This document shows, one piece after another, positions 1-59,938 of a stretch of DNA of 59,938 nucleotides. The notes below the pieces were generated by a model, which saw only the letters and a list, made by a program, of their open reading frames with translations, was not told the DNA's origin and searched no databases. Source of the stretch: an uncultured bacterium (GTDB lineage Bacteria > JADJOY01); NCBI GenBank assembly GCA_964450125.1, contig CAYVDO010000002.1, positions 1-59,938 on the forward strand. Direction: 5' to 3'. The position numbers and the translations under genes are program-made. The number at the start of each line of letters is the position of its first letter. Positions within the stretch are counted from its first letter, which is position 1.

Positions 1-20
1 CCTACATCTACCTGCCCGCA

Positions 21-1385
21 ATGCAGCACCTCTTCGGCAGCGAAGGGCTCTCCAAAGCCTGGCCCGACTACTTCGAGGCGATGGAGACGTTCTTCTCGGT
101 GCTCGCGGAGCGCGGCTACCTCACGCCGCTCGACGAGAAGACGGTCGAGGCCTTCGAGCGCAATCCCGTCTCCGTGGAAACCCTCGCCGGCTTCCTCGAC
201 CTGGCCAAGCTCTACCGCCGCTCGGAGCTCGAAGCCGAGTTCCAGCGCCTCTCGGCGCGGCTCGCTGCCGAGGCCCGCTGGTCACCGGAGGTGACACGCG
301 TGCTCGAAGAGCTGGGCGCGGTGGAGTCGCCCCCGCCTGTCGCGGCCGCGTCGTTCGAAACGCTCCTCGAGGAAAGCTTCGACTATTCGGCCACCACGCG
401 CCGCCTCGAGGAGATGCGCGACTTCCAATCGGCGCTCGATGCGGCGATCGACCAGGGGCTCGGTATCGCGCCCGAGGCGACCACCCGCAGCACCACCACC
501 CGCGGTCGCACGGCCGTGAGCTCGCCAGCGCCCGCCCCCGTGCCCAAGACCCTCGGTTTCACCGATCTGGTCGACGGCTACCTCTTCGACGGTCGTTACC
601 GCATCGAGCGCAAGCTCGGCGCGGGCGGCATCGGCGCCGTGTTCCTGGCACGAGACGAGAGCCTGGACGAGACCGTCGCCCTCAAGGTGCTGAAGCCGAT
701 GGCCGACGTGAGCGACGACGTCGTCGGCCGTTTCAAGCAAGAGATCAAGATCACCCGCCGCATCGTGCATCCCAACGTGGTGCGCACCTACGACTTCGGG
801 GAATGCGGGTCGCTTCCCTACGTGGCGATGGAGTACGTGGGCGGACGCGACCTGAAGCGCATGCTGCGCGAGGTCGGCCGATTCACGGTTCCCGAGGGTG
901 TGCGCATCGTGCGCGCGGTGTGCGGTGCCCTCGCAGCCGCCCATCGCCTCGACGTGGTCCACCGCGACATCAAGCCGCAGAACATCCTCATCGACGAGAG
1001 CGGCGAGGTGAAGCTCATCGACTTCGGCATCGCCAAGATCAAGGATGCCGTGACCGCGACGCTCACCGAGATGTTCATCGGCACTCCCGAGTACATCTCA
1101 CCCGAGATGGCGCTCGGCAATCCCGTGGACCGGCGCACCGACGTCTACTCGGTGGGCGTGGTCATGTACGAGATGTTCTGCGGAACCACGCCGTTTCGCG
1201 GCGGCACGCTCGTGAGCCTGCTGCAACGGCACGTCTCCGAGCCGCCCAAGCCGCCCCGCGAGCACGTGCCCGAGATTCCCGCGGCGCTCGAAGCCTCGAT
1301 CTTGCGTGCCCTCGCCAAGGATCCCGCCGACCGGCATCCCGACATCGCCGATCTCGACGCCGAGCTCACGTCGCTCGGCGTGTGA
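21..1385 (+). CDS. Hanks-type Ser/Thr protein kinase. The kinase domain is C-terminal and the N-terminal ~190 aa are of unknown function. The frame is open to the window edge, so the start may lie upstream.
   Basis: ORF 21..1385. Motifs: GAGGIGAVF...VALKVL, HRDIKPQNIL, DFGIAK, GTPEYISPE. Confidence 0.9.
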   Translation: MQHLFGSEGLSKAWPDYFEAMETFFSVLAERGYLTPLDEKTVEAFERNPVSVETLAGFLDLAKLYRRSELEAEFQRLSARLAAEARWSPEVTRVLEELGAVESPPPVAAASFETLLEESFDYSATTRRLEEMRDFQSALDAAIDQGLGIAPEATTRSTTTRGRTAVSSPAPAPVPKTLGFTDLVDGYLFDGRYRIERKLGAGGIGAVFLARDESLDETVALKVLKPMADVSDDVVGRFKQEIKITRRIVHPNVVRTYDFGECGSLPYVAMEYVGGRDLKRMLREVGRFTVPEGVRIVRAVCGALAAAHRLDVVHRDIKPQNILIDESGEVKLIDFGIAKIKDAVTATLTEMFIGTPEYISPEMALGNPVDRRTDVYSVGVVMYEMFCGTTPFRGGTLVSLLQRHVSEPPKPPREHVPEIPAALEASILRALAKDPADRHPDIADLDAELTSLGV

Positions 1386-2529
1386 CCGTTGCCGCGAGCG
1401 CTTCCAGCTCGGCCACCAGCGCACCCCACGCGCCATCGCCCCGCGCGGCGCGGATGTTCGCCTCGAAGCGCGGCCCGAGCCCCTCGCGTACGAAGCGTAC
1501 GATGGCGTCGGCAAGCGCAGCCGGATCGCCAGGCTCCACCAACAGCCCATTGATCCCGTCCTCGACCGCATCCGGCAGCCCACCCACGCGCGAAACGATC
1601 ACCGGCCGTCCCACGCCGAACGCCAATGGCACCACCGCGCTCTGCGTGGCACGCCGATAGGGAAGCACCACGACGGTCGCTGCGCGCAGCAGCGCGATCA
1701 TCACCTCGTCGGGCAGATAGCGGGGCACGATCGTCACCGCATCCGCGATTCCGAGCCGCGCGATCCGCTCGCGGTAGCCCCTCTCGCTCTGCCAGAACTC
1801 GCCGGCGATCACGAGGTGCACGCGCTCGCGCGCCAGCACCCGCGGCAGCGCGTCGAGAAGAACGTCGAGCCCCTTGTAACGCCGCACGAAGCCGCAGAAG
1901 AGCAGGATCGGCCGATCCTCCGGAAGCGCCGTGGGCAACGGTGCGGGCGCGGTCACGCCCAGCTCACCGAACACCGGCATCGGGGCGTGGCGGACCTCGA
2001 CGGCCGGGAACACCATCCGCAGCCGCTCGGCCTCGCTGCGCGCGTGAACCACGAATCCGTCGGCCTTGCCGAGTGCCACGCGCAGTGCCAGCCCGTCGGC
2101 GTATTTTCCCAGCCGCGTTCGGTCGTGAGGACGCGTGTTGTGGCAGATGCAGAGCAGCGTCGGGCGCGGTCGCATGCGCCGAATCGCTCGCCCCAGATAC
2201 GCCCACGCAGGTGCCCACACCGGGATCCACCACGGCAACACCACCCACTCGGGCTGGAACTCGTGGATACGGCGCGCAGCCCGAACCCAGCTCCGCGGAT
2301 CGAGGGGGCTCAGTAGGTACTCGGCCGGTGAGCGCAGCGGCTGATCCGACGGATCGCGGTCCGTACCACTCGGCAGCGCCCAGCGCGGGTACTGACGCGC
2401 GAACGACACGAGCTGAAGCGCGTGGCGACGCTCGAGCTCGCGCGCGAGCAGCGTGGTGTGGTGCGCGATCCCCCCACGGAACGGGTGGGTCGGACCGATC
2501 AACGAGACACGCGCGCGAGATCCGACCAT
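1366..2529 (-). CDS. Glycosyltransferase family 4 (GT-B fold)
   Basis: The C-terminal 387 aa of ORF 1366..3588 starts at MVGSRARVSLIGPTHPFRGGIAHHTTLLARELERR, with an in-frame ATG at 2529. Typical GT4 C-terminal region (LLFCGFVRRYKGLDVLL ... RVGGLPDAVEDGINGLLVEPGD). The upstream part of the long ORF is Arg-rich, out-of-frame-looking sequence. Confidence 0.85.
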   Translation of the reverse strand: MVGSRARVSLIGPTHPFRGGIAHHTTLLARELERRHALQLVSFARQYPRWALPSGTDRDPSDQPLRSPAEYLLSPLDPRSWVRAARRIHEFQPEWVVLPWWIPVWAPAWAYLGRAIRRMRPRPTLLCICHNTRPHDRTRLGKYADGLALRVALGKADGFVVHARSEAERLRMVFPAVEVRHAPMPVFGELGVTAPAPLPTALPEDRPILLFCGFVRRYKGLDVLLDALPRVLARERVHLVIAGEFWQSERGYRERIARLGIADAVTIVPRYLPDEVMIALLRAATVVVLPYRRATQSAVVPLAFGVGRPVIVSRVGGLPDAVEDGINGLLVEPGDPAALADAIVRFVREGLGPRFEANIRAARGDGAWGALVAELEALAATVTRRAT

Positions 2530-2664
2530 GGGGAAAAGCACGCACGGCACCGAATCCCATCGTGGGCGCCGTACGGGGGCGCCGAGCATAGCCGGTCGCC
2601 CGTCGCGACGCCTCCAGGCTGCGGGTCGGAGCCCACGCCGGGGTGGAATCCCGACGTGGGCTTC

Positions 2665-2709
2665 GAGGAGCCTGTCGGAAAATGTGCTTCGCACGCCGAC
2701 AGGCTCCTC
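2665..2709. other. Perfect 14-bp inverted repeat (gaggagcctgtcgg / ccgacaggctcctc) with a 17-nt loop, directly left of repeat copy A
   Basis: Read directly from the sequence. It shares the gcctgtcg string with the left flanks of repeat copies B and C. Confidence 0.5.
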
Positions 2710-2725
2710 GCTTGATGCTCCCCCG

Positions 2726-2827
2726 CGGGTCTGTTCCAGACCCCCGCCCCGAAAAAGGCGTGACTTTTTCGGGGCCCCACCCCCAAGTCGGCTCGGCTTC
2801 GCTCGCCGATCCTCGCCTTCGGCGAGG
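2726..2827 (+). repeat. Three-hairpin dispersed repeat, copy A
   Basis: H1 gggtctg-ttc-cagaccc (2727-2743). H2 ccccgaaaaa-N8-tttttcgggg (2747-2774). Then the ccccacccccaag motif, and H3 cctcgcc-ttc-ggcgagg (2811-2827). Near-identical core to copy B. Confidence 0.7.
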
Positions 2828-2869
2828 CTAGGAGCGTGTCGGGAACGAATTTCCCGACACACTCCTAGG
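2828..2869 (-). terminator. Stem-loop about 30 nt downstream of the ComEA-like stop codon; possible terminator, but no clear U-tract
   Basis: ctaggagcgtgtcgggaa-cgaa-tttcccgacacactcctagg, a near-perfect inverted repeat. Confidence 0.35.
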
Positions 2870-2900
2870 CAGCTCCGCGCGGAGGATCGCGAGCGCGGGA

Positions 2901-3224
2901 TCACTTCTTCGCGGGCGTCACCGTCACCATCGACTCGAGCCGCTTGGCGAGGTTGTCGGAGATGCCCTTGATCTCGGCGATCTCGGCCGTGGTGGAGAAG
3001 CCGCCCTTCTCGGTGCGGTACTTCACGATCGCCTCGGCGCGCGACGGCCCGATCCCCGGCAACGCTTCCAGGTCGGCGACGCTGGCGTGGTTGAGATCGA
3101 CCAATCCGGTCTTCGCGACCGGCGCGGGCTGAGTTGCCGGCGACGCGGCGAAGCTGGGAAGCGCCGTCAACACGACGGCGGTGACAGCGAGCGTGGCGAG
3201 CGTGCGAGCGACGAAGCGATTCAT
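2901..3224 (-). CDS. ComEA-like helix-hairpin-helix DNA-binding protein with signal peptide
   Basis: ORF 2901..3248, with likely start at the internal MNRFVARTLATLAVTAVVL (ATG at 3224). HhH motif DLNHASVADLEALPGIGPSRAEAIVKYR. Confidence 0.8.
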   Translation of the reverse strand: MNRFVARTLATLAVTAVVLTALPSFAASPATQPAPVAKTGLVDLNHASVADLEALPGIGPSRAEAIVKYRTEKGGFSTTAEIAEIKGISDNLAKRLESMVTVTPAKK

Positions 3225-3541
3225 GAGTGGACCTCGTGGCGAGGGCACCGCGGCGTGCGGCGCCTCGGGTTGGGGATCGTTCGGCTCGGCAGCGCATCCC
3301 GCTGCCTGGCGCCGACCGCTCCCTCACGTCGATGGCTGCCGCCCAGCGCAACCGCCGTGCCGAGCGTGCCCGGCCGCACGCGCCGCCCACACGCAGGCGC
3401 TTTGTCCTCGAAATCTCAGGCCTCTCGCGAGTGCGACCACGCGATGCCTCGGCCGAGCCTCGCCCCGCCGAGCAAGTCACCGCGTCCGGCGAGGCGCACC
3501 GTCTGCGTCGCCGCGGGCGCACCCCATGCGCCGACGGCTCT

Positions 3542-3617
3542 CGCCGCATTCGCGGCGGGCTTCGGGGTGGGTCCCCGGCAGGATTCACTCCGGACGAGGC
3601 GCGGTCTTGGAAAGACC
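3542..3617 (-). repeat. Three-hairpin dispersed repeat, copy F (more degenerate)
   Basis: On the + strand: cgccgc-attc-gcggcg (3542-3557), ggggtggg (3564-3571), a ggattcactcc loop as in copy D, and ggtctt-gga-aagacc (3603-3617). It lies 10 nt downstream of the polyprenyl synthase stop, in sense orientation. Confidence 0.55.
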
Positions 3618-3627
3618 CCGTGGCAAC

Positions 3628-4602
3628 TCAGAATCCGCGGCTCGACGCGAAGCGTGCGAGCCGCTCGAGCGCTCGCCGCCCTTCGCCACGGGGCAGCACC
3701 GAGAGCCGACCCAGCGCCAACTCGACGCACCGCTGCGCCCGATCGTGGGCGTAGTGAAAGCCGTCGTAACGCTGGATGAGCTTGACCATCGTGGCGAGCT
3801 CGCGTGCCCCGCGCCGCTCGCCGGCGAGCAGGCCGCGGATCCGCTCCCCGTCACCCGGTGAGGCGAGCCCGAGCGCGGCAATGACCGGCAAGGTGTACTT
3901 GCCGTCGCGGAAGTCGGCGCCGCGCTTGGCGGCAAAACGCGCATCGTCGGCGACGTAGTCGAGCACGTCGTCGGCGAGTTGGAACGCCATGCCGAGGTCG
4001 AGCCCGAACGCGTGCAGCGCGAGCTGCACGTCGTCGGGTGCGTTCGCCGCCACCGCCGGTGCCCACGCACAAGCGCCGAAGAGCGCTGCGGTCTTCTTGC
4101 GGATGATGTCGAGGTACTCGTCCTCGGTCTCGGTGGGGCTGTAGGACTCGGCGAGCTGATGCACCTCGCCCTCGGCCATGGCGTTGGTGGCCTCGGCGAT
4201 CATGCGCACCAGCCGTGCATCGCCCATCCGCGCCAGCAACACGGACGACAGGCTGTAGAGGTAGTCGCCCACCAGCACGCTCGCGGCGTTGCCGAACACG
4301 CGGTTCGCCGAGGGGCGGCCGCGCCGCACGGTGCCCTCGTCCACGACGTCGTCGTGGAGCAGCGTGGCGGTGTGGATCATCTCCACGACCACGCCCAGCG
4401 TCACCACGTTGGGGCCGCGAAGACCGACGGCGCGGGCGCTCAGGAACACGAGCGCGGGGCGAATGCGCTTGCCGCCGCCGCCCAAGAGATACCGGCCGAC
4501 CTCGGGGATGAGCCGGACGTCGTTCAAGACCACGCGCTCGAGCTCTTGCTCGAGTGCCAGGATCGGTCGCCGAATCGAGGGAAACGCGTCGTCGAATTTC
4601 AC
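3628..4602 (-). CDS. Polyprenyl diphosphate synthase (IspB-like, long-chain trans-prenyltransferase)
   Basis: ORF 3628..4809 with DDxxD motifs (LLHDDVVDEG and FQLADDVLDY). Proposed GTG start at 4602 (VKFDDAFPSIRRPI) gives about 324 aa and avoids overlap with the divergent gene at 4676. Confidence 0.9.
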   Translation of the reverse strand: MKFDDAFPSIRRPILALEQELERVVLNDVRLIPEVGRYLLGGGGKRIRPALVFLSARAVGLRGPNVVTLGVVVEMIHTATLLHDDVVDEGTVRRGRPSANRVFGNAASVLVGDYLYSLSSVLLARMGDARLVRMIAEATNAMAEGEVHQLAESYSPTETEDEYLDIIRKKTAALFGACAWAPAVAANAPDDVQLALHAFGLDLGMAFQLADDVLDYVADDARFAAKRGADFRDGKYTLPVIAALGLASPGDGERIRGLLAGERRGARELATMVKLIQRYDGFHYAHDRAQRCVELALGRLSVLPRGEGRRALERLARFASSRGF

Positions 4603-4675
4603 GGGGCGCGAAGGATAGCAGGGCCGCGAACCCGCCAGCGCGCATCGTCGCTCGCACTCGGCGTATGCTCGGCGA

Positions 4676-5158
4676 GTGAGCACGCGGCGCTGGCAGCTCC
4701 CGATCCTCGGCCTCGTGGTTGCGATGGTGCCGTGGCACGCGCCCGCACATGCCCACGGCGTGCCGCCGCGCTTCGCGGCGGTGATGGCTGAGATCGGCCA
4801 TCGCTTCACGAACCTGGGCGAGGCGCTGAAAGCGAAGAACGAGGACCTCGCTCGCTACCAGGCGCGCCAGGTAGCCGATCTCTTCGAACGGGACCTGGCG
4901 CTCGCCACCCCACCACGCCCGCTCTTCGGCATGGAGCTCGAGCCGCTCAGGCGCAGCTTCCTCGAGGGCCCCTTTGCGACGCTACGCAACAGCGTCGAGG
5001 CCCACGACGTGGCCGCCGCAACTCGCGCTTTCGAAGCCACCGTGGTGGCCTGCAACGAGTGTCACCGCACCACCGGCATCGCGTTCGTGGTCGTCCCCGG
5101 GCTGGGGACGTCGCCGCGCACCACGAAGTCGAAAGTCAGGACCTCGCCGCCGCGCTGA
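4676..5158 (+). CDS. Secreted class II (cytochrome c'-like) four-helix c-type cytochrome
   Basis: Signal peptide MSTRRWQLPILGLVVAMVPWHAPAHA. Single C-terminal CxxCH (ACNECH). The last ~30 codons overlap the convergent gene, so the true end is uncertain. Confidence 0.6.
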   Translation: MSTRRWQLPILGLVVAMVPWHAPAHAHGVPPRFAAVMAEIGHRFTNLGEALKAKNEDLARYQARQVADLFERDLALATPPRPLFGMELEPLRRSFLEGPFATLRNSVEAHDVAAATRAFEATVVACNECHRTTGIAFVVVPGLGTSPRTTKSKVRTSPPR

Positions 5159-6339
5159 AGCTGCGCCCATCCGCGGTAGAGCCCCGCTGCCGGAAGCCGC
5201 GCCAGGAACTCGATCTCCCCGCCTGCGGGTCTGCTGCTCGTCTCGTCGGGATGGGCGTGGACGAAGGCACCGCCGCCTTCCCCCACCATCATCAGATGGC
5301 CGTAGGCGCCGAGATACGGCTCGAGATCCTGGATCGGGCGACCGCCGGGGTCGGTCGCTCGCGCCCGCAGCCGCACGGTCCGTCCCGCCGGCAGCGGATC
5401 TTCGGGTAGCATCCACTCGAGCGTGACCCCGCCTCGCGTCTGGCGCAGCCTACGATCGCCACGATACGCGGCGGCGAGGTCGAAGCGCGGGACCTCCGCC
5501 CCCTCCACCCACAGCCGGGTGGCCGCCACCTGCGATCCCGCTCCGCGGGGCGCGGCATCGGCGAAGATCACGTAGGCGCCGCCCGTGGGAAACGTGAACG
5601 GCAACGTGAATCGCCCGCCTTCGCCGATCTCGGGATGCTCGTGGGCGAAGGTGCCAAGATCGTCGCGAAGCACGAAGAAATGCAGCAGCCGCTCGTGGCT
5701 CACGTCGAACTCCGCGACGCGCTCGCCGTCGCCGACCACGCGCAAGCTGCCGTCGGGTAGCGCTTCGCGGCGCTCGCGGTTCCGGAACATCTCGATCGCG
5801 AGCGTCGTGGGCTGACCGGCGCGCGGCGGCTTGGCGGCCGATTCGACGCGCAGCTTGTAGCGCGGCGTCGCTGCGCGCGCCGAACGCCGCCCGGGAGGCG
5901 GAGCATCCGCCACCTCGAACGCGAGCTCGGTCTCGAATCCCTGCGTGGCGCGCGGGGTCATCGTCGGCGGTTGCTCCGCCGGCGGCAGGAGCTGAACGCG
6001 CATGCGGTACTCACCACCGTGGGCGAACGTCGGATGGACGCCGTACTCACCGGCCACCCCCTCGGCATGCGCAAGCTCACGAAAGCTCGGCATCCCCGGC
6101 ATGCTCGGCATGTCGATGGTGCATTGGATGCGCGCGTAGCGGACTGGCACGAGCGTCTCGCGCCCGCCCTCGGCTGAGCGCGCGGCGAGCTGGAACTCGA
6201 TCTGCATCTCGTCGCCGGCGTAGAGGCCCTCTTCCGGCAGGCGCAACGTGACCTCGTAGGGAGGCGGCGGCGCGGGATGGGGACGACATCCGGCGACCAA
6301 CGCCCCGCACGCAACGACGACGGCGATCCGGGAGATCAC
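5062..6339 (-). CDS. Lipoprotein with repeated Ig-like (FixH/YtkA-like) domains and His-rich putative metal sites
   Basis: ORF 5062..6453. Lipobox VVACGALVAGC. Proposed GTG start at 6339. Motifs FAHEHPEIG and FVHAHPDE. The family assignment is by eye only. Confidence 0.55.
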   Translation of the reverse strand: MISRIAVVVACGALVAGCRPHPAPPPPYEVTLRLPEEGLYAGDEMQIEFQLAARSAEGGRETLVPVRYARIQCTIDMPSMPGMPSFRELAHAEGVAGEYGVHPTFAHGGEYRMRVQLLPPAEQPPTMTPRATQGFETELAFEVADAPPPGRRSARAATPRYKLRVESAAKPPRAGQPTTLAIEMFRNRERREALPDGSLRVVGDGERVAEFDVSHERLLHFFVLRDDLGTFAHEHPEIGEGGRFTLPFTFPTGGAYVIFADAAPRGAGSQVAATRLWVEGAEVPRFDLAAAYRGDRRLRQTRGGVTLEWMLPEDPLPAGRTVRLRARATDPGGRPIQDLEPYLGAYGHLMMVGEGGGAFVHAHPDETSSRPAGGEIEFLARLPAAGLYRGWAQLQRGGEVLTFDFVVRGDVPSPGTTTNAMPVVR

Positions 6340-6517
6340 AATCCGCCTCCACCACGACGATCGGGAGCCGTCGTTGTGCTCGGCAGAGCCGTGAACGTCA
6401 ACGCGCGCGGGATTCCCGCCCGACGTCACCGCGACGAATTGCCACGTTGCCATCGTCGATTCGCGAAGCTAGCCCTCCATCGAAGGATTCCCATCCACGG
6501 CGGGAGGGCAGACGCCG

Positions 6518-8014
6518 ATGAAGCTCACCCACACGCTGGACTCACCCCTCGACGACGACCAGCCGACGTCGGCGACACGGTCCGAGCTCACCGGCTGGCT
6601 CGCAACCACGGCGCCGAGCCGACTCGCCCGCCGCCACCTGCTGCTCGCGCTCGGCTTCGGGCTCGTGGGCGGACTTGCTGCCGCCGCGATCCAACGCGAG
6701 TGGCTGACGCCGCGCCTCGACGCCTTCGAGGCCCGCACGTTCGGGGCGCTGCTCTCGCTCCACGGGACGTTCGGGATCTATTTCCTGATGGTCCCGCTCG
6801 TCGCGGCGGTGATCGGCCACACCCTGCTACTCGAGGCGCTGGGTGTTCGGAGCGTCGTCTTCCCGCGTCTGGCGCGCAGCTCCTGGCAACTCCTCGCAGC
6901 CGGAGGCGCGGTGGTGCTCGCTGGCTTCGTCAGTGGCGGAACCGAGAGCGGCTGGATGTTCGACGGCGAGCTGGGCTGGGGCTTTACAGCACCTGGCGTG
7001 GCCACGGCCGCACTCGGAGTGTTGATCGGCGTGCTCGGGATCTCGATGCTCGCGACCAGCCAAGTGGCGACGATCGTGCGATGGCGGCGTACAACACCGC
7101 GCGAATACGCCACACCGGACATCGCCACCGCGTTCCTGTTGGCGGCGCTGAGCGCGCTGGTCGCGTGCGCCTGCCTGGCGGCGCTGGTATGCGTGGTGCT
7201 TCTCGATGCCCTCCTCGGCCTCAGCCTCTTCGACGCGACGAGCGGCGGCGATCCCGAGCTCTTCACGCGCGGCTTCCAGGTCGCGGTCTCGGCACTTGCG
7301 AGCATCGTGCTGCTCGGCTCCTTGGGAACGGTGTCGAGCGTTCTCGGCGCACGGAGTGACGAAGCGAGCGGCGTGCGGACGACGGCGACGCTTTGGATCC
7401 TCGCCTTCACCGGGCTCTTCGCGTGGGTCGGTCCCACCTCCTCCCCGCCGGCGGAGCCGGGCAGCACGGCGGTGCAAGCGGTGCTGAGCGCGCTGGCGTT
7501 CGCCAGCGCCACGGCGATTCTCGTGGGCTTCGTGCGGCGGCTGTGGCGCCGTCCGCCAGCACTCGACGCAGCGGGCATCTACGCGATCGCGTACCTGCCC
7601 ACGCTGGCACTCGGCCTGGCGACGAGCCTGCTCGTGGCCGTGCCGGCGACGCGCGTGATGGCGTCGCGCACGGTGCTCGCCACCACACATCTTCACTGGA
7701 TGATGTTCGCGGCGCCGCTGCTCGCGTTCCTCGCCGGCCTGCATCGGGCCTGGCCGAGTCTGGTGCGCCGCCGCGTTGCGGAGGCGTGGGCGCGGGTCGG
7801 CGCGGCGCTCGTGATCGGCGGCCTCTACGCGACCTTCCTGCCGCTCTTCGTGGTCGGCTTCGCCGGTCAACCGTTCCGAGCCAACACCTATGCAGGCGAG
7901 CTCCAGATTCCGCACGTGTTCTCGGCGGCGGGCACCACGATTCTCATGGCCGGCACGGTACTCATGGGGGTGGCGCTCGTCGCCGGACGGCGCGTGGAGA
8001 CCGAGCGCGCCTGA
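6518..8014 (+). CDS. Heme-copper oxidase subunit I-like polytopic membrane protein, apparently lacking CuB ligands
   Basis: By eye it aligns to CoxI landmarks: WLATT..RLARRHLLL, LSLHGTFGIYFLMVP...VVFPRLARSSWQLL, GGDPELF, HLHWMMF. GHPEVY and HHMF equivalents were not found. Confidence 0.6.
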   Translation: MKLTHTLDSPLDDDQPTSATRSELTGWLATTAPSRLARRHLLLALGFGLVGGLAAAAIQREWLTPRLDAFEARTFGALLSLHGTFGIYFLMVPLVAAVIGHTLLLEALGVRSVVFPRLARSSWQLLAAGGAVVLAGFVSGGTESGWMFDGELGWGFTAPGVATAALGVLIGVLGISMLATSQVATIVRWRRTTPREYATPDIATAFLLAALSALVACACLAALVCVVLLDALLGLSLFDATSGGDPELFTRGFQVAVSALASIVLLGSLGTVSSVLGARSDEASGVRTTATLWILAFTGLFAWVGPTSSPPAEPGSTAVQAVLSALAFASATAILVGFVRRLWRRPPALDAAGIYAIAYLPTLALGLATSLLVAVPATRVMASRTVLATTHLHWMMFAAPLLAFLAGLHRAWPSLVRRRVAEAWARVGAALVIGGLYATFLPLFVVGFAGQPFRANTYAGELQIPHVFSAAGTTILMAGTVLMGVALVAGRRVETERA

Positions 8015-8036
8015 GCGGCGCGCGGCACGCGCGCCG

Positions 8037-8303
8037 TCACGCGGCGAGCTTGCGCGCTTCCGCGATCACGCCCCTGCAGGCTTCTGCGCAGCGCTTGCAG
8101 ATCTCGTGCTCGGCTTCGTGCTTGCGGCAAGCGGCCTCACAGTCGCCGCACACATCGTCACAACGCGCCGCGAACGCAGCGAGACGCTCCCCTTTCGCCG
8201 TCGCCATCGGCGCCGCGGCGGAGCCGATCGCCACCATCCGACGCACCTCGCGGGCGCAGTCGGCGATCGTCCTCTCGCCCTTCGCCAGCCGGGCGGCGAG
8301 CAA
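8037..8303 (-). CDS. Cys-rich four-helix-bundle (DUF326-like) metal-binding protein; start uncertain
   Basis: The C-terminus of ORF 8037..8579 is RCDDVCGDCEAACRKHEAEHEICKRCAEACRGV. Candidate TTG start at 8303. An alternative is the in-frame internal ATG at the MVAIGSAAAP residues. Confidence 0.5.
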   Translation of the reverse strand: MLAARLAKGERTIADCAREVRRMVAIGSAAAPMATAKGERLAAFAARCDDVCGDCEAACRKHEAEHEICKRCAEACRGVIAEARKLAA

Positions 8304-8327
8304 GACGTGTTCTCGGTGGAGTGAGTC

Positions 8328-8898
8328 ATGACCTCGCCGCACGCCGTCGGACACTCGTTGGCCGTGGCGGCGCTCCTCGGCCTCGGGGCGGCATGTGGTG
8401 ACTTCGCCGCAACGCGTTCCTCCTCCTCGTCGTTCGACTGGCAGCTTCCGCCCGGGTTCCCGACCCCCGTCGTCCCCGACGACAACCCGATGACCGATGC
8501 CAAGGTGGAGCTCGGGCGAAAGCTCTTCTTCGACACGCGGCTCTCCCGCAACGGCGCGCAGACCTGCGGCTCCTGCCACAAGCAGGAGCTGGCGTTCACC
8601 GACGGGCTCGCCACCTCACTGGGCTCGACCGGCGAGGCGCATCCGCAGAGTTCTCCGTCGATCGCCAACGCCGCCTATCGCTCGGCGCTCACCTGGGCGA
8701 ACCCACTGCTCACGAGCTTCAAGCACCAAGCGCTCGTTCCCATGTTCGGCGAACGACCCGTGGAGCTCGGATTCGTGGGCGGCGAGGACGAGCTGGGCGC
8801 GCGCCTCCAGCGAGAAGGCCGATCTGATCGCGTTCCTCGAGTCGCTCACCGATCCCGAGCTCACCACCGATCCGCGCTTCGCCGACCCGATTCGCTGA
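8328..8898 (+). pseudogene. Di-heme cytochrome c peroxidase (MbnH/MXAN_0977-like) with a large internal deletion and frameshift
   Basis: The N-terminal ~160 aa are intact (FDWQLPPGFPTPVVPDDNPMT..LGRKLFFDTRLS..CGSCH..LTWANPLL..FGERPVELG). After about 8810 the family's C-terminal end (EKADLIAFLESLTDPELTTDPRFADPIR) appears in a different frame. The second heme-binding domain is missing. Confidence 0.7.
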
Positions 8899-8919
8899 AC
8901 GGGTAGGCGAGCACGCGGC

Positions 8920-9402
8920 TCACGAAAGCCCGCGCAGCTCTTCGTCGAGGAGAGCGGCGAGCAAGTCGTCGCGAGACGAAGGAGCCTGCTCGCCAGACGC
9001 ACTCGATTCGACGGCAGCGCGTGAGGGTTTGGCCAAGCAGTGAATCACTCCGACGGCGGCAACCAGTCCTCCGAACGTGACCAACGCGGGCATCGCCCAG
9101 CCCCAGGCGCGGCGCGGTCGCCCTTGGATCTCGTCACCGAGGGTTTCGCTCAAGCGCTTCTTCACCGCGCTCGCGGGCGTGCCGGTGGCGAGGGATTCGC
9201 GGATCTCGCGCCGCACCTCGCGGGCGTAGGGACTCGGGCAATCGGCGAGGGTGCGCCCGGGGCAGAACGGGCTCATCAGGTCGTAGGCCACCCGGTACGC
9301 CTCGCGGTCGAGCTCCTCGTTTGGCACCGCGGCACCCAGGGTCACGAACGCCAGCCCAGCCACCACCATCGCCCGTGCCCGTCCCCGCATGCCGATCTTC
9401 AT
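8920..9402 (-). CDS. CcmH/NrfF-like membrane-anchored protein with an atypical Cys motif
   Basis: Internal start MKIGMRGRARAMVVAGLAFV (ATG at 9402). CcmH-like segment MSPFCPGRTLADCPSPYAREVRREIRESLATG, then a TM helix. Confidence 0.55.
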   Translation of the reverse strand: MKIGMRGRARAMVVAGLAFVTLGAAVPNEELDREAYRVAYDLMSPFCPGRTLADCPSPYAREVRREIRESLATGTPASAVKKRLSETLGDEIQGRPRRAWGWAMPALVTFGGLVAAVGVIHCLAKPSRAAVESSASGEQAPSSRDDLLAALLDEELRGLS

Positions 9403-9535
9403 GGTGTCGGCAGCATCGCGCCTCCGCGGCCCCTCGTGAATGCGACACGACGTCGCGGGGATTGGAACGTCTGCGGGATGCGACGTATGCCTTCGGAGGT
9501 CCCCTTGGGAGAGCGGGCGCCCCCCGGCGCCGCGC

Positions 9536-9555
9536 CGCACCGCACCGCACCGCAC
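9536..9555. repeat. Pentanucleotide microsatellite (CGCAC)x4, ending 2 nt before the regB-like ATG
   Basis: cgcac cgcac cgcac cgcac, read directly. Confidence 0.9.
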
Positions 9556-9557
9556 CG

Positions 9558-10838
9558 ATGACATCCACGCACACGATCAACTTTTCGTGGCTGGTCAAGC
9601 TGCGCTGGGGGTCGATCGCCGGCCAGCTCGCACTCGTCGCGCTGGTGCGGGGTGTGCTGGGGATCGCCGGCCCCATCGGCTGGCTGCTCGCCGTGATCGC
9701 CGGTGAGGTGGCGTTCAACTTGGGCTGCACACGCTGGAGCGCGGTACACGGCGCGCAGATCGACGAGCGACACCTCGCGGCCGCGATGATGGTCGACGTG
9801 CTCACCCTCACGCTGCTGCTCGCGCTTTCCGGTGGCTCGTTCAACCCATTCAGCGCGCTCTACCTCGTGCACGTGGCGCTGGCGGCCGTGATCCTCACTC
9901 CCGGATGGACTTGGGCACTGGTGGCGCTGGGCATGACGGCGTTCGGATCGCTGTTCCTCGTCGGCGGCGGCGCGGCCGCGGCACACCACGGCGCGCATGC
10001 GAGCGGCACTCCGGTCGACTTGCACCTCTACGGCATGTGGCTCGCGTTCGGGCTGGCGGCGACGTTCATCGTCTACTTCATCCAGCGCGTTCGCAGGGCG
10101 CTCGCGACGCGCGACCGGGACCTCGCCGAGGCGCGCGAGGCGGCTGAGCGGGGCGAGCGCCTCGCTTCGCTCGCCACGTTGGCGGCGGGTGCAGCGCACG
10201 AGCTCGCGAGCCCACTCTCGACCATCGCCGTCGCGGCGAAGGAGCTCGAGCGGACGCTCACCCGCACCGCCGCCGCGCACGAAGTCACCAGCGACGCGAG
10301 GCTCATCCGCGAGCAAGTGGAGCGCTGCCGCGACATCCTCGCCCAGCTCTCCGCCGACGCGGGGCAGACGCTGGGCGAATCGAACGAGGTGATCGTCCTC
10401 GATGGGCTACTCGCGGAGGTCGTTGGACACGCGCCGCGCGAGGCCGTCGTGGAGACGGAGATCGCGCCAGGTGTGGCCACGCGCCGCTACTTCGGCCCCC
10501 GGCGCACGCTGCTCCAGGCGCTGGGCGGGTTGGTGAAAAACGCCGCGCAGGCCTCGCCGCCGAGCGCTCCGGTCCAGTTGCGCGCCGCCATCCGCGGTGA
10601 CGAAATCGAGGTCCTCATCGAAGACCACGGGACCGGCATGGCGCGCGAGGTGCTGGCGCGAGCCGGCGAGCCGTTCTTCACCACCAAGCCGCCGAGCGGC
10701 GCCGGGCGTGGCATGGGATTGGGCATCTTCCTCGCGCGTACCGTGGCCGAGCGTCTGAGCGGCGGGCTCGATTTCGAGTCCCACCCCGGACGTGGCACGA
10801 TCGCACGCTTTCGCGTCCGCCTTCCGGAGGCTCCGTGA
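9558..10838 (+). CDS. regB: RegB/PrrB/ActS-type redox-sensing histidine kinase
   Basis: In-frame start MTSTHTINFSWLVKLRWGSIAGQ. Multi-TM N-terminus, H-box AAGAAHELASPLSTI, and HATPase (GRGMGLGIFLA). Its stop overlaps the start of the RegA-like gene (GTGA). Confidence 0.8.
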   Translation: MTSTHTINFSWLVKLRWGSIAGQLALVALVRGVLGIAGPIGWLLAVIAGEVAFNLGCTRWSAVHGAQIDERHLAAAMMVDVLTLTLLLALSGGSFNPFSALYLVHVALAAVILTPGWTWALVALGMTAFGSLFLVGGGAAAAHHGAHASGTPVDLHLYGMWLAFGLAATFIVYFIQRVRRALATRDRDLAEAREAAERGERLASLATLAAGAAHELASPLSTIAVAAKELERTLTRTAAAHEVTSDARLIREQVERCRDILAQLSADAGQTLGESNEVIVLDGLLAEVVGHAPREAVVETEIAPGVATRRYFGPRRTLLQALGGLVKNAAQASPPSAPVQLRAAIRGDEIEVLIEDHGTGMAREVLARAGEPFFTTKPPSGAGRGMGLGIFLARTVAERLSGGLDFESHPGRGTIARFRVRLPEAP

Positions 10839-11386
10839 GCGATGCCGCGACTCCGCACACGATCCTGGTCGTCGACGACGACGAGCCGCTGCGCACTCGG
10901 CTGGCGCGGGCGTTTCGCGATCGCGGGATGGTCAGCCTCGAGGCGGGTGACGCCGAGAGCGCGCTGGCCGTCGCTGGCGAGCACGCTCCCGACCTCGCCG
11001 TCGTGGACCTGCGTCTGCCCGATCGCAGCGGGCTCGAGCTGGTGCGCGACCTTCGCCAGCACGTGCCTCACACTCGAATCGTGGTGCTCACGGGCTACGG
11101 CAGCATCGCCACCGCGCTCGAAGCGGTGCGGCTCGGCGCGGTCCACTACCTGCCCAAGCCCGCCGACGCCGACGACGTGCTCGCAGCGTTCAGCCGTGGA
11201 GCCGGCGAATCCGCCGTCGCCGTGCCTGCGCTCGACACGGCGCCGTCGCTGGCGCGCACCGAATGGGAGCACATCCAGCGCGTGCTCGCCGATTGCGAGG
11301 GCAACATCTCCGAGGCGGCACGGCGCCTCGGACTGCACCGCCGCTCGCTTCAGCGCAAGCTGCAAAAGAGGCCACCGACGTCGTGA
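10835..11386 (+). CDS. regA: RegA/PrrA/ActR-type response regulator with Fis-type HTH
   Basis: ILVVDDDEPLR...VVDLRLPDRSGLELV...LTGYGSIATALEAVRLGAVHYLPKPADADDV...WEHIQRVLADCEGNISEAARRLGLHRRSLQRKL. Confidence 0.85.
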   Translation: MSDAATPHTILVVDDDEPLRTRLARAFRDRGMVSLEAGDAESALAVAGEHAPDLAVVDLRLPDRSGLELVRDLRQHVPHTRIVVLTGYGSIATALEAVRLGAVHYLPKPADADDVLAAFSRGAGESAVAVPALDTAPSLARTEWEHIQRVLADCEGNISEAARRLGLHRRSLQRKLQKRPPTS

Positions 11387-11414
11387 GCTCGACGGGTGGA
11401 CAGGTGCTCGGCTC

Positions 11415-12437
11415 TCACAGTCGCCAAGTGAGGCCGCCGCGCAGACGGAAATCCGGCACCAATTGGACGCTGGAATTCTGCTGCGTCACCGGCAGGTCCA
11501 ACCCGAACGTGGCGCCGAGCACGTTGCGCCACGTGAACGCCAGCGCGGGCCCCATGTAGAACGCGGTGATCGCCGTGTCGTCGGTCTTCTCGCCGTCGAC
11601 GGTGTCGTCTTCCTTCCACTCGCCGCTCAGCTCGAGCTCGACGGCGAAGGTGTAGTCGTGCTCGAGGATCGCGAAGATCCCGGGTCCGCCGTTCCACGTG
11701 AGCTCGTCGGCGTGGCGATACTCGTAGTCGCCCGTGCCGCGGATCGCGTACTGGGCGCCGGCGCTGGCGAAGAACTTCGACCAGCTCGCGAACACCTGCC
11801 CGCCGACGATGCCGTCGATCGAACCAGAGCCGAGCGCGAGATCGTGTCCGTGCACACCGCTCGGCGGGAATCCCTCGTGGGGTTCGTCGTCGTGGCGGGA
11901 TCGACCTTCGACGACGCGCTCCGCGTGCGAGTCGTCGTGCGCCAGCTCCTCGGCGATCCGGTCCGTGCTGCCGGTGGGCAACTCGATGCCGCCCAACAAC
12001 GACACCCGGAACATGGTGTCGCCTCCCATGTGCGAGATCGGCCTGTAGGTCGCGAGCAACGACACGTCCCCGAGCCCATTCTCGTGGCCGACCTGCCAAG
12101 CGCCCTCCACCGGCCGGCGAAAGTCGCGCACGATGAGCGGCACGGTGACTTGCACGCCCAGCTCGGACGAGAAGTCGTACCCGACCGAGAGCTGGGTGAT
12201 GGAGCTCGTGAGCTGCTGACCGCCGCCGGGGATCTCCTGGCCGCCCCGTTGCAGCGTCTGGAATCGGCTGAGCTGCTCCGCAGCGCTGAGCCAAAGGCCG
12301 GGCTGGCTGTCGCGAAGCTCGGTGGCGACGTAGATCGCGCACACGTCGCACGCGCGCGCCGCCCGCGGCGCCAGCGGCGTGATCGAAGCGACCGCCACGA
12401 TACCGACCACGCCCCACCGTCCACTCGTCCGCGCCAT
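11415..12437 (-). CDS. Outer-membrane beta-barrel (MetA/phenol-degradation-like transporter family) with an N-terminal CxxC and a His/Asp-rich loop
   Basis: Start MARTSGRWGVVGIVAVA (ATG at 12437). ACDVCAIY motif. Loop HDDSHAERVVEGRSRHDDEPHEGFPPSGVHGHD. Alternating beta-strand pattern. Confidence 0.65.
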   Translation of the reverse strand: MARTSGRWGVVGIVAVASITPLAPRAARACDVCAIYVATELRDSQPGLWLSAAEQLSRFQTLQRGGQEIPGGGQQLTSSITQLSVGYDFSSELGVQVTVPLIVRDFRRPVEGAWQVGHENGLGDVSLLATYRPISHMGGDTMFRVSLLGGIELPTGSTDRIAEELAHDDSHAERVVEGRSRHDDEPHEGFPPSGVHGHDLALGSGSIDGIVGGQVFASWSKFFASAGAQYAIRGTGDYEYRHADELTWNGGPGIFAILEHDYTFAVELELSGEWKEDDTVDGEKTDDTAITAFYMGPALAFTWRNVLGATFGLDLPVTQQNSSVQLVPDFRLRGGLTWRL

Positions 12438-12556
12438 GCGGCCCTCCCCTCGGAGCGGCGGAATAGCGGCGCGCGCACGCACCGGAAATGCGACAAAGCG
12501 TCGCACCCTGCTTGTGTGGCAAGATCGGTGGTCCACTCGAGCTCGAAGGAGCGTGC

Positions 12557-13657
12557 ATGCGATTCGTCGCCGGTCTCGTCCTCGCCAGTGTCGTCGCAGC
12601 GAATCCGTGCAACCCGCCCCCGCCGCCGCCACCGGACGTGGCCGAGAGCTTCTATCTCGCTCCAACAGGATCCGACGCGAACCCCGGCGCCGAGGACCTG
12701 CCGTGGCGGACGCTCGCTCACGCTCTACCTCGCCTCGGACCAGGTGACACCCTCTTTCTGCGCGACGGGATCTATTACGAGCAGGTGCGCGGCGCCTCGA
12801 TCCGCGCCGGCACCGCCACCGAGCGGATCACGGTGCGTGCCTATCCTGGCGAGCGCCCGCTGCTTCGGGGCGTCCTGTGGCTGGGCAGCGCGCACTACTG
12901 GACCCTCGACGGGATCAACGCCCAGTGGGACGAGACCGGGATCTCCGGCCCGCTCTCGGGCGGTGACCCGATCATCGGCATGACGAACGGCACGGGCTGG
13001 GAGATCCTGAACGCGGAGATCTGGGGCGCACGCTCCTACTCCGCGCTTTCCGTCTACGGCACCGGCACCGTCGCCAGCGAGCCTGGGGCGTGGCGGGTGG
13101 CCGGCAACTGCATCCACGACACGCACTCGACACATCCCACCGACGGACCGCAGGACCACAACGTCTACGTCAACACCGGGATCACGGCCGGCAGCGGCGT
13201 GATCGAGAACAACCTCATCTTCAACGCCGAGAATGGATCCAACCTGAAGCTCGGCTGGGTGGATTGGCAGCCGTCGGGGACGGTCAACGTGACGGTCCGC
13301 CACAACACGCTCGCCCACGGCACGGCGAACGCCCTGCTGGTCGGCAACACCACGCCCGGCTTCGGCGCCAAGAACATCGTGCTGGAGCACAACTTGATCG
13401 TCGAAACCACGGCCGCCGGCAATCGGCCGGTTCGCGGCGTCTCACTCAACAACACGACCAACGTGGCGCGGGACAACGCTTGGTTCGACGCCGACGAGGA
13501 CCAGATGATCCTCGACTACCCTCAGCTCTCGCCGTCGCTCGGGGTGGTCGATGGTGGCGGCAACTTCGAGGCCGATCCGATGTTCGACGACACCACGACC
13601 TGCGCCGGCTTCCACGCCGGCAACCCCGCGGTGTCGGGATACGGCCACCCGTTCTGA
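12557..13657 (+). CDS. Secreted right-handed parallel beta-helix (pectate-lyase-fold) protein
   Basis: Start MRFVAGLVLASVV, preceded by aaggag. Pro-rich linker, then repetitive N/G/T-rich beta-helix turns (IENNLIFNAENGSNLKLG, VRHNTLAHGTANALLVGN). Confidence 0.65.
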   Translation: MRFVAGLVLASVVAANPCNPPPPPPPDVAESFYLAPTGSDANPGAEDLPWRTLAHALPRLGPGDTLFLRDGIYYEQVRGASIRAGTATERITVRAYPGERPLLRGVLWLGSAHYWTLDGINAQWDETGISGPLSGGDPIIGMTNGTGWEILNAEIWGARSYSALSVYGTGTVASEPGAWRVAGNCIHDTHSTHPTDGPQDHNVYVNTGITAGSGVIENNLIFNAENGSNLKLGWVDWQPSGTVNVTVRHNTLAHGTANALLVGNTTPGFGAKNIVLEHNLIVETTAAGNRPVRGVSLNNTTNVARDNAWFDADEDQMILDYPQLSPSLGVVDGGGNFEADPMFDDTTTCAGFHAGNPAVSGYGHPF

Positions 13658-13708
13658 CCAGCCGCAGCGCCAGCAGCGCGCGAGTCGGAGCCTGATACTC
13701 TCCCGCCC

Positions 13709-15073
<1,365 letters not shown>

Positions 15074-15076
15074 GCG

Positions 15077-18000
15077 CTACGCCGCTGCCCACAGCTCCGA
15101 CAGCACCACCGCTTGCTCCAGCACCGTCTGCGTCGCCTTCTCTTGCTTGTCGGGCGGGTAGCCGTGCTTGCGAAGGATGCGCTTCACCAGCACGCGAAAC
15201 TGCGCACGCACGTTCTCACGCACCGTCCAGTCGATCGTGACCTTGGCTCGCACGGTCGTCACCAGCTCACGGGCGATGTCCCGAAGCGTGTCGTCTCCGA
15301 GGACCTCCACGGCGCTGTCGTTGGTCTCGAGCGCGTCGTAGAACGCCAGCTCATCGTCACTGAGCCCGAGCGATTCGCCACGCGCGCTCGCCTCGCGCAG
15401 GTCCTTGGCGAGCCCGATCAACTCCTCGATGACCTGAGCCGCCTCCACCGCGCGGTTCTGGTAACGGCGGATCGCCTGCTCTAGAAGCTCCGCGAACGAA
15501 CGCGCCTGGACGACGTTGTGTCGACTGCGCTTCCTGACCTCGCCAGCGAGGAGCTTGCGCAGCAACTCGACGGCCAGGTTGCGGTGCGGCATGCCACGGA
15601 CTTCGGCCAGGAACTCCTCCGAGAGGATCGAAAGATCCGGCTTCTTGAGCCCCGCCGCCGCGAACAGATCGATCACGCCATCGCTCGCGACTGCTCGCGA
15701 CACGATCTGGCGGACCGCGTGGTTGAGATCCTCTTCCGATCGCTTCTCACCGTCCGCCCGCTTGGCGAGGCTCGAGCGAACCGCCTGGAAGAAGCCCACG
15801 TCATCCCGGATGCGCATCGCCTCGGCGTGCGGCACCGCGAGCGCGAACGCTTGCGACAGCTCCTGCACCACCCGCAGGAACCGCTCCTTGCCGTCTGGCT
15901 GTGCGAGCACGTGCTCCTGCGCCGGCGGCAGCAACGTGAGCCGCTCGCTGGGCGTTCCTGTGTTCCACTTCCGCCAGTCGAAGCGGTGCAGAATCCCGCA
16001 ACACACCTCGTGCTTCTCGAGCATGAACGCGACGGCCTCGTCCTGATCGAGCGCCGTTCGTCCCTGGCCACCGCTCTCGGTGTAGGTCGCAAGCGCGGCC
16101 TTGAGCTCGGGCGCGAGGCCCAAGTAGTCGACGACCAGTCCACCAGGCTTGTCGTGGAACACGCGGTTCACGCGGGCGATCGCCTGCATGAGCCCGTGCC
16201 CACGCATCGGCTTGTCGAGGTACATCGTGTGCAACGCCGGCGCGTCGAAGCCCGTGAGCCACATGTCGCGCACGAGCACCAGCCGCAGCGGATCCTGCGG
16301 ATCGCGAAAACGCTTGGCGAGCACCTCGCGTCGCGGCTTGTTGCGGATGTGCGGCTGCCACTCGAGCGGGTCCGACGCTGAGCCCGTCATGACCACCTTG
16401 ATCGCGCCGCGCTCGTCTTCGGCGTCGAACCACGCTGGCCGTAGCTTCACGATGGCGTCGTGCAGCTCCAGGCAGATCCGCCGGCTCATGCACACCACCA
16501 TGCCCTTGCCATCCATCGCTTCCAGGCGCTTCTCGAAGTGGTCGACGATGTCGCGGGCGACCAGCGCGACCCGCTTTTCGGCACCGACGACTGCCTCGAG
16601 CTGCGCCCACTTGGTCTTGAGCTTCTCCTTGCGGTCGATCTCCTCGCCCTCCGTGGCTTCCTCGAAGTCCGAGTCGATCGTCGGCTTCTCGGCCTCGGCG
16701 AGCTCGAGCTTGGCGAGGCGGCTCTCGTAGTAGATCGGGACGGTGGCCTTGTCCTCGACCGCGCGCTGGATGTCGTAGACGCTGATGTAGTCGCCGAACA
16801 CCGCTTTCGTGTTCTTGTCCGTCAGCTCGACGGGCGTCCCGGTGAAACCAATGAACGCCGCGTGCGGCAGCGCATCGCGCATGTGACGAGCGAAGCCGTC
16901 GATGAAGTCGTACTGGCTGCGGTGTGCTTCGTCGGCGATGACCACGATGTTACGCCGCTCCGAGAGCAGCGGGTGGCGGTCGCCCTTCTCGTCCGGCAGG
17001 AACTTCTGGATCGTGGTGAAGACCACTCCGCCAGCCTCGACGGCCAGCTTCTTGCGCAGGTCGTCGCGACTCTCGGCCTGCTCGGGTGGCTGGCGCAGCA
17101 GCTCTTGACAGCGCGAGAAGGTGCCGAAGAGTTGGTCGTCGAGATCGTTGCGGTCCGTGAGTACCACGATCGTGGGGTTGCCCATGAGCGGCTCGCGGAT
17201 CACTCGCCCCGCGTAGAACGCCATCGTGAGGCTCTTACCCGAGCCTTGCGTGTGCCACACCACGCCGATCCGGCGATCCCCTGGGCTGCCGCCGGCGGCC
17301 CCCGTCTCGTAGCGCCCTTCCCCGACCATCCCCGCCGTGGCGTTCACCTCGACCGCCCGCAGCGTTTCGGCGAGCGCGTGGTTCACCGCGTGGAACTGGT
17401 GATAGCCCGCCATCTTCTTCGCGAGCTTGCCGCTGCCGTCGTCCTCGAAGACCAGGAAGTGGCGCACCAGGTCGAGAAGCCGTCTCTTGTCGAAGAGCCC
17501 GCGCAAGAGCACTTCCAGCTCGGGCATCCTCGCAGGCGCCAGCTCCTCTCCAGCAATCGTCCGCCACGGCTTCCACCACTCGCGTCCGGCCGTGAGCGTG
17601 CCGACCCGCGCCTCCACACCGTCGGAAGCGACCATCACCGCGTTGAACGCGAAATACGACGGCAGCTCGGATTTGTAGGTTTGGAGCTGCTGGAACGCCG
17701 TCCAGATCGTCGCGTTCTCGTCGGCCGCGTTCTTGAGCTCGATCGTGACCAGCGGCAGCCCGTTCACGAACAGCACCACGTCCGGCCGACGGCGGAACTT
17801 CCCCTCGGTCACGGTGAGCTGGTTGACCGCCAGGAAGTCGTTCTCGCTCGTCAGATCGAAGTCGATCAGCCGCGCCTGCGCTCCACCGATCGAGCCGTCC
17901 TTGCGCCGGAACTCGACCGGCACCCCCTCCACGACCAGCTTCTGCACCGCCCGGTTCCGCACCTCGAGCGTCGCCCCCTCCACACGCAGGAGCTTTCGAT

Positions 18001-18211
18001 ACGCCTCCTCGAGCGCTTCCTTCGGCAATGCGGGATTCAGCCGTCGCAGTGCCTGCCGTACCCGCCCTTCCAGCACCACCTGCCCGTACTCGGCCCGCTC
18101 CGCCCGCGCCTCCCCCGGCGCGATCTCCGGCCCATGCGCCACCGCCCACCCGAGCGCCCCCAACCACTCGAGCGCCGCGTCCTCGACGACGGATTCGGAG
18201 AAGCGGGTCAT
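15077..18211 (-). CDS. hsdR: Type I restriction enzyme R subunit
   Basis: Start [17 protein letters not shown]. Nuclease motif [18 protein letters not shown]. Helicase motifs [11 protein letters not shown] and [10 protein letters not shown]. Length about 1044 aa. Confidence 0.95.
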
Positions 18212-18520
18212 GGGCGAGACTGAAACGAGCAACCTATTGAAATCACGCTGCCTTCTCGCCCGGAACGCCGCAACAAACGCGTTGTGACGACGGGAGGACC
18301 GCCCTCACGCGCCGCACCGCGATCGACCCCGATTATTCTGGCTGTCACGATGCCGCTTGCAGGCATGCGCGAGACCTCCCCGGTCGCCTTCGGGGGCCAG
18401 CCCGCAAGGGTGGCTCTCTGGAGCTCGGGGCCTGCATCGCACTCCACGCGCCGGGGTCAGCCGATTCGCGCCGAACACCCTGTGGGGGTGGCCGCTCGTC
18501 ACCCCCCTCGAGCGCCCTCT

Positions 18521-19135
18521 TCATGGCGATTCAGCCATGGAGGTGAGCGCTTCGGTCAGTACCTGGAAGCTCCGCGACCGATTGCGCGCCGGATCCATGT
18601 GCGCCGCGATTGCCCGAGCCGCCTCGATCTTGCGCAATCCACCCGTGAAGTACCCTGCGTCCTGAACAATGCGTTCGAACGCCTCCCACGTGCCGCCGCG
18701 AATTGCGTCGGGTTCACGGAATCGAGCCTTCGTCGGGATGCCTGCGGAGACCCGCGGATAGGCGGCGCGCACCGCATCCCAGTCCCCGAAATACCAGGCC
18801 TCGAGCTCTTCGCACGCAATCCGATTGACAACGGTCCAGTGCGTGCTTCGCCCGCGAGGGCGCAGCCCCGCGTCACGCGCGATCGCGTCGAGGTCTGCCT
18901 TGAGCCTGTGACAGTCGTCGGCATCCCGATCCACGACGACCACGATTCGCCAGCCCGCCGGCAGCCAACCGGCGTAGCCGCGCAGTCGCTCGGGAAGGCA
19001 GCCCACGAGGTCGCTCTTCCCCTGGTGTGTGAGAATCCGGAACGACGTTCCGCCGATCAGCTTCGGTAGCAGCACACGGAGCGCGGCCTCGGCCGACTCC
19101 TCCTCGACGATGACTTCGAGGTGTTCGACGGTCAT
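18521..19135 (-). CDS. DUF4276-like protein with Toprim-like acidic signature (E ... DxD)
   Basis: Start [19 protein letters not shown], whose ATG overlaps the ATPase stop (ATGA at 19132-19135). Also [11 protein letters not shown] and [10 protein letters not shown]. Length 204 aa. Confidence 0.75.
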
Positions 19136-20391
19136 CGCGCAACGACCGCCCGCTGCGGGCGGCCGCCATCGATCAGCGGATCGCCCACCCCGAGTCGCCC
19201 TTCCATCCACAAATGGCCCATCTTGGCGCCAGCGGCGACGAACTCCGGTACACCGCGCACATCCGAGGCCCGCATGGCCTGCGTGAAGCCTCGGTCATCT
19301 CGGTACAGCACACGCACTTCCTCGGGACGCACTCCATTCAGGAAGAAGGGTGAATGCGTGGTGACCAACAGCTGTGACCGCTCGGTGGACGCGCGGCACT
19401 CCTCCGCGAGTTCCGGCAGCAAGCGGGGGTGCAGGAAGTTCTCCGGCTCCTCGATTCCAACGAATCGAGGCGGCTCCGGATCGTAGAGCACCGTCAGATA
19501 CGCCAACATCTTGAGCGTACCGTCCGATGCGAATCGAGAAAGCACCGGCCTCTCGAACGGCGCATCCTTGATCTGCAGCAGCAGCCGTCCGTCCTGCATC
19601 GGCTCCGCGACGATCTTCTCGAGCTGGGGAACTCGGCTGCGGAGAACGGTGAAGATCCGATCGAGCCGCGCCGGGTGCTGCTCCTTCAAGAACTGGATGA
19701 CGTTCGCGAGATTGTCCCCTGTCTTGCTCAGACGCTCTTGCGGTCCCGCTTCTGGCTGGCCGCGCGCATCGTCGACCGAGAGGTACGACACATACCAATC
19801 GGTGATGAACTCACGGAGCGCCGCAACGCGCGGGTGATCGGCGAACTGCCCGAGCGTGTTCACCGCGATGAGGTCCGGCGCGCGCAAGGGAATCTCCACC
19901 CGTTTTCCCCGGTCATCCGGCTGCTCGCCCGGAGTCGCGCTGCCCTGCCCGCGCCGGTAATCCAAGAACTTGAAGGGGCGCCCGGAACCGGGGGCGCGGG
20001 TCCAGCGGAGCCACTCCTCCGCGACGAACACCTTCCCCCGCTCTTCGTCCACGGACAGGTGATACGTCATCACCGGCGCCTTCGGACTCTCTCGGTACTT
20101 GATCTCGATCGTCACCGGCTTCGTTTGGCCGCGGGTCTTGAGCTCCTTCGCTCGCCCCCGTCGATCCCAGGCGTAGCGCAGACCGTTCTGGAAACACTCC
20201 GAAAGAAACGTGAATACGTCGAACACCGTCGACTTGCCGCTTCCGTTCGGTCCGAGAAGCACCGTGAGCGGCGTGATCCCCTTCAGCTCGACATCCCGCA
20301 GTGCACGGTAGTTCTCGACGCGAAGCTGCTCGATGCGCGGCGTCGCGATCGGCGGGAGTATCGGCTCGGCCATCCGGCGCAGCTTGGTCAT
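19132..20391 (-). CDS. ABC/SMC-like AAA ATPase (AAA_15/21-type)
   Basis: Walker [10 protein letters not shown], signature-like SDGTLKML, Walker [15 protein letters not shown]-loop TTHSP. Its ATG overlaps the hsdS stop (ATGA at 20388-20391). Confidence 0.85.
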
Positions 20392-21612
20392 CGCGTCACC
20401 TCGTACCCGATGTTCGCCGCCGAGTCTACGCGAAGCTCGCCGGAGATGAGCTTGGGGAGGAGGGTGGCGCGAGTCATCGCGAGCGACCGCGACTCGCGCC
20501 TGGTTTCCAGAGCCCGCGAAAGCACGGCAGCGAGCCCACTGTCCAGCGCGCGCACGAGATCCGCGGGTGGAATGACGAGCTGAAGGCCGAGGATTGAAGA
20601 CGCCTGAGCCCGTTGGTGGCTATTCGATGTCCCTGTAACCAGTTCCGCCACCTGCTGACGAAACAGACGAGATCGCGAGAGGCTATACACGTAGGCTGCC
20701 GTGAACGGCGGCCGAGCCATCAGGACCAAGAACTCGGTCGAACACACCGATCGCGCATCCACCTCCGCGCCAACCAGCCAGACCCGCTCGATGGTGGGAT
20801 TCAGCTTCGATACCAACACGCTGTGCGGTGGTACCCGAAACTTCAGGCTCTTGATCTCGGCCCCGCGCTCCGATTTCGGCGACTGCCCCTCATCAAACGC
20901 CGGAATGCTGAAGTGCGCGAACTCGGATTCCGGTTCGTCGAACGGATTCACCTGGTCGCGCAAGAGTTCGACCGCGTCGCCCAACGCGCCAACACCCCAC
21001 CCCGCCGGTATCTCGCCCAGCTCGCTGTCTTCGAACGAATCAGGGAAGAGGTCGGCGAGGGGTTTCGGGAGACCGGAGTCGCGGCCCTCGGCTTTGGCGC
21101 GGACGGGGTCGAAGTCGACGAACCAGGACTTGAAGAGCGCCTGCGCCATCGCTTCGAGCGTCTCGTTCATCCGGCGGTTCAACTCGATCTTGTCGTCGAG
21201 GGTGCCGAGGATGCGGGCGATGGCGCGTTGCTGGTCGCCTGGTGGAACTTCAACGACAACCGGATGGAGGAAATTGCGATTCAGCGATGGTTGGGCGCTG
21301 CCTGAGTTGAAACTCTTGAAGTCGAAATGGCTTAGGAAGTAGTACGCGAAGCGCGCATCGTTCTCGTGAAAATCGGTGACGTAGAGAGCCGTGTTCAATG
21401 GCCAGAAATCGACGTCCGAGTAGCTCACGACTCCGTATGAAGCACCACTGCGGCCCACTGTTACGCCTGGTCCCGGCACCTTCGCGGTGTCGTGCCAGCC
21501 CGTGACGCCGAAGGATCCGAGAATCGGAACCGAGCCCGGACGCCGCCGCTCCTCAGGAAGATCGTGACCCCGCTGAAGTGTCACAAACTCACCGAGTGGT
21601 ATTCGAACCCAC

Positions 21613-21629
<17 letters not shown>
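20388..21629 (-). CDS. hsdS: Type I R-M specificity subunit (two target-recognition domains)
   Basis: Conserved central and C-terminal helices: [35 protein letters not shown] and [24 protein letters not shown]. Confidence 0.9.
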
Positions 21630-23199
<1,570 letters not shown>

Positions 23200-23235
23200 C
23201 TGGATGCGCTCTCTTCGGGTGAACACGGAGACGTG

Positions 23236-23264
23236 ATTATCCCCCGAGCGGGCAAAGCGGCAAA
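23236..23264 (-). promoter_or_regulatory. Candidate sigma-70-like promoter for the hsdM operon (TTTGCC-17 nt-GATAAT)
   Basis: Read on the minus strand, about 35 nt upstream of the hsdM ATG. Hexamer match only. Confidence 0.3.
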
Positions 23265-23319
23265 CCCGTACACCGGATGTGGCACCTGCTGGCACGGCCT
23301 CGCTTCTCGCGATGATTCC

Positions 23320-23348
23320 TTGCTTATTCCTAGCGCTATTGATATAGT
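23320..23348 (+). promoter_or_regulatory. Candidate sigma-70-like promoter for the HNH/DUF222 gene (TTGCTT-17 nt-TATAGT) in the only AT-rich stretch of the window
   Basis: Hexamers and spacing read directly. The ATG is at 23379, preceded by ggaga. Confidence 0.35.
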
Positions 23349-23362
23349 GAACATATATTCAC
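23347..23362. promoter_or_regulatory. Imperfect palindrome GTGAAC-ATAT-ATTCAC overlapping the -10/+1 region; candidate operator
   Basis: 5-bp perfect arms GTGAA/TTCAC. It resembles a GAAC-N4-GTTC (Cheo-type SOS box) with one mismatch. Confidence 0.35.
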
Positions 23363-23378
23363 CATACGGAGAAACAGC

Positions 23379-24785
23379 ATGGTCTGGCAAGACGAGGTAG
23401 CAACACGAGATCGCGAGATGGAAGCGCTCATGGCAGAAGTCACGATTCTCGCAGCACACATCAGCGCAGCAACGTACCGATTCCTCGTGCTGTTACGGCG
23501 GCTCGACGAGATCACGAGCTGGGCTGGCGAAGGCATCGCATCGGCGGCCCACTGGCTGAACTTCCGGTGCGGGATGAACCTGCGGACCGCCCAGGAGCAC
23601 CTTCGGGTGGCGCATGCGTTGCCGTCGTTGCCTCGCATCAGCGCATCGTTCGCGAAGGGCGAGCTCAGCTTCTCGAAGGTGCGAGCGATGACGCGGGTGG
23701 CCACGCGGGCGAACGAGGACTACTTGCTCGACTTCGCGCGCTCGGGAACCGCGTGGCACGTGGAGCAGCTCATTCGAAAGTATCGAAGCTGCGAGCGCAC
23801 GCGAGAGATCGCCGAGGCCAGAGCACAGCACTCGGAACGGTCACTTCAGTGGTGGTACGACGGTGATGGCTCGCTCGTGTTCCGGGGTCGGCTGCCCGCG
23901 GAGATCGGCAGCCTCTTGGTGTCCGCTCTCCAGGCAGCGCAAACCGAGCTGAGTCGGCGCGCGGAGCCCGTCTCAGGCGAGGGCCCGACTGAATCTGACG
24001 ATTCCCACAGGGCGCCTGTGGATGAACGTTCCGCTGAACGCACTGATCCCGCGGCGACGCCGCCCTGGGTACCCGAGGAGCACGAGCCGCGCGAAGCGCT
24101 GCGGGCCGACGCACTGGCGCTCTTGGCCGAGTCGTTCCTGGCGCATGGCGGTGCAGCGCTCAACGGCGGGGAGCGTTATCTGCTTCAAGTTCACGTCGAC
24201 GAAACCGCGCTACCCGAAAATGGTGCTGGCACGCGCTGTCACCTCGACGAGGGCCCGGCGATCGCGGCAGAGACCGCGAGGCGAATCGCGTGTGATTGCA
24301 GTCGCGTGTGCCTCCACGACAACGAGCATGGTGAGGTGCTCAGCGTGGGGCGCAAGACACGCCAGATTCCGCCTGCGATTCGGCGCGCACTTCGCTCACG
24401 CGACGGCGGCTGCAGGTTTCCCGGCTGTACCAATCGCCGATTCGTGGACGGCCATCACGTCCAGCACTGGGCGGATGGCGGCGAGACGAGCCTCGAGAAC
24501 CTGGTGACGCTCTGCCGACTCCACCACCGCCTCGTTCACGAGGGTGGCTATGGCGTGGCCGTCGGCGAAGCGGGGGTCGAGTTCACGGATCCGCGAGGGC
24601 GCGTGCTGCGCTGTAAACCCGTCATCGTCGACGAAGCGCTGGCGACACTCACCGCCGAACACGAGAAGGCTGGGATTCGGATCGACGCACAAACCATCCG
24701 TCCCCACGGCTGGTATGGCGAGCCAATCATCTGGCCGTGGGCGGTGGAGAGCCTCCTCGATCGAAGCCGACCACCGGCAGGGTGA
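23379..24785 (+). CDS. DUF222 + HNH endonuclease domain protein
   Basis: HWLNFRCGMNLRTAQEHLRVAHAL..FAKGELSFSKVRAMTRVAT (DUF222-like). C-terminal HNH: CRFPGCTNRRFVDGHHVQHWADGGETSLENLVTLCRLHHRLVHEGGY. Confidence 0.85.
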   Translation: MVWQDEVATRDREMEALMAEVTILAAHISAATYRFLVLLRRLDEITSWAGEGIASAAHWLNFRCGMNLRTAQEHLRVAHALPSLPRISASFAKGELSFSKVRAMTRVATRANEDYLLDFARSGTAWHVEQLIRKYRSCERTREIAEARAQHSERSLQWWYDGDGSLVFRGRLPAEIGSLLVSALQAAQTELSRRAEPVSGEGPTESDDSHRAPVDERSAERTDPAATPPWVPEEHEPREALRADALALLAESFLAHGGAALNGGERYLLQVHVDETALPENGAGTRCHLDEGPAIAAETARRIACDCSRVCLHDNEHGEVLSVGRKTRQIPPAIRRALRSRDGGCRFPGCTNRRFVDGHHVQHWADGGETSLENLVTLCRLHHRLVHEGGYGVAVGEAGVEFTDPRGRVLRCKPVIVDEALATLTAEHEKAGIRIDAQTIRPHGWYGEPIIWPWAVESLLDRSRPPAG

Positions 24786-26589
24786 ACCAGAAGCGGGCGC
24801 CGCCGTCGTCGTCGTCCTCGACGCCGATGCGGCCACCGTGAGCGTCGACGATCTCCTTGGCGATCGAGAGGCCGAGCCCGGAGCCGCCCGGGGGGGCGCC
24901 GGGGGCGCGGAAGAAGCGATCGAAGATCCGCTCGCGTAGCTCCGGCGCGACACCGGGACCGCGATCGCGAACCTCGAAGCGGACGACGCCCTCGTCGAGA
25001 CGGGCGCCGAGGCGAACGGTCTCCCCGCTGGGCGTGAAGCGGATCGCGTTGGTGATTAGGTTCGAAAGCACCAGGGCGATCCGATCGCGGTCGGCGAGCA
25101 CCTCCGGGAGGTCGAGGATCACGTCGGTCTCGATCTCGACGCCGCGATGCCGCGCGTCGGCGAGATGGCGTTCGCGCGCGTCGTCGAGGAGCGCCGCCGC
25201 ACGGACCGGATGCAGCGCCAGATCCACCTTGCCCGATTGCAGGCGCGCGAGATCGAGAAGGTCTTCGACGATGCGTTGCAGACGTTCGCAATCGTCGCGC
25301 CCGGCGTACAGAAGCTCGCTTTGCTTCGCGGTCAACGGACCGGCCGCGCCTTCCAGGCAAAGATGGATGGCCATGCGCAGCGACGTGAGCGGGGTGCGGA
25401 ACTCGTGGGCCACGGTGGCGACCAAGTCGTTCCGAAGCTCGTCGAAGCGGCGCAGCCGCGTCACGTCCTGGAGGATCACGGTGACCCCGCTGACGCCGGC
25501 ACCGCCGTAGAGCGGGCTCGCCCGCGGCAGCAGGTACGAGTCGCCGCCGCTCGCCGGCACGCGCACGATCTCCTCGAACCCCCGCGGTGCGTAGGGGCCA
25601 CGTCCGGCGAGCACGTGATCCACGACGCGCTCGATCGCGCTGCGCACTTCGGGCTCGGCGCGCACCAGCGGGCTCTCGCCCGGCGGCACGTGCCACGCGT
25701 CGAGGAGCTTCTCGGCGGCCTCGTTGAGGCTGGTCACGTTGCGTTGCGTGTCGAACACCATGACCGCGTCGGGGAGGCTGTCGATCGCCGCTTGCGACGT
25801 TTCCTGGGCCTGCAGTAGCTCGCCGAGGGTGCTCTGCCGGTACTGGCTCACGCGCTCGGCCATCTCGTTGAACTCGCGACCGAGCTCGCCGATCTCGTCG
25901 TGGGTTCGCACCGCGGCACGCACCTCGGCGTCCCCCTCGCCGAGGCGGCGCGCAGCGTTGGTGAGGGCGTCGAGCGGCCGCAGCAAGCGCGTCGTGAGCA
26001 CGGTGGACGCGCCCAGCCCGACGAGCAGTGCGACCAGCGCCACCACGCTCACGACCTGGTTTCGCCGCGCGGCGTCGGCGAACGCGGCGTCGCTCTTGCG
26101 CAGCATCGCGTCCTGGTTGAGGTCGAGGATCGCATCGGCGTCATGCTTGATCGCCGCGAACTCGGGAGCCAGCTCGGCGAAATACGTGGCCTCGAGATCG
26201 GCCCCTGCGACCGCAGCGGCCAGGCGCTCGAACGCCGCGCGGTAGCGATCCCACGACGCTCGCAGCCGCGCCGCGGCCTCGCGCTCGCCGCGCTCGGTGA
26301 TGTTGCGCTCCTCGACCGCGAGCTCCTCCTCGAATCGCGAAACGTTCTGACGAGCCTGCGCGCGCGCTTCGTCGACGTGCCCGACCACCAGGAAGAGTGC
26401 AGCACTGTCGAGGCGCTCGATGGCCTCCTTCATGCGCTGCGCGGCGAGGACGCTGCGGTAGTTGTCGGCGAGGATCGCCTGCGAGCTCGCGCCGAGCGCG
26501 GAGACCGTGAAGACGGAGATCGCCCCCACCGCGACCAGCGCGACCGCGAGCGGGATCTGCGCCAGCAGCAGCTTGGTCCGCAGGCTCAT
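24727..26589 (-). CDS. Sensor histidine kinase (periplasmic helical sensor, HAMP, PAS, HisKA, HATPase) linked to the kdp operon
   Basis: Start MSLRTKLLLAQIPLAVALVAV, whose ATG overlaps the stop of the KdpD N-terminal gene (ATGA at 26586-26589). H-box VATVAHEFRTPLTSL. G-boxes GSGLGLSIAKEIV. Confidence 0.85.
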   Translation of the reverse strand: MSLRTKLLLAQIPLAVALVAVGAISVFTVSALGASSQAILADNYRSVLAAQRMKEAIERLDSAALFLVVGHVDEARAQARQNVSRFEEELAVEERNITERGEREAAARLRASWDRYRAAFERLAAAVAGADLEATYFAELAPEFAAIKHDADAILDLNQDAMLRKSDAAFADAARRNQVVSVVALVALLVGLGASTVLTTRLLRPLDALTNAARRLGEGDAEVRAAVRTHDEIGELGREFNEMAERVSQYRQSTLGELLQAQETSQAAIDSLPDAVMVFDTQRNVTSLNEAAEKLLDAWHVPPGESPLVRAEPEVRSAIERVVDHVLAGRGPYAPRGFEEIVRVPASGGDSYLLPRASPLYGGAGVSGVTVILQDVTRLRRFDELRNDLVATVAHEFRTPLTSLRMAIHLCLEGAAGPLTAKQSELLYAGRDDCERLQRIVEDLLDLARLQSGKVDLALHPVRAAALLDDARERHLADARHRGVEIETDVILDLPEVLADRDRIALVLSNLITNAIRFTPSGETVRLGARLDEGVVRFEVRDRGPGVAPELRERIFDRFFRAPGAPPGGSGLGLSIAKEIVDAHGGRIGVEDDDDGGARFWFTLPVVGFDRGGSPPPTAR

Positions 26590-27782
26590 CGCTCGCCTTT
26601 GGGCCCTTCGGCCGAGACCACGTGCAGGTCGAAGCCTTCGGCTTCCTCGAGCAGGCGCCGCACCACGTCGCGTCGCCGCAGGCGGCTCAGCCACGACGAC
26701 GACGGCCGCCCCAGCACGATGTCGCTGACGCCGTGGGTGCGCGCGAAATCCAGGATGGCCGGTGCCGGATCGTGGGCCTTGAGCTTGACCACTTCCGCAC
26801 CCAGCTCGCGCGCCAGCGCGATCGCATCGTGCAGGTGCCGCTGCGCCGTGGCATCGATGCGCAGCGGGTCCTCGTTGGGCGTTTGAACGTAGACCATGTA
26901 CCAATCCGAGCTGAGCCGGCCCGCCATCCGCGAGCCGCGCCTGAGCAGCTCGCGGGCCCGCGGCGAGGCCGAAGCCACGCACACCATCACCCGCGACGCG
27001 GCCGGCCGCCGCCCGCCTGCTGCGCGACCGTTGCCCGTGGGTGCTGCCGCGCGCTCGACGCTCTCGGCCACCTCGCGCAGCACCAGCTCGCGCAGCGTGG
27101 TCAGGTTCGCGTCCTGGAAGAAGTGCGCGAGGGCCCACTCGATCTTGTCGCCGGCGTAGATCTTCCCGGCGCGCAGCCGCTCCAGCAGATCCTCCACGGC
27201 GAGGTCCACGGTCACGACCTGATCCGCGAGCTTGAGGAACGTGTCGGGGACGGTCTCGTGGATCGTTACGCCGGTGGCGCGCTCCACCAAGTCGTTGAGC
27301 GATTCGAGGTGCTGGACGTTGAACGCGCAGATGACGCTGATGCCGGCCTCGATGAGCGCCTCGATGTCCTGGTGCCGGCGCAGGTGCGTGCTGCCCGGCG
27401 CGTTGGTGTGCGCGACCTCGTCCACGATCGCCACCTGGGGACGGCGCGCGAGGATCGCCTCGAGGTCCATCTCCTCGATCACCACGCCGCGGTACTCGAT
27501 GCGCCGCCGCGGCACGCATTCGAGCGCGCCGATCAGCGCCGCGGTCTCGGCCCGGCCGTGCGGCTCGACCAGGCCGATCACCACGTCGACGCCGCGCTTC
27601 ACGAGCGCGTGCGCCTCCTCCAGCATCCGGTAGGTCTTCCCCACTCCGGCGGCAAACCCCAGATAGACCTTGAGGCGGCCGCGCTTGGCGCGCTCGACCA
27701 GCTCGAGGAAATCCTCCGGACGTTTGCGCTCGACGGGGCTCACACGGGGCTCAGGTGGGTGGCGACGCGAGGGATGGTGCAC
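26586..27782 (-). CDS. kdpD: KdpD N-terminal sensor domain + Usp domain protein, without transmembrane or kinase parts
   Basis: RGRLKVYLGFAAGVGKTYRMLEEAH...VDEVAHTN...NVQHLESLND, followed by a Usp-like C-terminus. An alternative GTG start at 27743 would remove the overlap with kdpC. Confidence 0.85.
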   Translation of the reverse strand: MHHPSRRHPPEPRVSPVERKRPEDFLELVERAKRGRLKVYLGFAAGVGKTYRMLEEAHALVKRGVDVVIGLVEPHGRAETAALIGALECVPRRRIEYRGVVIEEMDLEAILARRPQVAIVDEVAHTNAPGSTHLRRHQDIEALIEAGISVICAFNVQHLESLNDLVERATGVTIHETVPDTFLKLADQVVTVDLAVEDLLERLRAGKIYAGDKIEWALAHFFQDANLTTLRELVLREVAESVERAAAPTGNGRAAGGRRPAASRVMVCVASASPRARELLRRGSRMAGRLSSDWYMVYVQTPNEDPLRIDATAQRHLHDAIALARELGAEVVKLKAHDPAPAILDFARTHGVSDIVLGRPSSSWLSRLRRRDVVRRLLEEAEGFDLHVVSAEGPKGER

Positions 27783-28407
27783 CGAACTGCCGATCGAGCG
27801 CCAGGTTCACCCGCAGCACGTTCACCGTGGGCTCGCCGAGAAATCCGAGCGCGCGGCCGCGGATGTGGGCGCGCATCACGTTCTCCACCCGCTCCACCGC
27901 GACGCCGCGCGCCTTCGCGATGCGCGGCACTTGCCAGAGGGCGGCGGCTGGCGAGAGGTGCGGATCCAGCCCACTCGCGGACGTGGTGACCAGATCGGCG
28001 GGCACTGCGTGCTTCGCGTCTGGGTTCTCCACCTCGAGCCGTCTCACGTCCGCGGCCACACGATCGCGCAGCTTCTGGGAGGTCGGGCCCAGGTTGGAGC
28101 CGCCCGAGCTCGTGGCGTCGTAGCCGTTCGTGCCGGCTGCGGACGGACGTGGTTGCAGATAGCCCGGATTCGCGAAGGCCTGCCCCACCAGGCTCGACCC
28201 GACGATCTCGCCCGCCTCGTTCCTCACCAGGCTGCCGTTCGATTTCTCGGGGAAGAGCAGCTGCGCGAGGCCCGTCACGGCGAGCGGATAGAGCAAGCCC
28301 GTGAGCACGAGGGTCACCATCACGGTGCGCACCGCCACGACCAGCTCGTGCCTCACGTCAACGGGAACGTCGTCCGTCCGGATCTCGGCGATGGCTTCTC
28401 GTCTCAT
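27751..28407 (-). CDS. kdpC: K+-transporting ATPase subunit C
   Basis: LTGLLYPLAVTGLAQLLFPEKSNGSLV...GSNLGPTSQKL...VTTSASGLDPHLSPAAALWQVPRIAKARG. Confidence 0.9.
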   Translation of the reverse strand: MRREAIAEIRTDDVPVDVRHELVVAVRTVMVTLVLTGLLYPLAVTGLAQLLFPEKSNGSLVRNEAGEIVGSSLVGQAFANPGYLQPRPSAAGTNGYDATSSGGSNLGPTSQKLRDRVAADVRRLEVENPDAKHAVPADLVTTSASGLDPHLSPAAALWQVPRIAKARGVAVERVENVMRAHIRGRALGFLGEPTVNVLRVNLALDRQFGAPSLASPPT

Positions 28408-28426
28408 GGCGTCGTTCCTCGAGTGG

Positions 28427-30478
28427 TCAGGCGAGCCCGATCACGGTCAACGCCACGTCGATGAGCTTGATGCCGACGAACGGCGCCACGACGCCGCCCA
28501 CGCCGTAGATCAGGAGCGAGCGCCTGAGCAGCGCGGCCGCACCGATCGGGCGATAGGTCACGCCTCGGAGCGCGAGCGGGATGAGCAAGATGATGATGAG
28601 GGCGTTGAAGATCACCGCCGCGAGAATCGCGCTGAGCGGCGAGGTCAGATGCATGATGTTGAGCGGAGCGATCTCCGGGTAGGCCGCCATGAAGATCGCC
28701 GGCAAGATCGCGAAGTACTTCGCGACGTCGTTGGCGATCGAGAACGTGGTGAGCGTGCCGCGGGTCATGAGGAGCTGCTTCCCGACCTCCACCACCTCGA
28801 GGAGCTTGGTGGGGTTGGAGTCGAGGTCGACCATGTTGCCGGCTTCCTTGGCAGCTTGGGTGCCGGTATTCATGGCCACGCCCACGTCCGCTTGCGCGAG
28901 CGCGGGCGCGTCGTTGGTCCCGTCGCCGGTCATCGCGACGAGCTTGCCCTTCGCCTGCTCCTCGCGGATGAAGCGCATCTTCATCTCGGGAGTGGCTTCG
29001 GCGAGGAAATCGTCCACGCCAGCCTCGGCAGCGATCGCTCCCGCGGTGCGCGGGTTGTCGCCGGTGATCATCACGGTGCGGATGCCCATGGCACGGAAGC
29101 GCGCGAAGCGCTCCTTGATACCTTCCTTCACCACGTCCTTGAGGTGAACCACGCCCAGGATCTGGCGACCCTCGGCGACGGCGAGCGGCGTACCACCGGA
29201 CGAGCCGATGCGGTCCGCCACGTCGCGGAGCTCCTTCGGAACCGTCCCGCCCTGCGATTCGACCCATTGGGCGACCGCGTCGACCGCGCCCTTGCGAATC
29301 GGACGGCCATCCAGATCGCAGCCGCTCATGCGCGTCTGCGCGGTGAACGGGATGAAGTGGGCGCCGAGTCCCACGATGTTGCGGGCGCGAAGCGCGAACC
29401 TCTCCTTCACGAGCACCACGATCGAGCGTCCCTCGGGGGTCTCGTCGGCGAGGCTGGCGAGCTGCAATGCGTCCGCCAGGTCCTCGATCCGCACGCCCGC
29501 CACGGGAATCAGCTCGTGCGCCATGCGATTGCCGAGGGTGATGGTGCCGGTCTTGTCGAGGAGTAGCGTGTCCACGTCGCCTGCCGCTTCCACGGCGCGG
29601 CCACTCATCGCGAGGACGTTCTTCGAGAGCAGACGATCCATGCCGGCGATGCCGATCGCGGACACCAGCCCGCCGATCGTGGTCGGGATCAAGCACACGA
29701 GCAGCGCCACGATCACCGTCACCGAGAGCGTGATCTTCGAGTAGAGCGCGAGCGGCACCAACGTCACGCACGCGAACAGGAACACCAGCGTCAGCCCCAC
29801 CAAGAGGATGTGCAGCGCGATCTCGTTGGGCGTCTTCTGCCGCGCCGCGCCCTCGACGAGACCGATCATCCTGTCGAGGAAGCTCTCACCCGGATTGGCG
29901 CCGATCCGCACCACGATCCGGTCCGACAGCACCTTGGTGCCGCCCGTGACCGAGCTGCGATCTCCGCCGCTCTCGCGAATGACCGGCGCCGATTCGCCCG
30001 TGATCGCCGATTCGTCGACGGAGGCGATCCCTTCGATGACCTCGCCGTCGCCGGGGATCAGCTCGCCGGCGTCGACGACGACCACGTCATCCTTCGCGAG
30101 CTGCGAGGCGGGGACGACCTCCTCACCGATGCCCACGCGCCGGCGCGCGGTGGTCTCCTTGCGCATGCGCTTCAGCGTCTGCGCCTGGGCCTTGCCTCGT
30201 CCCTCGGCCACCGCCTCGGCGAAGTTGGCGAAGAGCGCCGTGAACCAGAGCCACAGCGCCACGGAGCCCGTGAACCACGCCGGCTCGGCACCGGCGGTAG
30301 GCGCGAACACGTTGCGGATCCAGACCACCGCCGTCAGCACGGCTCCCACACCCACCACGAACATCACCGGATTCTTGGCGAGCAGCCGAGGATCGAGCTT
30401 GGCGACGCTGTCGATCGCCGCGCGGCGGAGGATCACGGGATCGAAAAGCGACTTGGCGGTCTTCTCGTGGCGACTCAT
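28427..30478 (-). CDS. kdpB: K+-transporting P-type ATPase subunit B
   Basis: Start [17 protein letters not shown]; the ATG overlaps the kdpA stop (ATGA). DKTGTIT phosphorylation motif, [26 protein letters not shown]. Confidence 0.95.
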
Positions 30479-32202
30479 GATCCGAACACCTTTCCGCCGG
30501 CTGCAGCGAAGTGCTCGAGGATCGGCCCGAGGCAGAGCGCAGGAAAGAACGTGAGCGCGCCGACGATGACCACGACGCTCACCAGCAGCACGACGAACGT
30601 GGCTCCGTCGGTCGGGAACGTCCCCGGACCCGCGACGACGGTCTTCTTGCCGACCATCGAGCCGGCGATGGCGAGCGCCGGCAGGATCATCCAGAAGCGG
30701 CCCGCGAGCATCGTGAGCCCGAGGGTGGTGTTGTAGAAGCGGGTGTTGGCGTCGAGGCCGGCGAATGCCGAGCCGTTGTTGCCTGCGCCGCTCGAGAACG
30801 AGTAGAGGATCTCGCTCAGCCCGTGGGGCCCGGAGTTGCCGAGTGACGAGATCCCGTAGGGCGCCACGGCCGACCACGCCGCGAATCCCAGGATGATGAG
30901 CGGGAAGATCAACACGTAGAGCATGGCGAGCTTCATCTCGCGCGCCTCGATCTTCTTGCCCAGGTACTCGGGCGTTCGCCCCACCATCAACCCGGCGATG
31001 AACACCGCGAGCAGCGCGTACACCAGCATTCCGTAGAGCCCCGCGCCGACGCCGCCGAACACCACCTCGCCGAGCTGGATGTTGAAGAGCGGCACCAGCC
31101 CGCCGAGCGGATTGAAGCTCGAGTGCATGGAGTTGACCGCTCCACACGAAGCGTCCGTCGTGACGACCGCGTAGAGCGCCGAGCTCGCGATCCCGAAGCG
31201 GCACTCTTTCCCTTCCATGTTGCCGACGCTCTGATCGACCGCCAGCCCTGCCAGCGCGGGATTGGGCTTGGATTCCGCCCAATACGCCACGGTGATGCCC
31301 ACGGCGAAGAGCAACGCCATCGCGCCGAAGAGCGCCCAGCCTTGGCGCTGGTTCTTCGCCATGCGCCCGTAGGTGTAGGTGAGCCCGGCGGGAATCGCGA
31401 AGATCGCGAACATCGACACGAAATTCGTGAAAGGCGTTGGGTTCTCGAACGGATGCGCCGCATTGGCGTTGAAGAAGCCACCACCATTGGTTCCGAGCTG
31501 CTTGATCGCCTCCTGCGAGGCCACCGGCCCCATCGCGAGGATCTGCTTGGCGCCCTCGAGCGTGGTCACTTCCCGATACGGCGCCAGGTTCTGGATCACG
31601 CCCTGCGACACGAGCACGAGCGCGCAGACGATGGAGAGCGGCAGCAGCACGTAGAGCGTCGCGCGAACGACGTCGAGCCAGAAGTTCCCGAGCGACTTGG
31701 GACCGCTCGGTCCGGCGCGGCGCGTGAGACCGCGCGCCAGCGCTAGCGCCACGCCGAGGCCCGCCGCCGCCGACACGAAGTTGTGCCAAGCGAGACCCGC
31801 CATCTGAGTCAGGTAGCTCATGGTGGATTCGCCGGCGTAGGCCTGCCAGTTGGTGTTGGTGGTGAAGCTGACCGCGGTGTTGAACGCGAGCGTCTCGCCG
31901 ACTGCGGGAAAGTGCTGCGGATTCCAGGGCAGGCCGCGTTGAAGCCGTTCGATGCCGTAGGTCACGAGCACACCCAGGCCACTGAACGCGAGCAACGCCG
32001 CCGCATACCCCTGCCAGCTCTGCTCGCGCGTCCGATCGATGCCCACCAGGTGGCACAACCCTCGCTCGAGGGGACCCAAGACGCGTGGCAAGGGCTGCGC
32101 GGTTCCCTCGAATACCCGGAACATGTAGATGCCGAGCGGCTTGCTCACCGCCAAGATCGCGAGCGAGTAGAAGAGAATCTGAAACCACCCGTTGGCCGTC
32201 AT
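30475..32202 (-). CDS. kdpA: K+-transporting ATPase subunit A
   Basis: [27 protein letters not shown]..., 575 aa, with the characteristic KdpA selectivity-filter-like repeats (NTNWQAY, GTNGGGF). Confidence 0.95.
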
Positions 32203-32235
32203 GAGAATTCTCCGCCGTGCGTTCGAGGCGCGTGC

Positions 32236-32325
32236 TCAGAACCGCTCGGGACGGATCAGGGCGTAGACGAGGTAAGCAGCGAGCGCGATGGCGAGAACGC
32301 CGCCGAGTGCATGTTCGAGCGTCAT
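32236..32325 (-). CDS. kdpF: K+-transporting ATPase subunit F (29 aa)
   Basis: Hand translation of the minus strand: [29 protein letters not shown]. The [11 protein letters not shown] ending is typical of KdpF. It lies 33 nt upstream of kdpA and is below the ORF-track size cutoff. Confidence 0.8.
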
Positions 32326-32359
32326 CGATGAACGTCCCTTTCCAGCCTCGAGCGCGCGC

Positions 32360-32443
32360 TCAGAGTCGTTCGCACAGGCGTACGTAGCCCCAAGAGACGA
32401 TGAAGAAGGCCACCGTCACGGTGACGTAAACGAGATCCAACAC
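32360..32443 (-). CDS. Candidate 27-aa hydrophobic micropeptide upstream of kdpF
   Basis: Hand translation: (V)LDLVYVTVTVAFFIVSWGYVRLCERL. GTG start preceded by GGAGG at a 5-nt spacing. No homology claim. Confidence 0.35.
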   Translation of the reverse strand: MLDLVYVTVTVAFFIVSWGYVRLCERL

Positions 32444-32470
32444 GTGAGCCTCCAGGCTCGTTCGAATGAT

Positions 32471-32872
32471 TCAGGGGGTCGTGACGCCGCGAGGATTCTG
32501 AGGCGGCGCACCTACTGGAATCACCTTCGAGATCGAGTGCATGCACTCGGCCGTACACTCGGGCAGCCAGCTCAGCACCGTCGCGCGGTGGCGGCATTCC
32601 GCGTCGAGGGCCGGTTCGGGATCGGCGAGGCACACGCTCTCGAACGACGCCAGCTCGCGTTCGTAGAGCGCAGCCCGTGCGGGATCTGGGAGGCGCCGAA
32701 TCGCTCGTTCCTCGGCGCCCGTCCACCAGAACCAGATTCCCAGCGCGACGGCTACGATCGCCACCCAAGACAGGACGCGGCGGACGTTCACCTCGAGCGG
32801 TGAAGTCGGCTGGGCGAGCGGGGTCGGCTCTTCATCGATTCGACACGGATTGCGCTCGTTCATGGCGACCAT
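32471..32872 (-). CDS. Hypothetical single-TM protein with four Cys in the C-terminal domain
   Basis: ORF 32471..32872. TM segment VLSWVAIVAVALGIWFWW. GC-rich third positions. No recognised family. Confidence 0.45.
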   Translation of the reverse strand: MVAMNERNPCRIDEEPTPLAQPTSPLEVNVRRVLSWVAIVAVALGIWFWWTGAEERAIRRLPDPARAALYERELASFESVCLADPEPALDAECRHRATVLSWLPECTAECMHSISKVIPVGAPPQNPRGVTTP

Positions 32873-33390
32873 CGTTTAGGCAAGCGGCGTGCCGATGCCC
32901 GACAGGCTGCTGAACGTGAAAACCGCGTTGTTTGCCGCGGCTTGGCGCATGGAGACGTGCACGTTGCACGAGGCTTTCGTCCCCCGTCGTGCGTGTTGCA
33001 CGAGAGTGGGGCCGGGCCGCCGTTCAGCGACCGCGAGTCCCGGCGAGCGACCTCGCGCAACGTGGCCGCAGGCTCCGGGCTCCTCCTGCAGTCGCCCGGG
33101 CAGCGCGCTCGCATCGAGGTGATCGGAAGCGAGCCGTCGAGCACACGCCCACCATCGCGGTGCCGCGCGGTCTCGAGGCACCTCGGGCGCGGCAGCTCGC
33201 CGAGAGCGCGATCGTGCAACTCGCACGGCTTCCCGGAGGCGAATCGTGCCGATTGCACGGTGCGAGGTGGCCCGTACGCACCGATTGCCCGGACTCGTCG
33301 AGATCTCTGCGACGCCTTCGGGCACTGCGTTCGCGCAATCCCCGCGGTTCCGCTGCTCGGATCCGCTCGCGATGCGTTCCCGGAGATGAG

Positions 33391-33950
33391 ATGCCCGCCC
33401 CTGCTTCATCACCGTCGCAAGAGCCGCCCGCACCTCCCTCGGACGAGCCCGCCTCTCGACGTGACGGCGAGTCCTCGTTCTCGCTTCGTCGTCTCGTCGT
33501 CGGCGCGCCTCGCGATCGCAGCGACACGTCGATCTCCCATCGCCTCTCGCTGATTCCATTCCTGGCGTGGGTGGGGCTTGGTGCGGATGGACTTTCGTCG
33601 TTCGCCTACGGACCCGGAGAGGCGTTCCGCACGCTGGGTGAGCACACGTATCTGGCGGTCGGCTCGGCCGCGCTCACGGCCACCACGGTCTTCCTGATCT
33701 CCGCCGCGTACAGCCGAATCATCGAGCACTTCCCCCACGGCGGGGGTGGATCCGTGGTCACGACCAAGCTCTTGGGCGAGCGCGTCGGCGTGATCTCGGG
33801 CGTGGCGCTGCTCGCCGACTACGTGCTCACCATCACGGTGTCGATCGCAGCGGCTGGCTCGCCTGGAACTGCGCATTGGAGATCGTCGCGATCGTCGGCC
33901 TGACCACCCTCGACAGCCGGGGCGTGAAGGAGTCGGTGCTGGTGCTCGCG
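33391..33950 (+). pseudogene. Remnant of a KimA-like APC-family K+ transporter/permease (N-terminal ~150 codons only, frameshifted)
   Basis: GADGLSSFAYGPGEAF...AAYSRIIEHFPHGGGGSVVTTKLLGERVGVISGVALLADYVLTITVSIAAAG matches the KimA/APC N-terminus by eye. The next conserved block, LEIVAIVGLTTLDSRGVKESVLVLA, is in another frame (from 33876). Similarity then stops, and the rest of a protein that in this family is about 600 aa is absent. Confidence 0.65.
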
Positions 33951-34046
33951 GCACAGGCGGGCGTCCTCGACGGCCCGCGGGAGCGAGTGTTTCGAGCTCG
34001 CCGACGCCTCCGCGGGCGCCGCCGAGATGGGTCGCAGCGAGAGTGC

Positions 34047-35327
34047 TCAGGGACCGACGCGACGCGCGAGCGCGTGCCACTCGCGCTCGAGCTTCTCGCG
34101 GTCATCCGGATGGGCGATCCCGATCAGCGCTCGTGCCCGCTCGAACAGCGACTTGCCGAAGAGATCGGCCACGCCGTACTCGGTCACCACGTAGTGGACG
34201 TGCTGGCGAGTGGTGACCACACCCGCACCGGGGCGCAGCGTCGCGACGATCCGCGAATCACCCTTCTTGGCGCGGCTGGTCAACGCGATGATCGGCTTGC
34301 CACCTTCGGAGAGCGCCGCGCCGCGCATGAAATCGAGCTGGCCGCCCACGCCCGAAATGATGCGATGGCCGATCGAGTCGGCGCAGACCTGACCGGTGAG
34401 ATCGACCTCCACCGCGGAATTGATCGCCGTCACCTTCGGGTTGCGGGCGATGGTCGTGGGTCGGTTGACGTAGGCGATGTCGAGCAGCACCACCGCTGGA
34501 TTGTCGTCGATGTAGTCGTAGAGCTTGCGCGAGCCGGTCGCAAATCCGGCCACCAGCTTGTCCGGGTGAATCTCCTTGCGCGAATTGTCGATGGCGCCGC
34601 ACTCGATCAATGGCAACACACCGTCGGAGACCATCTCCGTGTGAATGCCGAGGTGCTTGTGATCGCCGAGCGCGGCGAGCACCGCATCGGGCACGGCGCC
34701 GATGCCCATCTGCAGCGTCGCGCCGTCTTCCACCAAGCCGGCGACGTTCCGGCCGATCGCCTGCTCCTCCGCGCTCAGCTTGCTGGGTGGGCTCTCGGGC
34801 AACGGTCGATCCACGTCGATGGCGAAGTCGATCCGGCTCACGTGCAGGAAGCCGTCGCCGTGGGTTCGCGGCATGCGCGTGTTGATCTCCGCCACCACCA
34901 CGTCGGCGGACTCGGCGGCGGCAATGGCCACATCCACGCTCGGCCCTAGGGTGACGTACCCGTGCGCATCCGGTGGCGAGACCTGCAACAGCGCGACGTT
35001 GACCGGACGACGACCCTCGCGGAAAAGCCTCGGGATCTCCGAGAGAAACATCGGTACGTAGTCGTTGCGCTCGGTACCGACCGTCTTGCGGACGTTGTGC
35101 CCGACGAACAGGTTCGCGATGCGGAAGCTCTCTGCGTACTGCGGACGCGCGTAGGCGGCGTCGCCGGAGGTGTGGAGATGGGTGAGCTCGACGTCGCGCA
35201 GGCGCGGCGCTTGCTCGACCAGCGCAGCCACCAGTTCGAGCGGAGTGGCGGCACCACCGTGGACGAACACGCGGTGCCCAGATTGGATGCAAGCAACGGC
35301 TTCGGATGCGGAGAAAAGGCGGCGCAT
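34047..35327 (-). CDS. Acetyl-CoA hydrolase/transferase family protein (4-hydroxybutyrate or succinyl-CoA:acetate CoA-transferase-like)
   Basis: Start MRRLFSASEAVACIQSGHRVFVHGGAATP (ATG at 35327). Also LQMGIGAVPDAVL and GVGGQLDFMRGA. Length 426 aa. Confidence 0.9.
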   Translation of the reverse strand: MRRLFSASEAVACIQSGHRVFVHGGAATPLELVAALVEQAPRLRDVELTHLHTSGDAAYARPQYAESFRIANLFVGHNVRKTVGTERNDYVPMFLSEIPRLFREGRRPVNVALLQVSPPDAHGYVTLGPSVDVAIAAAESADVVVAEINTRMPRTHGDGFLHVSRIDFAIDVDRPLPESPPSKLSAEEQAIGRNVAGLVEDGATLQMGIGAVPDAVLAALGDHKHLGIHTEMVSDGVLPLIECGAIDNSRKEIHPDKLVAGFATGSRKLYDYIDDNPAVVLLDIAYVNRPTTIARNPKVTAINSAVEVDLTGQVCADSIGHRIISGVGGQLDFMRGAALSEGGKPIIALTSRAKKGDSRIVATLRPGAGVVTTRQHVHYVVTEYGVADLFGKSLFERARALIGIAHPDDREKLEREWHALARRVGP

Positions 35328-35462
35328 GGCGATCTCTCGATGGAATGGACGGGTGGCGCGCAAGGATGGCCAGCCCCGCACCTCGCGGCCAGTACTCGCG
35401 CCAGCCGGCACGCCGCAGCCGAACGCGCCTGCTACTCTTGCCGCGCATTGGAGAGGGAGACG

Positions 35463-36323
35463 GTGAGCGACACCACACGCAGCAAGAGCGACGACCGCGC
35501 GGCGGTCGCGGAGCGGATGCTCAAGCTCTTCGACAAGCATTCCGAGATCGAAGCGGTGTGGCTCTTTCCGCCCCGCTCGCGAGGCAGCAGCGGTGCCGCG
35601 GGGAGCACCGACCTCGGCGTGCTCTTCCGCGAGAACGGCACTCCCGCGGACTCGGCGGCGTGGCAGGAACGGCTCGGCCACGAGCTGGCTCGCGCCGGCG
35701 TCGAACGGCCGCGAGTGGTACTGCTCGAAGAAGCGGAAGCGACGCTCCGGCATCGGGCCATCGAGCGCGGCCAGGCCATCTTCTTTCGCGACGCGCTGAA
35801 GGTAAAAGAATTCCGAGCCCGCACCTGGATGGAGTACGTGGATCGCGACGCGCCGACGGGGCAGCGCATCGCGTCGATGCGAGGTGCGGGCGCCAAGCTG
35901 AGCGGCGAAGCAGGCAGACACGAGCGCGTCGAGGCGCTGCGCCAGCACACCGAGCGGATCGGCGCCACGCTGCGCGCAGGCGGTGAGCGATTCGCCACCG
36001 ACCGCGGCATCCAGGACTCGATCCTCTTCAACCTGATCCAGGCTTGCCAGGCCGCCGAGGATCTCTTCGCCGAGCTGCTGGCCCGCACCGATCACGCCGG
36101 CGACGAGCGCCTCGACGAGCGCGATCCTTTTGAGGCCGTCATCGAGGCGAACCTGGTGCCCACCGAGCTGGCGCAGCGCATCGCGGCCGTGATGCGACTG
36201 CGCAACGTGGTGCTCTACCGTTACGCGGAGCTGGATCTGGGGATCGTTCTCAAGCACCTGCCCAATGCGATCGAGGCTCTGGACGAGCTCGCGCGAAGCT
36301 GGGACTCGATCTGCACGAAATAG
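35463..36323 (+). CDS. Fusion of an MNT-like nucleotidyltransferase domain and a HepT/DUF86-like domain, both with degenerate catalytic motifs
   Basis: GTG start at 35463 after ggagagggaga. N-terminal segment LFPPRSRGSSGAAGSTDLGVLF (compare GSxx...DxD). C-terminal segment MRLRNVVLYRYAELD (compare Rx4HxY). Confidence 0.65.
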   Translation: MSDTTRSKSDDRAAVAERMLKLFDKHSEIEAVWLFPPRSRGSSGAAGSTDLGVLFRENGTPADSAAWQERLGHELARAGVERPRVVLLEEAEATLRHRAIERGQAIFFRDALKVKEFRARTWMEYVDRDAPTGQRIASMRGAGAKLSGEAGRHERVEALRQHTERIGATLRAGGERFATDRGIQDSILFNLIQACQAAEDLFAELLARTDHAGDERLDERDPFEAVIEANLVPTELAQRIAAVMRLRNVVLYRYAELDLGIVLKHLPNAIEALDELARSWDSICTK

Positions 36324-36341
36324 AACTGGCGCAGGAGGGAC

Positions 36342-37700
36342 ATGGATACTGCCTACGTCGTCGACACCAGCGTCTTGGTCCACGATCCTCGCGCGCTCAA
36401 CGCCTTCCGCAAGACCACCGTCGCCATCCCCATCTTCGTGGTGATGGAGCTCGACGACCTCAAGAACAACCGCCGCTTCGAGGTCGCCGCCGCCGCGCGA
36501 GTGGCTTCACGCTTCATCTCTTCGCTGCGCGAGTTCGGGAACCTCTCGGGCGAAGCCGGCGTGCACCACCCCGACCTCGGCACCACCTTCCACATCATCT
36601 CGGACGGCAACGGCGGGCTCGACCACCTGAGCGAACGCACCAACGACCGCAGCATGGATCTCTTGATCCTCGCCTCGGCGCTGGCGCTCAAGCAGCGCGA
36701 CCTCTACAAGCGCGTGGTGCTCATCAGCAAAGACGTGAACCTGCGCATCCTCGCCGATTTCGAAGGCCTGGAAGCCGAGGACTACGAGACTGATCGGGTC
36801 GAGCTACGCGACCTCTACACCGGCTACCGCATTCTCGAACGGCAATCGGTGCCGTCCGTGGACGAGTGGGGAGACGAGAGCGTGCTCGTGCCCCGCGAGC
36901 TGGGCCTCGCCGATCTACACCCCAACGAATTCGTGGCGGTGAAGAGCGGGCCCGCCGAGCGCGTGTGGCGCTATCAGTCGGTGACCGGACAGCTCGAGCC
37001 CGTCGCCGCCGAGTTCCGCGAGCTCGCCGACGTGCAGCCGCGCAACATCGAGCAACGCATGGCGCTCGATCTGCTGCTCGACCCGCGGGTGAAGCTGGTG
37101 ACGCTGGTGGGTAAAGCCGGCACCGGCAAGACGTTCCTGGCCCTGGCCGCCGCGCTGGCGCAGGTGCAGAAGGGCAAGAAGCGGCGCTCCTACGAGCGCA
37201 TCCTGCTCTCGAAGCCGGTGGTGTCGATGGGCCAGGACGTGGGCTATCTGCCCGGAGACTTCGACGCCAAGATGCAGCCGTGGATGACGTCGTTCTTCGA
37301 CAACTTCGATCAGCTCATCGTGAGCGACGGCGCCGCCTCCGGCAAAGGCGCCACCCGAGATACCAAGAGCTGGGAGTACCTCTTCCACTCGCGCCAGCTC
37401 GAGGTGCAGGCGATCCACACCATCCGCGGGCGTTCGATCTCGTCGGCGTTCATGCTCATCGACGAGGCCCAGAACTTGACGCCGCACGAGGTGAAGACCG
37501 TCATCACCCGCGCCGCCGACGGCACCAAGGTGGTGCTCGCCGGCGACCCGTACCAGGTGGACAACCACTTCCTCGACCAGCACTCGAACGGGCTGGTCTA
37601 CGTGACCGAGCGGCTCAAGAGCTCGCCGATCACGGGCACGGTGTTCTTCTCGCGCGGCGAACGCAGCGAGCTCGCCGAGCTGGCCGCGACGCAGCTCTGA
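36342..37700 (+). CDS. PhoH2-type protein (N-terminal PIN domain + PhoH ATPase)
   Basis: PIN segment YVVDTSVLVHDP...VVMELDDL. PhoH Walker A LVGKAGTGKTFLALA and Walker B FMLIDEAQNLT. Confidence 0.9.
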   Translation: MDTAYVVDTSVLVHDPRALNAFRKTTVAIPIFVVMELDDLKNNRRFEVAAAARVASRFISSLREFGNLSGEAGVHHPDLGTTFHIISDGNGGLDHLSERTNDRSMDLLILASALALKQRDLYKRVVLISKDVNLRILADFEGLEAEDYETDRVELRDLYTGYRILERQSVPSVDEWGDESVLVPRELGLADLHPNEFVAVKSGPAERVWRYQSVTGQLEPVAAEFRELADVQPRNIEQRMALDLLLDPRVKLVTLVGKAGTGKTFLALAAALAQVQKGKKRRSYERILLSKPVVSMGQDVGYLPGDFDAKMQPWMTSFFDNFDQLIVSDGAASGKGATRDTKSWEYLFHSRQLEVQAIHTIRGRSISSAFMLIDEAQNLTPHEVKTVITRAADGTKVVLAGDPYQVDNHFLDQHSNGLVYVTERLKSSPITGTVFFSRGERSELAELAATQL

Positions 37701-37703
37701 TTT

Positions 37704-37803
37704 CCGGGGGGCTTTTCAAGCCCGCGCCCGCCCGGAGTGAATCCGGGCGGATCCCACCCCCGAGTCACTCGCTTCGCTCGTGGCGTCGCGCTGCGACGCG
37801 CCA
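37704..37803 (+). repeat. Three-hairpin dispersed repeat, copy D
   Basis: Starts 4 nt after the PhoH2 stop. H1 gggctt-ttc-aagccc (37709-37723). H2 ccgcccgga-gtgaa-tccgggcgg (37728-37750). Then atcccacccccgagtcactcgcttcgctcg (near-identical to copy E) and H3 gcgtcgc-gct-gcgacgc (37783-37799). Confidence 0.7.
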
Positions 37804-37930
37804 CGTGGCGAATCCCTTCGTTGCCCGGTCCGGCATCCACATCGGGCTCTTCGAGCCGCCTGGGAGTGTAGGAGCGCCCGTGAGGCCGCCCGGGATCGGG
37901 ATCGACCGGCGCGCGCCCCACCGCCGCCGC

Positions 37931-38446
37931 TCAGCTCTTCGCCGGTGGCTTGCGCTCCAGCAGACAGAAACCGTGACCGAAGGGATCGGCGCAAGACGCT
38001 GCCGAGCCGTGCGCGGGGTTCTCGAAGATCTGCTCGACCGCGCCGCCCGCGTTCCGAACCCGCGCCATCATCCCGTTCAGCTCGTCGACGTGGAAGTCCA
38101 GGTGCACGGGTGTCCAGTGACGATCGTAGCGCCGGCTTTCCGCGGTCTTCGCTGACGGATGCGAGCCCAAGCTATCTGGACCGCTCTCGCACGGCGCTGC
38201 CGGCATACGCCTTTCCTTGCGCACGTTACGCCGGTGCCTGGCGGAGGACAACCCCGCTATCTGGGCGAAGATAACGCGATGGTGTGCTCGGGCCGGGGCA
38301 GCGCTCACTACCACCCCACCACGGGACCGTCGTAGGTTCGCACCCAGCGGCCTCCAGCGAGCGGCGTCGGCGAGATCGGGCCGGAAGCGGGCCGCGACGA
38401 GCTGCGCGTGACCGAGGGTGACTCGCGGGCGCGAGCGGTTGCGCAT
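37931..38446 (-). CDS. VOC/glyoxalase-like family protein; start uncertain
   Basis: C-terminal HLDFHVDELNGMMARVRNAGGAVE...ADPFGHGFCLL. Candidate start at MRNRSRPRVTLGHAQLV (38446) or MPAAP (38206). Confidence 0.5.
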   Translation of the reverse strand: MRNRSRPRVTLGHAQLVAARFRPDLADAARWRPLGANLRRSRGGVVVSAAPARAHHRVIFAQIAGLSSARHRRNVRKERRMPAAPCESGPDSLGSHPSAKTAESRRYDRHWTPVHLDFHVDELNGMMARVRNAGGAVEQIFENPAHGSAASCADPFGHGFCLLERKPPAKS

Positions 38447-38500
38447 CCGAGGGGCGATTCGGCGGTGCCGCACGCTGCGGGGGGGAGACGAGCCCGGCGT

Positions 38501-39592
38501 CTACGGCACGAATGCGAGGAACAGGTAGGACGCGAAAAGCACGAGGTGCACGGCGCCTTGCATCACGTACGTGCGGCCGGTGGTGAGGGTGACGGCGCTC
38601 ACCAGGAAGGTGATCGCGAGCATCACCATGTCCTTGGGTGCGACGCCGAGCACGAGCGGTAGGTCGAGGACGATCGAAGCGGTCACGACGACCGGCACGG
38701 TGAGGCCCACGCACGCGAGGGCCGAACCGATGGCGAGGTTCATGCTCGACTGAAGCCCGTTGGCGCGCGCGGCGCGCACGGCGGCCCACGTCTCCGGCAA
38801 GAGCACCAGCGCGGCGATGATGATGCCGACCACGGCGCGCGGGGCGTCGGCGGCGGCTACCGCGTTCTCGATGGTGGGCGAGAGCTTTTTCGCGAGGCCC
38901 ACGACGGCCACCAGCGCGAGCAGGAGCAGTCCGAAGCTTGTCCAAGCCTGGGCGTTGGTGGGTGGCGCGGCGAAATGCTCGGGCCCGCCGTCGCCGTCGG
39001 GTGGGAGGAAGTAGTCGCGGTGGCGGACGGTCTGGCTGAACACGAAGATCGCCCACAGTGCCGCCGAGGCCACCGCCACGAACGCGCGCTGCGACACGCT
39101 GTACGTGGGCCCCGGGGAGGTGATCGTGAACGCCGGCAGCACCAACGTGAGCGTGGCCATGACCATGAGCGCCGCGAGGCCAGCGCCAGCGCCTTCCACG
39201 CGGAACGTCTGCTCGCGGTGCGCGAGCCCGCCCACCCACACGCAGAGCCCCACCACGCCGGTCGAGATCAGCATCACCGCCGCGTAGATCGCGTCGCGCG
39301 GCAAGGTAGCCATGTCGTCGCCACCGGCGAGCATCATCGAGAGGATGAGTGCCGTCTCGATCGCGGTGACGGCGAGCGCGAGCACCAGCGTCCCGAACGG
39401 CTCGCCCACGCGATGGGCGACCACCTCGGCGTGATGGACCGCGGCGAACACGGCACCCGCGAGGGCTGCACCGCACACCAGCGCCAGCCACGGCGTCATG
39501 GCGATCGCCGCGGCAGCGCCGAGCGAGCCGAGGGCGAGCACGGGAATCAGCCAGGTCCAGAACGGCATCGTCGATCTCACCGGAGCCCGCAA
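38501..39592 (-). CDS. chaA: Ca2+/H+ antiporter (CaCA family, ChaA-like)
   Basis: 11-TM profile. Alpha-repeat motifs ALAVTAIETALILSMM and the second-half equivalent. Confidence 0.8.
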   Translation of the reverse strand: MRAPVRSTMPFWTWLIPVLALGSLGAAAAIAMTPWLALVCGAALAGAVFAAVHHAEVVAHRVGEPFGTLVLALAVTAIETALILSMMLAGGDDMATLPRDAIYAAVMLISTGVVGLCVWVGGLAHREQTFRVEGAGAGLAALMVMATLTLVLPAFTITSPGPTYSVSQRAFVAVASAALWAIFVFSQTVRHRDYFLPPDGDGGPEHFAAPPTNAQAWTSFGLLLLALVAVVGLAKKLSPTIENAVAAADAPRAVVGIIIAALVLLPETWAAVRAARANGLQSSMNLAIGSALACVGLTVPVVVTASIVLDLPLVLGVAPKDMVMLAITFLVSAVTLTTGRTYVMQGAVHLVLFASYLFLAFVP

Positions 39593-39657
39593 ACGTGGAC
39601 TCGGGGCAGATCAGGGTGGCAGCAAAACGCTGCCGAGCGAAACGGCGTGCACGGTGT

Positions 39658-40164
39658 TCAGCAAGCGCTACAGCGGCCTTGAATCAGCACTTGCGACACG
39701 TCGGCGATCGGCGGGCGCGGCGAGCCGGCACGGGGCGAGATGCGCACGTCCACGTTCGGCAAGCACGTGAGCGCGCCGCACCCAACACACACGAAATGGG
39801 GATGCACCTGATCGCGCGCGACGGCATGCGGCGCTGCGCCGCCCGCCGCACCTCGCTCGAATCGCCAGGTGTGGTCACCAAAGTCGATGCGCCTGAGCAA
39901 GCCAGCCTCGGTCAGGTCGATGAGGTTGCGATAGAGGGTGGCGCGATCGAAGCCGTGAGCGCTCAGGGCTTCGACGAGCTCGCCGTGGCTGAGTGGCGTG
40001 GACGAGCGCCCGAGCGCGCCGAGCACCGCGATTCGGGAGGTGGTGCCGCGCAGTCCAGCGCGTTGGAGATCGGCTCGGATCTGGGCCGTGTCGCTGGCAG
40101 GCGCCTCGCGACCCTCGGTCTCGGCTCGCGCGCGGCGTACGGCGGATCGATTCGACGATCGCAT
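39658..40164 (-). CDS. zur: Fur-family metalloregulator, probably Zur given the context
   Basis: Start MRSSNRSAVRR (ATG at 40164). Winged helix RIAVLGALGRSSTPLSHGELVEAL. HPHFVCVGCG...GRCSAC (two CxxC). Adjacent to znuA/znuB-like genes. Confidence 0.8.
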   Translation of the reverse strand: MRSSNRSAVRRARAETEGREAPASDTAQIRADLQRAGLRGTTSRIAVLGALGRSSTPLSHGELVEALSAHGFDRATLYRNLIDLTEAGLLRRIDFGDHTWRFERGAAGGAAPHAVARDQVHPHFVCVGCGALTCLPNVDVRISPRAGSPRPPIADVSQVLIQGRCSAC

Positions 40165-40356
40165 CGGAGAATCACGCTCGGGTCGCAACCGACCGCACGA
40201 GGGTACCACGCGCGTTTCGCCCGCTGGAACGGCGGACGCGCGCGACACGGCGTGAGCATCCTCGGGCCGCGCTGGTGGCCGACGACGCACCTCGGGTGTT
40301 AGAGAATTCAGGCCGCGCTCGTGATCCACTTCAGCGTCTCGGCATCCAGCTCGTCC

Positions 40357-40713
40357 ATGTCTCCGCGCTCGTTCTCGCCTCGTCGCAGCCTGGCGCTCGC
40401 GCTCGCGCTGGTGCTCGGCGCGTGGGCAAACCTCGACCTCGCCGCCTTCCACGGCCAGCGCGCCGTCGCTGGCGTGTCGGTGGGCGTGCCGTGGGCCGCC
40501 CAGCTCGCGGATGGCGGTCTGCAGACTGCGGCGCGGTCCAGCCACGCGACGAGCCACCAGTGCGTGTTCTCGTCGGTGGCGCATGGCACGCACACTGCGT
40601 CGTTCCAGCCCGAGCGCGGCGCCGCAGAAGCCTCCAGCCGCGCAGCCTCCGCGCTCGCTCTTCCCCGGCGCATCCCGGGGCGCACGGCGTCGGGCCTCGC
40701 TCCTCCCGCCTGA
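40357..40713 (+). CDS. Hypothetical small secreted protein (signal peptide, His/Cys-containing)
   Basis: MSPRSFSPRRSLALALALVLGAWA signal. Strong GC3 bias in this frame. SHATSHQCVFSSVAHGTH segment. No family assignment. Confidence 0.4.
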   Translation: MSPRSFSPRRSLALALALVLGAWANLDLAAFHGQRAVAGVSVGVPWAAQLADGGLQTAARSSHATSHQCVFSSVAHGTHTASFQPERGAAEASSRAASALALPRRIPGRTASGLAPPA

Positions 40714-40867
40714 TCTCGGCCTCGTTTCGCCGCGTGCTCGCGCCGTCGCCGTGTTCGCGCCCGTGATCCGCGGCTGATCCCCGAGATTCGCGCAGCGCGT
40801 GCCGCCGTCGCGGCGCACGCGGCGCACGTCGCGACGCGCGTTCGGCGCGTCGCGGGAGGACGATTCC

Positions 40868-42319
40868 ATGAAACTCGCGCATCCGCGTGCGCATCACCTG
40901 CCGTACGTTGCAGCCCTGGCGATCGCGTCGTTCGCGTCGTTCGCCTTCGCCCAGGACTCCACGCCGAGTGGAGGCTCGGCCTGGACGCAGCCCATCCGGG
41001 TCGGCTCGGCCGGCTCCGCGTACCTCAACCTCTCGCTCGACGCGCTCTTCTCGGTCGGGACCTCGACCGAAAAGGAGGTGACGTCGCTCCAGCTCGGCGG
41101 ACACGACCCGAGCCAGCGCGGCTTCACCGTCCAGAACGTCGAGGCGGTGTTCGACGGCGCGGTCGACCCGTACTTGAAGGGCACGGCGAACGTCATCTTC
41201 CAACTCGACCCCGAAGGAGAAACCGTCGTCGAGCTGGAAGAGGCCTACCTCGTCACCCAGTCGCTGCCGTGGGACTTGCAAGCGAAGGCGGGCCAGTTCC
41301 TGACCGAGCTCGGGCGCATCAACGGCCGCCATCCGCACCAATGGGACTTCGTGGACATCCCGCTGGTGAACGGCCGCCTGCTCGGCGGCGACGGGCTACG
41401 CGGTCCGGGCGCGCGGCTCTCTTGGCTCATGCCGCTGCCCTTCTACTCGGAGATCCTCGTCACCCTGCAGAACAGCCAAGGCGAGACCGCAGCCAGCTTC
41501 CGCAACGAGAACGAAGGCGAGCCGCTCTTCGGTCGCGTCCCCGAGGACCGCGGCGTGAACGAGCTGGGCGACATGCTCGTGAGCGGCCGCTGGTCGGGCT
41601 CGTTCGATCTCACCGACGACCAGACGCTGGTGCTCGGGGTCTCGGGTGTTTCGGGGCCGAACGCCACCGGCGAAAACACCCACACCCAGATCTACGGCAC
41701 GGACCTCTACTGGAAGTGGAAGTCGCCGCGCGCCGAGCAGGGCTTTCCATTCGCGTCGTTCACCACCGAAGCCATGTATCGACGCTTCCAGGCGGGCGAG
41801 GAGCTCGCGTCGGCGAGCTCCGCCCGCCTGTCGATCCTTTCTCGGGGGTCTGTTCCAGACCCCCGCCCCGCAAAAGGCGCGACTTTTGCGGGGCCCCACC
41901 CCCAAGCCGAGTCGCTTTGCTCGTCGCGCGCCGCTGGCGCGTGCCTCTCGTTGGCAACCGTTGATCACACGGGCGCGTTCGAGAGCACGCCGGAATCTCC
42001 CGACGAAGCGCCGCTGGTGCTGCCGCACGAGACGCTCGAAGACTGGGGGCTCTACGCACAGGCGCTCTACGGCTTCACGCGCGGCTGGGTCGCCGGCGTG
42101 CGCGGCGATTTCGTGGGCGGCAACCGCGGCGCCTTCGACCCCGATCCCGATCGCTCGCGGCGAGTGCGCGTGTCACCGGTGCTCACCTGGTACCCGAGCG
42201 AGTTCTCGAAGCTCCGTCTCCAGTACAACCTCGATCGCGTCGAAGACCGGGCGTACGACCACTCGGTCTGGCTCTCGGCCGAGTTCCTGATCGGCAGCCA
42301 CGGCGCACACAGCTTCTGA
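40868..42319 (+). CDS. Outer-membrane beta-barrel protein of the zinc cluster, carrying an in-frame repeat-element insertion
   Basis: Start MKLAHPRAHHLPYVAALAIASFASFAFA after gggagga. Beta-strand-rich sequence. The C-terminal ...WLSAEFLIGSHGAHSF ends in an aromatic residue. Confidence 0.7.
   Translation: MKLAHPRAHHLPYVAALAIASFASFAFAQDSTPSGGSAWTQPIRVGSAGSAYLNLSLDALFSVGTSTEKEVTSLQLGGHDPSQRGFTVQNVEAVFDGAVDPYLKGTANVIFQLDPEGETVVELEEAYLVTQSLPWDLQAKAGQFLTELGRINGRHPHQWDFVDIPLVNGRLLGGDGLRGPGARLSWLMPLPFYSEILVTLQNSQGETAASFRNENEGEPLFGRVPEDRGVNELGDMLVSGRWSGSFDLTDDQTLVLGVSGVSGPNATGENTHTQIYGTDLYWKWKSPRAEQGFPFASFTTEAMYRRFQAGEELASASSARLSILSRGSVPDPRPAKGATFAGPHPQAESLCSSRAAGACLSLATVDHTGAFESTPESPDEAPLVLPHETLEDWGLYAQALYGFTRGWVAGVRGDFVGGNRGAFDPDPDRSRRVRVSPVLTWYPSEFSKLRLQYNLDRVEDRAYDHSVWLSAEFLIGSHGAHSF
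41826..41950 (+). repeat. Three-hairpin dispersed repeat, copy B, inside the OMP coding sequence
   Basis: H1 gggtctg-ttc-cagaccc (41846-41862). H2 ccccgcaaaa-N8-ttttgcgggg (41866-41893). Then ccccacccccaag and H3 cgcgcc-gct-ggcgcg (41927-41941). Flanks gcctgtcgat and gcgtgcctc are shared with copy C. Confidence 0.7.
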
Positions 42320-42364
42320 CTTCTCGGGCGGCGCCGCTTCGCGCGCGCCGCGGGAGACTCCTTC

Positions 42365-43330
42365 ATGAAACGAATCGGAGACCTTTTCCCCTCACTCGCG
42401 GCGCTGCTCGTTTTCGGCGCCGTGTTCGCACCCGGCACGACGCGCGCAGCCGAGCTGCGCGTGGTCGCTTCCACTCCCGACCTCGGCGCGATCGCCGAGG
42501 CGGTGGGCGGCGATCGCATCGACGTCACGTCGATTGCGCGCGGCACCGAGGACCCGCATTTCGTCGACCCCAAGCCCAGCCACGTCGTCAGCCTCAATCG
42601 CGCCGACGCCCTCGTCGAAGGCGGCGCCGAGCTCGAGGTGGGCTGGCTTCCGAAGCTGGTCGAGTCGTCGCGCAACGCGAAGATCACGACCGGCGCACCG
42701 GGGCGGATCGTCGGCAACGCGGGCGTCCAGCTCTTCGAGTTCCCCACCGGGCCGATCGACCGCTCGATGGGCGACGTCCATCCCGCCGGGAACCCGCACT
42801 ACCTCCTCGATCCCCGCAACGCCGTGATCGTGGCCGGCACGCTCGCCGAGCGATTCGCCGCGCTCGACACCGGCGGCGCCGAGAACTACCGCGCCAACGC
42901 CGCGGCGTTCACGAGCGACCTCACGAGCCGCATCCAGGGCTGGGAGCGGCGGCTCGCGAGCCTGCGCGGCGCCAAGGTGGTCGAGTACCACAAGCTCTTC
43001 GAGTACCTGGCGCGCTGGCTCGGGCTCGAGATTCTCGGTCAGGTCGAGCCCAAGCCGGGCATCCCGCCCAATCCCGCCCACGTCGCTGCGCTCGAAGCGC
43101 AGATGCGCGGCGCGAAGGTCCCGCTGCTCCTCGCCACGACCTACCACCCCGCCGAGGTCACGGCGGAAATCGCACACCGCACCGGCGCAACGGTGGCGAC
43201 GATTCCCACCTCGGTGGGCGACGGCGAAGGCAACACCACCTACCCCGCGATGATCGAGCAGATCGTCACCGCCCTCGCCAAGGCGACGGCGAGCAGCGCC
43301 GCGACGGCGACGAGAAGCGAGGGACACTGA
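42365..43330 (+). CDS. znuA: Metal (Zn/Mn) ABC transporter substrate-binding protein, ZnuA-like
   Basis: Signal peptide. Also VVASTPDLGAIAEAVGGDRIDVTSIARGTEDPHFVDPKPS and HPAGNPHYLLDP. Confidence 0.8.
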   Translation: MKRIGDLFPSLAALLVFGAVFAPGTTRAAELRVVASTPDLGAIAEAVGGDRIDVTSIARGTEDPHFVDPKPSHVVSLNRADALVEGGAELEVGWLPKLVESSRNAKITTGAPGRIVGNAGVQLFEFPTGPIDRSMGDVHPAGNPHYLLDPRNAVIVAGTLAERFAALDTGGAENYRANAAAFTSDLTSRIQGWERRLASLRGAKVVEYHKLFEYLARWLGLEILGQVEPKPGIPPNPAHVAALEAQMRGAKVPLLLATTYHPAEVTAEIAHRTGATVATIPTSVGDGEGNTTYPAMIEQIVTALAKATASSAATATRSEGH

Positions 43331-43331
43331 C

Positions 43332-44153
43332 ATGGAGCTCATCCACGTGATGACGCTGCCGTTTCTCGCCTGCCTGGTGCTGGTCGGCATCCACGGCTAC
43401 CTGGGACTTCACATCCTCGCTCGCGGCGTCATCTTCGTGGACCTGGCGCTCGCGCAGATCGCGGCGCTGGGTGCGGTGCTCGCGCTGGTGGTGGGGCTCG
43501 ATCACGAGGGGCCGTGGGCCTACTGGTTCTCGGTCACGTTCACGCTCGCGGGGGCCGCGATGTTCGCGCTCACCCGCACCCGCCGCCAGGGCATCCCGCA
43601 AGAGGCGGTGATCGGCATCACCTACGCGGTCGCCGCGGCCGCGGGCGTGATCGCCCTCGACAAGGCGCCGCACGGCGCCGAGGAGCTGAAGGAGATGCTC
43701 ACCGGCGCGATCCTGTGGGTGAACGCCAAGACGGTGCTGCATTCGGCGGCGGTCTACTCGGTGATGGGGCTCGTCCACTGGGTGTTCCGCGACAAGTTCG
43801 TGGCGATTTCGTTCGAGCCGGAGCGCGCCGTCGCCGAAGGAATCGCCGTGCGGTTCTGGGATTTCGTCTTCTACGCGACGTTCGGCATCATCATCACGAT
43901 CTCCGTGCCGGTGGCCGGCGTGTTGCTGGTGTTCACGTTCCTGATCGTGCCCGCCGTGGCGTCGGCGCTGTTGGTCACGGGACTGCGCGCGCGCGTTGCA
44001 GTGGCGTACGCGGTGGGCATGGTGGGCAGCGTGATCGGCTGTGTGGCGAGCTACACCCTCGATTTGCCCACGGGTGCCGCGGTGGTGGTGGTGTTCGGGG
44101 TGATGCTCGCGGTGATCGCGCTCGGTTCGCGACTGCGCCCCGCACAGTCATGA
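43332..44153 (+). CDS. znuB: Metal ABC transporter permease, ZnuB-like
   Basis: LACLVLVGIHGYLGLHILARGVIFVDLALAQIAALG..., with 8-9 TM helices. Confidence 0.8.
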   Translation: MELIHVMTLPFLACLVLVGIHGYLGLHILARGVIFVDLALAQIAALGAVLALVVGLDHEGPWAYWFSVTFTLAGAAMFALTRTRRQGIPQEAVIGITYAVAAAAGVIALDKAPHGAEELKEMLTGAILWVNAKTVLHSAAVYSVMGLVHWVFRDKFVAISFEPERAVAEGIAVRFWDFVFYATFGIIITISVPVAGVLLVFTFLIVPAVASALLVTGLRARVAVAYAVGMVGSVIGCVASYTLDLPTGAAVVVVFGVMLAVIALGSRLRPAQS

Positions 44154-44263
44154 ATTTCCGCCCCTCGCCGCACGTCGATGAGAGGACTCGACGTGTGCAC
44201 GTCTGCGCCGAGCCGCGATCTGCGCCATCCTGTGCCGCCTCTGCGAACACCCCGGGAATCCAC

Positions 44264-47047
44264 ATGCCTCCACATCACCCGCTTCGTCTCCGCGCATGGC
44301 TCGCCTTTCTCGTACCGCTGGTCCTCGGTGGCACGAGCGCCAGGGCGGACGAGCTCGCCGAGCGCTTCCCCGCCGACGTCCGCGCGGCACTCGAGGCACT
44401 CCCCGAGCGCTCGCGCCCGGTGGAGCTACGCGCGACTCCGAACGGCGCGCTCTACGCGCTGCTGCCCAACGGCGCCGAGCTCATCGCGCTGGAAAAGCGC
44501 AATGCGCCAGTGGTGAGCGTGCAGGCGTGGGTTCGCACCGGCGCCATCCACGAGCAGGAATGGCTCGGCGCCGGGCTCAGCCATTTCTGTGAGCACCTGC
44601 TCTTCAAGGGCACCACCAAGCGCCCCACCGGCCAGCTCGAGCAGGACATCCGCGGAGGCGGCGGCGACAACAACGCGTACACGTCGAGCGAACGCACCGT
44701 GTACCACGTGACCACCGCAGCCTCGAGCTTCGCCACTGCGTTCGACGCGCTCTCCGACATGCTCATGAACGCCACCTTCCCGCCCGAGGAGGTGAAGAAA
44801 GAACACGGGGTGGTGCAGAAGGAGATCGAGCGCGCCAGCGACGACCCCGACCGCGCGCTCTACGATCAGTTCGAGGCCACGCTCTACCAGGCGCACCCCT
44901 ACCGCGTTCCCGTGCTCGGCTACGCCGACCGCTTCGCGCGAGTGACGCGGGAAGAGGTCTACGCCTACTACAAGCGCCGCTACAGCCCGTCGAACACGGT
45001 TTTCATCGCCGTCGGCGACTTCCGCGCCGCGGACGCGCTCACGCTCATGGCGAGCACCGTGGCGGGTTGGACGCGAACCAGCATCCCGCCAGCGTTGGTG
45101 CCGAGCGAACCGCCGCAGATCGCCGCGCGGGAGGTGGCGATCTCACACCACCTCGCCAAGGTGCCGAAGATGATCATCGGCTTCCCGACGGTCTCGGCTC
45201 GCGACCCCGATCTCTACGCCCTCGACGTGCTCGCCGGCGTCCTCGGTAGCGGCCGGTCGAGCCGTCTCTACCAGAGCGTCAAGGACCAGCAGAAGCTGGT
45301 GCTGGAGGTCTCTGCGTTCAACTACACGCCCCTCCATCCGGGCTATCTCGCGGTCTCGGCCGCCGCGGAGGCCGGCAACCTCGAGGCCGCGCGCGGCGCG
45401 ATCCTCGCGGTGCTGGAGAAGGCGAAGACCGAACCACCCGAACCCGAGGAGTTGGCGCGGGTCAAGCGCGACATCGAGGCGAGCCGAGTCTTCAGTCAGA
45501 TGACCGCGGAGGGTGTCGCCGAACAGCTCGGCAACGACTGGCTCACCACCGGCGATCTCGATTTCTCGCGGCTCTACGCCGAGCGGATCCAGCGCGTGAC
45601 CGCGGACGACGTCGTCGCCGCTGCGCAGAAGTACATCGACCTCGACAAGCTCGACGTGGTGGTGATGACACCGCCCGAGAGCGAGAGCAGAGCGCAGCCA
45701 GCTGCGCCCAGACAGACCACGAGCGGTGCCGAGCCCAGCACCGCGAGCCTCGCCGCCATCGACGCGCTGAAGGCGATGCCCGAGGTCGCCGGTGCCAGCG
45801 TCCAGCACGTGGCCGGCACCGAGGTCTACGAGGTGCAGCTCACGAGCGGCCTGCGCGTGATCGTGCGCGAGGACGCGTCGATCCCTGCCGTCCACGGCGC
45901 CGTCGTGGCGCTCGGCGGCCAGCGCTCCGAGCCTGCAGACAAGGCGGGCGCCGGCAATCTGGTGGCACACATGCTCGATCGCGGCAGCGCCGCCTTCACC
46001 AAGGCCGAGCTGGCAGCCAAAGTCGAAGGCCTGGGCGCCGAGCTGAGCCCGTTCGGTGGACGCAACACCTTCGGCATCCAGTTCCGCTGCCTGAAGGAGG
46101 ATCTACCCAAGATTCTGAGCCTCGCGGGCGAGAGCTTTCTCAGGCCGGCGTTCCCCAGCGACGAGCTCGAGGCGCTGCGCAAGGAAACGCTCGCACAGAT
46201 CGACGAGCAGGAATCGAACCTGGCGAGCCTGGACCTCAAGATTCTGCGCGCCACGGTGTTTGGCGATCACCCCTATGCGCGGCCGGTGATCGGCACCAAG
46301 GACACGATCGCGAGCGTGACCGCGGCCGAGCTGGCGAAGCTGCACCGCGCGTGGACGCGCCCCGAGACCAGCGTCGTTACCTTCTCCGGCGACGTTCGCA
46401 GCCTCGATGCCGTGCGCTGGGTGCTCGACTCGTTCCGGAGCTTCCCGCTCGCCGCCGACGCTCCGATCGTGCCGCCTGCGCTGGTGGCGATCGATGCTCC
46501 GCGCAGCGCGGAGCGCGAGGTCGCGGGTCTCACCGGTGCGGCGATCGCGCTCGGCTTCCAGACCGTCAAGATCGGCGACCCCGACCGCGAGGTGCTCGAC
46601 GTCACGGACCGCTTGCTCTCGGGCCTCGGCGGGCGGCTTTACGACGAGCTGCGCGAGAAACGCGGCATCGTGTATCAGGCGTTCGCACGCAACGAGAGCC
46701 AGCTCGACGCCGGATTCTTCCTGTTCTTCGCGCAGACCGATCCCAAGAACCTGGAGCGCACCAAGCAGATCTTCTGGGGCGAGATCGAGAAGCTCGCGCG
46801 CACGCCGGTGCCGGCCAAGGAGCTGGATCAGGTGAAGAAGTATTTCGCCGGCACCGAGGCCATCGAGCTGCAAGACCAAGGACAGGTGGCGCTCCGCATG
46901 GCGCTCTCGGTCCTCTACGGCGAGGGCATCGAGAACGTCTTCACCCGTCACCAACGGATCGAGCGGGTGACGGCGGCCGACATCCAGGCTGCGGCGCAGC
47001 GCTACTTCCTAGCCGAGCGCTCCGCGCTCGCCACCGTGCGTCCCTAA
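44264..47047 (+). CDS. Secreted tandem M16 (pitrilysin-family) zinc peptidase
   Basis: Start MPPHHPLRLRAWLAFLVPLVLGG (ATG at 44264). Inverted zinc motif HFCEHLLF. Two M16 active/inactive domain pairs, about 927 aa. The upstream part of ORF 43514.. is out-of-frame overlap with znuB. Confidence 0.9.
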   Translation: MPPHHPLRLRAWLAFLVPLVLGGTSARADELAERFPADVRAALEALPERSRPVELRATPNGALYALLPNGAELIALEKRNAPVVSVQAWVRTGAIHEQEWLGAGLSHFCEHLLFKGTTKRPTGQLEQDIRGGGGDNNAYTSSERTVYHVTTAASSFATAFDALSDMLMNATFPPEEVKKEHGVVQKEIERASDDPDRALYDQFEATLYQAHPYRVPVLGYADRFARVTREEVYAYYKRRYSPSNTVFIAVGDFRAADALTLMASTVAGWTRTSIPPALVPSEPPQIAAREVAISHHLAKVPKMIIGFPTVSARDPDLYALDVLAGVLGSGRSSRLYQSVKDQQKLVLEVSAFNYTPLHPGYLAVSAAAEAGNLEAARGAILAVLEKAKTEPPEPEELARVKRDIEASRVFSQMTAEGVAEQLGNDWLTTGDLDFSRLYAERIQRVTADDVVAAAQKYIDLDKLDVVVMTPPESESRAQPAAPRQTTSGAEPSTASLAAIDALKAMPEVAGASVQHVAGTEVYEVQLTSGLRVIVREDASIPAVHGAVVALGGQRSEPADKAGAGNLVAHMLDRGSAAFTKAELAAKVEGLGAELSPFGGRNTFGIQFRCLKEDLPKILSLAGESFLRPAFPSDELEALRKETLAQIDEQESNLASLDLKILRATVFGDHPYARPVIGTKDTIASVTAAELAKLHRAWTRPETSVVTFSGDVRSLDAVRWVLDSFRSFPLAADAPIVPPALVAIDAPRSAEREVAGLTGAAIALGFQTVKIGDPDREVLDVTDRLLSGLGGRLYDELREKRGIVYQAFARNESQLDAGFFLFFAQTDPKNLERTKQIFWGEIEKLARTPVPAKELDQVKKYFAGTEAIELQDQGQVALRMALSVLYGEGIENVFTRHQRIERVTAADIQAAAQRYFLAERSALATVRP

Positions 47048-47060
47048 CCGGCTGCTGAAA

Positions 47061-47166
47061 GAGGCACGCGCCAGCGGCGCGCCGACGAGCGTAGCGAGTC
47101 TGCGGGGGTGGGGCCCCGCAAAAACCGCGCTTTTTGCGGGGCGGGGGGCTTGAAGAGCCCCCCGAG
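47061..47166 (-). repeat. Three-hairpin dispersed repeat, copy C
   Basis: On the + strand: cgcgcc-agc-ggcgcg (47067-47081), gggggtgggg, ccccgcaaaaa-N6-tttttgcgggg (47114-47141), gggggct-tgaag-agccccc (47144-47162). Flanked by gctgctgaaa (47051) and tttcagcagc (47205). Confidence 0.7.
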
Positions 47167-47207
47167 GAAGCATCGACAGGCTCGAAAGACTCGCTCCGGC
47201 GAGCTTT

Positions 47208-48134
47208 TCAGCAGCCTGCTGACGCTCGGCGGGCGCGGATGCGCAGGTAGACGTCGTCGCCGCGCCGGAAGCGCTCGAACTTCTCGCTCTCGGCCACCGC
47301 CGCGAAGTACCTCACCTGGGATGCGACGAATCGCGGCAGGCGCAGACGCTCGATGCGGCTCGCCTTGGCGCTACTCGTGAGGCGAAGCGCCTCGATGACG
47401 TTCGCGGTCATGTCCTCGACCGCGACGTCGTCGAAGGCTCCGGATCGCTCGATCGAGCCCCGAAACGCGGCGACGCGGCCGGTGGCGCGGAAGTCGGCGA
47501 TCAAGAGGTGCCCGCCGGGCTTGAGCACGCGTGCAGCTTCGCCCAGGAACGCTCCGAAGTCCGGATACGTGTGCGAGCTCTCCACGCTCAGCACCACGTC
47601 GAACGCTCGATCGGCGAACGGCAGATGCTCGGCGTCGCAACGTTCGAAGCGCAGCCCGGGAATCGGCGGATGGTGCGCGTGGGACGCGCGCACGGCCGCA
47701 CCAGAGAGATCGACGGCGACGTAGCGCCGTGGCTCGAGGTTTCGCGCCAGCCAGGCAGCGCCGCCGCCCAGCCCAGCCCCGACCTCCAGCACGTCGAGTC
47801 CCGTGATCGCCAGTGCGCCCGCATCCGTGGCCGTCCGCTGATAGAGCTCCAGCGCCACCTGGCTCACGAGATCGAGGGCTTGGCCGCGTGCCGGCGCATC
47901 GCCACCGTCGAGGCGAGCGTAGCCGTAGTTGAGGAACGGCCCGCAGACCCCAGTCGCACCGACGAGCGCCGTCACGCCGTCGTAGAAACGTCCATAGAGC
48001 GCCCGCGATTCGTAATGCAGCCGACGGCTCAGGTCGAGAAGCGACCACCACCATCCGAAACGCAACGCTGCCCACCAAACGCGAGTGGGCGCGATCGGGT
48101 GCGACAACGTGGCGACGAGATGCGGCTCGATCAC
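47208..48134 (-). CDS. Class I SAM-dependent methyltransferase
   Basis: VLEVGAGLGGGAAWLA SAM motif. Also FDVVLSVESSHTY and LKPGGHLLIADF. Proposed GTG start at 48134. Confidence 0.8.
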   Translation of the reverse strand: MIEPHLVATLSHPIAPTRVWWAALRFGWWWSLLDLSRRLHYESRALYGRFYDGVTALVGATGVCGPFLNYGYARLDGGDAPARGQALDLVSQVALELYQRTATDAGALAITGLDVLEVGAGLGGGAAWLARNLEPRRYVAVDLSGAAVRASHAHHPPIPGLRFERCDAEHLPFADRAFDVVLSVESSHTYPDFGAFLGEAARVLKPGGHLLIADFRATGRVAAFRGSIERSGAFDDVAVEDMTANVIEALRLTSSAKASRIERLRLPRFVASQVRYFAAVAESEKFERFRRGDDVYLRIRARRASAGC

Positions 48135-48183
48135 GAGGCGCCGATCCTCGCATGTGCGCTGGTCGAAAGCCACGCTCGAGCGA

Positions 48184-49845
48184 TCAGCGGGTGGCGAACA
48201 CCAACACCTCTCGGCTGGCGATCGAATCGCGGTGCACCAGCACCAGCCCCGGCTCGACATGGGACGGATCGAAGAGGGGACGGAGCGCGGGCCGGATGCC
48301 CCACACGGCATAACGATCCAGGACCAAGTGCGTGACGTGGCGCTTGCGTGCGAAGGCCACCAGTGCCGGCGGATCCGCCGCCACCAGCGCGACCATCGGG
48401 CGCCGCGCGTAAAACGCGATCTCGGGCTTCCGGCACATCAGCAACGCGTCGTCGGGAAGGTGGTCGCGCAGCCACTCGCCCACCACCCGGTACTCCACGG
48501 GCTCGCTGTGGGTCGCGACGGCTTTCGCCGTCTTCGCGCCACCGAAGGCCACCAGCGTTGCCACCAGCAACGTGCCCGCTCGCATCTCGGAGACGGCGGG
48601 CAGGCGCCGACGGGCCCAGCGCGCCACAGGTTCGATTCCGGCGGCCGCGAGAAGCAGCGCCGCCGGCACCACCGGCACGAGGAAGCGCGGCAAGATCCCG
48701 TAGAGCGCGAACGCGGCCACCGGCATGCCCGCCGCCGCCACCCACACGAGCCCACGCCGCGACTCGCCACCGGCGCGCCACGCAGCCACCGCACCCGCCA
48801 CGCTCAAGATCGCCAAGGGCCACGGATGCACCTGCCGCGACGGAAGCGCCCGCACCAGGTCCCACACGTTGGCGAGCACGAATCCCATGGCGAAGAGCGG
48901 CTCGCGCCGCGCCACATCGAAGAACGAGTCACCGCGCTCGCGACCGGCGACACCGTCCTCGCCGAAGCCGAGCGTCGGCGCGTCGCCGCCCAGATCGTGG
49001 ACACTGAAACCGAGCGCCTCGTAGGCGAGCACGTCGAGCTTTTCCTTGCGGTGGAGTGAGTCCTTGCCGAGCATCGCGAACGCCATCTCGAGGACCACAC
49101 CGGACTTGGCGCTGAGCGTCCACCGACCGGTGTGGCGATGGAGGTAGCGAACGTACGGGTAGCTCGCGCCGGCGAACGTCACGGCCACGAGCACTGCGGC
49201 GATCGCACGGCGTGCCGGGCGCGCTTCGCCGAACACCGCCAGCGCGACGACGCCCAGCAGGACGTACGCGAGCCCTTCCGGTCGGGTGAGATAGGCGCCG
49301 GCGAATGCGAGCCCTGCCGTCACCGCACCGGCAACCGCGCGCGCGCTCCCTTCCGCGAGCGCGGCACTCGTGACGAGCACGGCCAACCAGCCACCGTACG
49401 CGAGCAGCAAGAACAGCGGCTCGGACATCGAGCCCCAGAACCAGCTCGACACGTAGCTCGTGAGCGTGGGCGAAACGGCCACCAGCCAAGCCGCCCAATG
49501 CGCCGCCGACTCACCGAGGGTGCGGCGAGCCAGCGCGTGCGCGATCGGCACCAAGCCCGCGCCGGCGACCACGAACACGATCCGGCTCGCCCATTCCGGC
49601 GAGCCCACCACACACTCGATTCCTCCCAAGAGCCACGGGAAGAGCGGCGGAAAGATCAGATGCGGCGCCCCCAGCAGCGTGTAGCCCTTGCCGGCCCACA
49701 AGTTGTGGCCGAGCACCAGGTAGAGCGCCTCGTCGGTCCCCACCAGACCTTTGGCGAGCGCGTAGCCCAGCCTGAGCAGCACCGCCGCGAGGGTCGCGAG
49801 CCACGGCGTCGAACCCACCGCGCGCGCCGGCCACACCGCGGTCAC
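48184..49845 (-). CDS. GT39/ArnT-like (PMT_2) membrane glycosyltransferase
   Basis: GTG start at 49845 overlaps the upstream gene stop (GTGA). DEALYLVLGHNLWAGKGY segment, multi-TM. The N-terminal 325 aa of ORF 48184..50820 are out of frame over the neighbouring gene. Confidence 0.8.
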   Translation of the reverse strand: MTAVWPARAVGSTPWLATLAAVLLRLGYALAKGLVGTDEALYLVLGHNLWAGKGYTLLGAPHLIFPPLFPWLLGGIECVVGSPEWASRIVFVVAGAGLVPIAHALARRTLGESAAHWAAWLVAVSPTLTSYVSSWFWGSMSEPLFLLLAYGGWLAVLVTSAALAEGSARAVAGAVTAGLAFAGAYLTRPEGLAYVLLGVVALAVFGEARPARRAIAAVLVAVTFAGASYPYVRYLHRHTGRWTLSAKSGVVLEMAFAMLGKDSLHRKEKLDVLAYEALGFSVHDLGGDAPTLGFGEDGVAGRERGDSFFDVARREPLFAMGFVLANVWDLVRALPSRQVHPWPLAILSVAGAVAAWRAGGESRRGLVWVAAAGMPVAAFALYGILPRFLVPVVPAALLLAAAGIEPVARWARRRLPAVSEMRAGTLLVATLVAFGGAKTAKAVATHSEPVEYRVVGEWLRDHLPDDALLMCRKPEIAFYARRPMVALVAADPPALVAFARKRHVTHLVLDRYAVWGIRPALRPLFDPSHVEPGLVLVHRDSIASREVLVFATR

Positions 49846-50594
49846 GGCCGGACCGCGAGACACACGATGGAATGCCCGAACGGAAGCCGCATTCGCTCGG
49901 CAACGCGCCCTTCCAAGCTCAGCCAGCCCGCCAGCAACCGGTGAAGAACGGCTGGAAACGGCACGTGCAGGTTGTCGCGCTGCTCGTCCGCGGCCCGCGG
50001 AAAGAGCGCTTGCTTGAGCTTGGCCACGCCGAGAAAGAGCGTGATGAACGGCAACAGCGCTGTGTTGTAGTAGGTGGTCCAAACGGCGGTGAATCCGGCG
50101 CGCGCGACCTTGTCGTGAAGCTCGCGAGCGGTGTAGCGGCGCAGGTGATGCGCCACTCGATCGTTGTCGGAGTAGAGCAGCTCGTACGCCGGAACCGTGA
50201 CGAGCAGCGTGCCGCCAGGCACCAGCACGCGATGCGCCTCGCGCAGCGCCGCCTCGTCGTTCGGCAGGTGCTCGATGGCGTCGACGAGTGCTGCCAACGT
50301 GGCCACGCCGGCGCGAAACGGCAGCTTCATCGCGTCGCCGCCGACGGGCGCCGCGGCACCGCGTTCCCGACAGAAGTCGAGCGCCACCTTGCTGGCGTCG
50401 AGCGCCACCACCTGGCCGAACTCGGCCAAGGGATCGAGCATCTCGCCCGCGCCGCAGCCGAGGTCGAGCACGCGCCCAATCGGGGGCCGATAGCGCGTTC
50501 GCCGCAGCAATCCCGTGAAGATCCGGCGGCGGCCGATGAACCACCAGTGGCTCTTCTCGAGATCCCGGAATTGCCTGTAAGCGACGAGCTCCAC
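49842..50594 (-). CDS. Class I SAM-dependent methyltransferase
   Basis: VLDLGCGAGEMLDPLAEFG, and LVPGGTLLVTVPAY. Confidence 0.85.
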   Translation of the reverse strand: MELVAYRQFRDLEKSHWWFIGRRRIFTGLLRRTRYRPPIGRVLDLGCGAGEMLDPLAEFGQVVALDASKVALDFCRERGAAAPVGGDAMKLPFRAGVATLAALVDAIEHLPNDEAALREAHRVLVPGGTLLVTVPAYELLYSDNDRVAHHLRRYTARELHDKVARAGFTAVWTTYYNTALLPFITLFLGVAKLKQALFPRAADEQRDNLHVPFPAVLHRLLAGWLSLEGRVAERMRLPFGHSIVCLAVRP

Positions 50595-50603
50595 GTGGAT
50601 CTC

Positions 50604-51209
50604 TCAGCGAGGCGGCGGCTTGGACACGCAGCGATGATCGCGGACCAGGAAGCGCAACGGCCAGCGCGCCGCTTCTCCCGCGTAGTCGACGCCGATGCGC
50701 GGCGCGCGCACCACCGCATCCTCGGATACGGTCTCGCCCGGCTCGATCCAAAGCGCTTTGCCGGTGGTGAGATCGACTCCCGAGTGGCGGCGATCGAGGG
50801 CGAGCGCCGCGCATACGCACGCCGGTCCCCGTGCCAGCTCGTGATCGCGGCGCCCGGGCCCGCGCCGCCGCCGCATGGTCGCGACCCCTTCGAGGGGCTC
50901 ACCGCCGCGGATCAGCACCGCCTCCGGCATGCCCGCGTCGCGCGTGACCGCGTTCAGGCAATGATGCATGCCGTACGTGAAATAGACGTACGCATGTCCG
51001 CCGCAACCCCACATCGGCTCGTTCCGCGCCGTGCGGCGCCCGGCATAGGTGTGCGCTGCGGGATCGTCGATCCCCAGATACGCCTCCACCTCGACGACCC
51101 GGATAGAGACGCGCCTTCCGCGCTCTTGCCGCACGATCACCGCCCCGAGCAGCTCACGCGCCACGTCCTCGGTCGGCCGCAGGTAGAAGTCGCGCTCGAG
51201 CGGCTTCAT
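50604..51209 (-). CDS. mpg: DNA-3-methyladenine glycosylase (AAG/Mpg family)
   Basis: FYLRPTEDVARELLG...VEVEAYLGIDDPAAHTYAGRRTARNEPMWGCGGHAYVYFTYGMHHCLNAV. Confidence 0.9.
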   Translation of the reverse strand: MKPLERDFYLRPTEDVARELLGAVIVRQERGRRVSIRVVEVEAYLGIDDPAAHTYAGRRTARNEPMWGCGGHAYVYFTYGMHHCLNAVTRDAGMPEAVLIRGGEPLEGVATMRRRRGPGRRDHELARGPACVCAALALDRRHSGVDLTTGKALWIEPGETVSEDAVVRAPRIGVDYAGEAARWPLRFLVRDHRCVSKPPPR

Positions 51210-52102
51210 GCGCGAACGGCGCGCCGGGCGGTGACGATCATCTCGTCGTGGGGATTCACGTAGAAGGTGCGGTTCTCGAACGACTTGAGCCGCGCCAGCA
51301 CCGGCGTCAGCGCGGGCAGAATCCGCTGGCTACGCTCGACCAGGAAGCGGTACGGGATCACCTTCCCGGCGCCCGCGCGGGTCCAGCTCGTCATCTCGAA
51401 GCCGGCGCGGGCCAGCAAGCGCTCGAGGGTGCGCGGCGAGAAGTGGAAGAGATGCTCGCCGTGCTTGTAGTGATGCCAGCGCTTGCCCAGCAACCGCGCC
51501 GTGAGCGACTCCACGTCCTGGGTCTCGATCACCAGCCGCCCGTCGGGGGCGAGCCACTCGCGGACGCGTTCCAGAAGCCCCACGGGGTCACCGACGTGCT
51601 CGAGCACGTCCCACAGCGTGACGAGGTCGTACGGCGCGTCGCGCCCGTCCCAATCCTCGATGCGACCGTGCGCCACGTTCACGAGGCCGAGCGTGTCGCG
51701 GGCGTGCTCCACCATCGCCGGATTGAGCTCGACGCCGTAGGTCCGCCAACCGGCATCGCGCATCACGCTCAGGAAAAAGCCCGCTGCGAAGCCGGCTTCG
51801 AACACCGTCCCGCTCTCGCGCCACTCGAGCAGCGGACGCGCGCGGCGACGGAACGTCTCCACGTAGCAGTCGCGATCCCCCACGTAGTCGGTGTAGCCGC
51901 GCTCACGGGCGATCGGGCTGCGGAAATAGTCACCGGTGTAGATCGACTCCCGGGCGCTCGGGGCGAGGCGCGGGCTCAGGTAGACCAGCGCGCAACCTTC
52001 GCACTCGACCACCCGGAACGGATGCGCCTCGATGCGAGTGCGGGCCGGTCCCGGTCCACACAGAATGCAGCTCGCGTGCTCGGTCTCGGTGGTCGACGAC
52101 AT
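51206..52102 (-). CDS. Class I SAM-dependent methyltransferase with an N-terminal Cys4 zinc-ribbon-like segment
   Basis: Start MSSTTETEHASCILCG...VECEGCALVY (ATG at 52102). Also LVTLWDVLEHVGDP. Its stop overlaps the mpg ATG (ATGA). Confidence 0.8.
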   Translation of the reverse strand: MSSTTETEHASCILCGPGPARTRIEAHPFRVVECEGCALVYLSPRLAPSARESIYTGDYFRSPIARERGYTDYVGDRDCYVETFRRRARPLLEWRESGTVFEAGFAAGFFLSVMRDAGWRTYGVELNPAMVEHARDTLGLVNVAHGRIEDWDGRDAPYDLVTLWDVLEHVGDPVGLLERVREWLAPDGRLVIETQDVESLTARLLGKRWHHYKHGEHLFHFSPRTLERLLARAGFEMTSWTRAGAGKVIPYRFLVERSQRILPALTPVLARLKSFENRTFYVNPHDEMIVTARRAVRA

Positions 52103-52227
52103 GCGATGGGAGGCTTGAGTGCGGGAGTGTGCGATGCGCGGTGTGCGCCCGCCTCCGCAAGATGGGCACCGGTTCGCAGGCTGGCAACCGCGTGCTAGCG
52201 TCAACCGGCGAGTGACGAGGACTTGCG

Positions 52228-52887
52228 ATGGTGATGTGGCTGCGCCGCGGCAAGCGCTTTCCCGACCCCGAGTTGGAAGCGGACGAGCACGGACTGGTCG
52301 CGATCGGCGGCGAGATCGCGCCTGCGTTGCTGGTGGACGCCTACAGGCGCGGCATCTTCCCGTGGTCGTCGGACCCCGTGCCCACGTGGTGGTGCCCCCA
52401 TCCACGAGCGATCTTCCCGCTCGATGGCTGGACTCCGCATCGCAGCATTCTGCGCTCGATCCGTCGTGAGGGCTGGACCTTCAGCACCGATCGCGCGTTT
52501 CTCGATGTGATGCTGGGCTGCGCCGAGTCCACGCCGCGTCGCCCCGAGACCTGGATCACCGAGGACTTCGTCGGCGCCTACGTCGAGCTCCACCGAACCG
52601 GTATCGCCCACAGCCTGGAGGTGTGGGAGGGCGAGACGCTGGTGGGCGGCATCTACGGCGTGACCTTCGGGGGTTATTTCGGCGGCGAGTCGATGTTCCA
52701 TCGCCGCACCGACGCCTCCAAGGCGGCGGTGGCCAAGCTCGTCGAGCACCTCCGCGAGCGCCGCTTCGCGCTCTTCGACGCTCAGGTCATGAACCCACAC
52801 CTGGCGCGGCTGGGCGCCGTGTCGATCGGACGAACCGAGTTCCTGCGGCGCCTGAAGAGCGCCATCGCCCTCGACACCCGGTTCTGA
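52228..52887 (+). CDS. aat: Leucyl/phenylalanyl-tRNA--protein transferase
   Basis: GLVAIGGEIAPALLVDAYRRGIFPW...WWCPHPRAIF...LVGGIYGVTFGGYFGGESMFH. Confidence 0.9.
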   Translation: MVMWLRRGKRFPDPELEADEHGLVAIGGEIAPALLVDAYRRGIFPWSSDPVPTWWCPHPRAIFPLDGWTPHRSILRSIRREGWTFSTDRAFLDVMLGCAESTPRRPETWITEDFVGAYVELHRTGIAHSLEVWEGETLVGGIYGVTFGGYFGGESMFHRRTDASKAAVAKLVEHLRERRFALFDAQVMNPHLARLGAVSIGRTEFLRRLKSAIALDTRF

Positions 52888-53071
52888 CTTCCGGCGGGAT
52901 TGACTCCGTGTTGATCTCTGCGCTCTGCAGCAACGAGCTACCGCGCCACCGCGCGACGCAGAGTGGAGCCCCGCGGGGATTCACACGAATCGCGGTAGGG
53001 CCGAGAAACGGACCCGATCGTGCTCCGGCGTCGAACACTCGGCACCTCGGTCTCCACGCGCGCCTTCCATC

Positions 53072-53171
53072 CCACCGCGAGCCAGCGGCGAGCCGCGAGC
53101 GAAGCGAGTGACTCAGGGGTGGGACCCATCGCGGCTTCGCCGCGATGGGCGGGGGGCTGGAACAGACCCTC
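53072..53171 (-). repeat. Three-hairpin dispersed repeat, copy E
   Basis: On the + strand: cgagcgaagcgagtgactcaggggtggga (matches the reverse complement of copy D), cccatcgcggc-ttc-gccgcgatggg (53125-53149), gggctg-gaa-cagaccc with one bulge (53154-53169). It ends 9 nt from the CSLREA gene stop, in sense orientation. Confidence 0.7.
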
Positions 53172-53179
53172 GCAGAAAC

Positions 53180-54751
53180 CTAGTAGACCCAACCGGTATC
53201 CGGCATCGGTTGGAGGCGTCGCGGCAGACGCCGTGCCTGCTTCCAGGTCGGGATCGGATGAAGCTCGACCCGCAGCCGGCGGTGGTGGACACGCACGAAG
53301 TAGAGCGCGAGCACGACCGCAACGGTGGCAAGGTCGAAGTCGGTGGTGTTGCGCGCGACTCGGCTGCAACCACCACCCACGCACTCGTCGCCGAAGCCGT
53401 CTCCGTCCGAGTCGATCTGCGATGGGTTCGCGAGGGTCGGGCAGTTGTCACAAGTGTCCGGCACACCGTCGCCATCGCCGTCGCGCCCACTGCAAGACGC
53501 CGCCACCTCGATCGCGCCACGATCACAGCGCGCCGCGTGGTCGCCGTCGCCATCCGCCGGGCGGGCGTGACCAAGCTGATCGAGGCCGTCGCAAGCAGCA
53601 GGATCGCCGCTGTCCACGGCGGGGCTCAAGCGATTCACCGAGACACGGGCGGTGCTGCCATCGGTGTTCGCCACGCGAGTGAGCATCGGGTCGACGCCGG
53701 CGAGATCCGAGTCCTCGGCCAGTCCACACCCCCCGGTCGCGTCGAGATTGAAACCTTCGCTCACCAGCGGACCGAAGCAGCTACCGGTCACGATCGAGTC
53801 GTGAAGACGCACCAGGCCGTTGCCGTCGACCTCCACGTCGAGGTTGGCGTCGAATGCGAACGTGGATCGATCGACCTCGATCTCGCTGCCGGGGGCGGCC
53901 AAGAGCGAGCCACCGTACGGCGCGCAGAGTCCTTCCAGGCACGCATACCAGTGGTTCGCGGCGAACACGGTGTCGCGCACCACGACCTCGCCCTTGGCGT
54001 AGATCGCCCAATTGCCGTTCTCGCTCAACACCGAGCGATCGATGGTGGCGCTGCCGGCGGGCGCGACGAAGATGCCACCGCCGCCACCCGGGAGCTCCCA
54101 GCCGCTCATCCAGCCGTAGGCGTTGTTGAAGTGGATGGACGAGTCTGCGACAGCGAGCGTGCCGCTGCCGACGTAGATCGCCCCCCCGTAGGTGATGCCG
54201 GGATCGACGCTGCCGAAGTTGTAGGCGAGCAGGACCCTCGACGCCACGACGTGCCCCGTCTCGACGAGAATGCCGCCGCCCCACGGCTTGGCCGCGTCGC
54301 GCGCCGTGCCACCGGAGATGGTGAGCGATTCGAGAACCACGCTGCGATCACCGACCACGTGGAAGACACGGTCGAGCCCGCCAGCGTCCACGGTCGTTGC
54401 GGCCGCACCGGCGCCACGCACGGTGACGTCGCTCGCGAGATCCAGGTCGCCGGTCGCGGCTCCATCCTCGCCGCGACCGGCGATCGCCAGCCGAAAGGTT
54501 CCCGCGGGTAGCTCGATCAGGTCGGCACCCGAGCCCGCTGCACACCCGTCCACCGCTCGGTCGCCGTTGGCGGCGATCACCGCCTCGCGCAGCGAGCACG
54601 TGCCGAGGTTGCCGAAGCCGAGGTCGTCGCCCGTGGTGGTGACGCTGATCGTGGCCGCGTGCGCCCGGGTCGCGAGGATCGCGAGAATCACGCTCGTCGC
54701 GATTGCTCGCGGCACACGATCGTCACGAATCGTCGCACGCGTGGGGGGCAT
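53180..54751 (-). CDS. Secreted CSLREA-motif beta-helix protein with thrombospondin type 3-like Ca-binding repeats and a MYXO-CTERM-like tail
   Basis: Start [11 protein letters not shown] (ATG at 54751), with a signal sequence. [14 protein letters not shown] motif. [34 protein letters not shown] repeats. GGGCS + [13 protein letters not shown] + RVHHRRLR tail. Confidence 0.75.
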
Positions 54752-55044
54752 GGTGCTGGCTCCGAGTGCATTTCGAATGCCCGACGCGAGCCGAGCACGC
54801 CACGTCGGGCAAGGACGCGGAAACCGACTGACGGAGGGCGAAGGACCGCAGGTTCGCGGGCGCTTCGCCCGATCGCTGCAGCGTGGCCACGGCGTGAGCC
54901 CTGCCCGCGTCAGCGCGCTGACTCCACCTCGACGCCCCACCCGTCCCGCGCTCGCGACGCGCCTTGACGATCACCGACACATCGTGCGCGTGGGACTTGC
55001 CGCGCAGAACCAGTAGACTTCGCGCGGGGGCCAGGACGGACACG

Positions 55045-56481
55045 GTGAACAGAACCCACGGTGATCCTCTGGGCGACGAGCCCGACGACGTCTCGCGCAC
55101 CGGGCACTACTGTCCCCGGTGCCACGCCCCGATCGACCCCGCCCACCACGATTGCCCGGAGTGCGGCCAGCGCATCCCGGTGCGCGATCCGCTCATCGGC
55201 TACGTCTTCGACGGGCGTTATCGCGTGCTCGACCTCCTCGGGCGCGGCGGCATGGCCGTGGTGTACTGGGCCGAGGATGCGAGCGTTCCCGGTGGGCGAG
55301 AGGTCGCGCTCAAGCTCCTGAAGCCCGACCTGCTGCAGGACGCACGAGCGGTCGAGCGTTTTCGCCGCGAATCCGAGCGAGCCAGCCAGATCCATCACCC
55401 CCACGCCGTGCAGGTCTACGACCACGGCGAATTCGCGGACGGGATGCTCTTCCTGGCGATGGAGCGTCTCAGCGGCGTAGCCCTCAGCGAGCTCATACGA
55501 CAGGGTCGCGGCCTGCCGGAGGTGCGCGCACTGAAGCTCGCGATCCAGATCGCAAGCGCCGTCGGCGAAGCGCATCGCATCGGGCTCGTACACCGCGACC
55601 TGAAGCCCGACAACGTGATGATCGAGCCGGGCTCGACGGGGCAAGGCGAGCGCGCCGTGGTGCTCGACTTCGGCATCGCCAAGTCGATGCGCGAGGCGCC
55701 CGAAGCGCCCCGCCGGGGTCTGGCCCGCTGGCTCGCTCGCGAAGCCGCACCGGCACGCGACGCCGCAGGCGTTCCGCTCACCCGCGACGGCTACGTGATG
55801 GGCACGCCGGACTACATGTCGCCGGAGCAGGCGGCGGGACGGCCCATCGACGCGCGCAGCGACGTGTTCTCGCTCGGCCTCATGTTGTTCGAGATGCTCG
55901 CCGGCGAGCTGCCCTGGGAGCCGCTCCGCGATCCCACCACCGCCAGCGCCGAGCCGCACGAAACGCCACGCCGGCTGCGCTCGCTCTCCGAGGTGCGCCC
56001 CGACCTGCGCGTGAGCGCCGACCTCGAGCGCATCCTGGGGCTGGCGCTGGCGCTCGACGCCGGCTGGACGCATCGCAAGGTCCTGGTCCCGAACAATGCA
56101 GTGATGGAGCCTCTACGAGGACTTCAAGGATCGCACCAGCCGTGTGGTCGAAAAGCGCACCGCCGGTCCCTCGACGCGAGGCGTGAGCGGACGCACCACG
56201 GGCGTCGTCGGCAGGCGGCGCGTTCGCCGGCAGCCGCGGGCCGTGCTGGGGCTCATCCCGCGGGTGATCGGGGCGATCCTCCTGCTGGCGGCGACCGGCG
56301 GTGCCGCTTGGGTCGCAACCAGCGAAGCGGCGCGCGGCGACGCGCTGGCGCTGCTCGCGCGATTACGGGTCGTGTTCCGACCGGCGTCGGTGACCGCCCC
56401 GGCATCCAACCCGGCGGGCGCGAGCGTTGCCGTGCCCACGAAGGCCAAACGCACACCGAGCCAGCTCGTGACCGACGGTGA
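55045..56481 (+). CDS. Hanks-type Ser/Thr kinase with an N-terminal Cys4 zinc ribbon. Beyond about 56100 the translation looks out of frame.
   Basis: GTG at 55045 after aggacgga. CPRCHAPIDPAHHDCPECG, GRGGMAVVYWA..VALKLL, HRDLKPDNVM, DFGIAK, GTPDYMSPEQ. The tail after LALALDAG is Arg/Gly-rich low-complexity sequence. Confidence 0.8.
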   Translation: MNRTHGDPLGDEPDDVSRTGHYCPRCHAPIDPAHHDCPECGQRIPVRDPLIGYVFDGRYRVLDLLGRGGMAVVYWAEDASVPGGREVALKLLKPDLLQDARAVERFRRESERASQIHHPHAVQVYDHGEFADGMLFLAMERLSGVALSELIRQGRGLPEVRALKLAIQIASAVGEAHRIGLVHRDLKPDNVMIEPGSTGQGERAVVLDFGIAKSMREAPEAPRRGLARWLAREAAPARDAAGVPLTRDGYVMGTPDYMSPEQAAGRPIDARSDVFSLGLMLFEMLAGELPWEPLRDPTTASAEPHETPRRLRSLSEVRPDLRVSADLERILGLALALDAGWTHRKVLVPNNAVMEPLRGLQGSHQPCGRKAHRRSLDARRERTHHGRRRQAARSPAAAGRAGAHPAGDRGDPPAGGDRRCRLGRNQRSGARRRAGAARAITGRVPTGVGDRPGIQPGGRERCRAHEGQTHTEPARDRR

Positions 56482-57079
56482 GCGTGCCCTCGAGGAGCGG
56501 CAGTGGGAGCGCGCGCGCGCGGCTTTCGAGGAAGCGATGGACCGCGATCGCCCTTCAGCGCGCGCCTGGCTCGGCCTCGCCCGAGCACAGATCGGCCTCG
56601 GGCAATCCGACGATTCCCAGTACTCCTTCACTCGGGCGATCGACCTCCTCGCCAGCTCTCAGGAGAAGGGTGCGAAGACGCGACTGGCCGACGTGAAGCA
56701 ACAAGCGCTCAAGAACGCCCGTCTGGACGGGCTTCCCGAAAGCGCGCGGCGCTACGCCGCTCTCGGGGACACCGACGGCGCGGTAGCGGCGTACACCGAG
56801 TACCTGGAATCGCGCCCCTGGGACGGCGGCATCGAGCTCAGGATGGGCATGCTGCTGGCGCGCGCCAATCGCATCACCGCGGCCATCCCCCATCTCGAGA
56901 GCGCCGCCGCGCTCCTCCCCGACGCACCGGAGGCGCACCTGGAGCTCGGGACGGCCTACTTGCGGGTGAAGCAGGCGAGCCAAGCGCAGCTGGCACTCTC
57001 TCGCGCGCTCGAGCTCGATCCGACGAACGTCGAAGCGCGTCGTCAGCTCGAGATCGCCCGCCGACTCGGCAGCGGTTAG
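56144..57079 (+). CDS. TM + TPR-repeat protein. Either a separate gene (GTG at 56144) or the frameshifted C-terminal module of the preceding kinase.
   Basis: TM segment AVLGLIPRVIGAILLLAATGGAAWV. TPR-like repeats (AWLGLARAQIGLGQSDDSQYSFTRAI; EAHLELGTAYLRVKQASQAQLALSRALELDPTN). Confidence 0.65.
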   Translation: MVEKRTAGPSTRGVSGRTTGVVGRRRVRRQPRAVLGLIPRVIGAILLLAATGGAAWVATSEAARGDALALLARLRVVFRPASVTAPASNPAGASVAVPTKAKRTPSQLVTDGERALEERQWERARAAFEEAMDRDRPSARAWLGLARAQIGLGQSDDSQYSFTRAIDLLASSQEKGAKTRLADVKQQALKNARLDGLPESARRYAALGDTDGAVAAYTEYLESRPWDGGIELRMGMLLARANRITAAIPHLESAAALLPDAPEAHLELGTAYLRVKQASQAQLALSRALELDPTNVEARRQLEIARRLGSG

Positions 57080-57169
57080 CGGGAACGCGCGTGGAGACCG
57101 GTGCGCGGATGCGTACGCAGGATGCGCGCGCGGCGGTCAAACGACCTCATGGACGCCTCTGGCCGACAC

Positions 57170-58084
57170 TCACGCGGGGCTGAGTGCGCGCAGGCGCTCG
57201 ATCACCGCGGTCACGTGGCGGCCGGTGCGCTTTCCGGTGAACCGCAACCAGGACTTGGCGAAGCGGGCGCGAGCATCCGCGCCGCGCGCCATGTCCCTGG
57301 CGAGCTCTTCGGCGACGGCGCCCGCTCGTGTGCTCGCCTGTTCCGCCGGAGCGGCCTCGATGAATCGGCGCAGCAACTCGCCGCCGACGACGGCATCCTG
57401 ATGGGCCCCGAGGACGTCCTGCAGCTTTGCGAGGTCGTCGAGCAAGCGCCGCCCATCGCGCCCCGCGATGTCCGCGACCAGCTCGACCACGTAGCGCAGG
57501 CGTTTGGCGCGAATGCGTAACTCGTGCAGCTCGTCTGCGAGTGGCTCGCGCCCGATGCGCTTTCCCTGCTTGAGTGTGCGCCGATACGCCCGCTCGACGG
57601 CCTCCGCGCCGTAGGCCGCGACGCTGGTGCGCGCGGCAGCCCTGAGCAGCTTCTCGCGTCTGGAAGCGAGCCCATCGAGCCGCGCTCGAAGCCGCACCGC
57701 CCGCGCCGAGTCGAGCGCCGCGCGCATGGCGAGATGAGCGGCGACACGCTGCTCGCCGAGCCACGCCACGAGCTGAGCACCCTCCGCACCGATCATCGGC
57801 TCGGCGGCGTAGCGTTCGAGCTGGACGTCGAGGTCGCGCACGGGGCCGAGCGCCCGCCCCAGCCAGCGGAGCTCCGCGTCGAGGTGCGCGCGCGTGCGCG
57901 CCGGCAGCGCCGGCGCGAAGAACCGCAGCGCCGCGCGCAGCCGCCTCACGGCGACTCGCATCCCGTGGACCGCCTCGGGGTCCGAGCCTGCGCGAGCCTC
58001 CGGCTCGTGCTCGACGAGCGCCACGAGCTGCGCGCGCACGATTCGGGCCAGCGCTTCGCCGAGGGTATCGCTCGGCTCGATCAC
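57170..58084 (-). CDS. CHAD domain protein (polyphosphate-associated)
   Basis: EAVHGMRVAVRRLRAALRFF...LGPVRDLDV...LHELRIRAKRLRY. Confidence 0.85.
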   Translation of the reverse strand: MIEPSDTLGEALARIVRAQLVALVEHEPEARAGSDPEAVHGMRVAVRRLRAALRFFAPALPARTRAHLDAELRWLGRALGPVRDLDVQLERYAAEPMIGAEGAQLVAWLGEQRVAAHLAMRAALDSARAVRLRARLDGLASRREKLLRAAARTSVAAYGAEAVERAYRRTLKQGKRIGREPLADELHELRIRAKRLRYVVELVADIAGRDGRRLLDDLAKLQDVLGAHQDAVVGGELLRRFIEAAPAEQASTRAGAVAEELARDMARGADARARFAKSWLRFTGKRTGRHVTAVIERLRALSPA

Positions 58085-58103
58085 CAGCTGCTCGCGCTCG
58101 TGG

Positions 58104-59786
58104 TCACTGGGCGACGCGAAACGCCACGACCTCGCCCAAGAGCTCCTCGAGGAGCGCTACGCGGTTCCGCGCTTCGCCGATCTCCAGCGCGGCGTCATCG
58201 CCGGCGGTGGTGAGCTCGAGGACCACACGCCGGTCGCGCCGCACCACGGTCACATCGCGGACCACGCCGTAATGGCTGCGATCGAGGCCATCGGCGACAC
58301 GAAGCAACGCCGCCAGCGCGCGCACGATCTGACGCTCGCGCTTCGACAGCATCCCGTAACTGCCGTCCGAGGGCTTGGGAACCTGCTTGCGGTGATAGCG
58401 CGCCACCTGCGCGATGATCTCGATCTCGTCGCGGCGAAATCCGAGCAGCTCGCCGTTGGTGATGAGGTAGTACGAGTGGCGATGGTGATTCTTGCGACTG
58501 ATGTGTTGCCCGATGTCGTGCATCAGCGCCGCCAGCTCCAGCCAATCGCGTGTGGCCCCGCTCAAGCCGAGCGAGTCGCGCAATTGATCGAAGAGGCGGA
58601 TGGCGAGCCTGGCCACCTGTTGACCGTGGCGATTGGGCTCACCGAGATGGCGAATGAGCCGCGCCACGCTGCGATAGCGCGGGTCGGGAAATTGCTCTTG
58701 CTCCTCGATGCCGCGCCGATGGCGCGCGATGTGGTCGAGAAGCACACCCTCGCGCAGCGCGTAAGTGCAGGCCACCAGCTCGCGGGCTCCCAGGCGTGTC
58801 AGCACGTGATCGGCGAGCACCGCACCAGCGACCACCAGATCCACGCGCTTCGGCTCGATGCCAGGGATCGTGAGCCGTTTGTCGCGCTCGGTCTTGACGA
58901 GCCTGCGACGCAAGCGGCGGATGGTCTCCGGCGAAACCGCCACGCCTTCGAGGTGCTCGGGCGGCTCGCTACCGGGACCAGTGGCGGCCATCGCCACGAG
59001 ATTGTTGAGCGTGCCGGAAGTGCCGACCACGCGCCGCGCGCCGCTGGCCCGAAAACGCGCCAGCACCGGATCGAGCTCGGCCGCGAGGTGGCGTTCCAGC
59101 GCCTCCACCGCGCGCGCGTCCACCTTGTCCTTGGCGAGGAAGCGTTCGGAAACGCGCGCCAGACCGATCTTGAGGCTCGCCAGCTCCACCGGCTCGCCGC
59201 CGTCGACCAGGATCAGCTCGACACTGCCGCCGCCGGCGTCCACGATCACGGTGGGCTCGGCGCGCAGGTCGATGGCGTGGCGGACACCCAGGAAGATGAG
59301 GCGCGCCTCCTCGCGGCCCGGGATGACCTTCACCCGAAGCCCGACCTCCTCCTCCACCCGGCGCACGAAATCACCGCCGTTCGAGGCCTCGCGAACTGCA
59401 CTGGTGGCGACGGCCCGGATGCGCTGCGCGCCCTGCCGTTCAGCCAGCATTTGGAACGTGGCGAGCGTACGAACGCCCTTGTCCATCGCCTCGGCGGAGA
59501 GTGCGCCGTCGATGAGGGTGCGCGATCCGAGGCGCACCATCTCCTTGGCGCGGTCGAGGACCCGGAAGCGCCCGTCCGACTCGACCTGCGCAACCACCAT
59601 GTGGATCGAGTTCGAGCCCACGTCGATCGCGGCGACGCGCACACCCCGCCGAGGCACGAGGTCCGATGTCCCGGGGCCGGTGCGAATGCTATCCGCGGCG
59701 AGCGCACGCAGCGCGGCCGTCCCACCCCGCCGCGTACGCTGGCCGGCGCGGGCCTCCGTTGCTCGTTTCGTCCTCGCCGTCCCCAT
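58104..59786 (-). CDS. ppx: Ppx/GppA-family exopolyphosphatase with a C-terminal HD domain
   Basis: VAAIDVGSNSIHMVVAQV...AVATSAVREASNG...DAGGGSVEL. HD segment LMHDIGQHISRKNHHRHSYYL. Confidence 0.9.
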   Translation of the reverse strand: MGTARTKRATEARAGQRTRRGGTAALRALAADSIRTGPGTSDLVPRRGVRVAAIDVGSNSIHMVVAQVESDGRFRVLDRAKEMVRLGSRTLIDGALSAEAMDKGVRTLATFQMLAERQGAQRIRAVATSAVREASNGGDFVRRVEEEVGLRVKVIPGREEARLIFLGVRHAIDLRAEPTVIVDAGGGSVELILVDGGEPVELASLKIGLARVSERFLAKDKVDARAVEALERHLAAELDPVLARFRASGARRVVGTSGTLNNLVAMAATGPGSEPPEHLEGVAVSPETIRRLRRRLVKTERDKRLTIPGIEPKRVDLVVAGAVLADHVLTRLGARELVACTYALREGVLLDHIARHRRGIEEQEQFPDPRYRSVARLIRHLGEPNRHGQQVARLAIRLFDQLRDSLGLSGATRDWLELAALMHDIGQHISRKNHHRHSYYLITNGELLGFRRDEIEIIAQVARYHRKQVPKPSDGSYGMLSKRERQIVRALAALLRVADGLDRSHYGVVRDVTVVRRDRRVVLELTTAGDDAALEIGEARNRVALLEELLGEVVAFRVAQ

Positions 59787-59938
59787 GTGCGCCGTCGCCC
59801 TCGCGAACCCGATGCGACGCGCATTCTAATCCTGTCCTCGTGAAGGCACGATGGCGTCCCGATGACGCCGACGCAGCACGCTGGCCACGAGCGCGGCGGG
59901 AGGCTCGAGGAGCCCACGCGTCCGCAATCGGAACAGCA

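Follow-up and report, generated by a model that had tools for sequence, protein, structure and literature searches.

Genetic context of the ATPase–DUF4276 pair

The stretch of DNA analyzed here, hereafter the window, spans 59,938 nucleotides of contig CAYVDO010000002.1 from an uncultured bacterium. Five genes on its minus strand, as read from the open reading frame list and Pfam annotation, follow one another in the order hsdM, hsdS, ATPase, DUF4276 protein, and hsdR. The first of these, hsdM (21613–23199), encodes a type I restriction–modification (R–M) methyltransferase (Pfam N6_Mtase, 2.1e-108; HsdM_N, 2.4e-25); its ATG lies at 23199, and the open frame reaches an upstream GTG at 23295. It is followed by hsdS (20388–21629), which encodes a 413-residue specificity subunit (Methylase_S, 1.4e-16), and, beyond the two additional genes, by hsdR (15077–18211), whose 1044-residue product, counted from the ATG at 18211, is the restriction/translocase subunit. 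All HsdR domains are present—HSDR_N (2e-46), SWI2_SNF2 (5e-79), T1R_D3-like, and T1RH-like_C (3e-137)—and a PD...ELK nuclease motif is visible. The host operon is a complete type I R–M system, with HsdM, HsdS, and HsdR at full length and carrying the expected Pfam domains.

Nested between hsdS and hsdR, on the same strand, are genes for a 419-residue ABC-type ATPase of the AAA_15/AAA_21 group (19132–20391) and a 204-residue, Toprim-like predicted nuclease, the DUF4276 protein (18521–19135), which match the ATPase and partner components of the HEC-01 system, respectively. The reading frames are tightly packed: the hsdS stop codon (TGA, 20390–20388) and the ATPase start codon (ATG, 20391–20389) share an ATGA, and the ATPase stop (TGA, 19134–19132) overlaps the DUF4276 start (ATG, 19135–19133) in the same manner, by 4 nt. 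Exactly 309 nt (18212–18520) then separate the DUF4276 stop, at 18521, from the hsdR ATG at 18211. The earlier note on this DNA had described the gene order, the protein motifs, both ATGA overlaps, and the gap, and every one of these observed details proved correct at its coordinates.

Upstream of hsdM, two sigma-70-like consensus matches fall within 23236–23390 on the minus strand, where 0.4 would be expected from shuffled sequence; this region is a candidate promoter, as judged from consensus alone, for a transcript comprising hsdM, hsdS, the ATPase gene, and the DUF4276 gene. A consensus scan of the 309-nt gap recovered neither promoter nor terminator, and the sigma-70 consensus may not suit the host organism; no homolog of the gap was found in 88 related loci. 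The gap does contain, on the plus strand and hence antisense to the operon, a borderline Rfam match of uncertain status to the DUF3800-VII RNA motif (18358–18441; 39.6 bits, the gathering score being 36.2, with E = 2e-4 over the whole window). The folding energy of this element is no better than that of shuffled sequences (z-score just -0.8), and the element was not found in eight other embedded loci; a side possibility is that it genuinely regulates the pair or hsdR as an antisense RNA. A search for the borders of an island turned up neither a tRNA nor flanking repeats, and a mild dip in GC content was the only feature seen.

Sequence and modeled structure of the two proteins

The ATPase matches Pfam AAA_21 (6e-30), AAA_15 (7e-18), and SMC_N (1.5e-8), and the first of these families carries a toxin–antitoxin label in Pfam. 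Its recognizable motifs are GPNGSGKST (residues 47–55), SDGTLKML (289–296), a further motif at 310–322, and TTHSP (344–348), which provide the Walker A lysine (K53), the signature SDGT (289–292), the Walker B/catalytic EE (314–315), and the H-loop histidine (H346). All of these ABC motif residues are invariant among 60 homologs. Conservation of the protein as a whole is unusually high, with 74–82% identity retained across phyla and very strong conservation over bacteria and archaea, and no hypervariable patch was seen when homologs were compared. An AlphaFold2 (AF2) model (pLDDT 81.6) resembles most closely, among PDB folds, PtuA, Thermus OLD, and SMC heads. Matches in PHROGs are solely to families of unknown function.

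The DUF4276 protein aligns with Pfam PF14103 over 191 of 192 profile positions (3e-28) and carries the motif LEVIVEEES at residues 6–14, with further motifs at 65–74 and 107–116. Its AF2 model (pLDDT 90.2) shows a core of four beta–alpha repeats, ordered beta1-alpha1-beta2-alpha2-beta3-alpha3-beta4, with strands at residues 5–10, 31–36, 62–69, and 102–107. Acidic residues cluster at the strand ends: E11/E12 after beta1, D69-x-D71 after beta3, and E109/E110 after beta4. Across 76 sequences, E11, D69, and D71 are invariant; C75, E109, E110, and E112 are invariant as well. The hallmarks of a Toprim core—four-stranded beta–alpha architecture, a glutamate after strand 1, and a DxD after strand 3—are all found in the model. 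In Foldseek searches, the top three PDB matches are OLD C-terminal regions (6nk8/6njx; probability 1.00, TM 0.39–0.47), which are also the only PDB folds recovered at E ≤ 1.2e-3, and the best full-length fold among viral models (BFVD) is a RloB-like protein (TM 0.51). Sequence comparison is less revealing: no Toprim-clan Pfam family other than DUF4276 matches the small protein at E ≤ 0.01, sequence profiles recover no PDB chain, PHROGs offers no informative family, and no sequence-level link to the Toprim region of P2 Old was detected (hhalign probability 0.3%). The protein is predicted to be a Toprim-like nuclease from its modeled fold and motifs only, at modest TM scores (0.39–0.51). Fold comparison and residue conservation thus bear out the Toprim-like fold with a Glu and DxD pattern that the earlier note had expected, and the Pfam, PADLOC, and structural matches likewise uphold its description of a split ABC-type ATPase and Toprim-like pair. 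Two papers have reached the same Toprim assignment for DUF4276-type proteins.

Relationship to HEC-01 and other defense systems

Both proteins match PADLOC models of HEC-01 over their full length. The ATPase aligns with PDLC04182 at E = 1.1e-161 (residues 18–404 on profile positions 2–404 of 406) and the DUF4276 protein with PDLC04202 at 2.6e-81 (residues 5–201 on 2–201 of 204); the ATPase gene directly precedes that of its partner on the same strand, as in HEC-01, whose architecture is the same succession of an ABC ATPase and a DUF4276/TOPRIM protein. As judged by sequence, the pair is HEC-01, a candidate anti-phage system already catalogued in PADLOC-DB v2 (Payne et al., bioRxiv 10.1101/2024.01.29.577857), and the locus is therefore a new example rather than a discovery. 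The similarity of HEC-01 to TOPRIM proteins and its OLD-like metal site have been published in the same study, which also includes cassettes embedded in R–M, BREX, DISARM, and Hma systems within the definition of HEC-01. The experimentally tested pair, from P. agarici, belongs to the PDLC04144/PDLC04143 cluster, whereas the pair described here falls in a sister sub-cluster, PDLC04182/PDLC04202; homology to the tested pair extends over the full length of both proteins, at 40% identity for the ATPases and 30% for the partner proteins. The pair here also differs in coming from a genome of ~69% GC and in the overlap of its ATPase start with an hsdS stop. It is a clean, intact HEC-01 example in a high-GC genome, and it opens no new category.

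Of the candidate systems that PADLOC flags, HEC-01 is one of the most abundant; the experimental evidence for it is sparse and contradictory. The P. agarici pair gave no protection against any phage in the first screen (Payne et al., bioRxiv 10.1101/2024.01.29.577857). According to the accessible text of a second report, a representative from cold seeps conferred protection on E. coli B against one or more of T7, T5, and T4, and in genomes from cold seeps HEC-01 ranked within the 12 leading system types (2026 Nat Commun). The earlier note's description of the pair as an uncharacterized relative with no demonstrated function is outdated in light of this catalog entry and these two phage tests. 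That the tested P. agarici pair belongs to a sister cluster, that the first test had a negative outcome, and that the accessible text of the positive report gives neither a magnitude nor mutant controls, are observations that weigh against reading the present pair as an autonomous defense module.

Recognized distant relatives of the pair occur in MADS, where Mad3 and Mad4 are both needed for full defense (Maestri et al., bioRxiv 10.1101/2023.03.30.534895). As here, an AAA_15/21 ATPase and a DUF4276-type Toprim protein sit within a methylation-based defense locus. The host system in our window, however, is a classical HsdMSR, and the MADS test, which combines a MAD3 equivalog score of at least 420 bits with mandatory MAD6–8 genes, gives a negative result: the ATPase scores 121 bits against the NCBIfam MAD3 model and just 1e-21 against PADLOC mad3, and a scan limited to the flanking genes found only type I R–M Pfam domains in hsdM, hsdS, and hsdR, and no mad1, mad2, or mad5–8 gene.

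The earlier note had also pointed to PARIS, OLD/Gabija, and AbiL/Rlo, but Pfam and PADLOC scores do not place the pair in any of these by sequence. PARIS, too, can occur nested within other systems, and its published mechanism, in which an ATPase scaffold frees a nuclease upon trigger, offers a parallel. Yet the small protein is no DUF4435 AriB, since it matches only DUF4276 in Pfam and only HEC-01 models in PADLOC (E ≤ 1). AriA models do match the ATPase (PDLC02980, 3e-30; PDLC02979, 2e-20), with the lengths and hit coordinates of the generic Pfam AAA_21/AAA_15 profiles and far more weakly than the HEC-01 ATPase model, and the 50 listed PDB matches from Foldseek include no AriA chain. Two further differences from PARIS count against an autonomous defense module: AriA has a poorly conserved sensing patch described as a trigger-binding surface, unlike the ATPase here, which has no variable patch; and phages or satellites often carry PARIS, whereas 50,697 phage records contain no DUF4276 relative and the family is rare on plasmids.

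AbiL and RloA–RloB are, like the pair, split into an ATPase and a Toprim-like protein, and rlo genes occupy the slot between hsdS and hsdR in type I operons. The small protein has no RloB (PF13707) match at E ≤ 0.01 in Pfam, and the PADLOC AbiLi model matches at 2e-27, far more weakly than HEC-01. OLD and GajA unite ATPase and Toprim domains on a single chain; the pair here consists of two separate ORFs, flanked by hsdS and hsdR, and has no GajB-like helicase partner, although Thermus OLD ranks among the best fold matches of the ATPase, the small protein finds its top PDB folds in OLD C-terminal regions, and P2 Old aligns with the C-terminal half of the ATPase (6e-5). The closest solved fold for the ATPase, and its best PDB sequence match, is PtuA of Septu and type I-A retrons (E = 6e-14, TM 0.44–0.52), itself half of a two-gene system of ATPase and small nuclease; but the partner PtuB is an HNH rather than a Toprim protein, and PADLOC PtuA models match at just ~1e-15. 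PrrC, the classic R–M-linked second line of defense (Payne et al., bioRxiv 10.1101/2024.01.29.577857), shares with the ATPase a position between hsdS and hsdR. PrrC, however, combines the ATPase and a C-terminal anticodon nuclease in one protein and depends on EcoprrI, whereas here the ABC ATPase model covers the 419-residue protein end to end, leaving no extra domain of the PrrC/RloC kind, the Toprim protein is separate, and most relatives of the pair have no R–M neighbor.

Distribution of the pair and its possible role

The comparison set comprised 80 related loci from ~15 phyla. The ATPase gene lies directly upstream of the DUF4276 gene in all 78 loci in which this could be tested, and a chance association is ruled out by this retention together with the HMM E-values given above. 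Stop and start codons overlap by 4 nt in 46 of 79 loci and by 1 nt in another 16, pairwise distances of the two proteins correlate (r = 0.53), and no long ATPase–DUF4276 fusion was found among 150 cluster representatives. Only about 20% of the 80 loci lie in or beside type I R–M, BREX, Hma, or similar systems, while ~80% of close relatives (52–67% identical) stand alone, with housekeeping neighbors and no modification system within ~3 kb; these fractions are approximate, represent lower bounds on short contigs, and depend on flanking ORFs called by a greedy longest-ORF heuristic, by which some high-GC neighbors were probably mis-called. The recurrent neighbors are exclusively type I R–M, BREX, Hma, and Dpd/DISARM-like genes, and type I R–M is by far the commonest (~12 of 80 loci, plus L084, L088, and L089). 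Where hsdR is present, the embedded pair is mostly found directly 5' of it, and the 4-nt coupling to hsdS recurs in L016 and L073. R–M-embedded pairs are polyphyletic, scattered across the tree with non-embedded nearest relatives. Near-identical cassettes are distributed patchily across the ~15 phyla and archaea, showing wide horizontal spread of the pair.

It had been proposed that the pair backs up the surrounding R–M system. In such a role, it would keep watch on the type I enzyme or on inhibitors of that enzyme (Ocr/ArdA-type DNA mimics, Stp-like peptides) and fire only when restriction is blocked, the circumstance to which PrrC responds with EcoprrI and PARIS with Ocr. Occupation of the same slot as prrC and rlo is consistent with a guard of this kind, as are the hsdS coupling in three loci, the prominence of type I R–M among neighbors, and the several independent origins of embedding, mostly next to hsdR; such logic has been proposed for embedded ABC-ATPase systems generally (Payne et al., bioRxiv 10.1101/2024.01.29.577857). 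But the stand-alone majority leaves this proposal little contextual support, embedded pairs have non-embedded nearest relatives, and the pair is intact both in L084, which is without hsdS, and in L088, in which hsdR is truncated. The cassette also occurs in BREX, Hma, and Dpd-like contexts and so has no specific Hsd partner. The pair is probably not a dedicated R–M guard, and we regard this explanation as unlikely. A closer integration, of the kind that Mad3 and Mad4 appear to have in MADS and in which the pair would help HsdMS discriminate or cleave unmethylated DNA, is very unlikely. It draws on the reduced defense seen upon deletion of mad3 or mad4, on the finding that deletion of mad5 requires the additional loss of mad2 or mad3, which ties Mad3 to the toxic arm, and on the apparent placement of the pair in the transcription unit of hsdM and hsdS rather than that of hsdR. 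However, HsdR is intact and supplies both a nuclease and a motor domain, and nothing is therefore missing from the R–M system; the ATPase falls well below the MAD3 cut-off, most relatives stand alone, and MAD3/4 are merely accessory in MADS detection models.

The cassette might, alternatively, have no immune function, being a selfish, addiction-like element or an OLD/RecF-like nuclease of DNA repair or processing that hitch-hikes in mobile operons. The negative phage screen, the predominance of housekeeping neighbors, the very high conservation of the ATPase across phyla, the failure to find a phage-borne copy in the phage records, and the toxin–antitoxin label of AAA_21 could all be accommodated in this way. 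Such a role is nonetheless improbable: the recurrent neighbors are solely defense systems, one phage assay of HEC-01 is positive in the accessible text of its report, the patchy spread of near-identical cassettes is typical of defense genes, and the relatives PtuA, OLD, AriA, AbiL, and Mad3 are all defense proteins.

The pair is most likely an autonomous, mobile module of an ATPase sensor and a Toprim nuclease that has repeatedly landed next to hsdR; its constant pairing, its stand-alone majority, and the scatter of R–M-embedded pairs across the tree all argue for this interpretation. For the present locus, we consider it reasonably probable that a HEC-01-type two-gene defense module has been inserted in the hsdS|hsdR cargo slot of an intact type I R–M system and acts autonomously, in agreement with the earlier note's identification of a defense candidate in the prrC/rlo slot. 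The recurrent defense neighbors, the one positive phage assay, and the weakening of MADS by mad3 and mad4 deletions lead us to infer a role in defense. By analogy with PtuAB, AriAB, and OLD, the ATPase may form an oligomeric scaffold that holds the small nuclease inactive at fixed stoichiometry; a signal of infection or an altered ATP state would then release or activate the Toprim protein, which could cut DNA or tRNA and so stop the phage or the infected cell. Here, the module probably shares a transcript with hsdM and hsdS and is probably coupled to them in translation, which would allow co-regulation and co-transfer with the R–M system, yet it would function autonomously.

A further reading deserves mention, although we consider it quite unlikely. 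The repeated independent landing in the hsdR slot, the occasional coupling to hsdS, and the embedding in BREX, Hma, and Dpd-like loci could indicate that HEC-01 cassettes are facultative sentinels for modification-based immunity, in which the conserved ATPase senses a generic anti-restriction signature and then unleashes the Toprim nuclease. What is sensed could, in that case, be DNA-mimic proteins, for example, or methylase/translocase complexes that have stalled or been inhibited, and not a phage-specific protein. The comparative data—coupled pairing, invariant residues, strong conservation of the ATPase, a stand-alone majority of ~80%, and polyphyletic embedding—serve as constraints on HEC-01.

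A HEC-01 pair within a type I restriction–modification operon

The minus strand carries, in order, hsdM (21613-23199; Pfam N6_Mtase and HsdM_N), hsdS (20388-21629; Methylase_S), a 419-aa ABC-type ATPase (19132-20391; AAA_21, AAA_15, SMC_N), a 204-aa small protein (18521-19135; DUF4276, 3e-28, end to end) and, after a 309-nt gap, hsdR (15077-18211; HSDR_N, SWI2_SNF2, T1R_D3-like, T1RH-like_C). As read in the sequence, hsdS and the ATPase gene share an ATGA overlap at 20391-20388, and the ATPase and small-protein genes share another at 19135-19132. Sequence, ORFs and Pfam bear out the gene order, overlaps and gap described in an earlier, sequence-only note; the motifs that it quoted are all present, and its domain-level interpretation is correct.

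Searched against PADLOC-DB, both proteins match models of the candidate anti-phage system HEC-01 over their full length: the ATPase matches PDLC04182 ("HEC-01A", E 1.1e-161) and the small protein PDLC04202 ("HEC-01B", E 2.6e-81), with the AriA, AbiLi, mad3, PtuA and NsnB models tens to more than 100 orders of magnitude weaker. The locus thus adds a member to a candidate system that had been catalogued before. As originally defined, HEC-01 pairs an ABC ATPase with a TOPRIM-like protein and was found embedded in Hma systems; a structural alignment of the partner with the OLD Toprim of B. pseudomallei showed a conserved metal site, and the model was extended to BREX-, DISARM- and type I R-M-embedded cassettes (1070 and 353 instances; Payne et al., bioRxiv 10.1101/2024.01.29.577857). 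That study assayed a single representative, from Pseudomonas agarici, and saw no protection against the phages it used. The window ATPase and small protein are 40% and 30% identical, over their full length, to the P. agarici pair, whose best models are PDLC04144 and PDLC04143; the window pair thus falls in a sister sub-cluster. The A and B labels are swapped in PADLOC-DB between these sub-clusters (PDLC04143/PDLC04144 and PDLC04182/PDLC04202): the ATPase model PDLC04144 (395 positions) bears the name "HEC-01B", and the DUF4276 model PDLC04143 (190 positions) the name "HEC-01A", which could mislead automated annotation.

The earlier note also held that the ATPase/DUF4276 pairing lacked a demonstrated function, a statement overtaken by published information on HEC-01 and related systems. 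A later study (Nat Commun 2026, PMC12881386) reports protection of E. coli B by one HEC-01 cluster, picked at random, against one or more of T7, T5 and T4. Published work has placed DUF4276 and RloB in the Toprim superfamily and recognised the MADS protein Mad4 as homologous to DUF4276; the ABC-ATPase/TOPRIM systems named in the PARIS paper include AbiL and MADS3-4, and MADS is weakened by mad3 and mad4 deletions.

Predicted folds of the ATPase and its partner

The AlphaFold2 model of the small protein (pLDDT 90.2, pTM 0.86) alternates strands 5-10, 31-36, 62-69 and 102-107 with helices, and has a helical C-terminal half. In this predicted structure, E11/E12 directly after strand 1 and D69-R-D71 ending strand 3 form the Toprim pattern, as the earlier note had proposed from a Glu and a DxD motif. 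These acidic residues are invariant, along with C75, E109, E110, E112 and W114, in an alignment of 56 homologues; E11, D69, D71, C75, E109, E110 and E112 are likewise invariant in 76 genomic relatives. Foldseek recovered three PDB matches at E≤1.2e-3 and no others up to 0.03, all three being OLD-nuclease C-terminal regions (6nk8_B, 6njx and 6nk8_A; probability 1.00, TM 0.39-0.47). Among viral predicted structures, an RloB-like protein was the only full-length match with probability 1.00 (TM 0.51). Sequence profiles of the small protein alone reached neither a solved structure nor P2 Old.

The ATPase model (pLDDT 81.6) resembles PtuA (Septu, retron I-A), Thermus OLD and SMC heads (E 6e-14 to 1e-12, TM 0.4-0.5), and its C-terminal half can be aligned to P2 Old (E 6e-5). 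Homologues show no variation in the Walker A, signature, Walker B/EE and H-loop residues. Identity of the window ATPase to its homologues in many phyla (P0122-P0240) is 74-82%, and that of the nuclease partner only 61-70%. No hypervariable patch was seen among these homologues, the least conserved stretches being residues 129-168 and 369-388; such strong conservation would be unexpected if the ATPase directly recognised fast-evolving phage proteins. By analogy with PtuAB, AriAB and OLD, the ATPase may form an oligomer that keeps the Toprim nuclease inactive; a signal of infection or an altered nucleotide state would then release the nuclease to act on DNA or tRNA as candidate substrates.

Distribution, neighbourhoods and role of the pair

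Within a database clustered at 90% identity, 4342 of 7335 scored candidates are relatives of the DUF4276 protein at E≤1e-3; at 50% identity the protein has 1465 cluster representatives. There were only 10 plasmid matches, and none among 50,697 phage records. A scan restricted to a single genome of each species turned up at least 573 relatives, of which the best 80 loci (52-67% identical to the window small protein, about 15 phyla, Methanosarcina included) form the comparative set. An ATPase gene lies directly upstream in all 78 loci with upstream DNA (61-78% identity), and between its stop and the start of DUF4276 there is a 4-nt overlap in 46 of 79 loci and a 1-nt overlap in 16. Pairwise distances of the two proteins correlate (r=0.53), the ATPase being the more conserved. 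The same cassette occurs in archaea, in Methanosarcina sp. DH2 (L025) and a Methanosarcinales MAG (L067), with 54-60% (DUF4276 protein) and 64-74% (ATPase) identity to the window proteins, which implies inter-domain transfer.

Type I R-M, the most frequent host system of embedded pairs, has genes around about 12 of the 80 loci (tblastn with the window Hsd proteins). Among the two nearest ORFs on each side, Pfam finds Methylase_S 6 times, HsdR domains 4, N6_Mtase 2, RhuM 2 and BrxL 1; the remaining families, well over 100 unrelated ones per side, nearly all occur once and are mostly housekeeping. Four further loci have neighbours identified by PADLOC: HmaA (L074), PglZ (L062, L037) and a DpdE/DrmD-like helicase (L045). 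Taken together, modification-based defence loci contain or adjoin about 20% of relatives; about 80% stand alone, some amid housekeeping or T6SS genes (L081, L082, L086). The earlier note read the pair as a guard or back-up of the surrounding R-M system, and the comparison lends this little support: a dedicated guard role is weakened because most relatives stand alone and the host systems vary, though the pair may still act with R-M in facultative synergy. An integrated, MADS-like role within the R-M system is unlikely, since HsdR is complete and the MAD3 model, the sole NCBIfam match, scores 121 bits against a 420-bit cut-off, a wide margin. R-M-embedded pairs occupy at least five separate places in neighbour-joining trees, interleaved with non-embedded ones; in loci that have hsdR, the pair is mostly found immediately 5' of that gene, and other cargo separates it from hsdS. 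These data are consistent with an autonomous, horizontally mobile two-gene module that has repeatedly entered, or been lost from, the cargo slot of type I operons and comparable loci.

Two loci retain an intact pair despite a degenerate R-M context: L084 (5027-11701) reads hsdM, a 76-aa ORF in the place of hsdS, ATPase, DUF4276 and hsdR, and in L088 (4332-8618) the pair follows a truncated hsdR of 724 aa, with Schlafen/AlbA_2 and YhcG-like genes nearby. On the Meiothermus taiwanensis plasmid pMtWR-220 (L089; NZ_CP021131.1, 47.8-59.7 kb), one type I operon holds three consecutive cargo modules, in the order hsdM, DUF262 (GmrSD-like), hsdS, DUF4433 protein, macro-domain protein, ATPase, DUF4276 and hsdR, the last three genes overlapping by 4 nt. 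The DUF4433 and macro-domain combination is presumably DarT/DarG-like.

The 309-nt gap and the low-GC block

Neither a consensus promoter nor a terminator was found in the gap (18212-18520); a consensus scan placed two promoter-like sites upstream of hsdM. The only Rfam match in the 60-kb window lies here, a borderline DUF3800-VII RNA that runs antisense to the operon on the plus strand (18358-18441; 39.6 bits, gathering score 36.2). This element is GC-rich, has five non-canonical pairs and folds no better than shuffled sequence (z-score -0.8). Eight other embedded loci lack it, no counterpart of the gap sequence turned up in 88 related loci, and a DUF3800 domain is encoded by none of the five adjacent genes. 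The match could be due to chance or mark an orphan element, and is recorded as unexplained, not counted as part of HEC-01.

The borders of the block at 15100-24700, which comprises the R-M/HEC-01 genes and a divergent HNH/DUF222 gene (23379-24785, plus strand), showed no tRNA gene or flanking repeat. GC content within the block is 0.60-0.68 against 0.70-0.72 in the flanks, which suggests horizontal acquisition.

What the first reader, a model, noticed from the sequence alone, without database searches (positions are those of the whole stretch)
37704..37803. Dispersed ~100-nt three-hairpin repeat family (six copies) with preserved pairing but different stem sequences, mostly starting just after stop codons
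Copies:
- A 2726-2827 (+)
- F 3542-3617 (-)
- D 37704-37803 (+)
- B 41826-41950 (+)
- C 47061-47166 (-)
- E 53072-53171 (-)

Shared architecture, in order:
- H1, a G-rich hairpin: gggtctg/cagaccc in A and B, gggggct/agccccc in C, gggctt/aagccc in D, ggtctt/aagacc in F.
- H2, a 9-11-bp hairpin whose stem differs completely between copies: ccccgcaaaa/ttttgcgggg in A, B and C; ccgcccgga/tccgggcgg in D; cccatcgcggc/gccgcgatggg in E.
- A conserved single-stranded CCCACCCC(C) motif, followed in D and E by gagtcactcgcttcgctcg.
- H3, a third short GC hairpin.

Complementarity is kept while the stem sequences change, which suggests selection on structure in RNA or ssDNA.

Placement: the H1 end lies 4, 10 and 9 nt after the stop codon of a gene in the same orientation in D (PhoH2), F (polyprenyl synthase) and E (CSLREA protein), and about 45 nt after the methyltransferase stop in C. 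I do not recognise this as a described REP, MITE or Rfam family.
Basis: seen in the sequence. Interest (0 to 1): 0.7.

Follow-up and report, generated by a model that had tools for sequence, protein, structure and literature searches.

The report
Hairpin-rich mobile repeat behind stop codons
The six look-alike ~100-base stretches are copies of a previously undescribed small mobile DNA repeat of an uncultured myxobacterial lineage; it lands, in a fixed orientation, right behind the stop codons of genes, so it is a new but fairly ordinary kind of genomic parasite, with no sign so far that it is a functional RNA.

Summary
A profile and a covariance model each find exactly the six copies in the window. 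The model finds 134 copies in 97 stretches from six related uncultured Myxococcota genomes. Hairpins H1, H2 and H3 covary strongly (93% of cells paired against 76% shuffled; 27 distinct fully paired H2 stems).

- A carries two flanking palindromes (about 205 nt).
- C has terminal inverted repeats flanked by CTAA/CTGA.
- B is a 177-nt in-frame insertion in an outer-membrane receptor gene.
- E has a broken H3.

A sister genome has empty sites at B, C and D, so the family was mobile recently.

Of 100 copies, 42 start within a few bases of a same-strand stop codon. The stop codons belong to the host: stop-type usage matches the background, and the PhoH2 protein end is unchanged. The bases before the stop are biased (T at -2, C at -1). 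Stop codons make up 42% of CTGA sites outside genes.

There is no excess of G:U over A:C, no U-tract and no Rfam match.

Verdict: a new MITE/REP-like mosaic repeat with a stop-codon-like (YTRR) target. An RNA role is not shown, and the transposase was not found.

The parts
37701..37805 (+). Copy D, basic unit. Layout: leader TTTCC 37701-37705; H1 37706-37723; H2 37728-37750 (CCGCCCGGA/TCCGGGCGG); CCCACCCCC 37753-37761; linker GAGTCACTCGCTTCGCTCG 37762-37780; H3 37780-37804. It starts directly after the PIN-PhoH (PhoH2) stop TGA at 37698-37700. Similarity to another copy runs on to about 37837.
   Evidence: orthologous sites
2664..2868 (+). Copy A, composite. It consists of palindrome P1 (2664-2710), then leader and core (2711-2827), then a second P1-like palindrome (2828-2868). 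It is antisense to both neighbouring genes. It is 97.6% identical over 210 nt to a copy in a CAYUSL01 contig.
3510..3627 (-). Copy F, a degenerate basic unit. It starts directly after the polyprenyl synthase stop TGA (3630-3628), with the spacer GTTGCCAC. H2 is imperfect and the fold z-score is only -0.5.
41795..41971 (+). Copy B, a 177-nt (59-codon) in-frame insertion in the outer-membrane receptor gene 40868-42319. It is flanked by the 6-nt direct repeat CGGGCG. The nearest homologues, including the syntenic gene of MAG STL-UNK1, lack it.
47044..47222 (-). Copy C, inverted-repeat type. The inverted repeats are at 47048-47062 and 47204-47218 (CAGGCTGCTGAAAA), flanked by CTAA (47044-47047) and CTGA (47219-47222). 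The TAA of the M16 peptidase is the left flank. The methyltransferase stop (47210-47208) lies inside the right inverted repeat.
53035..53179 (-). Copy E. It consists of the leader GTTTCTGCGA (53179-53170), the core, and a subfamily-specific 3' extension (..GGTGGGATGGAAGGCGCGCGTGGAGACCG..). It starts directly after the TAG (53182-53180) of the TSP3-repeat protein gene. The H3 pairing is replaced by a direct repeat.

Best explanation
This is a family of small, non-coding, non-autonomous mobile DNA repeats. It resembles MITEs in mobility and the REP/BIME mosaics in make-up. It is confined to a narrow clade of uncultured Myxococcota.

Anatomy (shown): the shared core of about 115 nt runs as follows.
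- A pyrimidine-rich leader of 5-12 nt.
- H1, a G/C-rich hairpin.
- H2, a hairpin whose stem differs widely between copies.
- A constant unpaired CCCACCCCC followed by RAGTCGGCTCGCTNCGCTCG.
- H3 in most copies.
The core occurs alone or packed together with other small palindromes.

Mechanism (inferred): an unidentified enzyme supplied in trans inserts the unit in one orientation directly 3' of a short stop-codon-like target. The target is YTRR, most often (T)CTGA. In several copies this target is repeated at the other end of the element. Insertions inside genes are removed by selection unless they keep the reading frame, as copy B does. Among the remaining harmless target sites, about 40% are the stop codons of genes. 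That is why about 40-50% of copies sit, in sense orientation, a few bases behind a stop codon.

Hairpins (inferred): they are most likely needed at the DNA level. They could be recognised by the mobilising enzyme, or kept palindromic by copy-to-copy conversion and self-templated correction. When transcribed they form a structured 3' UTR, but no RNA function is shown.
For: Family and abundance:
- 134 covariance-model matches in 679 kb from CAZYWA01, CAYUSL01, JAXLQJ01, JADJOY01 and CAYMQR01, plus a diverged member in JAYVXK01.
- Six copies in 60 kb of the window.
- Only 66 metagenome contigs carry the linker motif, 57 of them from one sample.

Mobility:
- The 21-kb syntenic stretch of STL-UNK1 has no copy, where the window has D, B and C.
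- Empty site for C: GTGCGTCC-CTGA-CGTC. Filled site..CTAA-[inverted repeat...inverted repeat]-CTGA...
- B is a clean 59-codon insertion flanked by CGGGCG.
- At the polyprenyl synthase stop the element is present in 2 of 4 genomes. In L203 it is flanked by GTTCTGA on both sides.
- Ten C-type copies have 15-nt inverted repeats with YTRR on both flanks.
- Five of ten long-type copies repeat their own 5' flanking tetramer at the 3' end, including one CTGG/CTGG pair.

Stop-codon link:
- 42 of 100 copies start at -3 to +9 nt from a same-strand stop. In metagenome contigs that largely overlap the CAZYWA01 copies, 34 of 64 do, 18 of them at exactly 7 nt.
- Stop type matches the background (34/7/1 against 392/62/17, p=0.67).
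- T at -2 is enriched (p=6e-6) and C at -1 is enriched (p=0.003).
- PhoH2 ends at the same residue with or without the element.
- Stop codons are 192 of the 453 CTGA sites outside genes, which is 42%.
- The 3' end of the element shows no such peak.

Structure:
- 18 of 23 pairs show compensatory changes; 93.4% of cells are paired against 75.8% in shuffles and about 50% when partners are slid.
- G:U and A:C mismatches are equal.
- No U tract follows the hairpins and there is no Rfam match.
Against: - No transposase was found. There is no multi-copy ORF family in the 94 loci that hold copies.
- The basic unit has no clear terminal inverted repeat.
- The flanking direct repeats are short and of uneven length (4, 6 and 7 nt). 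They are missing in about half of the long-type copies, so they could be partly chance or part of the element's own end.
- The 3' junction of D could not be resolved.
- A cut-and-paste enzyme would not normally fix orientation at a 4-bp target. Yet the leader end, never the other end, abuts the stop (10 of 10 in the long type). This needs either a strand-specific mechanism or selection at the transcript level.
- TAG and TAA stops are used as often as expected, which fits a loose target but also fits selection for being next to a stop.
- The covariation comes from paralogous copies that share ancestry.
Confidence: 0.7

Rival explanations
1. The core works as RNA. It would be a portable 3'-UTR module that, placed just behind the stop codon, protects the upstream mRNA from 3' exonucleases, ends transcription without a U tract, or tunes translation termination. 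Copies would be kept next to stop codons, in sense orientation, because of this function. Mobility would only be the means of spread.
For: - Two thirds of copies are in sense orientation to the gene upstream of them, and 42% abut its stop.
- All ten long-type copies abut a stop in sense orientation.
- Stop type does not matter.
- H1, a strong G/C stem, starts 3-16 nt after the stop, within the stretch a terminating ribosome covers (own knowledge).
- The hairpins covary and the predicted folds are more stable than shuffles, with z from -2 to -5.
- At the PhoH2 stop the element is kept in four species, each with a different compensated H2 stem.
Against: - G:U mismatches are not in excess over A:C, as would be expected for selection on one RNA strand.
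- About 31% of copies are antisense to the gene upstream of them, and 18 lie antisense between co-directional genes.
- There is no U tract.
- The closest sister genome lacks the element at the sites of D, B and C without visible replacement.
- The base bias inside the last sense codon points to DNA target choice.
- The share of copies at stop codons is what target availability alone predicts.
- One copy lacks H2 altogether, and E-type copies lack H3 pairing.
Confidence: 0.2
2. The basic unit, which lacks terminal inverted repeats, is moved as single-stranded DNA by an HUH (Y1) transposase of the IS200/IS605 or REP-associated (RAYT) type. Such an enzyme recognises hairpins and inserts, in one orientation and without duplication, 3' of a short target (here YGA or CTGA). 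This is a sub-hypothesis about the enzyme and is compatible with the best explanation.
For: - The basic unit has no terminal inverted repeat; its boundaries are -10..-14 to +100..+108.
- Hairpins lie near both ends.
- Placement is strictly oriented 3' of TGA/TAG, or of CGA in copies away from genes.
- A CTGA lies at the 3' end of the long type, partly inside a conserved stem, as if it belonged to the element.
- Pairing is symmetric with respect to strand.
- The sense strand is the one exposed in transcription bubbles and on the lagging-strand template (own knowledge).
Against: - H1 and H3 do not resemble each other, whereas the end hairpins of IS200/IS605 elements do (own knowledge).
- There is no conserved GTAG as in REPs (alignment A3).
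- Both orientations occur within 60 kb.
- The direct repeats at B, L203 and the CTGG/CTGG copy look like target duplications.
- No Y1 transposase gene was seen, though whole genomes could not be searched.
Confidence: 0.3
3. The copies are integron-type attC sites or remains of gene cassettes: structured recombination sites that follow each ORF.
For: Structure is conserved while sequence varies, the size is 100-140 nt, and the position is right after ORFs in the ORF's orientation.
Against: - The neighbouring genes are syntenic housekeeping genes, not cassettes.
- Copies lie on both strands and inside a gene.
- There are three separate hairpins, not one long imperfect one.
- The RYYYAAC/GTTRRRY core sites are absent from the alignment.
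- No Pfam integrase domain was found in the nine flanking proteins scanned.
Confidence: 0.02

Closest known systems
REP / BIME mosaic repeats of Enterobacteria and Pseudomonas (REPINs, moved by RAYT transposases; PMC2817692)
   Same: These are short, G/C-rich palindromic units present in high copy number. They lie mostly at the 3' ends of genes and combine with other motifs into mosaic clusters. They are transcribed as parts of 3' UTRs. Many lie within about 15 nt of stop codons (the last point is from own knowledge of E. coli work).
   Different: There is no conserved GTAG head. The unit is a fixed series of three different hairpins plus a constant unpaired C-rich linker, not a single palindrome or an inverted pair. 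The 5' end abuts the stop codon precisely and in one orientation. Some forms have terminal inverted repeats and flanking direct repeats. No RAYT gene has been identified.
Bacterial MITEs such as Correia (Neisseria), RUP (pneumococcus), Nezha (cyanobacteria) and ERIC/RU elements (PMC2759123)
   Same: Size is 100-200 nt with no coding capacity and many copies. Presence and absence differ between close genomes. The C-type copies have terminal inverted repeats and short flanking repeats. Copies are occasionally found inside genes in frame. The target is a rare TA- or stop-like tetramer (own knowledge: IS630 uses CTAG, IS5 uses YTAR).
   Different: The basic and long forms lack convincing terminal inverted repeats and insert in one orientation only. 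The same core is carried by at least five different outer arrangements. H2 behaves as an exchangeable hairpin.
Rickettsia palindromic elements (RPE)
   Same: They are hairpin-forming repeats of 100-150 nt that can sit in frame inside protein-coding genes, adding a peptide segment. Copy B does this by adding 59 residues to an outer-membrane receptor.
   Different: In-frame copies are the exception here: the gene caller placed 2 of 123 copies inside a gene in sense orientation (B is the one confirmed against homologues) and 2 in antisense. Most copies are extragenic, behind stop codons.
Mycobacterial interspersed repetitive units (MIRU)
   Same: They are intergenic repeats whose ends coincide with the stop or start codons of the flanking genes. 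Tandem arrays occur, as seen here in L157, L123 and L163.
   Different: MIRUs are direct tandem units carrying small ORFs that couple translation within operons. The present element is hairpin-rich, mostly single-copy at a site, and frequent between convergent genes.
IS200/IS605-derived palindrome-associated elements (PATE)
   Same: They have no terminal inverted repeats, carry hairpins near the ends, and insert in one orientation 3' of a short fixed sequence.
   Different: The end hairpins here are unlike each other. Some copies show target-like duplications. No TnpA or TnpB partner was seen.

Membership tests
MITE (non-autonomous cut-and-paste element) | Small size, no coding capacity, many dispersed copies | tested here: met
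   Units are 115-205 nt. There are 134 copies in 679 kb, and stem-length differences rule out a conserved ORF.
MITE (non-autonomous cut-and-paste element) | Terminal inverted repeats | tested here: inconclusive
   The C-type has 15-nt inverted repeats (10 copies), and the A-type ends in CTAGGAG..CTCCTAG. The basic, long and E-type units have no clear terminal inverted repeat.
MITE (non-autonomous cut-and-paste element) | Target-site duplication | tested here: inconclusive
   - C: CTAA/CTGA against an empty site CTGA.
- B: CGGGCG on both sides.
- L203: GTTCTGA on both sides.
- Five of ten long-type copies repeat their flank tetramer.
- Two of ten C-type copies have an exact 4-bp repeat.
- Over all copies the excess over permuted pairs is weak: 0.45 against 0.34±0.05.
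MITE (non-autonomous cut-and-paste element) | Presence/absence differences at orthologous sites | tested here: met
   D, B and C are absent in STL-UNK1. The site of F is filled in 2 of 4 genomes.
MITE (non-autonomous cut-and-paste element) | An autonomous partner element with matching ends | tested here: not met
   No repeated ORF family lies next to copies in the 94 loci, and no long repeat extends beyond +250 nt. Whole genomes could not be searched.
REP / REPIN (RAYT-mobilised) | A single 20-40-nt imperfect palindrome with a conserved GTAG-type head | tested here: not met
   The conserved unit is a series of three different hairpins with a CCCACCCCC linker. No GTAG column is seen in alignment A3.
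REP / REPIN (RAYT-mobilised) | A RAYT gene flanked by the repeats in the same genome | not testable with these tools
   Only fragments of the MAGs were fetched, and none of the called ORFs is multi-copy.
IS200/IS605-derived element | Oriented insertion 3' of a fixed tetra- or pentanucleotide, without duplication | tested here: inconclusive
   Placement is oriented 3' of TGA/TAG/CGA. However, the target is loose and some copies show duplications.
Intrinsic (Rho-independent) terminator | A G/C-rich stem followed by a U tract | tested here: not met
   No terminator-like site at any copy in 36-55 kb, and no T run after H1, H2 or H3.
Integron attC site | R''/R' core sites (RYYYAAC..GTTRRRY), one long imperfect hairpin, cassette arrays next to an integrase | tested here: not met
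   There are three separate hairpins, the neighbours are housekeeping syntenic genes, and copies lie on both strands.
Any Rfam RNA family | A covariance-model match | tested here: not met
   The gathering-threshold scan of the whole window gives no hit at the copies. Permissive scans of C and D give only chance-level hits far below each family's threshold.

The most novel reading that the evidence does not exclude
The core is a mobile, self-spreading 3'-end module that works as RNA. By settling 3-16 nt behind whichever stop codon ends a gene, it would give that gene a structured 3' UTR that alters mRNA stability, termination or ribosome release. The strict sense orientation of the leader end would then be kept by selection on the transcript, not by the insertion mechanism. 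Under this reading, gene 3' ends in this lineage are shaped by a transposable RNA structure.
Probability: 0.15. Interest if true: 0.65.

Novelty: new member of a known kind. Interest (0 to 1): 0.4.

Why it matters
- The family shows how a small mobile repeat can come to sit behind stop codons without any RNA function. A target that resembles a stop codon, combined with loss of insertions inside genes, gives the observed share: 42% expected and 42% seen.
- It is a caution for scans that read conserved pairing with changing stems as proof of a structured RNA. Palindromic mobile DNA gives the same signal.
- The window also shows what such repeats do to genes. One copy adds 59 residues to an outer-membrane receptor. 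Another removes 11 residues from a methyltransferase and supplies it with a new stop codon.
- For annotating these uncultured Myxococcota, masking a family that occurs about once per 10 kb would help assembly and gene calling.
- If the orientation bias proves to be selected at the transcript level, the family would become more interesting.

Tried and rejected
- **First genome pattern.** CCCACCCCN{5,12}TCGCTNNGCTCG was too loose: most of the 111 loci were chance matches, and the profile search sorted them out.
- **Source contig.** The exact-sequence lookup of PhoH2 found nothing.
- **Orthologues among first loci.** No orthologues of the flanking genes were present among the first loci.
- **tRNA or tmRNA origin.** None found.
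- **Small ORF starting at the leader ATG.** Rejected, because H2 lengths differ by numbers that are not multiples of three.
- **Stop codon supplied by the element.** Rejected for the abutting copies: stop types match the background, and PhoH2 ends at the same residue at the empty site. It does hold for the methyltransferase next to C.
- **3' junction and target duplication of D.** Two candidate matches to the empty site were both at chance level.
- **General search for flanking direct repeats.** Only a weak excess, inflated by tandem copies.
- **Transposase next to copies.** Clustering of 542 called proteins gave no multi-copy family of that kind.
- **Long-range pairing of CCCACCCC.** Pairing with a downstream GGGGTG/GGTGGGA is seen in E and F only, so it is not general.
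- **GANTC (methylation) motifs in the leader, linker and loop.** The motif is polymorphic (RAGTC) and absent in A, B and C, so it was dropped.
- **Literature.** Searches for a described myxobacterial repeat of this kind found none.

Full report

Yes. The six stretches read as described and align with 70% mean column identity.
- A profile built from them finds exactly six places in the window (E 4e-17 to 4e-27; next hit E 0.75).
- A covariance model built from 52 diverse copies, run with filters off, again finds exactly six (54-127 bits). The only other matches are the palindromic H2 read from the other strand, and noise.
- The window has 68.7% G+C.
- The window appears to be a complete public contig. 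An identical protein is on record on a contig of 59,938 nt.

**2. Where else the family occurs**

Two DNA pattern scans of one genome per species, followed by profile and covariance-model searches, gave 134 copies in 679 kb.
- Five metagenome-assembled genomes carry it: CAZYWA01, CAYUSL01, JAXLQJ01 (STL-UNK1), JADJOY01 and CAYMQR01.
- A Myxococcales MAG, JAYVXK01, has a diverged member with a quite different but still paired H1 (GGGGAGGC/GCCTCCCC).
- CAYUSL01 is probably the same species as the window. PhoH2 residues 1-119 are identical, and copy A is 97.6% identical over 210 nt to one of its contigs.
- The next relatives by PhoH2 are Nannocystaceae MAGs at 66-69% identity, and they lack the element at that site.
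- In 241 million metagenome records, the 25-base linker motif occurs on only 66 contigs, 57 of them from one sample.

The family is therefore abundant (six per 60 kb here) but restricted to a narrow lineage. No Rfam family matches at the curated thresholds or in permissive scans. There are no tRNA-like genes. Literature searches found no description of it.

**3. Anatomy**

All-against-all comparison of about 100 copies with flanks puts the common unit from 10-14 nt before H1 to 100-108 nt after its start. The unit consists of:
- a pyrimidine-rich leader;
- H1;
- H2;
- a nearly invariant CCCACCCCC followed by RAGTCGGCTCGCTNCGCTCG;
- H3.

- **Copy A.** It is a 205-nt composite with a palindrome of the type CTAGGAGCCTGTCGG..CCGACAGGCTCCTAG on each side.
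- **Copy C.** It has 15-nt terminal inverted repeats (CAGGCTGCTGAAAAA), as do nine further copies elsewhere.
- **CAZYWA01 long form.** This form adds a third palindrome and ends in ..TTCACA.
- **Copy E.** Its subfamily has a different 3' extension. Its 'H3' is a direct repeat of GGCTCGC, not a hairpin.
- **H2 as a replaceable part.** One copy lacks H2 exactly, and others carry an enlarged H2. H2 therefore behaves as a replaceable cassette between CGCCCC and GGGGCCCCACCCCC.

**4. Are the hairpins real?**

On the 134-copy alignment:
- 93.4% of cells form standard pairs. The figure is 75.8% when partners are shuffled and about 50% when they are slid by 1-3 columns.
- 18 of 23 pairs show changes on both sides.
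- 492 cells carry double changes, against 143 in shuffles.
- There are 27 distinct fully paired H2 stems, 7 for H1 and 15 for H3.
- Predicted folds of the window copies show the three hairpins with z-scores of -2 to -5. F is decayed, with z = -0.5.

Two cautions apply.
- The copies are paralogues that fall into subfamilies, so the counts overstate the number of independent events.
- Palindromes in DNA can keep their symmetry by self-templated correction and by conversion between copies. The orthologous PhoH2 copy of CAZYWA01 carries that genome's majority H2 variant, which points to such conversion.

**5. RNA or DNA?**

A structure selected in one RNA strand should tolerate G:U but not A:C. 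Across all pairs I count 56 G:U/U:G against 48 A:C/C:A (p = 0.49). The G:U cases sit mainly at two helix-end positions. No hairpin is followed by a U tract, and the terminator scan marks none of the copies. This gives no positive evidence for RNA-level selection, though it does not exclude it.

**6. Gene context in the window**

- **D** starts directly after the TGA of a PIN-PhoH gene.
- **F** starts directly after the TGA of a polyprenyl synthase gene.
- **E** starts directly after the TAG of a gene with thrombospondin type 3 repeats.
- **C** fills the gap between a convergent M16 peptidase gene and a methyltransferase gene.
- **A** lies antisense between two minus-strand genes.
- **B** lies inside a gene. 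The third-position G+C signal continues in the same frame on both sides. The 483-residue product aligns end to end with homologues of 425-431 residues, except for a 59-residue block.

**7. Evidence of mobility**

MAG STL-UNK1 has a 21-kb stretch syntenic with window 36-53 kb that contains no copy at all.
- **Site of B.** The receptor gene reads ..CAAGCA|GGCGCG.. there. In the window a 177-nt block sits at that point, flanked by CGGGCG on both sides.
- **Site of C.** The two convergent genes overlap by 39 nt and the sequence is GTGCGTCC-CTGA-CGTC. In the window it is GTGCGTCC-CTAA-[inverted repeat ... inverted repeat]-CTGA-CGCTC.
  - The insertion removed the last 11 residues of the methyltransferase. 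The gene now ends in a TGA inside the inverted repeat (..RARRASAGC* against ..RARKTSGTHDGERRAIG*).
  - The peptidase keeps its full length.
- **PhoH2 stop.** The element is absent in STL-UNK1 (TGA CCGCCACGG) and present in the window, JADJOY01, CAYMQR01 and CAZYWA01. Three of these four share the minority H1 loop variant CTTTTCAAG. That suggests common descent, yet each has a different H2 stem.
- **Polyprenyl synthase stop.** The element is present in the window and CAZYWA01 and absent in JADJOY01 and CAYMQR01. The CAZYWA01 copy is flanked by GTTCTGA on both sides.

**8. The stop-codon association, quantified**

I used a codon-usage gene caller trained on the same loci.
- 100 copies have an upstream neighbour within 300 nt. 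In 69 it is in the same orientation as the element and in 31 the opposite.
- In 42 copies the profile match starts at -3 to +9 nt from the end of a same-strand stop.
- The spacer from the stop to the G run of H1 is 3-16 nt, most often 7 (TGA GTTTCYC GGGGG).
- In metagenome contigs that largely overlap the CAZYWA01 copies, 34 of 64 copies abut a stop, 18 of them at exactly 7 nt.
- The 3' end of the element shows no comparable peak.
- Between co-directional genes, 28 copies are sense and 18 antisense. There are 27 copies between convergent genes and 9 between divergent genes.

**9. Why stop codons?**

Three results point to DNA target choice plus purifying selection.
- **The stops are the host's own.** TGA/TAG/TAA are used 34/7/1 times against 392/62/17 in other genes (p = 0.67). 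PhoH2 ends at the same residue with and without the element.
- **The bases inside the last sense codon are biased.** T at -2 occurs in 16 of 42 copies against 10% in other genes (p = 6e-6). C at -2 occurs in 2 of 42 against 36% (p = 9e-6). C at -1 occurs in 27 of 42 against 40% (p = 0.003). Copies that do not abut a gene mostly carry YGA or RTG at the same place.
- **The share at stops matches target availability.** In 647 kb, CTGA occurs 1,913 times inside called genes, 261 times between genes and 192 times as C+TGA stop codons. If insertions inside genes are lost, 42% of the surviving CTGA sites are stop codons. This matches the observed 42%. The figure is approximate, because my gene caller misses some genes and the target is looser than CTGA.

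The same YTRR tetramers flank the inverted-repeat forms. They are also repeated at the far end of half of the long-type copies, including one CTGG/CTGG pair. This would explain why different small palindromic repeats pile up at the same spots.

**10. What remains open**

- No enzyme was identified. No multi-copy ORF family lies in the 94 loci, and no long repeat extends from any copy.
- The basic unit lacks clear terminal inverted repeats.
- The flanking repeats are 4, 6 and 7 nt long, and they are absent in many copies.
- An overall test for flanking repeats is only weakly positive (0.45 against 0.34±0.05).
- The 3' junction of D could not be placed.
- The leader end, and never the other end, faces the stop (10 of 10 in the long type). 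A simple cut-and-paste enzyme at a 4-bp target does not explain this. It needs either a strand-specific mechanism, as in the single-strand HUH transposases, or selection on the transcript. I therefore keep the RNA reading as a live minority view.

**11. Comparison with known systems**

In make-up and location the family is closest to REP/BIME mosaics (PMC2817692). In mobility it is closest to bacterial MITEs, including those found inside genes (PMC2759123). It shares in-frame insertion with Rickettsia palindromic elements and coincidence with stop codons with MIRUs (own knowledge for both).
- It fails the REP definition: there is no single palindrome with a GTAG head.
- It is not a terminator, an attC site or an Rfam family.
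- I file it as a new member of the known kind 'small non-autonomous interspersed repeats of bacteria'. Its unusual trait is oriented placement directly behind stop codons.

**12. Verdict**

Its emphasis on RNA structure is not supported.

| Item | Value |
|---|---|
| Best explanation: mobile DNA repeat with a stop-codon-like target | confidence about 0.7 |
| Interest | about 0.4 |

Noticed in passing
window 18358-18441 (+): A match to the Rfam family DUF3800-VII RNA above its curated threshold (39.6 bits against 36.2). It lies in an intergenic stretch next to the ORF at 18521-19135 (-).
   Followed up: no
L188 151-7119 (JAXLQJ010000068) against window 37931-38501: Between the glyoxalase-like gene and the Na/Ca exchanger gene, the sister genome STL-UNK1 carries about 6.5 kb with ten small ORFs (ASCH, TPR, unknown) that the window lacks. 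This is an island or deletion difference next to the site of copy D.
   Followed up: no
L189 about 4440-4620 (JADJOY010000023): Downstream of a truncated copy of the element lies a different tandem repeat of about 150 nt (GGAATCCACGCGCTCGGTAACGCTCACGCTCC...). It appears to be another repeat family of the same lineage.
   Followed up: no
L157 7104-7645; L123 6534-6834; L163 6677-7014; L153 1672-2334; L178 598-885; L142 3036-3319: Tandem arrays of the element together with its flank, with a period of about 165-209 nt and up to three units. In L157 the upstream flank is repeated too, so these look like local tandem duplications and not repeated insertions.
   Followed up: partly
window 2664-2710 and 2828-2868; L121, L171 and others; CAZYWA01 loci: At least three other small palindromic repeat types travel with the core:
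- P1: CTAGGAGCCTGTCGG..CCGACAGGCTCCTAG.
- P2: CAGGCTGCTGAAAAACTCGC..GCGAGTTTTTCGAGCCTG.
- P3: CAGTCGGTTCGGGG-N19-CCCCGAACCGACTG.
They may be separate mobile families that use the same YTRR target.
   Followed up: partly
L037 5781-5875; L022 1676-1817; L096 5547-5691; L166 5071-5214: One copy lacks H2 exactly (..CCCCCC-ACCCCC..), and three carry an enlarged or branched H2. H2 looks like an exchangeable insert between two C/G runs.
   Followed up: partly
window 47208-47222 and L188 15989-16027: In the sister genome the M16 peptidase and methyltransferase genes overlap tail to tail by 39 nt. In the window the insertion of copy C removed this overlap and changed the methyltransferase C-terminus.
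   Followed up: yes

What the first reader, a model, noticed from the sequence alone, without database searches (positions are those of the whole stretch)
41826..41950. Copy of the structured repeat inserted in frame inside an outer-membrane protein gene of the zinc cluster
Repeat copy B lies within CDS 40868..42319 without breaking the frame. The flanking protein sequence (...TTEAMYRRFQAGEE before, DWGLYAQALYGFTRGWVAGVRGDF... and the C-terminal aromatic residue after) stays in one reading frame.

The element is translated as roughly LSILSRGSVPDPRPAKGATFAGPHPQAESLCSSRAAGACLS. That is a Pro/Gly/Ser-rich segment unlike the surrounding beta-strand pattern, and plausibly a surface loop.

The boundaries gcctgtcgat and gcgtgcctc are shared with intergenic copy C, which argues that the element inserted into the gene rather than originating from it. 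An intragenic, frame-preserving repeat insertion in a presumably Zur-regulated OMP is unusual. It could alter loop structure or mRNA stability and translation.
Basis: partly seen in the sequence, partly recalled or inferred. Interest (0 to 1): 0.65.

Follow-up and report, generated by a model that had tools for sequence, protein, structure and literature searches.

The report
Transposon remnant in-frame inside porin gene
A 173-base non-autonomous IS5-type transposon carrying a hairpin-rich repeat landed inside a zinc-cluster outer-membrane porin gene, where it adds 59 amino acids to a predicted surface loop without breaking the reading frame; this kind of event is already known from Rickettsia and Coxiella, and is seen here in a new repeat family of uncultured bacteria.

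Summary
The OMP CDS 40868-42319 carries 177 extra bases (59 codons) that are absent from all 66 homologues aligned. They are also absent, at DNA level, from three related contigs; one of these (L001) is syntenic over about 14 kb.

The insert is wider than reported, about 41789-41965 rather than 41826-41950. It matches a 173-nt composite element: 15-20 nt terminal inverted repeats around a three-hairpin core. 173 nt plus a 4-bp target duplication gives 177 nt.

Sister copies are flanked by direct CTAG, CTAA or TTAG repeats. The same 20-nt end also terminates 1.3-kb insertion sequences in metagenomes whose transposase matches the NCBIfam IS5 family. So this is an IS5-type MITE.

Copy C is a second precise insertion, on the stop codon of the M16 peptidase. 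It also rewrites the C-terminus of the convergent methyltransferase.

AlphaFold models place the insert at the start of loop L6 of a 16-strand porin-like barrel. The loop is extracellular by topology rule and variable in length among homologues.

The gene is intact, with dN/dS 0.20, similar to its neighbours. Expression is untested.

Verdict: a well-supported but ordinary case, a new member of a known kind (in-frame MITE insertion, as with Rickettsia RPEs). Interest is modest.

The parts
40868..42319 (+). Porin-like outer-membrane protein CDS (483 aa) that hosts the insertion
   Evidence: ORF. At least 3746 homologues. No Pfam or NCBIfam model. AF2 gives a 16-strand barrel. Foldseek hits OmpC/OmpF/OprP/MOMP-type porins at E 1e-9 to 1e-7.
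41789..41965 (+). MITE copy B plus presumed 4-nt duplicated target. 177 nt = 59 codons, read as QAGEELASAS...LATVD
   Evidence: Net insertion of 177 nt versus L001, L002 and L003. Alignment to the 173-nt consensus. Columns empty in 66/66 homologues.
41789..41830 (+). Left end: IS5-type terminal repeat folded back on its own inverted copy (9 bp + bulge + 9 bp hairpin). 64% identical to consensus, with pairing kept by compensatory A-T to G-C changes
   Evidence: A similar variant hairpin occurs in L041.
41844..41864 (+). Core hairpin 1: GGGGGTCTG-TTC-CAGACCCCC
   Evidence: 94.7% of cells paired; GC/UA covariation at two pairs.
41865..41894 (+). Core hairpin 2: GCCCCGCAAAAG...CTTTTGCGGGGC
   Evidence: 98-99% paired; AU/CG and AU/GC covariation.
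41895..41903 (+). Invariant C-rich tract CCCACCCCC
   Evidence: Invariant in 60/60 aligned copies, but it lies inside the search pattern TTTTNCGGGGCCCCACCCCC that selected them, so this is by construction. Independently, CCCACCCC recurs in the three variant copies of the window, which the pattern did not select.
41926..41942 (+). Core hairpin 3: GCGCGCC-GCT-GGCGCGT. A 1-nt deletion just upstream (after 41925) shifts the element's reading frame
41946..41961 (+). Degenerate right terminal repeat (6/16 matches to consensus)
47048..47218 (-). Copy C, 171 nt, 91% identical to consensus. Flanked by CTAA (47044-47047, containing the M16 peptidase stop codon) and CTGA (47219-47222). Its end supplies the last 3 codons and the stop of the convergent methyltransferase
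   Evidence: Empty site in L001. Methyltransferase C-terminus comparison.
2666..2875 (+). Copy A: the same core flanked by a different pair of palindromic mini-elements ending in CTAG
   Evidence: 97.6% identical to L044.
39658..40200 (-). Fur-family regulator gene (context of the zinc cluster)
   Evidence: Pfam FUR. Same arrangement in L001 and L002.
42365..44153 (+). znuA (42365-43330) and znuB-like ABC-3 permease (43332-44153), downstream of the OMP
   Evidence: Pfam ZnuA 3.5e-50 and ABC-3 1.5e-33.

Best explanation
Copy B is a fossil copy of a 173-nt non-autonomous transposable element (MITE). The element has IS5-type terminal inverted repeats (CAGGCTGCTGAAAAACTCGC ... TTTTTCAGCAGCCTG) that enclose a three-hairpin 'core' repeat.

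Shown:
- It entered the porin-like OMP gene of the znu cluster at or next to codon 308, after the lineage split from the L001 and L002 lineages.
- Element plus a 4-bp target duplication is 177 nt, or 59 codons, so the downstream frame is untouched.
- The frame that is read contains no stop codon.
- The gene is intact.

Inferred:
- An IS5-family transposase acting in trans moved the element.
- The 59 residues form a disordered extension of extracellular loop L6. This loop varies from 6 to 32 residues among homologues, so the barrel should still fold and insert.
- The copy was then immobilised by decay of both terminal repeats. A -1/+1 indel pair kept the frame open.
- The event needs no special function. 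It is the rare survivor among many insertions of a high-copy element.
For: - Presence/absence: blastn of the window against syntenic L001 is collinear on both sides of B and C with nothing in between. Junction alignments agree. 66/66 homologues lack the 59 residues.
- Subfamily consensus is 173 nt with 15-nt perfect terminal inverted repeats.
- Direct 4-mers flank sister copies: CTAA/CTAA in L055, TTAG/TTAG in L068, CTAG/CTAG in L053.
- In metagenomes the same 20-nt end is preceded by CTAG 50 times, CTAA 17 times and TTAG 7 times.
- The same ends bound 1.28-1.37 kb elements flanked by CTAG/CTAG. The transposase of one of them (L099) scores 297 bits on NCBIfam NF033581, IS5 family (cutoff 140), and matches Pfam DUF772 + DDE_Tnp_1.
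- IS5 duplicates Py-T-A-Pu, most often CTAG (PMC5493358).
- Topology: AF2 of the window protein puts the insert between strand 11 (293-309) and strand 12 (388-404). The pattern of long loops after odd strands and 2-residue turns after even strands is kept. AF2 of the insert-free P0002 gives the same barrel with a confident 19-residue L6.
- Integrity: dN/dS against L001 is 0.197. Neighbours range 0.154-0.222.
- Not an assembly artefact: the same gene continues on both sides, and B is only 77% identical to the consensus.
Against: - No recognisable target duplication or right terminal repeat survives at B. The candidates are CTTC versus TGAT, and the right end matches the consensus at 6/16.
- The ancestral site (CTAC or GTAC) is only near Py-T-A-Pu.
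- The first 10 nt of the element equal the target sequence of L002. This is unexplained and leaves room for a recombination-type origin.
- B's ends are far more diverged (64% and 38%) than its core (91%). B may therefore descend from a variant subfamily that I did not sample.
- No IS5 partner was found in the window or in about 640 kb of related MAG sequence.
- Window-branch substitutions have N/S 0.43 against 0.18 and 0.24 on the sister branches (Fisher p = 0.07). Mild relaxation cannot be excluded.
- Expression and folding of the protein are untested.
Confidence: 0.85

Rival explanations
1. The insertion inactivated the gene. The open frame is a recent or lucky pseudogene and no functional porin is made.
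For: - The insert is predicted to be disordered (pLDDT below 50 for 328-367) and adds two cysteines.
- The element forms a very stable RNA structure inside the CDS (-106 kcal/mol, z = -7.7), which could hinder translation.
- The window branch has a roughly twofold higher N/S ratio than the sister branches.
- This exact protein is seen on one contig only.
Against: - There are no stops or frameshifts in 483 codons.
- dN/dS of 0.20 matches the neighbouring znuA, znuB and M16 genes.
- N/S of 0.43 is far below the rough neutral expectation of 2.5-3 (my estimate, not computed).
- A -1 deletion inside the element is compensated within about 30 nt, so the frame stays open.
- All invariant residues of the family are kept.
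- The insertion point is a loop of variable length.
Confidence: 0.25
2. The 59-residue segment is ancestral to the gene and was deleted in the other lineages. The intergenic copies derive from the gene.
For: None beyond the formal possibility.
Against: - 66/66 homologues from many phyla lack it.
- The segment is one copy of a family with more than 80 members in at least 5 genomes, mostly at gene 3' ends.
- Its length equals full element plus duplication.
- A second precise presence/absence case (copy C) lies 5 kb away.
Confidence: 0.01
3. Assembly artefact: a repeat was collapsed or chimerically joined into the gene during metagenome assembly.
For: The window looks like a MAG contig. Repeats are classic sites of misassembly.
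Against: - Both flanks continue the same gene, in the same frame and in the same syntenic order as L001.
- B is a unique, diverged copy, 77% identical to the consensus and with private ends. Reads from other copies could not have built it.
Confidence: 0.03
4. The insertion arose by recombination or template switching, not by transposase action. The event would have been seeded by the 10-nt identity between the element end (CAGGCGGGCG) and the target, or by the element's hairpins.
For: - There is an exact 10-nt match between the element's left end and the L002 target sequence.
- There is no Py-T-A-Pu target and no recognisable duplication at B.
- No transposase was found in the sequence held for this lineage.
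Against: - The net length is exactly 173 + 4 nt.
- Sister copies show textbook IS5-type duplications.
- Copy C, 5 kb away, has CTAA/CTGA flanks.
- IS5 target choice is known to be loose (PMC5493358, Table 3).
Confidence: 0.1
5. The insert has been co-opted. It would serve either as a new surface-loop epitope (phage or predator evasion, altered zinc gating) or as an intragenic RNA structure that tunes expression of the OMP-znuA-znuB operon.
For: - The core is kept at 91% identity while the ends decayed.
- The left hairpin keeps perfect pairing through compensatory changes.
- GC3 of the insert has risen to 0.75, against 0.56-0.67 in other copies. AT-to-GC changes outnumber the reverse 19 to 8.
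Against: - Core conservation is no higher than in intergenic copies (C is 91% identical overall).
- The variant hairpin may predate the insertion (an L041-like variant).
- No terminator-like or promoter-like site lies in the element.
- The insertion is known from a single genome only.
Confidence: 0.08

Closest known systems
Rickettsia palindromic elements (RPEs)
   Same: - Hairpin-rich repeats of about 100-170 nt.
- They insert in frame into protein-coding genes and add a peptide segment. The review describes the modified proteins as predicted to stay compatible in three-dimensional conformation and function (PMC10969869).
   Different: - Unrelated sequence and host (obligate intracellular Alphaproteobacteria, against a high-GC, probably myxobacterial MAG lineage).
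- Nearly half of RPEs lie in ORFs. Here only 1 verified and 2 candidate copies out of about 85 do.
- This family has clear IS5-type ends and target duplications.
IS5-family insertion sequences and their MITE derivatives
   Same: - Identical 15-20 nt terminal repeats.
- 4-bp Py-T-A-Pu duplications (PMC5493358).
- Transposase hit to NCBIfam NF033581.
   Different: - The element codes for no transposase.
- It is composite: a back-to-back pair of ends (a mini-MITE) plus a separate structured core plus a third end.
- The autonomous partner was seen only in unrelated metagenome contigs.
Coxiella burnetii QMITE1 and QMITE2
   Same: - MITEs of 150-400 nt, mostly at gene 3' ends.
- Some copies supply stop codons or C-terminal residues, or sit in frame inside ORFs (PMC5896051). 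This matches what copy C does to the methyltransferase and copy B does to the OMP.
   Different: - Different sequence.
- Different duplication length (2-3 nt or 7-11 nt, against 4 nt).
- Different host.
REP/BIME and ERIC-type intergenic repeats
   Same: - GC-rich hairpins found just downstream of genes.
- Modular combinations of hairpin units.
- ERIC copies occur within genes (PMC10969869, PMC3184786).
   Different: - REPs are 20-40 nt with a GTAG or CGTC tag and a RAYT transposase (PMC3733652). Neither tag was apparent at the core's ends when I read the copies; I ran no dedicated search for the tags or for a RAYT gene.
- No Rfam family matches.

Membership tests
[quoted passage not shown] | Short (under about 500 nt) with no transposase gene | tested here: met
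   173-nt consensus. The only open frames are read-through frames.
MITE | Terminal inverted repeats | tested here: met
   CAGGCTGCTGAAAAA / TTTTTCAGCAGCCTG in the subfamily consensus and in 8 sister copies. In copy B itself they are degenerate: the left 42-nt end-hairpin (terminal repeat plus its inverted copy) is 64% identical to the consensus, and the right 16-nt terminal repeat is 38% identical.
MITE | Target-site duplication flanking copies | tested here: met
   CTAA/CTAA, TTAG/TTAG and CTAG/CTAG in L055, L068 and L053. CTAA/CTGA at copy C. 27 of 53 metagenome elements with the same ends have identical flanking 4-mers. Not recognisable at copy B.
MITE | Multiple dispersed copies, with presence/absence differences between related genomes | tested here: met
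   At least 82 loci in at least 5 MAGs. Empty sites for B and C in L001, and for B in L002 and L003.
MITE | Autonomous element with the same ends in the same genome | tested here: inconclusive
   Found in metagenome contigs (L099, L105, L151, L202, L205). Not found in the window or in about 640 kb of related MAG loci. Whole genomes were not available.
IS5 family (as source of the ends) | 4-bp Py-T-A-Pu duplication and a DDE transposase of the IS5 type bounded by the same inverted repeats | tested here: met
   NF033581 at 297 bits (cutoff 140), plus DUF772 and DDE_Tnp_1. Target consensus from PMC5493358.
Rickettsia palindromic elements | Membership of one of the ten RPE sequence families of Rickettsia | not tested
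   No RPE sequences were available to compare. Host, GC content and the IS5-type ends make membership implausible. The resemblance is functional only.
General porin-type 16-strand outer-membrane barrel | Signal peptide, 16 antiparallel strands, long odd loops and short even turns, C-terminal aromatic residue | tested here: met
   AF2 models (pTM 0.71 and 0.75). Foldseek finds OmpC, OmpF, OprP and MOMP at E 1e-9 to 1e-7, with low TM (0.4-0.6). C-terminal F. These are predictions only.
TonB-dependent receptor (the name carried by P0002) | 22-strand barrel with an N-terminal plug domain and TonB box, typically over 600 aa | tested here: not met
   425-483 aa, 16 strands, and no Plug or TonB_dep_Rec Pfam hit.
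Zur regulon member | Zur box in the promoter and zinc-dependent repression | tested here: inconclusive
   Only linkage to a Fur-family gene, znuA and znuB. No obvious AT-rich palindrome was seen by eye upstream. No motif model was run.

The most novel reading that the evidence does not exclude
The three-hairpin core is not junk. It would be a functional, orientation-specific module at gene 3' ends; it starts 1-17 nt (mostly 5-7) after a same-strand stop codon in 21 of 62 copies. It would spread by hitch-hiking between IS5-type ends. The composite would be pre-adapted to coding regions: 173 + 4 = 59 codons, and four of six frames are open. Occasional in-frame copies such as B would then be retained as new surface-loop sequence, or as an intragenic RNA structure on a zinc-uptake porin operon.
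Probability: 0.1. Interest if true: 0.6.

Novelty: new member of a known kind. Interest (0 to 1): 0.35.

Why it matters
- It gives a clean natural example, outside obligate intracellular bacteria, of a transposon remnant becoming protein sequence. Both the empty orthologous site and the likely transposase family are identified.
- It shows how Py-T-A-Pu-targeting elements in a 69% GC genome gravitate to stop codons and remodel gene ends, as copy C does.
- It defines a previously undescribed repeat family and an unmodelled, zinc-linked porin family. This is useful for annotating these uncultured lineages.
- It does not reveal a new mechanism.

Tried and rejected
- Rfam at gathering threshold and at E up to 10: nothing credible. 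The best hit was BjrC80 at 22 bits against an 80-bit threshold.
- Pfam and NCBIfam on the OMP: no model.
- A second verified in-frame case: the L007 ORF reads through a sister copy, but the 5.8-billion-protein search returned only itself. It remains unverified.
- The L070 open frame joins two UvrA-like halves through a core copy. I could not tell whether that is a real fusion.
- Autonomous partner in the lineage: none in the window or in loci L001-L085.
- Enrichment of open frames in the consensus: mononucleotide shuffles give P = 0.03, but my approximate dinucleotide-preserving shuffles give P = 0.33. I do not claim enrichment.
- Target duplication at B: the CGGGCG repeat seen by MAFFT and BLAST conflicts with the 4-bp rule of the family and with the hairpin that uses 41789-41797. 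I treat it as an alignment ambiguity.
- Terminator-like or promoter-like sites in B: none.
- RNAalifold on its own missed hairpin 1. Pair counts on a structure I supplied support three of four helices.
- The fourth helix (41908-41923) is not supported.
Full report
**1. What is at the coordinates**

The window has 68.7% G+C. An ATG-initiated frame at 40868-42319 encodes a 483-aa protein with an N-terminal signal-like segment and a C-terminal phenylalanine. Its neighbours are:
- a Fur-family gene, upstream and divergent;
- znuA, at 42365-43330;
- an ABC-3 (ZnuB-type) permease, at 43332-44153;
- a two-unit M16 peptidase;
- a convergent methyltransferase.

The 40-nt centre of the repeat recurs at 2736-2775, and no shuffle reached two matches. 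The repeat finder links 41789-41903 to 47104-47218 on the other strand, and to 2714-2795.

**2. It is an insertion, and it is larger than reported**

A search of 5.8 billion proteins gave 3746 homologues at E of 1e-5 or better. The closest are P0002 (425 aa), P0003 (431 aa) and P0004 (427 aa).
- In alignments of 13 and of 67 sequences, the window protein has 59 consecutive residues (311-369) that no other sequence has.
- Between two conserved anchors the homologues have 6-32 residues. The window protein has 76.

P0002 lies on a 37.6-kb contig of MAG GCA_046331705.1 (locus L001). That contig has the same gene order from the Na/Ca exchanger to the methyltransferases. The blastn blocks are:

| Window | L001 |
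|---|---|
| 38494-41798 | 7627-10934 |
| 41972-47045 | 10931-16025 |
| 47219-52487 | 16024-21273 |

Identity is 81-85%. Both copy B and copy C are therefore precise extra segments in the window. Two further contigs, L002 and L003, are also empty at site B. The net gain at B is 177 nt, or 59 codons.

The L001 genome does carry the repeat elsewhere (L032). No such orthologue was found.

**3. What the inserted thing is**

Nearly all of them come from five uncultured MAGs:
- binchicken_co54_89;
- binchicken_co118_326;
- SRP173033_co1_392;
- a MAG labelled 'Deltaproteobacteria bacterium' (Fred_18-Q3-R57-64_BATAC.269);
- STL-UNK1.

All copies share a core:
- hairpin 1, GGGGGTCTG-TTC-CAGACCCCC;
- hairpin 2, GCCCCGCAAAAA...TTTTTGCGGGGC;
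- the C-rich tract CCCCACCCCC, which lies within the search pattern and is therefore constant among these copies by construction;
- a semi-conserved GAGTCGxCTCGCTxxGCTCG;
- hairpin 3, GCGCGCC...GGCGCG.

Outside the core the copies carry different outer modules.

On 60 aligned copies, the three hairpins are 95-99% paired. That compares with 40-59% when the partners are slid. There are 96 double-change cells against 34.5 in shuffles. Those changes separate subfamilies, so they represent few independent events. No Rfam family matches.

Nine copies, including C, form the subfamily to which B belongs. Their consensus is 173 nt. It begins CAGGCTGCTGAAAAACTCGC and ends TTTTTCAGCAGCCTG, a 15-nt perfect inverted repeat.
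- The 4-mers outside the ends are direct repeats that differ between copies: CTAA/CTAA in L055, TTAG/TTAG in L068 and CTAG/CTAG in L053.
- This is what a 4-bp target duplication looks like. It is not what an extended palindrome looks like.

In it:
- the end is preceded by CTAG 50 times, CTAA 17 times and TTAG 7 times;
- many unrelated short elements (modal length 140 nt) use the same ends;
- 1.28-1.37 kb elements are bounded by the same ends and flanked by CTAG/CTAG.

The roughly 360-aa transposase of one of these elements (L099) matches NCBIfam NF033581, 'IS5 family transposase', at 297 bits (cutoff 140). It also matches Pfam DUF772 and DDE_Tnp_1. IS5 duplicates Py-T-A-Pu, most often CTAG, then CTAA and TTAG (PMC5493358).

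The element is therefore an IS5-type MITE. It is composite:
- its first 42 nt are a left end followed by its own inverted copy, a back-to-back 'mini-MITE' like L152 and L196;
- then comes the core;
- then a third end.

Copy A has the same core between two copies of a different palindromic mini-element ending in CTAG. It is 97.6% identical to a copy in another MAG.

**4. Copy B in detail**

173 + 4 = 177 nt, exactly the net gain at B. Identity of B to the consensus by segment is:

| Segment | Identity |
|---|---|
| left end-hairpin | 64% |
| core | 91% |
| right end | 38% |

Overall B is the most diverged member, at 77% against 90-98% for the others.

The left hairpin is still perfect (9 bp, a bulge, 9 bp). 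A-T pairs have been replaced by G-C pairs on both arms. L041 carries a similar variant, so this may predate the insertion.

B has a 1-nt deletion after 41925. It moves the reading from element frame +0 to +1, and an extra base near the right end restores the register.

The consensus has no stop codon in four of six frames. That is not clearly more than chance.

I place the element at 41789-41961, for two reasons:
- 41789-41797 pairs with 41822-41830;
- the length then fits.

On that reading the target was CTAC (L001) or GTAC (L002), which is close to Py-T-A-Pu. The flanking 4-mers are now CTTC and TGAT, so no duplication is recognisable.

MAFFT and BLAST instead put the break at 41798|41799. 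They do so because CAGGCGGGCG is both the element's start and the L002 sequence after the break. I could not resolve this, and I list a recombination-type origin as a rival.

**5. Where it sits in the protein**

AlphaFold2 with 67 sequences (pTM 0.71) gives a 16-strand barrel. The insert lies between strand 11 (293-309) and strand 12 (388-404). Its pLDDT is below 50 over 328-367, while the flanking strands are above 90.

Turns after even strands are 2 residues long, and loops after odd strands are long. By the usual porin rule the insert is therefore in extracellular loop L6. This is an inference.

The insert-free P0002 model (pTM 0.75) has the same barrel and a confident 19-residue L6 forming a small hairpin.

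Foldseek finds general and specific porins (MOMP, OmpC/F/K36, OprP/O) at E 1e-9 to 1e-7, with modest TM-scores. The name 'TonB-dependent receptor' attached to P0002 does not fit this fold.

**6. Is the gene alive?**

It has no stops or frameshifts. dN/dS against L001:

| Gene | dN/dS |
|---|---|
| OMP | 0.197 |
| znuA | 0.222 |
| znuB | 0.154 |
| M16 peptidase | 0.164 |
| Na/Ca exchanger | 0.155 |

In a three-sequence comparison, single-step changes private to the window branch are 20 non-synonymous to 46 synonymous. The two sister branches show 7:38 and 6:25 (Fisher p = 0.07).

Purifying selection clearly dominates. A mild relaxation cannot be excluded. Within the insert, AT-to-GC changes outnumber the reverse 19 to 8, and GC3 is 0.75 against 0.56-0.67 in other copies. 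This is compatible with time spent as coding sequence, but it is weak evidence.

The element RNA would fold at -106 kcal/mol (z = -7.7). No terminator-like or promoter-like site lies in it. Expression is untested.

**7. Copy C and the family's habits**

C occupies 47048-47218. It is flanked by CTAA, which contains the M16 stop codon, and by CTGA. L001 has a single CTGA at this position.

In L001 the convergent methyltransferase overlaps the M16 gene and ends ...RARKTSGTHDGERRAIG. In the window, homology stops at ...RARRAS and the element supplies AGC plus the stop codon.

Among 62 core copies scored:
- 21 start 1-17 nt after the stop codon of a same-strand, coding-like ORF;
- 30 have a convergent gene end downstream;
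- only 4-5 face a gene start.

Several sister copies have their duplicated 4-mer on a stop codon. A Py-T-A-Pu target is rare in a 69% GC genome, whereas TAA and TAG stop codons contain its central TA (inference). That would explain the bias toward gene ends. A function at transcript 3' ends is not excluded.

**8. Comparison and verdict**

In-frame MITE insertions that extend or interrupt proteins are documented:
- Rickettsia RPEs, where nearly half the copies lie in ORFs;
- Coxiella QMITE1 and QMITE2;
- ERIC and BOX elements;
- Anabaena MITEs (PMC10969869, PMC5896051, PMC3184786).

I found no paper on this family or on MITEs in myxobacteria.

The finding is a well-supported new member of a known kind. 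Its interest lies in the clean empty site, the identified transposase family, the composite architecture and the loop placement. It does not lie in a new principle.

Noticed in passing
L004-L085 and window copies (e.g. L009:4379-4492, L013:659-772): The three-hairpin core starts 1-17 nt (mostly 5-7) after the stop codon of a same-strand coding-like ORF in 21 of 62 copies. It almost never faces a gene start. So it is an orientation-specific element at gene 3' ends, of unknown function.
   Followed up: partly
window 47044-47222 and methyltransferase 47208-48311 (-): Copy C sits on the stop codon of the M16 peptidase. It replaces the last 11 residues of the convergent methyltransferase with 3 element-encoded residues and a new stop.
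   Followed up: yes
L070:707-6841 (-): A single 2044-aa open frame joins two UvrA-like halves through a core copy lying on the opposite strand. This is either a repeat-mediated gene fusion or an insertion into the linker of a natural tandem UvrA.
   Followed up: partly
L007:3417-5714 (+): A 766-aa PMT_2/HEAT membrane-protein ORF reads through a full sister copy. The element's in-frame TGA has changed to CGG. NCBI annotates the region as one CDS, but no homologue exists to prove an insertion.
   Followed up: partly
window 40868-42319; L001:10001-11278: The OMP belongs to a large family (at least 3746 proteins) with no Pfam or NCBIfam model. It has His-rich conserved motifs (GGHDP, HPHxWDF, C-terminal HxAHxF) and sits next to znuA. 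It is a candidate zinc-specific porin family, misnamed 'TonB-dependent receptor' in one record.
   Followed up: partly
window 40321-40713 (+); L001:9474-9845; L002:841-1194: A small ORF (117-130 aa) is called at the same position, between the Fur-family gene and the OMP, in L001 and L002, and an open frame lies there in the window. It has no Pfam family on record in L001 and L002. The three were not aligned.
   Followed up: no
window 18358-18441 (+): Rfam DUF3800-VII RNA (RF02967) at 39.6 bits, above its gathering score of 36.2.
   Followed up: no
window 37700-37800 (+), 53076-53170 (-), 3560-3625 (-): Three diverged copies of the same modular core, with a different hairpin 2 sequence but pairing kept. 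The first lies beside the point where synteny with L001 breaks (37929-38494).
   Followed up: partly
L086-L205 (metagenome contigs): The 20-nt IS5-type end CAGGCTGCTGAAAAACTCGC is shared by many unrelated short MITE families (modal length 140 nt), by back-to-back 45-nt mini-elements, and by 1.3-kb IS copies. The carrying contigs differ widely in base composition and sequence; their sample sources were not looked up.
   Followed up: partly
window 2666-2875 (+) versus L044:3777-3986: Copy A is 97.6% identical to a copy in a different MAG. The type-A composite therefore appears young or recently active.
   Followed up: no
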